Positions 1 to 32,000 of a stretch of 32,000 nucleotides of DNA are shown here, piece after piece. Within the stretch, counting starts at the first letter, position 1. The number at the start of each line of letters is the position of its first letter. Made by a program: the position numbers and the translations under genes. The DNA is taken from contig NZ_AP022314.1 in the NCBI RefSeq assembly GCF_009936235.1, forward strand, positions 4,093,735-4,125,734, given 5' to 3'. The stretch is from Mycobacterium xenopi. GTDB lineage: Bacteria > Actinomycetota > Actinomycetes > Mycobacteriales > Mycobacteriaceae. The notes below the pieces were generated by a model. It was given only the letters and a program-made list of their open reading frames with translations, ran no database searches and had not been told where the DNA came from.

Positions 1-264
1 ACGTCGTACGCCTGGGCCAGGGCCCGCGACTCGGGCACCGACCCGCGAGCAGCCGCCCGCCGCCGGTGGGTTTCGGCGAACCACTACCGTGGCGAGCACG
101 AGGAGCCGGCCATCGAAACGGCTTTCGGCAAAAAGGCGCAGCTCGACGTGCTGCTCGGGCCGCCGCGCCCGGGCGAGGAAATGCCCGGTGAGGATACCCG
201 GCTGGGCGCGCTGGCGGCGCGGTTGTGGTCGCCGCTGATTCAGGCGACGCAGGAGCCGGGCTGA
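1..264 (+). CDS. recC: RecC C-terminal end (exodeoxyribonuclease V gamma chain), partial at window edge
   Basis: Frame 1 is open from base 1 and ends ...LGALAARLWSPLIQATQEPG with TGA at 262-264, which overlaps the recB ATG (ATGA). The call rests mainly on position directly upstream of recB-recD. Only 87 codons are visible. Confidence 0.7.
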   Translation, partial: TSYAWARARDSGTDPRAAARRRWVSANHYRGEHEEPAIETAFGKKAQLDVLLGPPRPGEEMPGEDTRLGALAARLWSPLIQATQEPG

Positions 265-3200
265 TGGATCGCTTCGACCTGCTCGGCCCGCTGCCGCGGG
301 ACGGCTCCACCACGGTGCTGGAAGCCAGCGCCGGCACCGGTAAGACGTTTGCCCTGGCCGCGCTGGTCACCCGCTATCTCGCCGAGACCGGCATCACGCT
401 CGACGAAATGCTGCTGATCACGTTCAATCGCAACGCAAGCCGCGAGCTTCGCGAGCGGGTTCGCGGCCAGATCGTCGAAGCCGTGGCGGCGTTGGAGGGT
501 CGCATGCCGGCCGGCGCCGACCTGCTTGGGCAGCTGACACGCGACGACGGCGACGAGCGCCTGGTTCGCCGGGCGCGGCTGCGTGACGCGCTGGCCAACT
601 TCGATGCGGCGACCATCGCCACCACCCACGAGTTCTGCGGCCGGGTACTCAAATCGCTTGGCGTAGCGGGCGACACAGCCGCTGATGTCAAGCTGCAGGA
701 AAACCTCGACGACTTGGTCACCGAAATCGTCGACGACCTCTACCTCGCGCACTTCGGATCAGCGGAAAACGACCCTGTGCTGAGCTACCAGCAGGCGCGT
801 GAGCTGGCTCACTGCGTCGTGAACGACCCGTGCGCGCAGCTTCGCCCCCAGGATCCCGACCCCGAATCGGAGGCCGGCATCCGGCTGCGCTTCGCCGCCG
901 ACGTGACTAGGGAACTCGACCACCGCAAGCGCCGGCTGCGCATCCTTAGCTACAATGACCTGCTGACCGGGCTGGCAAAAGCCCTTGAGGCCCAAGATTC
1001 CCCGGCCCGCGACCGGATGCGGCGGCGCTGGCGCATTGTGCTGGTCGACGAGTTCCAGGACACCGACCTGATCCAGTGGCAGGTGCTCGAGCGCGCATTT
1101 AGCGGGTACGCGACGCTGATCCTGATCGGCGACCCCAAGCAGGCCATCTACGGGTTTCGTGGCGGCGACATCCACACCTACCTCAAAGCGGCCCGCACCG
1201 CCGATGCCCGCTACACGTTGGGCGTCAACTGGCGCAGCGACAAACCGCTCGTCGACAGCCTGCAAACCGTGCTGCAGGGCGCAGCGCTGGGCCACTCCGA
1301 GATCGTCGTGCACGACATCGACGCTCACCACGACGGGCACCGGCTGGCCGGGGCCCCGCACAACGCGCCGTTTCGGCTGCGCGTCGTCAAACGCTCAGCG
1401 CTCGGCTACGACCCGGACACTCTCATCCCGATCGCCCGACTGCGCCAACACATTCCCGCCGATCTGGCCGCCGACATCGCAGACCTGTTGGCCAGCGGCG
1501 CCACCTATGCCGGTCGCCCGGTGCAGCCCGGGCACATCGCGGTGATCGTCAACCGGCACGAAGACGCGCGGGCATGCCGAGATGCTTTGGCCAGCGCGGG
1601 CATTGCGGCGATCTACAGCGGCGACAGCGATGTGTTCGAGTCGCAGGCCGCCAAGGACTGGTTGTGTCTGCTGGAAGCGTTCGACGCGCCGCACCGCAGC
1701 GGGCTGGTCCGCGCCGCCGCGTGCACGTTGTTCTTCGGTGCGACCGCCGAAACCCTGGCCGCCGAGGGTGATGCGCTGACCGATCGGGTGGCCGAAACGC
1801 TGCGCGAGTGGGCGGGTCATGCCCGCCGTCGCGGTGTGGCCGCCGTGTTCGAGGCCGCGCAGCGGGCGGGCATGGGCCGACGCGTGCTCGCCGAGCAGGG
1901 CGGCGAGCGGCACATGACCGACCTGGCGCACATCACGCAGCTGCTGCACCAGACGGCGCACCGGGAGCGCTACAGCATGCCCGCGCTGCGGGATTGGCTG
2001 CGCCGCCAGTGCGATACCCGCGCGCGGGTAACCGAACACAGTCGCCGCTTGGACAGCGACGCCGACGCGGTGCAGATCATGACGGTGTTCGTGGCCAAGG
2101 GATTGCAGTTCCCGATCGTGTACCTGCCGTTCGCGTTCAACCGGAACGCGCGCAGCGACGACATCCTGCTCTATCACGATGACGACACACGCTGCCTCTA
2201 CATCGGCGGCCAAGATCGCAGCGCCGAACGTCAGGCCGCCAAGAGGCTGAACCTGCGTGAGAACGCTCACGACAACCTGCGGGCCACCTATGTCGCGCTC
2301 ACCCGGGCACAATCGCAAGTGGTGACGTGGTGGGCCCCCACCAAAGACGAAGTCAACGGCGGCCTTTCGCGGCTGTTGCGCGGTCGCGGTATCGGCGAGC
2401 CTGAGGTGCCCGACACGTGTGAACCGGGCATCACCGACGACGACGCGTGGGCGGTGTTCAAATGTTGGGAGGCCGCGGGCGGGCCGGCGGTGGAGGAATC
2501 GGTGATCGTCTCCCCTGCCACTGTCGAAACCGGCGGCCCGCCGACCGGTTTCGAGGTGCGGCACTTTCACCGCGCGATCGACACGGGCTGGCGGCGCACC
2601 TCGTATTCGGCGCTGGTGCGTGAGCCGGAATCCGTCGACGTGGCCAGCGAGCCCGAGGCCACGACCCGCGACGACGAGGTGGACAGCGTCGTTGTTACCG
2701 CACCTGCTCCCGGTCTCGACATTGCCTCGCCGCTGGCCGCAATGCCGTCTGGTGCGGCATTCGGGTCGCTGGTGCACGCGGTGCTGGAGACGGCGGACCC
2801 CTCGGCGGCCGATCTTCAGGCCGAGCTCGACGCGCAGGTGCGACGGCATTTGGCGTGGTGGCCGGTCGACGTTGCCGCTGACGAATTGGCCAGTGCGCTG
2901 GTGCCGATGCACGACACGCCGCTGGGACCGCTGGCCGCAGGGTTGACGCTGCGTCAGATCGGCGCCGGAGACCGGTTGCGGGAGTTGGATTTCGAGATGC
3001 CGATGGCCAGCGGCGACCTGCGCGACGCTGCGCCCGAGGTGTGGGTGCGCGACGTGGGCGAGCTGCTGCGGTCACACCTGCCCGCGGGTGATCCGCTCGC
3101 GCCGTATGCTGAGCGGCTGACCTCGGCGCCGCTGGCTCATCAGTCGCTGCGCGGATACTTGACCGGCTCGATCGACGTGGTGCTGCGCATACCCGGCCCG

Positions 3201-3521
3201 CGCTACTTGCTCGCCGACTACAAAACCAACCGCCTGGGCGACACCGCGGCAGATTACAGTGCCGCCCGGCTCGCTGAGGCGATGTTGCACTCCGACTATC
3301 CGCTGCAGGCGCTGCTGTATGTTGTTGTGCTGCATAGGTTTCTGCGGTGGCGCCAGCCCGGCTACGACCCCGGGACCCATCTCGGTGGGGTGTTGTACCT
3401 GTTCGTGCGGGGCATGTGCGGACCCGACACACCCGGGTGCGGCGTGTTCGGGTGGCGGCCGCCGGCCCAGCTGGTGGTGGCGCTTTCCGACCTGCTCGAC
3501 GCCGGGAGACAGGCCGCATGA
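264..3521 (+). CDS. recB: RecB, exodeoxyribonuclease V beta chain (UvrD-type helicase plus PD-(D/E)XK nuclease)
   Basis: 1085 codons from ATG 264. The track ORF starts at 225, but 264 gives stop/start coupling with recC. Helicase motifs: ASAGTGKT (Walker A), VLVDEFQDTD, FVAKGLQFP, YVALTRA. C-terminal nuclease motif GSIDVV...LADYKTN. The stop overlaps the recD start. Confidence 0.93.
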   Translation: MDRFDLLGPLPRDGSTTVLEASAGTGKTFALAALVTRYLAETGITLDEMLLITFNRNASRELRERVRGQIVEAVAALEGRMPAGADLLGQLTRDDGDERLVRRARLRDALANFDAATIATTHEFCGRVLKSLGVAGDTAADVKLQENLDDLVTEIVDDLYLAHFGSAENDPVLSYQQARELAHCVVNDPCAQLRPQDPDPESEAGIRLRFAADVTRELDHRKRRLRILSYNDLLTGLAKALEAQDSPARDRMRRRWRIVLVDEFQDTDLIQWQVLERAFSGYATLILIGDPKQAIYGFRGGDIHTYLKAARTADARYTLGVNWRSDKPLVDSLQTVLQGAALGHSEIVVHDIDAHHDGHRLAGAPHNAPFRLRVVKRSALGYDPDTLIPIARLRQHIPADLAADIADLLASGATYAGRPVQPGHIAVIVNRHEDARACRDALASAGIAAIYSGDSDVFESQAAKDWLCLLEAFDAPHRSGLVRAAACTLFFGATAETLAAEGDALTDRVAETLREWAGHARRRGVAAVFEAAQRAGMGRRVLAEQGGERHMTDLAHITQLLHQTAHRERYSMPALRDWLRRQCDTRARVTEHSRRLDSDADAVQIMTVFVAKGLQFPIVYLPFAFNRNARSDDILLYHDDDTRCLYIGGQDRSAERQAAKRLNLRENAHDNLRATYVALTRAQSQVVTWWAPTKDEVNGGLSRLLRGRGIGEPEVPDTCEPGITDDDAWAVFKCWEAAGGPAVEESVIVSPATVETGGPPTGFEVRHFHRAIDTGWRRTSYSALVREPESVDVASEPEATTRDDEVDSVVVTAPAPGLDIASPLAAMPSGAAFGSLVHAVLETADPSAADLQAELDAQVRRHLAWWPVDVAADELASALVPMHDTPLGPLAAGLTLRQIGAGDRLRELDFEMPMASGDLRDAAPEVWVRDVGELLRSHLPAGDPLAPYAERLTSAPLAHQSLRGYLTGSIDVVLRIPGPRYLLADYKTNRLGDTAADYSAARLAEAMLHSDYPLQALLYVVVLHRFLRWRQPGYDPGTHLGGVLYLFVRGMCGPDTPGCGVFGWRPPAQLVVALSDLLDAGRQAA

Positions 3522-5290
3522 CCGACACCGAAGTCGCTACCGGCCCCACCGGTCTGCTGCACACGTTCAAGCAGGCAGGTGTGCTGGACGTCGCGGATGT
3601 GCATGTGGCGGAACGGATTTGCGCACTCGGCCGGGAGCCGGACGAGCGGGTGGCGCTGGCCGTGGCAGTTTTGGTGCGCGGGCTGCGGGCCGGGTCGGTG
3701 TGCGTCGACCTGGCGGCGGTCGCCTCGACCGCCGACGCTGACGACGTCGCCTGGCCGGAACCCGCTGAGTGGCTGGCGGCGGTGCGGGCTAGCCCGCTGC
3801 TGGGCGAGCCGCCGGTGCTGCGTCTCTACGACGACCGGCTGCACTACCTGGACCGCTACTGGCGGGAGGAAGATCAGGTGTGCACCGACCTGGCGGCGTT
3901 GCTGACCTCGACGCCTGCGGTCGAGCTGCCCGCCCTCGAGCGGCTTTTCCCAGCCGGTTTCGAAGAGCAGCGGCAGGCGGCGAAACTGGCGCTGTCACAA
4001 CAGGTTACGGTGTTGACCGGCGGGCCCGGCACCGGCAAGACCACCACCGTCGCACGGTTGCTCGCGCTGCTGGCCGAGCAGGCCGAAGCCGCTGGGGCGT
4101 CGCGGCCGCGGATCGCGTTGGCGGCACCGACCGGCAAGGCGGCGGCGCGGCTGCAGGAGGCGGTGGCGGTGGAGCTCGACAAGCTCGATGCGGCCGACCG
4201 GGCGCGGCTGGGCGAGCTGCAGGCGATGACGCTGCATCGGCTGCTCGGCTCGAGGCCCCGTACGTCTTCACGGTTCAAACACGATCGCGGGAACCGGTTG
4301 CCGCACGACGTGATTGTGGTCGACGAAACGTCCATGGTGTCGCTGACCTTGATGGCGCGGCTGCTGGAGGCGGTGCGTCCGCAAGCCCGCCTGATCCTGG
4401 TCGGCGACGCCGACCAGCTGGCGTCGGTGGAGGCCGGGGCGGTGCTGGCCGATTTGGTGGACGGGCTGTCGGCGCGCACCGATGTGGAGGTTGCGGCGCT
4501 GCGGACTTCGCACCGATTCGGCGAATCGATCGGGGCGCTGGCCGACGCGATCCGGGTCGGCGACGCCGAGCGTGCCGTGGCGCTGCTGCGGTCGGGCGAC
4601 GAGCATCTCGAGTTCGTCGAGGATCCCGACCCGACCCAGCGACTGCGGACCATCCTGGTGCCGCACGCGCTTCGGTTGCGGGAGGCTGCGACTTTAGGCG
4701 CGGCCGACCAGGCGTTGGCGATCTTGGGTGAGCATCGCTTGTTATGCGCTCACCGCGACGGGCCTCGCGGTGTGCGGTACTGGAACCGCCAAGTCGAGAC
4801 CTGGCTCGCCGAAGAGACGGGTATGCCGACGTGGTCGGACTGGTATGCCGGGCGGCCACTGCTGGTGACGGCCAACGACTATGGGCTGCGTGTCTACAAC
4901 GGCGACACCGGGGTCGCGGTGGCGGGCCCGGATGGGTTGAGGGCCGCGATCTCGGGTGCGAGCGGACCGCTGGACTATGCGACCAGTCGGCTCGGCGACG
5001 TCGAAACCATGCACGCGATGACCATCCACAAATCCCAGGGCAGCCAGGCTGATCAGGTGACCGTGCTGTTGCCCCAAGAGGATTCGCGGCTGCTGACCCG
5101 AGAATTGTTGTATACCGCGGTAACCCGCGCCAAACGCAAGGTGCGGGTGGTCGGCTCGGACGACTCGGTGCGGACGGCAATTCAGCGGCGTGCGCTGCGA
5201 GCCAGCGGGCTAGCCCAGCGGCTGGCCGCGTCGCATGGGATTCATCGCCCCCGAGTAGTGGTTGACAGTCCTGAACAGTTCGGCAAGTAG
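3518..5290 (+). CDS. recD: RecD, exodeoxyribonuclease V alpha chain (SF1 helicase)
   Basis: ATG 3518 overlaps the recB TGA (3519-3521). Motifs: GGPGTGKTTT, VIVVDETSMVS, LVGDADQLASV, MTIHKSQGSQ, LLYTAVTRA. The longer track ORF from 3347 is an out-of-context extension inside recB. Confidence 0.93.
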   Translation: MTDTEVATGPTGLLHTFKQAGVLDVADVHVAERICALGREPDERVALAVAVLVRGLRAGSVCVDLAAVASTADADDVAWPEPAEWLAAVRASPLLGEPPVLRLYDDRLHYLDRYWREEDQVCTDLAALLTSTPAVELPALERLFPAGFEEQRQAAKLALSQQVTVLTGGPGTGKTTTVARLLALLAEQAEAAGASRPRIALAAPTGKAAARLQEAVAVELDKLDAADRARLGELQAMTLHRLLGSRPRTSSRFKHDRGNRLPHDVIVVDETSMVSLTLMARLLEAVRPQARLILVGDADQLASVEAGAVLADLVDGLSARTDVEVAALRTSHRFGESIGALADAIRVGDAERAVALLRSGDEHLEFVEDPDPTQRLRTILVPHALRLREAATLGAADQALAILGEHRLLCAHRDGPRGVRYWNRQVETWLAEETGMPTWSDWYAGRPLLVTANDYGLRVYNGDTGVAVAGPDGLRAAISGASGPLDYATSRLGDVETMHAMTIHKSQGSQADQVTVLLPQEDSRLLTRELLYTAVTRAKRKVRVVGSDDSVRTAIQRRALRASGLAQRLAASHGIHRPRVVVDSPEQFGK

Positions 5291-5346
5291 CCAGGTTCAC
5301 GACCGAACGCAGTTCCCGTTCCGACGTCTGATCGCGCAGCGTCGCC

Positions 5347-5467
5347 ATGCTGCTGAAACGGGCTTACACGCCGACACAACTTGAGCAGATGTTGGCCGAT
5401 ATTCCCGTTCCGGGACAAGCAAATTCGGCTCGTCGACATTGGCGTGGAACTCTGGCTCGGTAAGTGA
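5347..5467 (+). pseudogene. Remnant resembling the C-terminus of a class I SAM-dependent methyltransferase, frameshifted
   Basis: MLLKRAYTPTQLEQMLADIP is followed, after a 1-nt frame change near 5410, by FRDKQIRLVDIGVELWLGK-stop. This resembles methyltransferase C-terminal tails. No N-terminal part is present. Confidence 0.3.
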
Positions 5468-5790
5468 GGCTACACGCGCCAGCCATCCGACGCTGCGCCG
5501 TGAATACCGCAACGCCATTGCGATACGGTGTGACGGTTACCGCCGTCTGCCCCGGCCCGGTGCCAACCGAATTCCAGACGGTCAACGACGCCGACTTCCT
5601 GGTCAGCCGGCTCCCGGCATTCGCCCGAGTTCCCGCCGAGCGGGTAGTCGCCGACGCCCTGAAGGCCGCCGAGCGCGGCCGCGCGACAGTGGTTCCCGGC
5701 GGGCCGCACGTGCGAAGTTTCCTGGCGTCCTCCCGGTTCATCCCGACCCCGCTGGCCTTGCCCGTCGTCACGCGGATGTACAAGCGCTAG
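5464..5790 (+). pseudogene. C-terminal fragment of a short-chain dehydrogenase/reductase (SDR)
   Basis: The translation contains the SDR post-catalytic segment GVTVTAVCPGPVPTEF and a tail. The Rossmann TGxxxGxG region and the catalytic YxxxK region are absent. Only about 100 codons remain. Confidence 0.55.
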
Positions 5791-5819
5791 CCGCGGCGCG
5801 GGAAGTTACCCTGGCCACC

Positions 5820-6113
5820 GTGAGCGAACATCTGCCTGGCGGTGTGGTGCACGAGCTGCCTGCTGACCTGCGTGAGGCGCTGCTCGGCAACTCCGCGGCA
5901 CTCGCCGCCTGGAACGACATAACACCCTTGGCGCGCAACGAGTTTATCTGCTGGGTCGAGGACGCCAAGCAAGAGAAAACCCGACAGCGCCGCATTCGCC
6001 GAACTCAAGAAGAGCTTGAAGAAGGCCAGCGCCGCCCTGCTGCTGGCCAGGCTGCAAGCACCGCGAGCGCACCGGCAGGTGAGCGCGAACCGCGTCAGCT
6101 CTGCGTCCGCTGA
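5820..6113 (+). CDS. YdeI/OmpD-associated (OmdA) family small protein, possibly frameshifted at its 3-prime end
   Basis: From GTG 5820: [73 protein letters not shown]. After the CCC run at 6035-6037 another frame reads [15 protein letters not shown]-stop (6080-6082). See findings. Confidence 0.6.
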
Positions 6114-7042
6114 GCGGAGACGAACAAATTCCGCGGGGCCGTGTCCTCGACTTCCTTGGGGAGTGGGCGGCCATACCCGGCCATCAGCTCGGCCGACGGG
6201 GTCACCGTCACCTGCCAGCCGTGCCTGCGCAGCCAGTCGCCGACGTCACTGCGCTCCTCGAAATACCACAGCTCGTCGGTTCGGGGCACTTCGCGTTGCG
6301 GGTCGACCCGGGCCATCAATTCGCGGACGCGATCCATCCGCTCACGCCGTTTGGCGCGGGCTTCGGGGTCGGCGAAGTTGGGTGCTAGCGCCTCGACGGC
6401 GATCCGGCTGCCGGTGACGGTGAGCCCCTGGACCCGGTCGAACAGCAAATCCTGGGCCGCCGCCGGCAAATACGGCATCAGCCCCTCGGCCGACCATGCG
6501 CTGGGCGCTGAGACGTCGAAACCCGCCTGCCGCAACGCCGTTGGCCAGTCCTGGCGCAGATCCACCGCGACGGCGACCCGGTCGCAGGCCGGCTGCGCGC
6601 CGTGCGCGGCCAAGGTCGAGGATTTGAACTCCAGCACCCGGGGCTGGTCGAGCTCGTAGACCGTGGTGCCGTCGGGCCACGCCAACCGCCAGGACCGGGA
6701 GTCCAGACCCGCCGCCAGGATCACCACCTGGCGGATGCCCGCGGCGGTGGCGTCGAGGAAGAACGTGTCGAAAAACCTTGTCCGCGAAGCGAAATAGTCG
6801 ACCATCGACCGCATCCGCAGCGGCAACTCGGGCTCGGCTTCGACCACCTCGGCGGGCAGTTCGCGAGCCTCATACCAGGTCCACACGCCCTCGCCGACGG
6901 CGTCGAGGAAAACCCGCGCAAACGGATCGCGGATCAGCGGGTCGTCGCTCTCGGTTTCCGCGGCCCGCGCCGCCGCTACGCCCAGCGCGGTTGCGCCCAC
7001 ACTTTCGGTGATTTCCCAGGTGTCGTTCTCGGTTCTCGCCAC
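6095..7042 (-). CDS. Putative S-adenosyl-L-methionine-dependent methyltransferase (multi-copy mycobacterial family)
   Basis: 315 codons from GTG 7042: [27 protein letters not shown]..., [27 protein letters not shown]. This matches the mycobacterial putative O-methyltransferase paralogue family. The 696-aa track ORF (to 8185) is an antisense extension across the DedA gene. Confidence 0.85.
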
Positions 7043-7075
7043 GTCATCCGACCCTACGGAAGAATCGCGGCCGAC

Positions 7076-7795
7076 ATGAACCACACCTCCCCGGTGGCAT
7101 CCCGTCGACGCCACATCCTGCGGCTGGCGCTCTTCGCCGGCGTGTTGTTCGTGGTGTTTTACCTGGTGGCCGTCAAGCAGGTCATCGACGTCGCGGCGCT
7201 GCGGCGGGCGATCTCGGCGACAGGGCCGGTGGCGCCGCTGGCCTATGTCGTGGTGTCGGCCGGGCTTGGGGCGGTGTTCGTGCCGGGCCCGGTTCTGGCC
7301 GCGGGCAGCGGGTTTCTGTTCGGTCCGCTGCTGGGGATCGCCGTGACATTGGGTGCGACGGTGGGCACCGCGGTGGTTGCGAGTTTCGTCGGCCGTCGGG
7401 CCGGGCGGGACAGCGCGCGGGCTCTGCTGGGCACCCAACACGCCGAACGCCTCGATGCGCTGATCGACCGAGGCGGGCTGTGGGCGGTCGTCGGACAGCG
7501 CTTCGTTCCGGGCATCTCGGATGCGCTCGCCTCCTACGCGTTCGGGGCGTTCGGAGTTCCGTCGTGGCAGATGGCGGTTGGCTCGTTTGTCGGTTCGGTG
7601 CCGCGGGCGTTCGTCTACACCGCGCTGGGCGCTTCGATCGCGGAGCGGTCGAAACCGTTGGCCTACGCGGCGATCGTGGTGTGGTGCGTGACCGCGGTCG
7701 TCGGGGTGGACGCTGCGCGGCGCGGCTACCGGACATGGCGTGCGCATCATCGGCCGGGCAGTGGCCGCCCGGATTCCGATAGCGACGCATGTTGA
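7076..7795 (+). CDS. DedA / TVP38-TMEM64 family integral membrane protein
   Basis: 239 codons from ATG 7076. Several hydrophobic helices, a GSGFLFGP-type motif and [20 protein letters not shown]. It diverges from the methyltransferase gene across only 33 bp. Confidence 0.8.
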
Positions 7796-7898
7796 CCGGA
7801 GTGTCGCGGACGAAACCGCGGCACTCCAGCGCCCAGTCCTCCGACACGCCGCGGTCCGTGGCTTCACGGCCCACCGCGGGCGGCCTAGGGTGGTCGCC

Positions 7899-10433
7899 AT
7901 GGCTAAAACGGTCCAGCCGATGCAGGCCCTCGCGAGGATCCTGACCGAACACGGCCCGCTGCACATCGACGAGATCGGGCAGCGGCTGCGGGAGGCCGGC
8001 GTCGCCGAACCGGATATACCGTCACCGGCGGACATTGAAATGGAATGTCCGGCAAGGGAACTCGTGGACGAGCGATGGGCCTGGCTGTCGGCGGTGCTCG
8101 CGGGCCGCGTGTTTACCCACCGGCTCGGTGCCGACGAGGTGGCCCACGACATGCTTGCTGTGTCGCCGGACCTGGACCCGATCACCTCGCTGTGCGAACA
8201 CGACGAGTATCAGCGGCTCGTCGACGGGTCGGCGGCCCAGGTCGTGCTCGCCGAGTTCGATGACGAGCTGCTCGAGGAGCGCGGCATCCCCGTCGAGGCA
8301 GTCGACCCGGGCGGTGCGCTGCTGCTGGAGCCGCGCACGCTTACGGGGTTGCAGGTGACCGAGGGCGACCTGGTGGGGCTGCGGCTGACCGAACAGGGAC
8401 TCACGATCGAACGCGTCACTGCACCGGTACCGCACGCGGAGGTCGGCGCCCGGCTGGCGGCGGTGCTCGATGACGACGAGCCGCGGCTCTTCGACCAGGT
8501 GGTGTGGACGGCGTGCGTCGAGGATCCGGCGGCATTTACCGAGCCGCTGGCACCGCTGAGCGAGATCGCCGACGACTGCGGCCTGACCCGACGCGGCGAA
8601 TGGCTCGCACCGGCCGGATTCGATTTCGCCCGTTGGGATTTCGAACGCGGCTGCGCGCGGCTGGTGGAACGCCACGACATCGACCCCGACGACGCGTTCG
8701 CGGTATACACGCTGGTGCAACTGCATGAGCAGGTATCGCTGGGGATCGACGCCGCCGAATCGGGCGAGCCGCACGACCAGGCCGCGCCGCGACCCACCGA
8801 CGACCGGCTCTTCCAACTGCTGGGCAAGCTCGGGGCCGCGTTGGCCGACCCGCTGCTGGCAGTGCTGCTGGTGGACGAGACGATCGGCAGCGGTTGCGAG
8901 GGCGCGGCCGGGCTGGCCTTGTTGGCCGCGATGCTGGAGCCGGAGGTGCCACGTCCGGCGCAAGTCGCGTTTCGCTGGCTGCGCGCGGTGGCGCTGGAAC
9001 GGCTCGGCGCCATCGACGCGGCCGAGCGTGAGCTGCTGGCGGCCGAGTCGATGGATCCGGACTGGCCGCTGCCGCTGCTGGACCTGGCCCGCTTTGCCTC
9101 CGATCGCGGCGACGTCGAGCACGGGTTGGGATTGCTGCGCCGCGCTGGCGTCGACGAGGACTACCCGCTGTTCGAGCTGCTGCGGCAGTATCGGGCCGAG
9201 CCGCGAAGCGGGCTCGGCCGCAACGAACCGTGCTGGTGCGGGTCGGGTCGCAAGTACAAGAAATGCCATCTCGGGCGTGAGCGGTTGCCGCTGGCCGAGC
9301 GGGCACGCTGGCTGTATGCGAAGGCCGTCCAGCACGCGCTGCGGAGCGGCTGGAATGACCTGCTGATCACGGTGGGCTACGAGCGCTGCCGGCACGCCGA
9401 CGACGATCCCGACGCGCTGGAGCGGGCGCTGGACGATCCGCTGGTGATCGACGCGGTGCTGTTCGAGGGCGGGGCGTTCGCGGAGTTCCTCGAGATGCGC
9501 GGGTGGCTGCTGCCCGACGACGAACGGCTGCTCGCCGAGCAATGGCTGCTGGTCGAGCGGTCGGTGTTCGACGTCGAACAGGTGCGCCGCGGCCAGGGCG
9601 TCACCCTGCGCGACGTGCGCACCGGCGAGCGGCACGCGGTGCGTGAGCGAACGGCCAGCCGCCAGCTCGAGCCCGGACAGCTGATCTGTACCCGCGTGCT
9701 GCCCGCCGGGGACACCATGCTGATCTTCGGCGGGATCGACCCGGTCGCGCTGCACGAGCGCGATGCGCTGATCGACCTGCTCGACACCCAACCCGACCCG
9801 GTGACATTGGTGGCGTGGCTGAGCCGCCGGTTCGCGCCGCCGACGCTAGTCAACACCGAGGGCGACCCGCTGACCCTCTGCGAGGCCCGCGTTCGGGTGA
9901 GTGACCCAGCCAGGATCCAGGCCGCGCTCGACGACACCTACGACCGGGTCGACGGCGACGGGCCGCAATGGTTCGAGCTCGTCATTACCGATGGCGTGCA
10001 ACGGATTCGGGCCACGCTGGCCTTAGACGGCGACACGCTGCGGGTGGAGACCAACAGCGAGGAACGGATGGAGCGGGTGCTGGCCACGCTGGCCCGCCTC
10101 GACCCGGCGATGAACGTGCTGGACGACGAGCGCCGCCCGATGCGTGACATGCGGCAGGTCGCGCGGTTGGCCGAGGAGCTGCCCGACGCGGACCCGCTTG
10201 AGCCTGCCGATCCCAAAGTGGCTGCGGCCCTTGAGGAATTCATCCGGGACTACGAGACACGCTGGCTCGACGAGCCGATTCCCGCGCTCGACGGCCACAC
10301 CCCGCGGCAGGCCGCCGACGACCCCACCCGGCGCGGCGATCTGATCAAACTCCTGGACGGCTTTCCCGCCGGTCCAGCCGCCGGCGGCGGTATGGATGCC
10401 GACCGGCTGCGCGCGGCGCTCGGGCTGCGGTAG
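7899..10433 (+). CDS. Large SEC-C motif (SecA-type metal-binding) domain protein, otherwise uncharacterised
   Basis: 844 codons from ATG 7899, preceded by AGGGTGG. Internal SEC-C motif [17 protein letters not shown]-terminal [26 protein letters not shown] segment. High GC3 throughout. Confidence 0.8.
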
Positions 10434-10521
10434 CCGACAGATCGGCGCCCGACGGTGGCGACGTCGCAGCGGTGCAACGACAACCTCGAATGTGGCGGCC
10501 TTGGCGGCGCATCATGGAAGG

Positions 10522-11673
10522 GTGCGGATCGCAGTAGGGGTTTCCACCGCGCCCGACGCGCGACAGGCCGCGGCGGAGGCGGCAGCGCAGGCGCGCGACG
10601 AACTCGCCGGTGAGACGCCGTCGCTGGCCGTACTGCTCGCGTCACAGTCGCACACCGACCACGCTGCCGAGGTCCTGGGCGCAGCGCAGGAAATCGTCGA
10701 GCCGCCCGCGCTGGTCGGCTGCGTGGCGCAGGCCGTCGTCGCCGGCCGCCACGAGTTCGAGGATGAGTCCGCGGTGACGGTGTGGCTGGCCTCCGGCCTG
10801 CCCGCCGAGACGTTCCACCTGGACTTCATCCGCGCCGGTTCGGGTGGGCTGCTCAGCGGCTACCGCTTCGACCGGACCGGCGACGATCTGCACCTGCTGC
10901 TGCCCGACCCGTACACGTTCCCGTCGCACCTGCTCATTGAGCACCTCAACACCGACCGGCCGGATGCAACACTGGTGGGCGGTCTGGTCAGCGGCGGGCG
11001 CGGATCGGGCGATGCCCGACTATTCCGCGACCGTGACGTCCATAGCTCCGGTCTGGTCGGCATGCGGCTGCCCGGCGGGCGGGCCGTTCCGATCGTGTCG
11101 CAGGGTTGCCGGCCGATCGGCCACCCATACATCGTGACCCGCGCGGACGGCGCGGTGATCACCGAGCTGGGCGGGCTGCCGCCGCTGCTGCGGCTGCGCG
11201 AGATCGTCGAGGGGCTGCCGCCTGGCGAGCAGGAACTCATCAGCCGCGGCCTGCAGATCGGCATCGTCGTCGACGAGCACCTGGCGACCCCGGGGCAGGG
11301 CGACTTCGTGATCCGCGGCCTGGTGGGCGCCGACCCCTCGACCGGGGCGATCGAGATCGGCCAGGTGATCGAGGTAGGCGCGACCGTGCAGTTTCAGGTC
11401 CGCGACCCGGTAAGCGCCGACAAGGACCTGCGCCTGGCCGTGGAGCGGGCGTTGGCTGAGCTGCCCGGGCGCCCGGTGGGGGCGCTGTTGTTCACCTGCA
11501 ACGGGCGGGGTCGGCGCATGTTCGGGGTCGCCGATCACGACGCCTCAACCATTTCCGAGCTGCTGGGCGGCATTCCGCTGGCCGGTTTCCTCGCCGCCGG
11601 GGAGATCGGCCCGATCGCGGGCCGCAACGCGCTGCACGGGTTTACCGCGTCGATGGTGCTGTTCCTGGAATGA
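10522..11673 (+). CDS. FIST N/C domain sensory protein
   Basis: 383 codons from GTG 10522, preceded by GGAAGG. The translation is typical of FIST proteins (...[15 protein letters not shown]...[29 protein letters not shown]). The size and position after recD recall M. tuberculosis Rv0628c (from memory). Confidence 0.8.
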
Positions 11674-11736
11674 GGTGCCGGCCGATCGCGATCCGTCTCA
11701 TCTGCCCTACAGGTCCTCGCCGCGCGGCGTTGGCCC

Positions 11737-13347
11737 TCAAGCGCGCACGGCGCGCGCTGCCGCGGTAGCGACGTCACCGCGCAGATCCGAGATCGGTGAA
11801 CTGCCGCGCACGTGGATGGCGTTCGAGAGCAGGACCACGTAAGTATCTGAGCCTGGGTCCAGCCATAGCGAGGTCCCGGTGAACCCGGTGCTTCCAAAGC
11901 TGCCGACGGGAAACACCCTGCCGCGCGGCATCGAATATGGCGTATCGATATCCCAGCCGAAGCCGAACAGGTTCTGCCCCTTGATCGCTGGATACGTCTT
12001 CGCGATTGCTTGGCGGGCGGCGGCGTTGGCAGCGTCGAGTTGGTGGGCACTATGCCCGGGCTGCTGCGGAGTCGTCATCAACTCCAATGTCGTTCGCTTA
12101 AGCGGAAACATGCTCGGACGGCCTGCGAGCCGATCCAACAGGGCCTGCGCATAGATACCGACATCGTGCGCGGTCGAGAACACGCCGGCATGCCCGGCCA
12201 CTCCGCCCATGCGGCGTGCCGTCGGGTCATGCACAGTGCCACGAAGCAGGGCGTCGTAATCGGGGTTCTTGCCGGGATCGGCCCTGCTTTCTTCATCATG
12301 TGCTGTCGGTGCGATGCGCGTCAAAAGGCTTGCGCTCCAACTGCCTTCCGGGCAGTCGGTCGGCATGTGCCCGGGTGCCCAGACAACCGCCGCTCCCCTA
12401 GTCTGGTGTGGGCCACATGCTTTGGCGGCGGGAAGATAGCTAGTGTCTGTCATACCCAGCGGTGCAAAGATATTGCGCTGAGCATAAATGTCTTCGTCCT
12501 CGCCGGTGAGCTTTTCGAGCAGTGCGCCGAGCAATAAGTAGTTGATGTCGGAATAGCGGAAAACCTCACCGGGCGCCGCCTGCAGCGGCGTGGTGAGTGC
12601 CCGATGGATGCCTTCGGTCTTATCGACGGTGTCCAGTCCCCACGGATCTGCGAGGTTGACGTCTATCGGTTCGCCTGACGTGTGAGTCAGCAACATGCGA
12701 ACTGTCACCTGTGCGCGCTGCGGGTCGTTGGCCGGGTTGAAGTCGGGCAAATACCTCTGCACGGGATCGTCGAACTGCACCTTGTCTTGTTCATAGAGCT
12801 GCATGAGGGCGGTCGCCGTCGCCAGGCCCTTCGTCAGCGACGCGATGTCGAAGATGGTGTCCTCGGTCATCGGCTCGGCCGGTGCGGGCGATCCGTCCAG
12901 CCCCGGTTCGCCGGCCAGCTTGCGCGCACCGTACGCCTGATGGAAGACGACTTGGCCGCCGTGCCCGATCACCACCACAGCGCCCGGCAGCCGCTGTGCG
13001 GCAACCGCGTCGTTCATCAACGTGGAGACCGGCGCGAAGTCGGGGGCGGGCGACGGTTCTGGTGGCCGCGTCGCCTGCGCGCTCTCGCTTACGGTTGGGT
13101 GCGCTGCATTGATGGGTGCCGCAATCGGCGCCGGCGTTGCTTTGGCTTTGTCGCTTAGTTTTGTCTGCGCTTCGTGGCCACGCGCGCAACCCGCGGCGAG
13201 TGCAAGCACGACAGTCCCGACAGCAATGGCAATTCGCGCAGACGGCTTGCGGGCCGGGCCCCGCAGACCGGTCCGGGATCGATGAGAGCCGTCGCCGATG
13301 ATTACCCGTGTCAGCGTAGCGAGTCCGGCGGGTAGTCGCGGGAACAA
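11737..13347 (-). CDS. Beta-lactamase-related serine hydrolase / esterase, probable lipoprotein
   Basis: 536-codon ORF. SxxK active-site motif (FDIASLTKGLATATAL). N-terminal signal with lipobox VLALAAGC. The exact start is uncertain. Confidence 0.85.
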   Translation of the reverse strand: MFPRLPAGLATLTRVIIGDGSHRSRTGLRGPARKPSARIAIAVGTVVLALAAGCARGHEAQTKLSDKAKATPAPIAAPINAAHPTVSESAQATRPPEPSPAPDFAPVSTLMNDAVAAQRLPGAVVVIGHGGQVVFHQAYGARKLAGEPGLDGSPAPAEPMTEDTIFDIASLTKGLATATALMQLYEQDKVQFDDPVQRYLPDFNPANDPQRAQVTVRMLLTHTSGEPIDVNLADPWGLDTVDKTEGIHRALTTPLQAAPGEVFRYSDINYLLLGALLEKLTGEDEDIYAQRNIFAPLGMTDTSYLPAAKACGPHQTRGAAVVWAPGHMPTDCPEGSWSASLLTRIAPTAHDEESRADPGKNPDYDALLRGTVHDPTARRMGGVAGHAGVFSTAHDVGIYAQALLDRLAGRPSMFPLKRTTLELMTTPQQPGHSAHQLDAANAAARQAIAKTYPAIKGQNLFGFGWDIDTPYSMPRGRVFPVGSFGSTGFTGTSLWLDPGSDTYVVLLSNAIHVRGSSPISDLRGDVATAAARAVRA

Positions 13348-13675
13348 CGCGACAGGCCAGGGGCCGATGCGCGCGAGATCCGGTTCACTCGTTGTGCCTG
13401 CGCAGCGCTACCGTTCGCCTGAAGATCCACGGGCACACTCGTTTTCGTCCGCATTGCTGACTACTTGCGACGACGCCAGCACCGGGGTGGGCTGGGATTT
13501 GGTAGGTCCGCACGGCCGTGCCGCCTGGTGAATCGGTTCGCTGAGCCGCGTCTTCGCGCTCTTCACCGTCGACAACCTGCCCGCAGCACCTTCGAACTTG
13601 TTGACACTCTCGCGATGAGAGTCGACGTCGTCGACGATTACTGCAGCGTGAACACGTCGGTGGCTGCCGCATGCT

Positions 13676-13885
13676 TTAGGGGCGGTAGGCGGCCGTGACG
13701 TCGGTGTGGGCGAAATCGCCACCGACATACAGCAACGGCTCGCCGGTCACCGCGGCGAGCGCATAGGAATAGCAGTCGCCGAGGTTGAGTGCGCGCGGAA
13801 GTCCGCTGCCCCGGCCAAAGTCACGCTAGGCGCGGACGGCGATGGCGGCCTGCTCGGCGTGAAGGACCGGCTTCGTGATCCGCAG
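13676..13885 (-). pseudogene. VapC (PIN) C-terminal remnant with an in-frame TAG
   Basis: Minus-strand translation [66 protein letters not shown] aligns residue for residue with the C-terminal half of the intact VapC at 19357-19755. The stop at 13826-13828 replaces a Tyr codon. No N-terminal half is present. Confidence 0.6.
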
Positions 13886-13977
13886 ACTGAACGACGCCGG
13901 CCTCACGGGCAAGCAATTTAGATCGGCGAGGCCGTGGAGACCGACGCGAAGGGCCTGCGTGGCGGAATCTTCACTCG

Positions 13978-14069
13978 CCGATTTCTTCGCGGCCGTGGAA
14001 ATCGGCTCGGTCGCGGACCGCAATGCGTTGCATACGTTTACCGCGTCGATGGCGCCGCTCGTCGAGTGA
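13978..14069 (+). pseudogene. 3-prime remnant of a second FIST-family gene
   Basis: ADFFAAVEIGSVADRNALHTFTASMAPLVE-stop parallels the last ~30 residues of the intact FIST protein ([30 protein letters not shown]-stop at 11673). Nothing upstream is FIST-like. Confidence 0.5.
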
Positions 14070-14163
14070 GTCCCGCCTGCCACACCAGCCACCGTTGGCG
14101 GACGATTATGCGAAGTGCCCGCCTCCGAGCGACTTTCAGCGACAAACTAGCGACCGCCGGCGG

Positions 14164-14574
14164 TTATTGCGCGTCCGCACCCAGCCCCGGCACCTCCGAT
14201 GGGTGACGAACGTCGACGAGGTCATCGATGATCCGGAAGTCCCCTGCGTTGTGGGTCAGGAGCGGCACGCCGTGAACGTTTGCGGTAGCGGCGATGACGA
14301 GCTCGACCGAGCGGCGCCGCGGCCGGCCGCCCCGGTTGCGCACAGCGGCCGACAGCCGGCCCCATTCTCGCGCGACCTCGGCCGTGACCGGAAGCGGATC
14401 GAACGCGGATTCGATCGCGCCGAGCCGCGCCGTACGAAGCGCGCGTTCATCGTCGTCGGCTGCGACGAGAACGCCAAAGTGCAGCTCGGCAATCGAGGCA
14501 ACGCTGATCGCGGCCTCGACGCGCGAGGGCGGTTCCTCCCCGATAAGAACGGAGGTATCGACTATTGCGCGCAT
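14164..14574 (-). CDS. vapC: VapC toxin (PIN-domain ribonuclease)
   Basis: 136 codons. N-terminal acidic PIN motif MRAIVDTSVLI, later LLTHNAGDF. It lies 3 nt downstream of its antitoxin gene. Confidence 0.85.
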   Translation of the reverse strand: MRAIVDTSVLIGEEPPSRVEAAISVASIAELHFGVLVAADDDERALRTARLGAIESAFDPLPVTAEVAREWGRLSAAVRNRGGRPRRRSVELVIAATANVHGVPLLTHNAGDFRIIDDLVDVRHPSEVPGLGADAQ

Positions 14575-14844
14575 CGGTTAGTCGAACGGACCGGCCATCG
14601 AGGCGGGGAACCGCTTGAGGTCGGCGCCCAGTGTTTTGGGAGCCGGCGTGCGCCAGACCGCCCGCAACCCCGGCCCGCTGACCCACCGCTTCTGCATGGC
14701 GGGGCCAAGCTGCGCCACCGGCCGGCCTGCGACGGTGATCGTGATCTCCTCGCCCGCTTCTGCCCGGCGCAGAACCTCGCCGACGTTATTGCGGAGTTCC
14801 TTTTGGGGAATCGTTGCCATGACCACGATGGTAGGAGAACTGCT
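14405..14844. repeat. Copy 1 of a ~440-bp dispersed duplication (vapB plus 5-prime part of vapC)
   Basis: By eye this aligns base for base with 23521-23958. Differences are scattered substitutions and a 2-nt indel at the vapC start. Confidence 0.85.
14578..14826 (-). CDS. vapB: VapB antitoxin (Phd/YefM-like N-terminus)
   Basis: MATIPQKELRNNVGEVLRRAEAGEEITITVAGRPVAQLGP... The probable start is ATG 14820 (GTG 14826 is also possible). It sits immediately upstream of vapC. Confidence 0.85.
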   Translation of the reverse strand: MVMATIPQKELRNNVGEVLRRAEAGEEITITVAGRPVAQLGPAMQKRWVSGPGLRAVWRTPAPKTLGADLKRFPASMAGPFD

Positions 14845-14914
14845 ACCAGGACCGAGCCTGGCGCATACTACCCGAACGGGTCGGCAGCCGGAAACCGGTC
14901 AAGGTGCGGTCCGC

Positions 14915-17900
14915 TCAGGCGAGCAGACCCCGGATGTCGTCGGCGGTCAGGGCGGAGGCAAACACGTCACCGTCGTCGATCACGCTGGCGAACAGCTTGG
15001 CTTTGCGCGCGTTGAGGGCCAGCACCTTGTCCTCGATGGTGTCGCGGGCGATGAGCCGGTACACCATGACATTGCGGGTCTGGCCGATGCGGTGGGTGCG
15101 GTCGATGGCCTGGGCTTCGGTGGCCGGGTTCCACCACGGGTCGAGCAAAAAGCAGTAGTCGGCCTCGGTGAGGTTCACCCCGAACCCACCGGCCTTGAGG
15201 CTGATCAGGAAAACCGGTGCGTCCCCATCTTTGAACCGCCGTATCACGTTGGCGCGGTCGCGGGTTCGCCCGTCGAGGTAGCAGTAGCCGATGCCTTCGG
15301 CGTCGAGGCGACTGCGGACCCGGCCGAGGAAACGGGTGAACTGACTGAACACCAGCGCGCGATGGTCGCCGCCGACGACGTCGCGCAGCTGCTCGGCCAG
15401 CGCGTCGATCTTCGCGCTGGCCAGCGTGTCGTGTGCCGGGTCGACGAGCCCGGGGTGCAGCGCCATCTGACGCAGCACGGTCAGCGACTTGAGGATGGTA
15501 AACCGGTTGCGCTGCATGTCGTCTAACAGGCCAAGCACCTTCTGCCGCTCGCGGGCCAGCCGCTTGTCATACAGCGCCCGGTGCCGCGGCGGCAGCTCGA
15601 TATCGAGGATTTGCTCTTGCTTGGGCGGTAGCTCGGCGGCCACGAGCTCCTTGGTGCGCCGTTTGACCAGCGGCTTGATCCGGCGGCGTAACAGGGCCAA
15701 AAGCTCGGCGTCGCCGGTCTTTTCGATGGGCTTAGCGAAGTAGTCGGCGAACTTCACCGGGTGGGGGAATAACCCCGGGGCGGTGATCGACAGCAGCGAC
15801 CACAGCTCCATCAGATTGTTCTCCATCGGTGTGCCGGTGATCGCCAGCTTGAACGGTGCGGGCAGCCGGCGTGCGCACTGGTAGGTCTTGGCGTGGTGGT
15901 TCTTGACGTATTGGGCCTCGTCGAGGATCAGCCCGGACCACGTTCGGGCGGCGTGGGCGTCGAAGTCCAGCCGAAACAGCGTGTAGGAGGTGACCACGAT
16001 GTCGGCGCCCGCCGCCAGCTCGTCGAGGTCGACGCCGGCGCGGCGCAGCGTGTCGAAGATCGGTACCACCGACAGCTCCGGCGCGAACCGCGCGGCCTCG
16101 GCGGCCCAGTTCGCCACCACACTGGCCGGTGCGACGACAAGGAATGGTGCCATGGCCTGATTCTGTTGGCGGACATGGCAGATCAACGCCAGCGACTGGA
16201 CGGTCTTGCCCAGGCCCATGTCGTCGGCCAGGATCCCGCCGAGCCCGTGGGCGTGCAGGGTCGCCAGCCACGAGAACCCGTCGACCTGATACGGCCGCAG
16301 CTGCGCGCGCAGGCCGACCGGCACCGCCGTCGGTTCCAAGCCCTGCAGCGCCCGCAGCCCGCCGACCTGCCGCTGCCACGCCTTGGCCTGCCGCGTCACG
16401 ACTCCGAGCTCAGCCAGCTCGTCGAACAACCCGACCTGGAATCGGCTGATCCGGGGTGGTCCTTCGTCGGCATCGGTGAGCGCGCGGGCCTCTTCGATGA
16501 GCTGGCGCAGCTTCACCAACTCCGGCTTGTCCAGCGCGAAGTAGGCGCCGTCGGCAAGCAGCAGGTGCGATTGGCCGGACGCCAGCGCGGTGAACACGCT
16601 TACGAACGGAACCGCTTTGCCCTCAACGCTGATCGTGACACCCAGGTCGAACCAGTCCGTCTCGCCGGGCACCGCGTCGGTGCGCACCGCGATCACGAGC
16701 GAGCCGCCCGCTTCCCGGTAGTCGGCCGGGTCGCCGGTTACCTCCAGCGCGACGTCGGAAAGCTCTGCGAGCAGCGGTTGGAGTTCAGTGGCGAATCGCA
16801 TGGTGTCCACGCCGGAAAGCCGTGTTCCGGCGAGCGTGCCGTCGGCGCCGCGAAGCCCCCACTGCTCCAACGGAGCGTCGATGCTCGACGCAAGGGCGTA
16901 CTCCGCAGCCAGGTCTCGGTACGCAGCATGCTGCGGCGTGCCTGTCGGTACGCGAAAGCCGTTGTCGCCTAATCGATATTCCCATTCCCAGGCCAGCTCG
17001 AGTTCGTGGTCGGCCTGGTAGTGGGCCCGCAGCACCAGTGCCGGCCCGACGACCTCGGGCGGCGTGAACGACTCATCCGACGACGTGACGGCCGCGATGT
17101 GGCGCAACCTAGGGTAGTACTCCGTAGCGAACTGCGGCGCTTGGTCCGCCGGGATCACCAGCGGCTTATCACCGAGTGCCATGCGCTGCAACGCTTCCGG
17201 CACCGGCTGGTCCAGCCGCGCGAGCCGCAGCCCGCCGTCGGCATACACCGCGCCATGACCTGACGACCCGATGAACGCGATGGGCCGTGTCGCGGTGCCT
17301 TCGACGTTCAGCACGGGCGTGACGGTGAGGTCGCCCGTCGTGCCGGCTGTCACATCCAGGCACAACCGCGCGGTGGCGTACGTCGGAACGTCCTGCCAGG
17401 GGCGTGGCTGCAGCAACCGCACCCCGACTCGTCGCGCTTCGTCCAGTAGCGGCCACAGCTGGGGTGAGTCGAATCGCAGCAGCGCCATCGTCTTCTCGTC
17501 GCCGTACGAATACCCGTAGTAGACAGTCGAATTCGAGCGCGACGTCCGGTACGTCGCATACAGTTCCTGCAGCAGCCGGACCTGAGCGGCGGGATAATCG
17601 CTGTAGCGCAGCATGTGCAGCCTGTCCCAGCGCAGGTCGCCTGCGACCCAGCCGCCGCGCTTGCCGGGCCGCACCAGCCGTGCGTCCAGGGCCGGCGACC
17701 GCCCGCTCACCGACAAGCTGAGCTCGATCGCCAGCGGTGTCCCGATGCGATCGTTCGCCGGGGCCGACGGAAGCAACGCATCCAGCGACTGCCGCCAAGG
17801 CGGCGGAGCTGGCGAAGGCGACGCCGGCTTGATGGTGGCTTCTGCGGCCGTGGCGACGATCGCGGCGACATGCTTGCAGTTGAAGTGCACCGGGCAGCTG

Positions 17901-18139
17901 CAAGATCCAGTGTCAAAGCACCAGGTGCGGGTGTCGAACGGCACCAGCCGCACCGTGGTGGTGTAGGGACGGGGCTGGTTACCGCGAACTATGCCGAAAA
18001 GGTTGCGCAGCTTCGGATCCCACCGGCAGCCCAGCACCCGCCCCTGGCGCGCGTACGCTAGGCCGCGGCGCCAGGTCTCGGTGTCAAGCTCGTCGAACGT
18101 GCTGTCCAGGTCGATCTGCGGATACGCCGGTGACTGCAT
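14915..18139 (-). CDS. SWIM zinc-finger / SNF2-family helicase (HelZ-like)
   Basis: 1074 codons from ATG 18139. SWIM motif CSCPVHFNCKHVAAI near the N-terminus. SNF2 core: LADDMGLGKT, LILDEAQYVKN, LAITGTPMENN, VFSQFTRFL, GGFGVNLTEADYCFLLDPWWNP, QAIDRTHRIGQ. The track ORF extends to 18682, but that part overlaps the divergent gene. Confidence 0.9.
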   Translation of the reverse strand: MQSPAYPQIDLDSTFDELDTETWRRGLAYARQGRVLGCRWDPKLRNLFGIVRGNQPRPYTTTVRLVPFDTRTWCFDTGSCSCPVHFNCKHVAAIVATAAEATIKPASPSPAPPPWRQSLDALLPSAPANDRIGTPLAIELSLSVSGRSPALDARLVRPGKRGGWVAGDLRWDRLHMLRYSDYPAAQVRLLQELYATYRTSRSNSTVYYGYSYGDEKTMALLRFDSPQLWPLLDEARRVGVRLLQPRPWQDVPTYATARLCLDVTAGTTGDLTVTPVLNVEGTATRPIAFIGSSGHGAVYADGGLRLARLDQPVPEALQRMALGDKPLVIPADQAPQFATEYYPRLRHIAAVTSSDESFTPPEVVGPALVLRAHYQADHELELAWEWEYRLGDNGFRVPTGTPQHAAYRDLAAEYALASSIDAPLEQWGLRGADGTLAGTRLSGVDTMRFATELQPLLAELSDVALEVTGDPADYREAGGSLVIAVRTDAVPGETDWFDLGVTISVEGKAVPFVSVFTALASGQSHLLLADGAYFALDKPELVKLRQLIEEARALTDADEGPPRISRFQVGLFDELAELGVVTRQAKAWQRQVGGLRALQGLEPTAVPVGLRAQLRPYQVDGFSWLATLHAHGLGGILADDMGLGKTVQSLALICHVRQQNQAMAPFLVVAPASVVANWAAEAARFAPELSVVPIFDTLRRAGVDLDELAAGADIVVTSYTLFRLDFDAHAARTWSGLILDEAQYVKNHHAKTYQCARRLPAPFKLAITGTPMENNLMELWSLLSITAPGLFPHPVKFADYFAKPIEKTGDAELLALLRRRIKPLVKRRTKELVAAELPPKQEQILDIELPPRHRALYDKRLARERQKVLGLLDDMQRNRFTILKSLTVLRQMALHPGLVDPAHDTLASAKIDALAEQLRDVVGGDHRALVFSQFTRFLGRVRSRLDAEGIGYCYLDGRTRDRANVIRRFKDGDAPVFLISLKAGGFGVNLTEADYCFLLDPWWNPATEAQAIDRTHRIGQTRNVMVYRLIARDTIEDKVLALNARKAKLFASVIDDGDVFASALTADDIRGLLA

Positions 18140-18277
18140 GCCCGTACCGTAACGATCGGGTCTGACAACGAGCCGCGACACGCGCACGTGGTGCAGATGA
18201 GGTTTGACAGCCTGGCGTGACACGAAATGTTTGGGGGCGGCCCGCGCGGCCTTGCGGGAATCGGCAGACTCTGATTC

Positions 18278-19267
18278 ATGGCAGAGTTGCTGATCGCGGT
18301 GAACCCCGATGAGGATTCCCGGCTGCCGTATCTGCTGCGGATTCCGCAACCCGGTGGCGACCTGCTGTTTCGGACCGCGGGCACCTGGCCGCGGGTCAAG
18401 GCGCTGTACTGCTACCCGGTCAGCCTCGACGAGTGGCCCGCCGACCCCGTGATCGTCGAACGCGTTGCGCTGCGGTCGTGTCAGCGCCGGGGCGCGGCGA
18501 TCGACCTGATTGTGCAGCGGTCGAGGGAGAACCGCTCCCAGCTGGTGTTCACCACCGCCCGGGGCCGCGACGCGGTGTTTTGGCAATCGCCGCGCACCCG
18601 CAAGCAGGCCCGTCCGAATGTGCGCACCCCGACCGCCCGTGCCCAGGGCATCGAAGAACTGCAGATTCTCATCGACGCGCACGAGCAGTACGCCTACCGG
18701 TTTGCCGCCCAGCAGGCCAGCACTGTGCGGCGGGCGCTGCCGTGCGGCGACTACGGGCTCGTCGTCGACGGGCTATTGGTGGCCAGCGTGGAACGCAAAT
18801 CGCTGGCCGATCTGGTGGCCAGCCTGACCGGCGGCAAGCTGCGGTATCAGGTCGCCGATCTGGCCGCGCTGCCGCGCGCTGCGGTTGTCGTGGAGGACCG
18901 CTACTCACAGCTGTTCAAGCTCGACCGGGTCCGTCCCGCCGTGGTCGCCGACGGGCTGGCAGAGCTCCAGGTCCGCTGGCCCAACGTGCCGGTGGTGTTC
19001 TGCGAGACCCGCCAGCTCGCCGAGGAGTGGACCTACCGGTTCCTCGCCGCCGCGCACGTGTGGGCTGTTGGTGAAGGCGCAGCGCTGCAACGTATCTCAC
19101 CGATGCGGATCGACATCAGCGAACTCCATCTTGCGGCCGCCGCGCCGGAACCGAGCACCGCCGAGGTCCGCGCCTGGGCGCGCGCCGCCGGCCTACCAGT
19201 TCCCGAGCGCGGCCGCCTGCGCCCCGACATCTGGCAGGCGTGGCACGACGCCAACGACGCGACCTGA
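18278..19267 (+). CDS. Three-part protein: unplaced N-terminal domain, ERCC4 (XPF/Mus81-type) nuclease core, Lsr2-like C-terminal DNA-binding domain
   Basis: 329 codons. ERCC4 signature ILIDAHE...LPCGDYGLVVDG...ASVERKSLADLVASLTGGKLRYQ...AAVVVED. The tail STAEVRAWARAAGLPVPERGRLRPDIWQAWHDA parallels the Lsr2 C-terminus. It diverges from the SNF2 gene across 138 bp. Confidence 0.8.
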   Translation: MAELLIAVNPDEDSRLPYLLRIPQPGGDLLFRTAGTWPRVKALYCYPVSLDEWPADPVIVERVALRSCQRRGAAIDLIVQRSRENRSQLVFTTARGRDAVFWQSPRTRKQARPNVRTPTARAQGIEELQILIDAHEQYAYRFAAQQASTVRRALPCGDYGLVVDGLLVASVERKSLADLVASLTGGKLRYQVADLAALPRAAVVVEDRYSQLFKLDRVRPAVVADGLAELQVRWPNVPVVFCETRQLAEEWTYRFLAAAHVWAVGEGAALQRISPMRIDISELHLAAAAPEPSTAEVRAWARAAGLPVPERGRLRPDIWQAWHDANDAT

Positions 19268-19356
19268 GGGGCGCCGATGCCGGACACCCTCGGCCCAGGG
19301 TCCGTCCAGAGGAAACTACATCTGGGGGTGCAGCGTCGAAGGCGGACTGGCGTTGC

Positions 19357-19755
19357 TCATGGACGGTGAGCGGCCGAGATGTCGGTGTGGACGAAATCGT
19401 CACCCACGTACAGCAATGGTTCACTCCTCACCTTGGCGAGCGCATAGGAGTAGCAGTCGCCGAGGTTGAGCGCCGCCGGGTGCCCGCTGCCCCGCCCGAA
19501 GTCAAGGTAAGCCCGGCTGGCGATTTCAGCCTGCTCGGTGTCGAAGGGCACCAGTTCGATCTCCCACTCATCCAGTAGTCGCTCGACCCGGCGCAGATCC
19601 TCTGGGCGCAAGCGCCGCGCCAGGACGGCGTTGACCTCCACCATGGTGGCCGCCGACATCTTGGGCGCCGTCGCATCCACGAGGAGCTCGGCGAGCTGTT
19701 CCGCGTGCGTTGCACCACGCACAATCGCAACGATCGCCGAGGTGTCGACGATCAC
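19357..19755 (-). CDS. vapC: VapC toxin (PIN-domain ribonuclease)
   Basis: 132 codons. MIVDTSAIVAI..., [24 protein letters not shown]. There is a 4-bp overlap with the upstream antitoxin gene. Confidence 0.9.
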   Translation of the reverse strand: MIVDTSAIVAIVRGATHAEQLAELLVDATAPKMSAATMVEVNAVLARRLRPEDLRRVERLLDEWEIELVPFDTEQAEIASRAYLDFGRGSGHPAALNLGDCYSYALAKVRSEPLLYVGDDFVHTDISAAHRP

Positions 19756-20030
19756 GACGGCAAGCCGGCCTGGTCGTAGAGCTCTCGTTCCGCGTCCTTG
19801 AGCTGCGCTCGCTCCACGTCGGTCAGCGAACTATGCAGTTCATTCAGCAATTGACGCACACGGGCGTGTCGCCTCTCGCGCCGGCGCTGCGTATCGGTCT
19901 GGTCGCGATCCAGCTCGGCCAGTTTGGCGCGCACCGCTTCGGTGATCGCAGCCGTTTGGGTCAATCCCGTCCTCTTGGCGAGCTCGCGAACCAATGCGGT
20001 GGTTTCTTCGTTCTTGATGTTCAGGCCCAT
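19752..20030 (-). CDS. vapB: VapB antitoxin, Rv0623-like (PSK-type) transcription-factor family
   Basis: 92 codons. The N-terminus MGLNIKNEETTALVRELAKRTGLTQTAAITEAV is typical of the Rv0623-like antitoxin family. Overlaps the vapC start. Confidence 0.85.
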   Translation of the reverse strand: MGLNIKNEETTALVRELAKRTGLTQTAAITEAVRAKLAELDRDQTDTQRRRERRHARVRQLLNELHSSLTDVERAQLKDAERELYDQAGLPS

Positions 20031-20066
20031 GGTAGAAGTCTACCTTTTGCAGGTACCTGTTATATA
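20031..20066 (-). promoter_or_regulatory. Putative vapBC promoter/operator: inverted repeats plus an A/T-rich -10-like element
   Basis: Directly upstream of the vapB ATG. GGTAGA-AG-TCTACC at 20031-20044, a perfect 10-bp palindrome CAGGTACCTG at 20050-20059, and TATATA at 20061-20066. Confidence 0.4.
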
Positions 20067-20076
20067 CTACGTCGGG

Positions 20077-20166
20077 TTGTCAGTCGACCGCGTTGTTACC
20101 TACGACGAACGCCTCCTCAACGCTGCAACGGCAGTCGGCCTACCGACCACTGTTCCGGGCCGCTGA
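20077..20166 (+). pseudogene. Possible C-terminal remnant of another PIN/VapC gene
   Basis: ...VDRVVTYDERLLNAATAVGLPTTVPGR-stop resembles VapC C-terminal ends. No upstream PIN sequence is present. Confidence 0.3.
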
Positions 20167-20507
20167 GGTTAGCAGCGAATCGTAGGTTTGACGGCTCAGC
20201 GTCACCATCGCGCCGATCCGCGCTCTCCGGGATCGAGTGACGTATGGCCGACTTCGGTCATTTCTGTACACCATCACGCTGCCGGTCCATGATGCAAAAA
20301 GCCTGCACTGTCGCGACCATTCAGCGACAAGCCGGCTCGCCGGACCCGACGAGGCAGCGCCGGCGGTTGGCTTCATTGCCAGTGCAGCGGCAGGCTAGCG
20401 CGCCAGTACCGTGCCGCGGATCGACCGCAGCATGCCGATGCCGCCGGTTTGCCTGCACGGCAAGCTGTTTGCAGTCGTTGACCGGGGACGCGAGTACAGT
20501 AGCTCCG

Positions 20508-22055
20508 ATGGCTGTCGCTCCATCGAATGAGCGGATGATCACCGGCGTCGTCGCCGCGTCCATCGCGCTCGGGGTAGCCCAGCTGGTGGGCATCCCGTTC
20601 GGTGCGCGGGCCGATGCGCGCGCCGCGATCGGCTCAGTGGCCGTCGACCTGACACCGGGGCCCATCAAAGAGTTGGCGATTCAGACCCTGGGCTCTTTGG
20701 ACAAAGTCTTCGTGGCCGTCGTCGTGCTCGTGGTGATCGCCACGATCGCCGCAATCGCCGGGACCCTCGAGACTCGGCGCCGCCCGCTCGGCAGCGCCGT
20801 GATCGCCGCGGCGGGCGTCCTCGGATGCATCGCAGTGTTGTCGCGGCAGGGTGCGACAGCACTCGACACCATCCCCACCTTCGCGGGCGCCGCCTGCGGC
20901 GTGGCGGTCCTTCGCTTGCTCACCCGTCGGTTCGGGCCCGGCCTGGGAGACCCGGAAGACCAAGCCCACCACGACGAGCCGGATACCGGCAGGCGCAGGG
21001 TGGTCATGTTCGGGTTGCTCGGATTCGGAGTGGCGAGCGGCGTGGTCGGTGCGGTCATCACGCGGTTGGTGCACTCGGTGGCCGCTGACCTCAACAGCTT
21101 CGCACTTCCCCGACCGCGCATATCGGCGCGACCGATACCTGCGGATGTGCAACCGAAAGGCGTTGCGCTACCGAGCTTTATCACCGCGAGCGCCGACTTT
21201 TACCGGGTGGACACCGCACTCAGTGTTCCCCAACTCAGCCACGGCGACTGGCGGCTGCGCATCCACGGCATGGTGGACCGCGAAGCCACCTACAGCTTTG
21301 ACGACCTGGTCCACTTCGACGTCGTCGAAACGGTGACGACGTTAACCTGCGTATCGAATCCCGTTGGTGGCAATCTGATTTCGACGGGCATCTGGACCGG
21401 CTACCGGGTGGCTGATCTGCTCGCGGCTGCCGGTGTGCACGCGGACGCCGACATGGTGCTCTCGACGTCGATCGACGGGTTCACCGCCGGCACGCCCGTG
21501 GAGGCGCTCACCGATGGCCGCGACGCGCTCCTGGCGGTCGGCCTCAACGGGCAGCCGCTGCCGATCGAGCATGGCTACCCGGCCCGGCTGGTGGTACCCG
21601 GGCTCTACGGGTACGTGTCGGCCACCAAGTGGGTCGTCGAGATGGAGCTGACCCGTTTCGACAGAGCAGAGGCGTACTGGACGCGGCAGGGCTGGGCACC
21701 GCGTGGACCCGTCAAGACCGAGTCGCGGATCGACGTGCCGAGACGTGGTCAGAAAGTGCCGATGGGGCCCGTGGTGTTTGGCGGTGTCGCGTGGGCACAA
21801 AATCGCGGGGTGCGGGCCGTGGAAGTCCGTATCGACGATGGCGTGTGGCAGCCCGCTGAACTGGGCGCGAGCTATTCCAACGACACATGGCGGTTGTGGA
21901 GCTTCCCCTGGCAGGCGAAAAGCCCTGGGAAACAAAGCATCACCGTGCGCGCCACCGACAACACCGGAGCTACCCAGACTGCAGATCAGGTTGATACCGT
22001 ACCCGACGGCGCCACCGGCTGGCACACGGTGGACTTCACCGTGGCCGAGACATGA
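20508..22055 (+). CDS. Membrane-anchored molybdopterin-dependent oxidoreductase (sulfite-oxidase family)
   Basis: 515 codons from ATG 20508. The N-terminal third is hydrophobic (several TM helices). The Moco-binding region includes YPARLVVPGLYGYVSATKWVVEMELT and an Ig-like C-terminal dimerisation-type domain. Confidence 0.85.
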   Translation: MAVAPSNERMITGVVAASIALGVAQLVGIPFGARADARAAIGSVAVDLTPGPIKELAIQTLGSLDKVFVAVVVLVVIATIAAIAGTLETRRRPLGSAVIAAAGVLGCIAVLSRQGATALDTIPTFAGAACGVAVLRLLTRRFGPGLGDPEDQAHHDEPDTGRRRVVMFGLLGFGVASGVVGAVITRLVHSVAADLNSFALPRPRISARPIPADVQPKGVALPSFITASADFYRVDTALSVPQLSHGDWRLRIHGMVDREATYSFDDLVHFDVVETVTTLTCVSNPVGGNLISTGIWTGYRVADLLAAAGVHADADMVLSTSIDGFTAGTPVEALTDGRDALLAVGLNGQPLPIEHGYPARLVVPGLYGYVSATKWVVEMELTRFDRAEAYWTRQGWAPRGPVKTESRIDVPRRGQKVPMGPVVFGGVAWAQNRGVRAVEVRIDDGVWQPAELGASYSNDTWRLWSFPWQAKSPGKQSITVRATDNTGATQTADQVDTVPDGATGWHTVDFTVAET

Positions 22056-22059
22056 AGCA

Positions 22060-22260
22060 CTATTTCGACGAGAGTTTCCGCCAACTGAATACCGCAATCA
22101 CGATGCCGATCAGCACCGTGATCGGACCAATGATGGACCAGGTCGTGGTGTTGCTCATCGGGCTACCACTAAGCACTCCGAATCCCTGGAGCGCCCAGAT
22201 CAGACCGAACACCGCGACGATCAACCCGACCGCGAACACAACGACGAAAGCCCTTCTCAT
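22060..22260 (-). CDS. Small hydrophobic protein (two predicted TM helices)
   Basis: 66 codons, MRRAFVVVFAVGLIVAVFGLIWALQGF...IIGPITVLIGIVIAVFSW. Reasonable GC3. No recognisable family. Confidence 0.5.
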   Translation of the reverse strand: MRRAFVVVFAVGLIVAVFGLIWALQGFGVLSGSPMSNTTTWSIIGPITVLIGIVIAVFSWRKLSSK

Positions 22261-22358
22261 ATGAGGATGCTATGCGCGAGCGCCGAGGCTCGTTCGGCCG
22301 ATGTCGCCGATCAGCTCCATCGTTGGATGAGCACGCCGACACCGACGGGCGAGCCCGG

Positions 22359-22751
22359 CTACGGCTGGCCCGCCGCGACGGGCAATCCGAGCTCGGCTGC
22401 TCGAGCGGCGAGTTTGTCGTCGAAGGTGGCGATCGCGGCGTTGTACTGTTCCGCGCTGTAAAGCACGCAGCAGTCCGGCATCTTCAAACTGGTTGTAGCG
22501 CGCAACTCACCGAGACGGCGGGCAGCGCTGGCCGGAAGTTCCAGGCTCTCGATCTGCAACCGCGCCAGCAGCTGGTGAAGCCGGTCGGCTTGTGCGGCCC
22601 GGGCGGCCCCGACGTAGACCTCCGCGAGGGTGATCACGCTGGCGGCGAACGACTCTGCCGCGTGCGCCGCGAGTAGTCCGGTGGCTTCGGCGTGGTGGGC
22701 GTCGGCCGACTCGAAATGACCGATCAAAACGCTGGCATCGAGGATGATCAC
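22359..22751 (-). CDS. vapC: VapC toxin (PIN-domain ribonuclease)
   Basis: 130 codons. MIILDASVLIGHF..., later IATFDDKL. There is a 4-bp overlap with the upstream small gene. Confidence 0.85.
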   Translation of the reverse strand: MIILDASVLIGHFESADAHHAEATGLLAAHAAESFAASVITLAEVYVGAARAAQADRLHQLLARLQIESLELPASAARRLGELRATTSLKMPDCCVLYSAEQYNAAIATFDDKLAARAAELGLPVAAGQP

Positions 22752-23017
22752 TCGGGCCAGTCCTCACGCAGCTCCCTGAGATAGTCACTTCCGAAGACCC
22801 CGGCCAGCGCGCCACTGGTAGTTTCGACCGCTCGGCAGCGTGCGCGGGTGCCTGCAGCATCGTTGTGGGCGAGGGTATTCCGACCAACCAAGATGAGTTG
22901 GCGCAGCAGCGCGCCCGGCTTGTGGGCAAGGTCGGGCCAGGTGCGGCGGGCGATCTCCAGTGCGTTGCTGATCTCGTCGGTCTCGGTGATGGCGTGGCGC
23001 CGGCGATGGGTCGGCAT
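22748..23017 (-). CDS. Putative cognate antitoxin of the 22359-22751 VapC
   Basis: 89 codons from ATG 23017 (MPTHRRRHAITETDEISNALEIARRTWPD...). Assigned by position and overlap with vapC. The track ORF start at 23095 is less likely. Confidence 0.7.
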   Translation of the reverse strand: MPTHRRRHAITETDEISNALEIARRTWPDLAHKPGALLRQLILVGRNTLAHNDAAGTRARCRAVETTSGALAGVFGSDYLRELREDWPE

Positions 23018-23024
23018 CGTTATA

Positions 23025-23053
23025 GTGTAACACCCACTTGATCGGTGTAACAC
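23025..23053. promoter_or_regulatory. Two copies of the palindromic 9-mer GTGTAACAC, 20 bp apart (putative operator)
   Basis: GTGT-A-ACAC at 23025-23033 and 23045-23053. The first copy lies 8 bp upstream of the antitoxin ATG. The centre-to-centre spacing is about two helical turns. Confidence 0.35.
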
Positions 23054-23132
23054 TTCCTCGAGCATGGTCAGAGTGCGCCCCGAGCTTGCGAGCACGCCGC
23101 ACGATGTCAGCCGCCGCGGCTACATTTCGGTC

Positions 23133-23699
23133 ATGAAGCGCTCTTCGCGTCCTCGCAGCACCGCACCGGGTGTCGCAGTGTTCTTCGCCGTGCTCCTGAT
23201 CATCGGGCTGATCGTGAAGTTCTTCTGGTGGTTGATCGCGGCGGCCGCGGTGGCCGGGCTGTTCTTCGCGGCCCGCGCCGTTGTCCGCAAAGTGCGTGAG
23301 CGCCGGGCTGCTGCCGCCCGCGAGGCAGAGGAAATCGCGTACCGCGCAGACCGCCAAAACCAATGGGCTCGGCGCGGGGACAGCCGAGGTACCTACGGCG
23401 TCGCGGGCGCCGAGCTGATGCGCTCGATCTCACCCGAGCCGCCGCCGCTGACCCCCGACGCGGACGACTCGGAAATCAAGATCGCCGAAGTTGTCGACAC
23501 CAAAGACGGCTTAGCCAAATGCGGATTCGATCGCGCCGAGCCGCGCCGTACGAAGCGCGCGTTCATCGTCGTCGGCTGCGACGAGAACGCCAAAGTGCAA
23601 CTCGGCAATCGACGCAACGCTGATCGCGGCCTCGACGTGCGAAGGCGGTTCCTCCCCAATAAGGACGGAGGTGTCGACTACTGCGCATCGGTTATTTGA
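23133..23699 (+). CDS. Membrane protein of unknown family, 3-prime end replaced (chimeric read-through)
   Basis: MKRSSRPRSTAPGVAVFFAVLLIIGLIVKFFWWLIAAAAVAGLFFAARAV... has two TM helices and then a charged region. From 23521 the ORF runs antisense through the duplicated vapC fragment, so the last ~60 codons are not native. Confidence 0.5.
   Translation: MKRSSRPRSTAPGVAVFFAVLLIIGLIVKFFWWLIAAAAVAGLFFAARAVVRKVRERRAAAAREAEEIAYRADRQNQWARRGDSRGTYGVAGAELMRSISPEPPPLTPDADDSEIKIAEVVDTKDGLAKCGFDRAEPRRTKRAFIVVGCDENAKVQLGNRRNADRGLDVRRRFLPNKDGGVDYCASVI
23511..23688 (-). pseudogene. vapC: Truncated, frameshifted vapC copy
   Basis: Homologous to the first ~58 codons of vapC 14164-14574. ATGCGCAGTAGTCGAC replaces ATGCGCGCAATAGTCGAT (2-nt loss after codon 2). 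Homology ends at 23521 and a TAA follows at 23511-23513. Confidence 0.75.
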
Positions 23700-23958
23700 A
23701 CGGACCCACCATCGAGGCGGGGAATCGCTTGAGCTCGTTGCTCAGTGTTTTCGGAGCCGGCGTCCGCCAGACAGCTCGCAACGCCGGACCGCCGACCCAT
23801 CGCTTCTGCATGGCCGGGCCCAGCTGCGCCACTGGCCGGCCTGCGACGGTGATCGTGATCTCCTCGCCCGCTTCTGCCCGGCGCAGAACCTCGCCGACGT
23901 TATTGCGGAGTTCCTTTTGGGGAATCGTCGCGATGACCACGATGGTAGGAGAACTGCT
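23521..23958. repeat. Copy 2 of the ~440-bp vapB/vapC-5-prime duplication
   Basis: See 14405-14844. Both edges are sharp breaks in similarity. The left edge truncates the membrane-protein ORF and the right edge truncates a MazG-like gene. Confidence 0.85.
23692..23940 (-). CDS. vapB: VapB antitoxin paralogue (apparently intact, orphan)
   Basis: 82 codons. By my count it differs from the 14578-14826 product at 8 positions. The internal ATG of copy 1 is ATC here, so GTG 23940 is the only nearby start. Confidence 0.8.
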   Translation of the reverse strand: MVIATIPQKELRNNVGEVLRRAEAGEEITITVAGRPVAQLGPAMQKRWVGGPALRAVWRTPAPKTLSNELKRFPASMVGPFK

Positions 23959-24233
23959 GCCAAGCTAACGACGTCCTCGCGTCCCGATGGGCGCTGAGTG
24001 ACCCTCGGTGGCACCGGCTGGGCTTCGACGCTGGCGGCGGCCTCATCGATGGCGGCCTCATCGATGGCGGCCTCAGGGGTGCAAGGGGCGATGAGTTCGT
24101 CGACCTCTTCGCGCACCTTGTGGTGCGGTGTGGCGCGGTATTCGTCCAGGCGTAGCGCATCCATCGAAAGACCGCTGCCACTGGCCCATCGGCGGGTGTC
24201 TCGGAATTTGTCACGGCACTCAGCGCCCCTCAT
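23959..24233 (-). pseudogene. MazG-like (PRA-PH-type) nucleotide pyrophosphohydrolase, 3-prime truncated
   Basis: From ATG 24233: MRGAECRDKFRDTRRWASGSGLSMDALRLDEYRATPHHKVREEVDELIAPCTPEAAIDEAA... This parallels GKLVRDKIPDIIRASGRTPHV...LREEVDEL...IDEAADIIEV of the copy at 27235. It ends at the duplication edge. Confidence 0.5.
24036..24075. repeat. 15-bp tandem repeat GGCGGCCTCATCGAT, about 2.7 copies
   Basis: Units at 24036-24050 and 24051-24065, with a partial unit at 24066-24075. On the minus strand it encodes the AIDEA-AIDEA duplication inside the MazG-like remnant. Confidence 0.8.
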
Positions 24234-24466
24234 TTGCGGTTGGGGTGCCAGACGATCGGCGACCAGATGTGGTCGGAATAGTTGGACCGGCCGCCTTCGG
24301 CCCATTGGTTGCGCACTTTCCACGGAAACCACATCTGGGAGCGCGCACCGATGATGAGCGAGCCGCATGGGGTGCAAATGTGCACGCGGGGGGCGCCGTA
24401 TTTCCGGCAGGTGGGCTCCCGGCTCAGCCACCCACAGCCGTGGATGCGCCACTTATTTGTCGTCAT
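24230..24466 (-). CDS. Small Cys/Trp-rich protein of unknown function
   Basis: 78 codons from ATG 24466 (88 from GTG 24496): MTTNKWRIHGCGWLSREPTCRKYGAPRVHICTPCGSLIIGARSQMWFPWKVRNQWAEGGRSNYSDHIWSPIVWHPNRK. Very high GC3. Its TGA overlaps the ATG of the MazG-like remnant (ATGA). Confidence 0.5.
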   Translation of the reverse strand: MTTNKWRIHGCGWLSREPTCRKYGAPRVHICTPCGSLIIGARSQMWFPWKVRNQWAEGGRSNYSDHIWSPIVWHPNRK

Positions 24467-24559
24467 CTTGTCGCGGGTTAGCCGCCGCCGCGGCACTTGT
24501 AGGTGAGGACAGTCTTAGCACTGTGGACAAGCGGACCCGAGCCTCTACTACCGGTATGG

Positions 24560-25867
24560 CTAGAGGTAGTTTCCTTGGGGTAGTTGGGGTTTGAAGCGTC
24601 GGGATTGCACCGTGGCAATTAACCCGGCTTCGGTGACCGCACCGCCGGCAAGGACAGTGCGGCGCACGATCTCGCGGATATCCGCTCCACTGATCTCGCT
24701 GCCGAAGCGGGCCGCCACGGCTCGCACGTCGACGCTCTCGCCGCCGGGGACGCCGCGCAGATAGGTCGACAGGATCTTGGCGGCGGCATCGCGGTCCGGG
24801 TAGCCGATCTCGACGATAGAGTCGAAGCGTGCGGTGCGGATGGAGGCGGCATCCAGCGCCATGACGTCATTGGTGGAGGCCAACGTCAGGATGGGCGCGG
24901 ACGGGTCTGTATCCATCACGGCTAGGAATTCCGACAACGCGCGGGTGTCACTGCTCTTGCGACGGTCACCGACAATGAGGTCGAGATCCTCCAGCACAAT
25001 CAATGTCGGGCCGAGCGTGTGAGCTTCCTTGTATACCCCGGCCAAGGTGGACTGCCCGGCGCGGGCGTCGACGATTATCACGGTGAACGCGCCGAGCAAC
25101 TCTCGAGCGATTACCTGGGAAATCACGGTCTTGCCAACACCAGGCGGACCAGCCAGCAGCACACCGCGACGCACTCCCAGCGCCAAGTTGGTCATTAGCT
25201 CGCGGTGAGTAGTCACTGCCGCGACATTCAGGTCGATCTCCGACCATACCGATTCGGGCACAATGACATTCGAGCGTGTCACAGCGGGTAGGTCGGTGAC
25301 TTCAAGAACCAGGCCGTTGTGCTCGGTCGCGGTGAGTGCCTTACCACGAAACAGGTTCTTGGCGCCGTCGGCGTCGGCCATGATCGCCTCGATCACCGCC
25401 TGGCCATGTGCTCGGTCTGCCGGGGCTGTGTAGACCTGCAGTCGAGGTTCGTCGCTGAATCCGGCATATTCGCAGAGCCGCACCACCAGTGGCGCAGGAG
25501 CGAGCTCGCCGGCGGCGAAGTAGGCCGATAGGGCCGCCGGTGGTGCCAGGCGCTGTTCACCGATCTCGACGTGCCCCCAGGTGGGAGGTTCGTCATCGTC
25601 ACCCGGGCCGAGCCTGGGATCGAAGCGGTCGATCAGCGCGGCGATGGCCAAGCCTGCGGTTACGTGGCCGATCGAGGAGAGCTTGCGCGAGTCGCAGACT
25701 AACTCCGACCCGGGCCGGCCGAGAGTCTCGTGCAAAAACCCATCCAGCGTCGTCCGGGTGGTTACTGATCCAGAGAGGATCTGGCCGACAAGTTCGACGG
25801 CACGACGAACATCAGGGTTTTCGCCGGCCAAGGCGACTGCCGCCGACGATACCTGGACATCAGACAT
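24560..25867 (-). CDS. Classic-clade AAA+ ATPase with a ~230-aa unplaced N-terminal domain and a C-terminal GNYL
   Basis: Walker A LLAGPPGVGKT. Walker B of the BCS1-like LIVLEDLD type. Second region of homology ASIRTARFDSIVEIGYPD. Start ATG 25867 is preferred (GTG 25891 and TTG 25897 are possible). It ends ...FKPQLPQGNYL-stop. Confidence 0.85.
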   Translation of the reverse strand: MSDVQVSSAAVALAGENPDVRRAVELVGQILSGSVTTRTTLDGFLHETLGRPGSELVCDSRKLSSIGHVTAGLAIAALIDRFDPRLGPGDDDEPPTWGHVEIGEQRLAPPAALSAYFAAGELAPAPLVVRLCEYAGFSDEPRLQVYTAPADRAHGQAVIEAIMADADGAKNLFRGKALTATEHNGLVLEVTDLPAVTRSNVIVPESVWSEIDLNVAAVTTHRELMTNLALGVRRGVLLAGPPGVGKTVISQVIARELLGAFTVIIVDARAGQSTLAGVYKEAHTLGPTLIVLEDLDLIVGDRRKSSDTRALSEFLAVMDTDPSAPILTLASTNDVMALDAASIRTARFDSIVEIGYPDRDAAAKILSTYLRGVPGGESVDVRAVAARFGSEISGADIREIVRRTVLAGGAVTEAGLIATVQSRRFKPQLPQGNYL

Positions 25868-25976
25868 GACTGACAGTCTGCCGCCATGCACCGACAACGG
25901 CTGAAGTGCAATTGGCGCCCGGACGAGCCGGACTAACGCAGCACTGGTTGTCGGTCGCTTTGGCTAGGTTTCGGCC

Positions 25977-26531
25977 ATTAAGCGCTACGTCAATCATCGC
26001 GGACGGATTCGTTTGGGGTCGCTTTGTTCGGCGCGCTGCTGGTTCTCGAGTTGACCGTGAAGTCCTTCTGGTGCATTGTCGTGGCCACCGCGGTGCTCGC
26101 GCTGTCCTTCGCGGCGCGCCCCGTTGCCCGCGGAATGCGTGAGCGCAAGGTTGCGGTCGCGCACACAAGGCCGGCGAACTCGCGTACCGAGCCCAGCGAC
26201 AGCATCAACGGGCCCAGCGCGGGGACAGCGGACGTGTCTACGGTCTCGCCGGCGCAGAACTGATGCGTTCGGTGTCCTTCAAACCGGCACCTATGCCGTC
26301 CGGAGTGCGTACGAGGAAATCGATGTAGCGGCGATCCGCACCGCACGAGATGACTTGACCAAGCTGCTCATCGAGAAGCCCGCAGGGGTCGCGCTACGCG
26401 GCCTTGCCTCGGTGCTCGTGCAGCGCCGTGCGGCATCCAACTCGGCTGCGCGATTGCCGCCTCCGCTAGCCACGCCGACCGGTGTTCAGGCAGCGGCCTA
26501 CAGGTCGCGCGTTCGTAGCAGACCGCAATAG
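25977..26531 (+). pseudogene. Decayed paralogue of the 23133 membrane-protein gene
   Basis: The DNA aligns with 23133 onward. The start codon is ATT instead of ATG. The TM segment (FGALLVLELTVKSFWCIVVATAVLALSFAAR), the middle part (ELAYRAQRQHQRAQRGDSGRVYGLAGAELMRS) and the C-terminal part (EEIDVAAIRTARDDLTKLLIEKPAG...) lie in three different frames. Confidence 0.55.
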
Positions 26532-26789
26532 AACACCTAAGCAAATTGGCTACGCAGAGGGAAGGTTTCATACTTACGCCCGCGTTCCCAGACTTTTGGA
26601 CCCTGGGGTGATAAAAGCACTGCTGATGCCGACGGCATCGTAATGAGACATTCATCGACGATTTGGTGGAACGTATCGCTGAGTTACCGGATGTGATGCG
26701 CTACGGACGTGGGATTATCCAGAGCGATCAATCCTGGCTTGCTGCACATGGATGTCGACAATCGGCTCACCGAACGCATACGTAAGCAG

Positions 26790-27235
26790 CTACTGAGGGC
26801 CGCCAAGTCTTAGGGGTTGTCTTATTCCGGTCTGGACCGTGTCAGAATGGCCACCCGTTCGCGTGGGATGGCCGAATAGCTCGCAACACCTACCGTGCGG
26901 CGGCGCCATGCGCGCCGGCTGGTGGGTCGGCTCGATGCCGTTCAGCCAGAGCATGCGAAATCCTCCCCGCTCCACGCGCTTGCGTTGTGCGGCATCGAAA
27001 ATGCTGTCGAGGCCGACTCCCTATTCGCCGTCAATCGCGGCGAGCACTTCGATGATGTCGGCGGCCTCGTCGATGACGGCGTCCATGGTGTGTGCGGCGA
27101 CGAGTTCATCGACCTCTTCACGAAGATTGGCGTGCAGCGCCGTTGGGTACTCGTTCAGGCCGAGCCTCATCACATGAGGCGTGCGTCCGGAGGCCGAATG
27201 ATATCGGGAATCTTGTCCCGGACGAGTTTGCCCAC
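26790..27235 (-). pseudogene. MazG-like (PRA-PH-type) nucleotide pyrophosphohydrolase with a frameshift and an in-frame TAG
   Basis: GTG 27235 preceded by AAGGAGAG: VGKLVRDKIPDIIR. A 1-nt loss near 27192-27196 follows, then SGRTPHVMRLGLNEYPTALHANLREEVDELVAAHTMDAVIDEAADIIEVLAAIDGE, then TAG (27021-27023), then GVGLDSIFDAAQRKRVERGGFRMLWL. The true 3-prime end is uncertain. Confidence 0.65.
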
Positions 27236-27305
27236 GCTGTCCCTCTCCTTCGCAATAATGCGGTGGTGCAGTTCTATACCGTCGGAATGACATCGACGGT
27301 GCGCC

Positions 27306-28520
27306 GTGGACGGTGACGCTGCCGACCCGCTGCTGCTTGGCCAGCGGGTGCTGGCGATCCTGGAGACCGGGCTGCGCACGGCCACCTACAAACTTGCCAC
27401 ACTGATGGCGTTGATCGACCACTGCATTGAGAACATGCCCGAGCGGACCGACGATGTGCTGCGTGTGCCGATCCCCGATCTGGCGCATCGAGTGCTAGAG
27501 CTGTACTGGCCGCAGGTGCGCCCATTCGAGGGCCATGAATTGCGCCAGTCGACGCAACCGCGGGCACGAATCCTGGTTGCCACGACCGCGTTACGTGAGG
27601 CGACCGAAGTTACAGGCACGGGTCTACCGGTGGACATCGCCGGGCTGCGCGCGCCTGCCGCGTATCAAAGCGCCGTCGACGAAATCGCCCTGTGCCTGGC
27701 GCAGCAGCCGCTGCATCGGCTCCAGAAACTGCCGGGCTCGTCGGCGAGCGATCCGTTTCTCTACGACGACTCGTTCCTGCACGACCAGGTCCCACGGTCG
27801 ACACTCCACGCCCGCGGCGATGCGATCGAACTTAAACCGGGTGTGGCGCAGGGTCTTGCTCGGCTCGCCGGGCTACTCAAGCTGGCGTTGGAGATCATGT
27901 GGGTCGACGACGTGCGTCGGATGAACAGATTCCTGCACTCCCAGGTCCCTGACGTGGCGGGACACCTGTTTGGTCGCGAGCGCACCGCGCTGGCCGCCGT
28001 ACGGGAGCCGTTCAAGGAGGCGTTCGGCCCGCACTGTTTCTACTGCGGCACTCATCTGCCGGTGAACAATCCGGTCGATCATGTGCTGCCGTGGTCGCTG
28101 GTCGGTATCGACGGGCTGGCCAATCTGGTGCTGGCGTGCGCCCGCTGCAACGGTGACAAGGGCGGTGCGTTGCCAGCGGTATCGATGGTGGACCGCGTGC
28201 TGGAGCGTGACCGAAACGTGCTGGACGAGATCGCCTCCGAAATCCAATGGCCGACGCAGCATGAGCGCGTCGTGGCCGCCGCCCGCGGCATCTACCGTGG
28301 GCAGCCCGCCGGTGTGCCGACTTGGTCGGGGTACAAGCAGAGTGAGCGGCTGGATATCAGCTTCCTGCCAGCATGGGGGAGCGATAGCCACAGACCAGCG
28401 CATACATTCATGGTGCCTCGCCCACTATCGAGTAGCGGTCGCGAAGCAACTCTAAATTGTAAAAGGTGTGGGCTTGACCCCGTTTGGTGGACACAGGGTC
28501 AGGCGGCTTGTGCCGTCTGA
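27306..28520 (+). CDS. HNH endonuclease with a ~230-aa unplaced N-terminal domain; last 16 codons come from the IS
   Basis: 404 codons from GTG 27306. HNH motif CFYCGTHLPVNNPVDHVLPWSLVGIDGLANLVLACARCNGDKG. The N-terminus contains RTATYKLATLMALIDHCIE. The IS3 left end at 28469 falls inside the last native codons. Confidence 0.8.
   Translation: MDGDAADPLLLGQRVLAILETGLRTATYKLATLMALIDHCIENMPERTDDVLRVPIPDLAHRVLELYWPQVRPFEGHELRQSTQPRARILVATTALREATEVTGTGLPVDIAGLRAPAAYQSAVDEIALCLAQQPLHRLQKLPGSSASDPFLYDDSFLHDQVPRSTLHARGDAIELKPGVAQGLARLAGLLKLALEIMWVDDVRRMNRFLHSQVPDVAGHLFGRERTALAAVREPFKEAFGPHCFYCGTHLPVNNPVDHVLPWSLVGIDGLANLVLACARCNGDKGGALPAVSMVDRVLERDRNVLDEIASEIQWPTQHERVVAAARGIYRGQPAGVPTWSGYKQSERLDISFLPAWGSDSHRPAHTFMVPRPLSSSGREATLNCKRCGLDPVWWTQGQAACAV
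28469..28494. repeat. IS3-family terminal inverted repeat (left in window coordinates)
   Basis: TGGGCTTGACCCCGTTTGGTGGACAC, versus the reverse complement of 31794-31819. Confidence 0.6.
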
Positions 28521-28867
28521 GTGAGTTGGTCTTCGAACTCGACCGGCCTCATCATAGCGAGGGCCGAATGACGTCTGCGTCGGTTATAGACCCGCTCGAT
28601 CCAATCGCCCACGGCGAGCTTGGCGGCCGTCTTGGTCGGCCACAGATATCGGTCGTAGAACTCGACTTTCAGTGTGGCCCAAAATGATTCCTGCTGGGCG
28701 TTGTCCCAACACACCGCTGTGCGGCCAACTGAACGGGCCAGGTTGTGCTCGCGGGCGAACCGCGCGAGCTGTGCCGAGGTGTACTGGCAGCCGCGATCGG
28801 CGTGCAACACGACCTGCTCGGCGAGCTCGCCGCGCATCGCCACAGCCATCTCCACGGCGGCCCTCAC
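28499..28867 (-). pseudogene. IS3 transposase OrfB, C-terminal part (DDE integrase core)
   Basis: ...RAAVEMAVAMRGELAEQVVLHADRGCQYTSAQLARFAREHNLARSVGRTAVCWDNAQQESFWATLKVE... (the HxDRGxQYTS and DNA.xES motifs). It is out of frame with the short exon piece TYLSTGEG at 28859-28882. Confidence 0.8.
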
Positions 28868-28947
28868 CCGTGCTCAGATAGGTGTAGGGGTCGGACCGAG
28901 GCGCGGTGTCGGCATTTCTGCCAATCCGTTTCCCCGGCCCGCCCTCC

Positions 28948-28981
28948 GAACCCGCCGAGCGAATCTCTCCGCAACGGGCTC
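28948..28981 (-). ncRNA. Group II intron domain V-like hairpin
   Basis: Minus strand: GAGCCCGUUGCGGAGAGAUUCGCUCGGCGGGUUC. The lower stem GAGCCCG/CGGGUUC contains the AGC triad. The upper stem is capped by a GAGA (GNRA) tetraloop and there is a 2-nt bulge on the 3-prime strand. It lies 10 nt after the RT stop and 65 nt before the intron end. Confidence 0.55.
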
Positions 28982-28990
28982 TCCACGGAT

Positions 28991-30439
28991 TCATGCCACT
29001 GGTGCAGTGATGTCCGTCGGCCTCGCTGTCCATGGGGTATTGATCTTCGTGCCCCGGTAGCGGTATCGGGTGACCTCTACCTTCTGCGGCCGGAACATCG
29101 CCGTCTTGCCTTCGCGGATCTGCCAATTGGGCAGGAACCGTCGATGGAAGACGCCCCACGCCAGCCCGTGGTGCCGTTTGCGCATCCAGGTCACCACCCG
29201 CCACCATGCGAAGTGGTCGAGGTAGTCGAAGGTGCGTTTGGACACCCCGTGCTGAAAGTAGTTGCACCATCCCCGAAGGACGGGGTTGAGTCGGCGCAAC
29301 AGATCAGCCAGCGTCCGATGTTTGTGTCGCCGCGTCAGATTCCTGACCTTCTCGGTGATGGACATGAGTGCCTTCTTCGACGGCCAGGTGTAGACGTAGT
29401 GCTTGGTCGTGCCCTTCTTGAGCTGCCGCTGGATGCGGAAGCCGAGGAACTCAAACCCCTCGTCGATGTGGCAAACCCTGCTCTTTTCGACCGACAGGCG
29501 CAGGCCCATCGGCGCGAGCACTGCCGCGATCTCGCCCCACAGCGCTTCGGCATCAACGCGAGTGCCGTGGACCATGACACAAAAATCGTCCGCGTAGCGG
29601 ACGATTTTCATGGTCGGGACTCCTGCGCGTCGATGCTTGGCACGTGTCCATTCCGAGCCGAGCGCCTTCCACTTCGCGGCGAAGTGCTCATCGAGAACGG
29701 ACAGGGCGACATTGCTGAGCAGTGGTGACAGGATTCCGCCTTGCGGAGTGCCGGTGACGTTGTCCCGGTAGCCGAGATCCTTCGAGAGAATCCCTGCCTT
29801 GAGAAACGACTTCACCAGGGCCAGAACGCGTTTATCCCCGATGCGTCGCCGCACTCGGTCCATGAGGGCCGAATGCGAGATTTCGTCGAAGCACGCCGTG
29901 ATGTCTCCCTCGAAAACCCAGTGATAGGCCCGTGAGCCGCTGGCGAGGTGATGGATCTCGGCGATGGCGTCCTGGGCTCGCCTGCGTGGCCGGAACCCGT
30001 ATGAGCACGGATGAAAGTCCGCCTCGAAAATGGGCTCCAACACCAGCTTCAGCGAAGCTTGCACGACCCGGTCGGCGACGGTCGCGATACCCAGGCTGCG
30101 GAGCTTGCCGTTCGCCTTCGGGATCGTCACCTCCCGCACCGGATCCGGCCGGAACACCCGCTCCTTGAGTTCCTGACGGAGCCGCGCAAGCAATCCGACC
30201 GCCTCCACCGGGCCGACAGACCGCGGTGCGATCCCATCGGTTCCAGCAGAACGCGCACCCTTGTTCGTCCGCACCCGCTCCCACGCGACGGTGAGGAACG
30301 CGGGGTCATAAACGAGGTTGTACAAATCATCGAAACAGCGGTCGGTTTCATCAACCGCCCAGTGGTGCAGCTTGCGCTGCATCCTGCGTACCCGCAGCTC
30401 GGCCGTATCCGGGTCGGGCCACGAAGCACTCGTATTCAC
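28991..30439 (-). CDS. Group II intron reverse transcriptase/maturase (no endonuclease domain seen)
   Basis: 482 codons from GTG 30439, preceded by GGAGG. RT motifs include IPKANGKLRSLGI and the catalytic YADDFCVM. Maturase X region LNPVLRGWCNYF. No C-terminal HNH Cys pairs. Confidence 0.9.
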   Translation of the reverse strand: MNTSASWPDPDTAELRVRRMQRKLHHWAVDETDRCFDDLYNLVYDPAFLTVAWERVRTNKGARSAGTDGIAPRSVGPVEAVGLLARLRQELKERVFRPDPVREVTIPKANGKLRSLGIATVADRVVQASLKLVLEPIFEADFHPCSYGFRPRRRAQDAIAEIHHLASGSRAYHWVFEGDITACFDEISHSALMDRVRRRIGDKRVLALVKSFLKAGILSKDLGYRDNVTGTPQGGILSPLLSNVALSVLDEHFAAKWKALGSEWTRAKHRRAGVPTMKIVRYADDFCVMVHGTRVDAEALWGEIAAVLAPMGLRLSVEKSRVCHIDEGFEFLGFRIQRQLKKGTTKHYVYTWPSKKALMSITEKVRNLTRRHKHRTLADLLRRLNPVLRGWCNYFQHGVSKRTFDYLDHFAWWRVVTWMRKRHHGLAWGVFHRRFLPNWQIREGKTAMFRPQKVEVTRYRYRGTKINTPWTARPTDITAPVA

Positions 30440-31041
30440 AAGTGACCTCCACAGTTTGCGTACTTGCCGCGAACCTGCTGGAGCCCTTCGCCATGTGACC
30501 GGCTTTCCCGGCCTCGGACTACTACGGCTCCTCCGCCCCACCACACCGGCATCAGCCGACGACTGCCTTCCTCCCGCCCGGCGGGCTGCCGGGTCGGGTC
30601 GGGGACCGGCGCGGTGGTTCCCGTGTTCACTGTCAACCGATCGACGGGTGAGGTGCCCAGCTATGCCCCTGCGACCTCGTCACGGCTACGCCGCAGACCT
30701 TCACCGTGACCTCCCGAACCGGCGACATCAACCGGCCCGCGAGTTCCCCGCCATCAGGGCGGGTGCGCGTCGCTGCCCAGCCCACATCCGCCAGGTTGGA
30801 GCTGGTGTTTTTCTCTTGAGAGGCGTTCAGCCGCTGGTTCCTCGCGTACACCTTCCCGTCTCGCTAGCCGGACCCAACCCGTCTGGCAGTACCAGGCCGT
30901 CCCGGCGTTGTCGGGGCTGCTTCCCACCCTCACCGTTGCCTCCTCGGATCAGGCTGCCCCCAGCTTCTGCCGCGCCACTGCGATGACTCGGCGACGGTGG
31001 TCTCTCACCCCCGTTCGGTCAAACAGCGCCTCACGGCGCTC

Positions 31042-31443
31042 GATATCCGAGGTCCACACCCGGTTGAGGATCCCGGTGTCGAAACGACGCTTGACCAGGT
31101 CTTTAGGCACCGCAGCATCCAGGTCAACCACCGTGGTGGCCGACGCGAACCGCCGGGGGCAGATCCCGGCCAGGCCTTGGCGGCGCAGTGAGGCCGCCAC
31201 CGTCTTGCGCGAGACCCGCTCACCGTCATCGCGTAGATCGGCCAGGATGCGTGGGGCGCCATAGACGCCGTCGGAGGCCGCGTGGAACTTGGCGACCTTG
31301 GCGTCCAACTCGGCGCGCCGCTGCTGGGCCGGGGTCGGACCGCGCTCGCGGGATTTGCGCCATTTGTAGAACCCCGACCGGGACACCTCCAGGCACTCGC
31401 ACATCCGCTTAACCGGGTAGGTGGCCTTCTCCGCCTCGATCAC
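31042..31443 (-). pseudogene. IS3 transposase OrfB, N-terminal part (exon 1)
   Basis: (V)IEAEKATYPVKRMCECLEVSRSGFYKWRK...YGAPRILADLRDDGERVSRKTVAASLRRQGL...NRVWTSDI, then intron sequence. Confidence 0.8.
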
Positions 31444-31494
31444 CCGGTAAGCTTCTACCGGTGCTGTTCGGAGACGAAGAAGGCCGCGGCTTTT

Positions 31495-31752
31495 TCAAAA
31501 CTCACGGTCCAAACGTAATTCAGCGTTTTCACGGCGCAGACGCTCCAGCTCTGCGCGTTCATCAGCATCTAGCACCGCGCCAGTATCACCAGAAGAAGCC
31601 CCTTGACGTTGGAGGCGCACCCAACGCCCCAGCACTGCTTCACCAACACCAATCTCCGCGGCTACATGAGCCACCGGCCGGCCGGTCTCAATCACCAAGC
31701 GGGCAGCCTGCTCCCGAAACTCCGGGGTGTACCTGCGACGCTTGCCCGACAT
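31495..31752 (-). CDS. IS3 transposase OrfA (HTH)
   Basis: MSGKRRRYTPEFREQAARLVIETGRPVAHVAAEIGVGEAVLGRWV...ELERLRRENAELRLDREF-stop. This is the classic IS3/IS911 OrfA layout with a leucine-zipper-like end. Confidence 0.85.
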   Translation of the reverse strand: MSGKRRRYTPEFREQAARLVIETGRPVAHVAAEIGVGEAVLGRWVRLQRQGASSGDTGAVLDADERAELERLRRENAELRLDREF

Positions 31753-31793
31753 ACGGACATCCTTCCCGCGGGACCAGCAGTCCCACCAGTCAG

Positions 31794-31819
31794 GTGTCCA
31801 CCATCAGGGGTCAACCCCA
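31794..31819. repeat. IS3-family terminal inverted repeat (right in window coordinates)
   Basis: Its reverse complement reads TGGGGTTGACCCCTGATGGTGGACAC. Confidence 0.6.
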
Positions 31820-32000
31820 GGTGTTGATAGCCTTAAAGTTGGCGGAAAACTACATGAATGTACAGCGAGCTTAACAGAATGACGAATCGGAAGGTCAACA
31901 GACCAGGGGAGGACGCTTGCCGGTTACTTGGCAATGGGAGAAGCAAAGCCCGAGCTACGCCAACTACGGAAACGCAAACCAATGGACAGTCAACGCGGGC

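Follow-up and report, generated by a model that had tools for sequence, protein, structure and literature searches.

A mobile ERCC4-type nuclease gene adjoins a SWIM-SNF2 helicase gene in Mycobacterium xenopi without forming a conserved system

ERCC4 nucleases form homodimers, and in archaeal Hef an XPF-type nuclease fold is fused to an SF2 helicase. SNF2 proteins are components of the defence systems Dpd, Zorya and DISARM. Two further families bear on the locus described here: the 3'-phosphoesterase (PE) domain of LigD, which has a known metal-binding catalytic set and belongs to bacterial and archaeal end joining, and Lsr2, an actinobacterial xenogeneic silencer. The bacterial Swi2/Snf2 proteins HepA and YwqA are RNA-polymerase-interacting translocases that have been described as poorly characterised (PMC7385302).

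We analysed a 32,000-nucleotide stretch of M. xenopi DNA (the window) in which an earlier note, made from the sequence alone, had correctly read two open reading frames of 1074 and 329 amino acids, divergent and separated by a 138-bp gap, and had proposed that they form one DNA-targeting system. We found no conserved helicase-nuclease system here: the two genes adjoin only in M. xenopi and a handful of further lineages. Most likely, these are two functionally independent genes that insertion and local rearrangement have placed side by side in a plastic region rich in toxin-antitoxin modules. The analysis shows the domain content, the catalytic residues, the mobility and the absence of any conserved partner, whereas what is said below of the dimerisation, substrate and biological role of the nuclease is inferred.

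Table 1. Coordinates of features in the window
Feature	Position	Strand	Evidence
DedA/VTT gene	7076-7795		
VapBC module 3' of the helicase gene: PIN (14164-14574) and Phd/YefM antitoxin (14578-14826)	14164-14826	-	Pfam
SWIM-SNF2 helicase/translocase, 1074 aa	14915-18139	-	Pfam, PADLOC, orthologues
Helicase_C lobe, aa 910-1019	15083-15412	-	Pfam PF00271, E 7.9e-20
SNF2 ATPase N-lobe, aa 617-898	15446-16291	-	Pfam PF00176 SNF2-rel_dom, E 3.6e-62
SWIM zinc-finger motif CSCPVHFNCKH, aa 77-95	17855-17911	-	Pfam SWIM, E 8e-3, below gathering score
Divergent intergenic region, 138 bp; only the last ~16-45 bp go with the nuclease gene	18140-18277		
GGCAGACT motif, -10-like, 7 nt 5' of the ATG	18263-18270	+	
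Stand-alone XPF/Mus81-type nuclease, 329 aa: PE-like barrel, ERCC4 core, Lsr2 tail	18278-19267	+	
N-terminal all-beta domain, aa 1-110, predicted LigD 3'-phosphoesterase-like fold, no histidine	18278-18607	+	AlphaFold, pLDDT 88.8
ERCC4 nuclease core, aa 132-255 (DxxE, GDY, ERKxxxD)	18671-19042	+	Pfam, E 4.9e-20
Lsr2-type DNA-binding tail, aa 292-325, contains RGR	19151-19252	+	Pfam PF23359, E 8.2e-9
VapBC module: PIN (19357-19755) and Rv0623-like antitoxin (19752-20030)	19357-20030	-	Pfam

Domain content of the two proteins

Pfam agreed with the earlier reading of a SWIM zinc finger and a complete SNF2 core in the 1074-aa protein, although the SWIM match, like that to SNF2_assoc (E 2e-4), fell below cut-off. 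The SNF2 N-lobe, in which GLGKT and DEAQ motifs could be read from the translation, and the Helicase_C lobe are shared with bacterial Swi2/Snf2 proteins such as RapA/HepA and Bacillus subtilis YwqA, and an N-terminal SWIM and SNF2_assoc region is found in many bacterial SNF2 proteins. Homologues retain the SWIM CxC..CxH motif (e.g., CSCPVQADCKH in locus L093) and share an MQS..YP..ID N-terminus, supporting the ATG at 18139 as the start of a frame that stays open to 18682. Homology suggests a bacterial Swi2/Snf2-type translocase that uses ATP to move along dsDNA, and the protein is probably a member of a widespread actinobacterial SWIM-SNF2 ATPase family. When compared with the defence components DpdE, ZorD and DrmD, it matched one PADLOC 'DpdE' model (PDLC02851) over its full length at 757 bits, but scored far under all NCBIfam equivalog cut-offs (ZorD, 224 versus 1500; DpdE, 41 versus 500; DrmD, 85 versus 950; RapA, 34 versus 576; SCO1167 family, 407 versus 1200).

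The 329-aa protein is 100% identical to an M. xenopi protein, and its ERCC4 centre, noticed earlier by signature, was recovered by Pfam, by a profile search against the PDB (Hef 1j22, E 2.4e-11, motifs aligned) and by Foldseek (Hef, XPF and Mus81 at E 5e-8 to 1e-4, Hef at 5e-8). Residues D133/E136, G157-D158, E172-R173-K174 and D178 match the Hef nuclease residue for residue, and 23 diverse relatives show little or no variation in this catalytic set; the catalytic motif of the nuclease core is intact. In fold and signature (DxRE, GDY, ERKxxxD) the protein resembles the Hef nuclease domain and the short archaeal XPF, and in both cases a C-terminal DNA-binding module follows the core. In Hef/XPF that module is (HhH)2, whereas here it is Lsr2-type, with winged-helix domains, or nothing, at this position in more distant relatives. 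The window protein also differs in coming from bacteria, from a lone gene that plasmids and transposons carry, and in having at its N-terminus a PE-like beta barrel that is neither a helicase nor helicase-like. As the earlier note had suspected, its C-terminal 34 residues align with the DNA-binding domain of Lsr2, RGR included; the oligomerisation domain found at the N-terminus of Lsr2 is missing, leaving the DNA-binding domain as a tail on a nuclease.

The N-terminal domain is the most conserved portion of the nuclease, and it returned no Pfam match even at E 10. In the AlphaFold model, these 110 residues are predicted to form a beta barrel similar to that of LigD PE, without sequence similarity to it (Foldseek: 3p43 at E 1.8e-4, probability 1.0 and TM 0.63 on the target, and 3p4h). 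This domain of the window protein contains no histidine, and the family as a whole conserves neither His nor Asp there, so the metal-binding catalytic set of LigD-PE cannot be present and the barrel is probably not catalytic.

Co-occurrence of the helicase and nuclease genes

Both VapBC modules flanking the pair, and the DedA-type homologue that the earlier note placed 7 kb away, are real (second module: PSK_trans_fac E 1e-18, PIN 1.1e-18). A Phd-VapC module often follows the helicase in mycobacteria, and the SNF2-Phd-VapC gene order recurs in L028, L029 and L100. Genes for recB and recD lie upstream in the window. No Dpd, Zorya or DISARM partner genes were recognised among the neighbours scanned.

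We sought an orthologous SNF2 gene within 10 kb of the nuclease in the window and 83 related ERCC4 loci, and found one at 4 of 84 (the window, L001, L028 and L029); L005 and L007 had only distant SNF2 genes (36-39% identity), that of L005 being a paralogue divergent from the ERCC4 gene. From the other side, among 82 SNF2 loci (at least 1.3 kb upstream available in 64 and at least 1.3 kb downstream in 63), an intact ERCC4 gene adjoined the helicase in one (L100) and an internally deleted remnant in another (L093). The partner is therefore missing from ~95% of nuclease loci and ~98% of helicase loci, and even helicases at 78-85% identity to that of the window had no intact nuclease gene adjoining. 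Nor did the nuclease have any other conserved neighbour: 144 nearest neighbours matched 161 Pfam families, most commonly Phage_integrase (8), rve (5-6), PIN (4) and DUF6262 (4). Four loci of a distant winged-helix nuclease subfamily, from other phyla, were likewise solitary.

Where both genes are present, their arrangement varies, and the repeated, independent occurrence of adjacency is a point against our reading. In the window and L171 the two genes diverge; in M. servetii (L001) they converge, as they do with the L093 remnant; and L028, L029 and L100 have them in the same direction, after Phd-VapC and a 660-aa gene. Four adjacencies in ~3 lineages compare with ~0.4 expected in 84 loci, a rough estimate that assumes random placement in a 5-Mb genome; adjacency is thus somewhat above naive chance, yet rare, and comes close to the lack of co-occurrence that, according to the earlier note, would refute a system. 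The nearest relative found, L171, alone shares the pair block of the window (14852-19278, 4,437 bp, 89% identical). Since this block matches while the flanks differ, the pair has remained together through at least one rearrangement, a further point against our reading.

These data bear on the proposal that the genes make up a true two-gene defence module, in which the SNF2 motor would translocate on foreign DNA and hand it to, or be licensed by, an ERCC4 nuclease that finds AT-rich DNA through its Lsr2 tail. The close divergent layout, the L171 block between other flanks, the slight excess over chance, the toxin-antitoxin-rich setting, and the SNF2 components of Dpd, Zorya and DISARM together with the full-length 'DpdE' match speak for such a module. 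We nevertheless consider it very unlikely: the nuclease is solitary at most of its loci and the helicase almost never paired, gene order and orientation are inconsistent, and close relatives carry the helicase without the nuclease or with a decayed copy only. PADLOC gave no defence match for the nuclease core, recognising only the Lsr2 tail, and the nuclease occurs on small plasmids and in a transposon without the helicase. In addition, at comparable distances the nuclease has diverged far less than the helicase, which is at odds with their being co-evolving partners.

A second alternative is a facultative, split version of a Hef/FANCM-like fork-processing pair, co-encoded in some genomes and acting in trans elsewhere. 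Hef is indeed the top structural and sequence match to the nuclease, and ERCC4 genes adjoin SNF2 genes of two different subfamilies. However, nothing conserved connects the two families and the N-terminal domain of the nuclease does not resemble a helicase. Species of the M. avium complex and M. ulcerans group carry the nuclease on plasmids, and their names are absent from the best 120 SNF2 matches, which argues weakly against this alternative; the matches reach down to 59% identity, and many have no species name. We regard the split pair as unlikely.

Histories of the two genes

The helicase has its own history, apart from the nuclease. Its orthologues (52-89% identity) occur in mycobacteria and other Actinomycetota, with identity dropping to 64-65% inside Mycobacteriaceae; this divergence broadly tracks species relationships, while chromosomal position varies among clades. 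In M. canettii and M. shinjukuense, for example, the gene lies between a methyltransferase gene and a xerD-pyrG block.

The nuclease gene is unusually conserved, with 67-91% identity across Mycobacteriales, Pseudonocardiales, Micromonosporales, Acidimicrobiia and Solirubrobacterales, that is, three classes of Actinomycetota, on contigs of up to 5.9 Mb. In blastn comparisons of the window with the 83 nuclease loci, homology was confined to ~18233-19269, the gene and 16-45 bp upstream, starting at 18233-18288 and stopping at ~19234-19269 in most loci and earlier in the most divergent. Within this short upstream stretch, GGCAGACT keeps the same spacing in most Mycobacterium-like copies, although the upstream DNA is unrelated. 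A sigma-70 consensus scan found nothing; GGCAGACT may be a portable promoter from which a leaderless mRNA is made. The gene brings its own short upstream element.

The nuclease gene is mobile, carried on plasmids and transposons across Actinobacteria. It was present on 26 actinobacterial plasmids (Mycobacterium, Rhodococcus, Streptomyces and Pseudonocardia, pMUM included), some of them small and without any helicase. It is also the passenger of a 2,463-bp IS3-family transposon with 27-bp inverted repeats, where it sits between the transposase and the right inverted repeat and is copied along with the element: seven copies from six loci have perfect 3-bp target duplications, and three (two loci, one genome bin) are 99.9-100% identical. 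In this the element resembles insertion sequences with passenger genes, although the window copy of the nuclease gene has no such inverted repeats. Elsewhere, the gene lies downstream of two tyrosine recombinases and DUF6262, and several genomes hold 2-3 copies. The gene was found on no phage record or viral contig searched, and the literature searched described no member of this nuclease family as IS cargo. The idea of cargo at a variable spot stands as to the setting and the L171 block, but what moves is the ~1-kb nuclease gene rather than the helicase-nuclease pair.

Mobility also bears on whether the nuclease is a housekeeping repair enzyme, a bacterial XPF acting on flaps, crosslinks or end-joining intermediates, that has spread horizontally with mobile elements as incidental carriers. 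This concerns the role of the nuclease only and is compatible with the pair not being a system. Very strong sequence conservation, a barrel resembling an end-joining domain, and distant relatives in Chloroflexota, Trueperaceae and other MAGs in ordinary metabolic surroundings are consistent with it. Yet the gene is bounded within a transposon by inverted repeats and target duplications and is enriched beside recombinases, so the association with mobile elements is not incidental; plasmid carriage is common, and copy number and position differ between close species. We hold this role to be possible, if on the unlikely side.

Under our preferred reading of two independent genes, the nuclease would be a self-sufficient, single-gene XPF/Mus81-type endonuclease that does not need the neighbouring helicase. 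Like other ERCC4 nucleases it would homodimerise; the Lsr2-type tail may anchor it on AT-rich or distorted DNA, the intact GDxnERKx3D site would cut branched DNA (flaps, forks and nicked junctions), and the histidine-free barrel could bind DNA ends or a partner. Its gene is moved around Actinomycetota by plasmids, an IS3-family transposon and tyrosine-recombinase elements that carry it as cargo, and the enzyme may serve either in repair, having spread horizontally, or as an element-borne conflict or maintenance factor. Of the two genes, it is the lone mobile nuclease that deserves to be pursued.

Association of the helicase and nuclease genes

The earlier note had read the divergent SWIM-SNF2 helicase and ERCC4 nuclease, lying between two VapBC loci, as a candidate DNA-targeting system carried as ~4.4 kb of cargo. 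Its domain calls, coordinates and both flanking VapBC modules proved correct as written, judged by ORF reading and Pfam. As a conserved two-gene system, the helicase and nuclease were not supported, because they occurred together in only 4/84 loci seen from the nuclease and 1-2/82 seen from the helicase, in three or more arrangements.

Features of the window and of nuclease-carrying loci elsewhere
Feature	Position	Strand	Remarks
Phd/YefM + PIN module	14164-14826		Pfam; PIN directly 3' of a small antitoxin (VapBC)
SWIM-SNF2 helicase, 1074 aa	14915-18139	-	ATG at 18139
Nuclease, 329 aa	18278-19267	+	Pfam ERCC4 (E 4.9e-20), Lsr2 DNA-binding tail (8.2e-9); starts 138 bp from helicase gene
Rv0623-like antitoxin + PIN module	19357-20030		Pfam; PIN directly 3' of a small antitoxin (VapBC)
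recB, recD, DedA/VTT gene			upstream
SEC-C protein, 913 aa	7692-10433		upstream; SEC-C motif the sole recognisable feature
FIST-domain protein	10345-11673		upstream
Further PIN + Phd/YefM genes	22359-22751, 23692-23940		downstream
Nuclease on NC_011355.1 (pMUM002)	165910-166905
Nuclease on NZ_AP020328.1	34479-35477
Nuclease on NZ_CP015276.1	1077-2072
IS3-nuclease units (n=7)	L023 8621-11083; L013 140-2598; L015 1502-3967; L025 5171-11083; L027 8621-11086; L061 3550-6011, 8621-11083		L025 copy interrupted
Recombinase-DUF6262-nuclease clusters	L034 572-5469; L081 685-5371; L031 17-2143

Nuclease loci were collected by scanning one genome per species (80 loci), to which three loci from exact-sequence look-ups and the window were added to give 84. 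The 80 scanned homologues were 66-91% identical to the window protein, some lay on contigs of 1-6 Mb, and they came from Mycobacterium, Mycolicibacterium, Rhodococcus, Nocardia, Pseudonocardiales, Micromonosporaceae, Parafrankia, Nocardioidaceae, Acidimicrobiia and Solirubrobacterales. An orthologous helicase lay within 10 kb of the nuclease in the window, in M. servetii (L001) and in two further loci (L028, L029); in L005 and L007, only a distantly related SNF2 was nearby (36-39% identity). Blastn similarity to the window started at 18233-18288 and ended at ~19234-19269 in most nuclease loci, and these limits indicate that the shared DNA consists of the nuclease gene and at most 45 bp upstream of it. 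When flanking ORFs were clustered, no family was present in more than 14/84 loci, and a Pfam census of the 144 nearest neighbors returned 161 families, headed by Phage_integrase (8), rve (5-6), PIN (4) and DUF6262 (4).

Two of these loci have a distinctive layout. In M. servetii (5981-14682), the nuclease, a frameshifted helicase copy and three transposase genes sit inside a ribosomal-protein cluster, between sulfatase/FGE genes and rplN. In L005 (6817-10984), an 89%-identical nuclease is divergent from a different SNF2 gene, followed by a SEC-C protein and a Phd-VapC pair; this SNF2 matches the window helicase over its C-terminal half at 39% identity and has a different N-terminus.

On the helicase side, 80 orthologue loci (52-85% identical) came from a metagenome scan, and two genomic loci brought the total to 82. 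An intact nuclease was found beside the helicase in one of them (L100), 3 kb downstream and in the layout of L028 and L029. In a second (L093, 11298-11606), an internally deleted nuclease remnant lies directly past the helicase stop, convergent as in M. servetii, which we read as evidence of gain and decay of the nuclease beside the helicase. Commoner helicase neighbors were a universal stress protein, a SixA-like phosphatase, a Clp-N-like protein, acetate kinase and phosphoketolase, and a mycobacterial subgroup has a Phd-VapC pair directly downstream. Relatives with 78-85% identical helicases carry other genes at the position that the nuclease occupies in M. xenopi. The M. canettii and M. shinjukuense helicases are flanked by a methyltransferase and a xerD-pyrG block, which we take to be the Rv1701-Rv1703c area of the H37Rv map and not Rv2101. 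We rejected a HelZ-neighborhood reading on the basis of these two orthologues; helZ was mentioned only in passing in the literature searched.

Only the closest relative found shows the same divergent pair, on a 7-kb contig (L171) with an 89% identical helicase. Positions 1639-6048 of this contig share exactly window 14852-19278 (4,437 bp) at 89% identity, and the flanks of the block match two window segments, 24229-24812 and 25109-25896, whose order is changed, so that the 4.4-kb block is placed differently within the same neighborhood. This layout points to a probable local rearrangement in the TA-rich region, where a 10-kb span contains four or more genes or modules of toxin-antitoxin type. 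The SEC-C and FIST proteins of the window also adjoin the helicase region in another locus (L170), in a different order. Since homology between loci ends at the nuclease gene everywhere except in L171, we rejected the 4.4-kb pair as a mobile unit; the cargo idea holds for the 1-kb nuclease gene but not for the pair.

Adjacency of the nuclease to an SNF2 gene took at least four forms: divergent (window, L171), convergent (M. servetii, and the remnant in L093), co-directional (L028, L029, L100) and divergent from a paralogous SNF2 (L005). A rough expectation from random placement is ~0.4 adjacencies in 84 loci, versus 4 observed in ~3 lineages. This repetition and excess hint, faintly, at a weak and dispensable functional affinity between the nuclease and SNF2 helicases. 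A common preference of the two genes for TA-rich, recombination-prone islands would explain the excess, and the sequence comparisons fit with helicase and nuclease being two independent genes. In the literature searched, nothing relevant was found on ERCC4 together with Lsr2 and SNF2, or on ERCC4 in defence.

The helicase and known defence systems

The open frame upstream of the helicase ATG extends to 18682, and homologues share the start at MQS..YP..ID; the helicase of M. xenopi RIVM700367 is 99% identical. Pfam matched SNF2-rel_dom (E 3.6e-62) and Helicase_C (7.9e-20), with SNF2_assoc and SWIM sub-threshold. With the SNF2 N-lobe and Helicase_C, and with Walker A GLGKT and DEAQ seen in translation, the protein has the features of the SNF2 family, and it belongs to a large bacterial SWIM-SNF2 family. 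Among bacterial Swi2/Snf2 translocases, HepA and YwqA are RNA-polymerase-interacting and poorly characterised (PMC7385302).

The helicase fell far under the curated NCBIfam cut-offs for ZorD, DpdE, DrmD, RapA and the SCO1167 family. The neighbors that we domain-scanned comprised PIN, Phd, ERCC4, FIST and SEC-C proteins, with a beta-lactamase-like ORF (11737-13347) outside the scan. Against ZorD of type I Zorya, the helicase scored 224 bits versus a cut-off of 1500, and no ZorABC-like genes were among the scanned neighbors. The DrmD score was 85 bits versus 950, and the scanned neighbors lack the DrmA, DrmB and methylase or DrmC that DISARM needs. For DpdE, which in a Dpd cluster accompanies DpdA-C and DpdD-K, the score was 41 bits versus 500, and no dpd gene was present among the helicase neighbors scanned. 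The PADLOC model PDLC02851 ('DpdE') did match the helicase over its full length (757 bits). This match is backed by no dpd gene among the scanned neighbors and does not by itself define a Dpd system. Given the low NCBIfam DpdE score, the PADLOC model probably represents the SWIM-SNF2 family of the helicase rather than true DpdE.

Domain architecture and breadth of the nuclease family

The window nuclease is 100% identical to an M. xenopi protein. A first AlphaFold model, built from 30 close homologues, was discarded (pLDDT 54.7), and a second, built from 23 diverse relatives, reached a pLDDT of 88.8. Foldseek against the PDB matched the nuclease core to Hef, XPF and Mus81, in agreement with the Pfam assignment to the ERCC4 fold. 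A profile of the 23 relatives matched the Hef nuclease domain in the PDB (E 2.4e-11), and the DxRE, GDY and ERKxxxD motifs align with Hef residue by residue. The XPF/Mus81 catalytic signature GDxnERKx3D and the upstream acidic pair are present, and D133/E136, G157-D158, E172-R173-K174 and D178 are invariant or nearly so among the 23 relatives. Unlike XPF/Mus81, the nuclease has an Lsr2-type tail in place of the (HhH)2 C-terminal domain, with no HhH match, and unlike the Hef/FANCM type it begins with a 110-aa beta barrel rather than a fused SF2 helicase.

Foldseek matched this N-terminal all-beta domain to archaeal LigD 3'-phosphoesterase structures (3p43, E 1.8e-4, prob 1.0; 3p4h, E 0.016), which suggests, from a single predicted model, a phosphoesterase-type beta-barrel fold. 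However, the metal- and phosphate-binding His/Asp/Arg/Tyr set of that enzyme is missing: amino acids 1-125 of the window nuclease contain no histidine, and no His or Asp is conserved in this domain across the family. Without a histidine, phosphoesterase chemistry is not retained in the barrel. The isolated domain gave no Pfam match even at E 10, and it is the most conserved region of the nuclease. The tail matches the AT-rich DNA-binding domain of Lsr2 (PF23359) but not its N-terminal oligomerisation domain, and distant relatives carry winged-helix domains in its place or no tail. The protein thus described fits a putative self-contained XPF-like enzyme, which would act as a homodimer on branched DNA and would be positioned by its DNA-binding tail.

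XPF/Mus81 nucleases are usually regarded as archaeal and eukaryotic. An exhaustive search of cluster representatives returned 333 clusters at E <= 1e-30, and the bacterial branch comprises hundreds of 50%-identity clusters. A distant, winged-helix-tailed subfamily occurs in MAGs labelled Chloroflexota, Trueperaceae and Bacillota, and all four of its loci inspected showed a solitary nuclease gene in ordinary metabolic surroundings, with no SNF2 neighbor.

Mobility and role of the nuclease gene

Using tblastn, we found the nuclease gene on 26 plasmids, including M. avium p2-JPH1, 21-kb plasmids of M. intracellulare/chimaera, plasmids of M. ulcerans and M. pseudoshottsii, pMUM002 (M. liflandii), one M. 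chubuense plasmid (in three places), and plasmids of Rhodococcus, Streptomyces and Pseudonocardia. The contexts vary, with a resolvase, IS21, IS110 and a tyrosine integrase among the annotated neighbors. An IS21 IstB gene directly adjoins the 3' end of the nuclease gene in pMUM002, in the M. avium plasmid and in M. parascrofulaceum (L010). Nothing relevant on plasmid-borne ERCC4 was found in the literature searched.

One metagenome-assembled genome has three copies, 99.9-100% identical, of a 2,463-bp unit that recurs in L013, L015, L025 and L027. The unit is bounded by 27-bp inverted repeats and contains IS3-type orfA and orfB, then the nuclease gene before the right inverted repeat. Perfect 3-bp target-site duplications (GTT, GGA, GAC, ATG, CCC, GTG, CCC) flank 7/7 copies found, and the repeats together with these duplications make the nuclease gene a passenger of an active IS3-family transposon. 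We rejected such a location for the window nuclease, since no match to the 27-bp repeat was present in the window at <=3 mismatches. In three other loci, two tyrosine recombinases (~434 and ~730 aa) and a DUF6262 protein are followed at close spacing by the nuclease, a cluster that resembles a single operon belonging to an integrative element. Several genomes carry two or three nuclease copies. A phage origin was rejected, since the family was found in none of the phage records and viral contigs searched.

The motif GGCAGACT (window 18263-18270), 7 nt before the nuclease start, is kept in most Mycobacterium-like copies in spite of unrelated sequence farther upstream. We take it as a possible portable -10-like element, perhaps for a leaderless transcript; scanning 14700-19500 for consensus promoters and terminators was uninformative.

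The nuclease would either serve the mobile elements that carry it, in conflict or maintenance, or be a horizontally spread repair enzyme. A fuller account, which we offer tentatively and think rather doubtful as a whole, is that of an undescribed, widespread bacterial XPF/Mus81 branch whose members work alone and join an active ERCC4 core to a LigD-PE-like barrel that is catalytically silent and to a DNA-binding tail that can be exchanged. In Actinomycetota, transposons, plasmids (the mycolactone plasmids among them) and recombinase elements would carry the Lsr2-tailed form as cargo, and there it would cut branched or AT-rich DNA as a weapon or maintenance factor borne by the element. Its occasional placement by SNF2 genes would reflect a functional affinity that is real but dispensable.

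The pair should be dropped as a defence candidate, and expression and phage-challenge work on it would address the wrong unit. The nuclease alone matters more, and is the part worth pursuing, as a clean single-gene target for biochemistry. One bacterial subfamily of it keeps 67-91% identity over three classes; an IS3-family transposon copies it, and it resides on mycobacterial plasmids including pMUM. Cleavage of branched or AT-rich DNA by the nuclease in vivo, if it occurs, could bear on the stability of plasmids, on transposition, on horizontal transfer or on repair in mycobacteria.

Follow-up and report, generated by a model that had tools for sequence, protein, structure and literature searches.

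The gene at 18278–19267 (+) of the window, that is, of the whole stretch of 32,000 nucleotides that was analysed, encodes a Mycobacterium xenopi protein of 329 amino acids in which an XPF/Mus81/Hef-type (ERCC4) nuclease domain is joined to a DNA-binding tail of the kind found in the xenogeneic silencer Lsr2. The reading that we prefer, and that we hold with slightly less than even confidence, is that of a mobile, structure-specific nuclease for which the tail serves as an anchor or targeting module in place of the (HhH)2 domain, probably with a role in conflict. Should targeting by the tail prove true, no earlier case would exist of a xenogeneic-silencer reading head reused to direct DNA cleavage, and the protein would also be a rare bacterial use of an XPF/Mus81 nuclease. 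What is at stake, then, is a new defence principle versus a repair nuclease of the ordinary sort whose DNA clamp is unusual. The literature searched contained no paper combining "Lsr2" and "ERCC4" and no description of the nuclease family.

Domain architecture of the protein

The reading frame is complete: it opens with an ATG at 18278, downstream of an in-frame stop at 18272, and it closes with a stop codon (19265–19267) placed directly after the codons of the tail (19154–19264). Its GC3 is 0.85, its product is 100% identical to the annotated M. xenopi protein (P0001), and the AF2 model of the 329 residues has a mean pLDDT of 90.3.

The nuclease domain occupies the middle of the chain (18659–19072, +; aa 128–265). 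Pfam ERCC4 (PF02732) matches residues 132–255 with an E-value of 4.9e-20, and a Foldseek comparison aligns the domain with Hef (1j22; target TM 0.81, rmsd 2.6), with XPF and Mus81 matched as well. The catalytic signature (D..E ... GDY ... ERK...D) is complete, being made up of D133, E136, G157-D158-Y159, E172-R173-K174, and D178; across 26 diverse relatives, G157, D158, E172, and R173 are invariant, and D133, E136, Y159, K174, and D178 are invariant or nearly so. Judged by this conserved motif, the domain is catalytically intact, in keeping with the initial annotation, which had described the protein as an Lsr2-type tail fused to an ERCC4 nuclease. XPF, Mus81, and Hef (1j22, 2bgw, 6sxa, 4p0p) have the same nuclease fold and the full GDXnERKX3D-type active site. 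Unlike them, the M. xenopi protein carries an Lsr2-type domain instead of (HhH)2 (a Pfam search of the 329 residues at E up to 10 returned no HhH family), has no helicase or helicase-like domain in the chain, begins with a phosphoesterase-like barrel, and is the product of a bacterial gene found on mobile elements.

This N-terminal β-barrel (18278–18610, +; aa 1–111) is predicted by AF2 with pLDDT >90 over aa 1–100. Its best fold match in the PDB by Foldseek is 3p43 (query and target TM 0.64, probability 1.0), with 3p4h at TM 0.52, and the predicted fold of the first 111 residues is that of the LigD 3'-phosphoesterase (3p43, 3p4h, 3n9b). Unlike the latter, the barrel gives no significant match by sequence or profile, and its identification as a LigD phosphoesterase on sequence grounds was rejected: it has no Pfam match, LigD_N included (35 members), and no significant match to PDB sequences by HMM, while hhalign against an alignment of LigD phosphoesterases covers 17 columns only, at a non-significant E-value of 0.04. 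What remains is the fold match. The hhalign alignment does contain a short local resemblance over D-x-SRL-x-Y-x-LRL, in which, on a reading by eye, the His/His/Asp ligands of QKHdasrlHyD are replaced by N9, P17, and L19. With the metal ligands replaced, the barrel should not be a phosphoesterase; it resembles one in its modelled fold, the link being one Foldseek match. Such a dead phosphoesterase-like barrel might plausibly sense a 3' end or a primer–template junction. It is followed by a basic linker (18611–18658, +; aa 112–127) that is conserved but disordered: R112, P113, and P118 are nearly invariant, and pLDDT falls below 50 at aa 113–119.

A second linker, this one variable and flexible (19073–19147, +; aa 266–290; block-mean pLDDT 61–81), leads from the nuclease to the tail. 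The initial annotation had assigned the last 37 residues to Lsr2's C-terminal DNA-binding domain, by comparison with an Lsr2 sequence that it quoted, and had pointed to a shared RGR motif; each of these points was borne out. Positions 19154–19264 (+) translate exactly to STAEVRAWARAAGLPVPERGRLRPDIWQAWHDANDAT, the last 37 residues of the protein, and the quoted Lsr2 sequence is correct when set against the Lsr2 chains in the PDB. Pfam Lsr2_DNA-bd (PF23359) matches residues 292–325 with an E-value of 8.2e-9 and 35.1 bits, above its gathering cut-off of 26.9, and the 37-mer taken alone reaches 38.9 bits (E 5.5e-10). A phmmer search of PDB sequences aligns residues 291–325 with the Lsr2 chains 2kng, 6qkp, and 6qkq at E ~0.05, free of gaps and with 14 of the 35 residues identical. 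In the AF2 model the domain (19148–19255, +; aa 291–326) is a separate helix–loop–helix on a low-confidence linker, with helices at 294–303 and 316–326 and a block-mean pLDDT of 90–96 across aa 291–320. By alignment, the loop R311-G312-R313 (19208–19216, +) is the counterpart of R97-G98-R99 in Lsr2 of M. tuberculosis, with the same R..W.R helix and the same spacing.

Could such a short match be due to chance? An alignment of 74 distinct orthologs, drawn from many orders of Actinobacteria, shows that R298, W300, A301, and G312 (100%) are invariant, R311 is kept in 97%, and residue 313 is R or K in 99%. Entropy amounts to 2.24 bits in the linker before the tail, 0.95 in the tail, and 0.66 in the ERCC4 domain. 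Invariant positions in the tail next to a freely varying linker indicate that the match to Lsr2 is more than chance, and, on this alignment, conservation of the tail comes close to that of the catalytic domain. Among 80 related loci, the Lsr2-type tail is kept in about 76. In H-NS and Lsr2 the Q/RGR motif inserts into the minor groove (PMC7074111); for the tail, we infer a preference for AT-rich minor grooves only from its conserved contact-type residues. Unlike in Lsr2, the domain of the M. xenopi protein is attached to a nuclease, and some relatives lack the RGR.

Domains of this type also occur on other partners. Cluster J mycobacteriophages (Omega, Corndog) encode Ku joined to the C-terminal domain of Lsr2; in these proteins of DNA-repair type, too, that domain, RGR included, makes up the final ~30 residues (PMC8612146). 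There the partner is the end-binding Ku and the fusion is encoded by phages, whereas the nuclease family is absent from phage records. In the PADLOC collection the protein has a single match, between its tail and the C-terminal end of a type II methyltransferase model. On the evidence of these matches, the Lsr2 domain is a portable module, and its presence on Ku and on the methyltransferase model fits a generic DNA anchor.

Spread of the gene on mobile elements

Read from its surroundings in many genomes, the nuclease gene travels as a passenger on mobile elements across Actinobacteria. In six related loci (L010, L011, L018, L020, L022, and L057), IS3-type inverted repeats of 28 nt flank orfA, orfB, and the nuclease gene, with matching target duplications of 3–4 bp at six different sites, and the same arrangement recurs on metagenome contigs, in at least nine places among the 21 contigs examined. 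Several loci present, in this order, two tyrosine recombinases, a small DUF6262 protein, and the nuclease, with overlapping stops and starts. Going by this order, the nuclease gene is the fourth and final gene of a recombinase operon in some loci, and we take these operons to be Tn554-like from the gene order of that transposon. The passengers of "transporter" IS and Tn554-type elements are usually resistance, regulatory, or toxin–antitoxin genes, and the literature searched contained no ERCC4 nuclease as a passenger of an IS or transposon. Unlike such passengers, the M. xenopi copy lies outside any recognisable mobile element, and no IS3 inverted repeat was found around it in the window, with up to 3 mismatches allowed. 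This position is a point against the reading that we prefer.

The gene is also present on 26 plasmid records, including the pMUM virulence plasmids, and some of the plasmid copies are named "histone-like nucleoid-structuring protein Lsr2" by NCBI. The name would suit an antagonist of Lsr2, namely, an element-encoded protein that contends with the host's own Lsr2 over AT-rich DNA, by counter-silencing or "stealth", and whose nuclease is secondary or inactive; homologs of xenogeneic silencers are often encoded by plasmids, phages, and islands (PMC7074111, PMC8612146). Against this stands the absence of the N-terminal dimerisation/oligomerisation domain of Lsr2: Pfam at E up to 10 gives only ERCC4 and Lsr2_DNA-bd, and the β-barrel and the nuclease make up residues 1–290. 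The NCBI label reflects the tail only, and silencing filaments would not be formed by that route. In addition, purifying selection acts strongly on the catalytic residues, which would be pointless in a pure competitor, and we give the antagonist very little credence.

As for phages, a tblastn search with the whole protein found the gene in 0 of 50,697 phage records, and a phage origin was rejected on this basis; the tail alone gave 3 weak matches in the same records. The gene is found among toxin–antitoxin modules and other island genes. The three unrelated kinds of mobile element, the toxin–antitoxin surroundings, and the absence from phage records together point to a role in conflict, be it defence or competition between elements, which we regard as more likely than one in the transposition chemistry of a single element or in core repair.

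Clustered at 90% identity, the family comprises ~7,000 protein clusters, and it occurs in at least 578 species. Identity is 66–75% between different actinobacterial classes, and conservation within Mycobacterium reaches 80–90%. The latter value speaks against our preferred reading, being unusual for fast-evolving defence genes. High conservation is in favour of another reading, a recombination or repair nuclease that resolves flaps, forks, or junctions on behalf of either the host or the carrier element, with the Lsr2 domain acting as a non-specific clamp that substitutes for (HhH)2 and provides no targeting. A repair role of this kind would agree with the intact ERCC4 fold and motif, with an N-terminal fold common to an end-healing NHEJ domain, with the RecB/RecD-like genes present in the window, and with the fusion of the Lsr2 domain to the end-joining protein Ku (PMC8612146). 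It agrees less well with the distribution of the gene: phages often encode junction resolvases, yet none of the phage records holds this one, and the carriers differ in their transposition chemistry (DDE-type IS3, tyrosine-recombinase elements, plasmids). The gene is also dispensable and patchy, with neighbours that vary. In M. tuberculosis, Rv2102 is presumably the ortholog of the M. xenopi nuclease. Some strains have lost the helZ–Rv2102 region by deletion (PMC2590607, PMC12817950). On balance, we consider repair rather unlikely as the main task of the protein.

Anchor, address, or reader of base composition

How would a mobile nuclease of this kind work? In the reading that we prefer, the gene product would be a stand-alone bacterial XPF/Mus81/Hef (ERCC4) nuclease, spread by mobile elements and, by analogy with other ERCC4 nucleases, homodimeric. 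It would cut branched or junction DNA, such as flaps, forks, and nicked junctions. The Lsr2 tail would stand where (HhH)2 usually follows the ERCC4 domain and, held on a variable linker of ~25 residues, it could act as a tethered minor-groove anchor, making the nuclease locally more concentrated on duplex DNA. The tail probably shares the bias of Lsr2 toward AT-rich tracts; in that case, the nuclease would be sent to DNA occupied by Lsr2, that is, to AT-rich islands and to replicating phage or plasmid DNA.

A bolder version of the same idea is that one mobile gene suffices for an innate immunity that works "by address" and not by sequence. The tail would bring the junction-cutting nuclease to DNA marked by Lsr2, namely, to AT-rich incoming DNA and the phage-replication zones organised by Lsr2, where replication and recombination intermediates would be destroyed, and the AT-rich islands of the host would be shielded by Lsr2 filaments. 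We consider this version a long shot.

The initial annotation had proposed something different, namely, that cleavage is directed by base composition. On that proposal, composition is read by the tail, AT-rich foreign duplex is cut by the nuclease instead of being silenced, and one gene would provide a restriction-like immunity for which no methylation and no recognition sequence are required. The retained RGR loop and Lsr2 spacing speak for it, as do the location of the gene on IS elements, transposons, and plasmids, among toxin–antitoxin modules and island genes, and its occurrence in no phage record. The C-termini of the relatives are of further help: they are Lsr2-type, winged-helix (MarR_2, HTH_DeoR), a longer GIY-YIG-like extension (assigned by eye from motifs), or absent, so that clades exchange one C-terminal domain for another, for example for a winged helix, in the manner of a specificity or targeting module. 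Counts of these tail classes in 150 representatives are unreliable, since many of the latter are frameshifted metagenome fragments.

The same variants also count against a reader of composition, because relatives in which the tail lacks the RGR, or in which there is no tail at all, keep the nuclease. The characterised ERCC4 nucleases are structure-specific and cut DNA junctions; they are not known to cut a duplex picked by its sequence or composition. Furthermore, the genomes of mycobacteriophages are about as GC-rich as those of their hosts, which makes composition a poor discriminator. The gene also travels alone: its neighbours differ at nearly every locus, and no recurrent partner emerged among the clustered neighbours of the related loci, hence none that could protect the AT-rich islands present in every high-GC host. 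The Lsr2 domain on Ku and on the methyltransferase model, as seen above, fits an anchor of a generic kind. Finally, the nuclease part has no match among the models of PADLOC-DB 2.0, which led us to reject a known defence system, and a literature search on ERCC4 and anti-phage defence returned only unrelated work on McrBC. Cutting directed by composition is, in our judgement, improbable.

Neighbouring genes and the start of the nuclease gene

The divergent neighbour of the nuclease gene, 138 bp away, encodes a HelZ-like SNF2 helicase of 1074 aa (14915–18139, −; start codon at 18139; Pfam SNF2-rel_dom and Helicase_C). The two products might be the halves of a split helicase–nuclease machine, analogous to archaeal Hef or to a ZorD-type SNF2–nuclease defence. 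Some observations would suit such a machine: HelZ scores high against the PADLOC models DpdE and ZorD, a different SNF2 helicase takes the position of HelZ in one related locus (L002), and Rv2102 adjoins helZ in M. tuberculosis (PMC2590607, PMC3570532). The comparison of loci points the other way. By tblastn, a HelZ homolog is found within 6 kb of the nuclease in just 3 of 80 related loci (L002, L023, and L024), and on this count we rejected a partnership with HelZ as a general explanation; the "gene pair" of which the initial annotation spoke is not conserved. Moreover, the IS3, Tn554-like, and plasmid copies move without a helicase, and the divergent orientation leaves no co-transcription. 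We therefore hold the split machine to be very unlikely; to judge from the loci compared, the adjacency of HelZ is lineage-specific and lies outside any conserved system.

On the other side, a convergent toxin–antitoxin pair, VapC (PIN) and VapB (Rv0623-like), follows at 19357–20030 (−; Pfam PIN and PSK_trans_fac), and the arrangement of nuclease and VapBC is repeated in other M. xenopi assemblies.

Upstream of the nuclease gene, an E. coli-type promoter scan gave no promoter. There is, 7 nt 5' of the ATG, a −10-like hexamer, CAGACT (18265–18270, +), and it suggests a leaderless transcript. This suggestion draws on hexamer statistics over 79 loci rather than on the E. coli-type scan: a NANNNT hexamer ends 5–9 nt 5' of the start codon in 53 of them, whereas a control offset gives 5 of 79. 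In the related loci, conservation 5' of the gene ends ~20 nt before the start, regardless of the neighbouring gene; as far as these alignments tell, the promoter-like hexamer moves together with the nuclease gene.

The nuclease and its Lsr2-type tail

Window positions 19154-19264 (+) translate to STAEVRAWARAAGLPVPERGRLRPDIWQAWHDANDAT, followed by a stop codon, and this peptide forms the C-terminus of a 329-aa open reading frame (18278-19267) that has an in-frame stop just 5′ of its start, a GC3 of 0.85, and a product with 100% identity to an annotated Mycobacterium xenopi protein. The initial annotation had described this tail as an Lsr2 DNA-binding domain, RGR motif included, fused to an ERCC4 nuclease, and the searches bear this out. 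In Pfam, residues 292-325 score 35.1 bits for Lsr2_DNA-bd (PF23359; E 8.2e-9), above the gathering score of 26.9, and the isolated 37-mer gives E 5.5e-10. In a phmmer search of PDB sequences, residues 291-325 align gap-free to the Lsr2 chains 2kng, 6qkp, and 6qkq (14/35 identical), with R298, W300, and R302 opposite the R-W-R of Lsr2 and R311-G312-R313 opposite its RGR; the Lsr2 sequence given in the initial annotation was also correct. PHROG families with Lsr2-like annotation match the tail as well. For H-NS and Lsr2, the Q/RGR loop has been described as inserting into AT-rich DNA by way of the minor groove (PMC7074111).

The AlphaFold2 model, for which 150 relatives were used (mean pLDDT 90.3), divides into five parts: a beta-rich N-terminal domain (residues 1-111), a basic linker that is conserved yet disordered (112-127), the nuclease domain (128-265), a low-confidence linker (266-290), and the tail. 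Modeling of the latter had been proposed as a check, and it gives a confident helix-loop-helix with the RGR in the loop (helices 294-303 and 316-326).

As for the nuclease, Pfam places an ERCC4 domain at residues 132-255 (E 4.9e-20), and Foldseek matches the fold in the PDB to the Hef nuclease 1j22 (target TM 0.81, rmsd 2.6 Å), as well as to XPF and Mus81. When 26 diverse full-length relatives are aligned, G157, D158, E172, R173, and E206 are invariant and D133, Y159, and K174 nearly so; with E136 and D178 these residues complete the ERCC4 active-site signature, and the nuclease is therefore predicted, from its sequence, to be active. Could the protein instead be an antagonist of Lsr2? Such a role would leave the conserved active site unexplained, and we find it hardly credible. 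Pfam detects no helix-hairpin-helix family in the protein, and the Lsr2-type domain sits where XPF, Hef, and Mus81 carry their tandem helix-hairpin-helix domain, (HhH)2.

For the N-terminal domain, Pfam and the PDB yield no relative by sequence. Modeled alone (pLDDT 87), its best structural matches are the archaeal homologs of the LigD 3′-phosphoesterase (PE) 3p43 (TM 0.64, prob 1.0) and 3p4h. Profile-profile comparison with PE sequences from the PDB search yields a nonsignificant alignment of only 17 columns, around D-x-SRL-x-Y-x-LRL; in our reading of this local alignment, N9, P17, and L19 stand where the PE motif has its His/His/Asp ligands. One fold match thus suggests a PE-like barrel that would lack phosphoesterase chemistry.

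The protein belongs to both the ERCC4 and the Lsr2_DNA-bd families, and since precomputed Pfam annotations assign both to all 120 best homologs, the two-domain architecture is already on record. Lacking an oligomerization domain, it is not an Lsr2 protein; nor is it a canonical XPF or Hef, because (HhH)2 and a helicase domain are both missing. NCBI names are "ERCC4 domain-containing protein" or, misleadingly, "Lsr2"; for instance, the label "histone-like nucleoid-structuring protein Lsr2" on the full-length plasmid matches H18 and H20-H22 suits only their last ∼35 residues. In the literature searched, no paper was found that names both "Lsr2" and "ERCC4", no ERCC4 defense nuclease was found, and Rv2102, the putative M. 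tuberculosis ortholog, appears in deletion tables only. Both the fusion and the gene's mobility are genuine and have gone unstudied: this ERCC4 nuclease, widespread, mobile, and fitted with an unusual combination of two accessory domains, is uncharacterized.

Conservation of the tail and modularity of the C-terminus

A scan of one genome per species found relatives in at least 578 species. The best 80 loci, which were kept, have 66-91% identity and come from Mycobacteriales, Pseudonocardiales, Micromonosporales, Propionibacteriales, Acidimicrobiia, and Solirubrobacterales; about 76 of them retain the tail, in the form PST[AS]EVRAWAR..G..VP[DE]RG[RK]LRP[ED][IV]W.AW. Over 74 distinct full-length orthologs, column entropy is 0.66 bits in the ERCC4 domain, 0.95 bits in the tail, and 2.24 bits in the linker before it; R298, W300, A301, and G312 are invariant, R311 is conserved in 97%, and position 313 is R or K in 99%. 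From this combination of low entropy, fixed residues, and a variable linker, the sequences indicate that the tail is a domain under selection on a free tether.

For the wider family, a search of 1.84 billion representative proteins returned 2,223 clusters at E ≤1e-3, and 333 at the stricter E ≤1e-30. The N-terminal barrel and ERCC4 core are constant, and the C-terminus is modular. It may be Lsr2-type, may consist of Lsr2-like helices without RGR (the relatives P0126 and P0174), may be a winged-helix domain (MarR_2 and HTH_DeoR matches), may, in one member (P0141), extend further and carry what look by eye like GIY-YIG motifs, or may be absent, leaving a protein of ∼270 aa. The P0126 and P0174 subclades keep both tail helices (VRCWAR...LWEAWRR), with ENEAVR or EHEPIR in place of RGR, so minor-groove insertion may not be the tail's only role.

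Portability extends to the Lsr2 domain itself: in PADLOC, the C-terminus of a type II methyltransferase model matches the tail, and cluster J mycobacteriophages encode a Ku-Lsr2 fusion (PMC8612146). A modular family C-terminus and a portable Lsr2 domain together make the C-terminal domain an exchangeable DNA-binding module, which fits a targeting role and a generic anchoring role equally.

Mobile carriers and possible roles

Three kinds of carrier hold the gene: an IS3-family element, a Tn554-like operon, and plasmids. In the first (locus L018:4621-7083; also L010, L011, L020, L022, and L057), 28-nt inverted repeats, TGAACCGTCCCGGGTTTTATGCGCACCT and AGGTGTGCATCAAACCCGGGATGYYTCA, bracket orfA, orfB, and the ERCC4-Lsr2 gene, which lies between orfB and the right repeat. 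Each of six insertion sites, all different, shows a matched target-site duplication of 3-4 bp (gttc, gga, gac, atg, ccc, and gtg), which indicates that the whole unit transposes. On metagenome contigs (at least 9 places, from 21 contigs read), a protein with 89% identity to the window's lies behind the same transposase; there is no IS3 repeat near the copy in the window. At L020:2152-5583, the IS3 orfB is interrupted by a tyrosine recombinase element of three genes (399, 316, and 346 aa) that has 96-nt inverted repeats (95% identity), so that one element lies within another.

The second carrier, which we liken to Tn554 by its gene order, is an operon with overlapping stops and starts (L029:572-5490; also L026, L079, L019, and L068), in which tyrosine recombinases of 434 aa and 720-850 aa and a DUF6262 protein of 140 aa precede the ERCC4-Lsr2 gene, placed last. 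Finally, 26 plasmid records carry the gene, among them M. intracellulare and M. avium plasmids (21-39 kb), pMUM002 and related M. ulcerans-group plasmids, and plasmids of Rhodococcus, Streptomyces, and Pseudonocardia; its neighbors there include resolvase, IS21, integrase, HipA, and RelE genes. A HipA toxin with an HTH partner and a Ser/Thr protein kinase flank it, in differing orientations, on a Mycolicibacterium peregrinum chromosome and a Rhodococcus plasmid (L104:6232-11721 and L084:4846-11936).

The gene also appears to bring its own promoter. Upstream conservation ends ∼20 nt 5′ of the start codon, regardless of what lies beyond, and 53/79 loci have a NANNNT hexamer whose end lies 5-9 nt ahead of the start codon, versus 5/79 at a control offset; in the window it is the −10-like CAGACT (18265-18270), 7 nt 5′ of the ATG. 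This placement suggests a leaderless transcript and a promoter that travels with the gene.

What, then, might the protein do? By analogy with other ERCC4 enzymes, it would dimerize and cut ss/ds junctions of branched DNA. In place of (HhH)2, the dimer's two tails would anchor it in the minor groove of the flanking duplex, probably with a preference for AT-rich tracts, so that the enzyme would gather where Lsr2 gathers. The PE-like barrel, presumably dead, may recognize a 3′ end or a primer-template junction. An ordinary nuclease of repair or recombination, whose anchor is generic, seems rather unlikely to us, as it would leave the mobile, patchy, phage-free distribution unexplained. The gene is retained by DDE-type, tyrosine-recombinase, and plasmid carriers alike, lies among toxin-antitoxin modules, and is absent from all phage records searched; these features argue for a role in conflict (defense or competition between elements) over core repair or the chemistry of one transposon. 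We tentatively favor, at somewhat less than even confidence, a mobile, Lsr2-addressed junction nuclease acting in such conflict, in which the Lsr2 addressing is an attractive idea.

The initial annotation had proposed that base composition directs the cutting of foreign duplex, a mechanism that has plausibility in its support and nothing beyond. Against it, characterized ERCC4 enzymes are structure-specific, phage GC content resembles that of the host, relatives without the tail or without RGR exist, and the clustered neighbors include no recurrent partner gene able to protect AT-rich islands of the host. We judge it improbable.

Genomic neighborhood and the HelZ question

In the window, a HelZ-like SNF2 helicase gene (18139-14915, −; 1074 aa) diverges from the ERCC4-Lsr2 gene at 138 bp, and a VapBC pair lies downstream of the latter; the order is the same in other M. 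xenopi assemblies. In M. tuberculosis, helZ adjoins Rv2102, and a 1.77-kb deletion spans both in some strains (PMC2590607, PMC3570532, PMC12817950). A conserved gene pair with a helicase does not hold up, because a HelZ-like gene lies within 6 kb in only 3/80 loci, and one of these, L002, holds a different SNF2 helicase. With synteny failing, a split helicase-nuclease machine with HelZ is very unlikely. Clustering of neighboring ORFs from the 80 loci gave no conserved partner gene; the neighbors that recur are tyrosine recombinases, in 13 loci, and IS3 transposase genes, in 7-8.

At L002, from a Mycobacterium MAG, an ERCC4-Lsr2 gene with 89% identity to the window's diverges from the SNF2 helicase (2817-6026, −), which has 39% identity to the C-terminal half of HelZ and a ZorD/DpdE-like core. 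This arrangement may be a coincidence or a lineage-specific link. The window's HelZ-like helicase matches the PADLOC DpdE model PDLC02851 over its full length (E 7e-228), and no other dpd genes occur among the window proteins scanned; the model may describe the HelZ-like family rather than the Dpd system.

An island rich in toxin-antitoxin and mobile-element genes (∼11700-31500) surrounds the ERCC4-Lsr2 gene. Within it are four PIN toxins and their antitoxins, an IetA-like AAA protein (∼24560-25867, −), an HNH protein (∼27306-28520, +), an rve fragment, a group II intron reverse transcriptase (from ∼28991, −), and an HTH_21 transposase fragment (30949-31443). Other M. xenopi assemblies have, in the same region, three further PIN toxins, the IetA-like AAA and HNH proteins, the transposase fragment, and the reverse transcriptase. 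At the left end of the window (225-5290, +) are genes for a RecB-like protein (UvrD helicase and PD-(D/E)XK nuclease, 1098 aa) and a RecD-like protein (647 aa).
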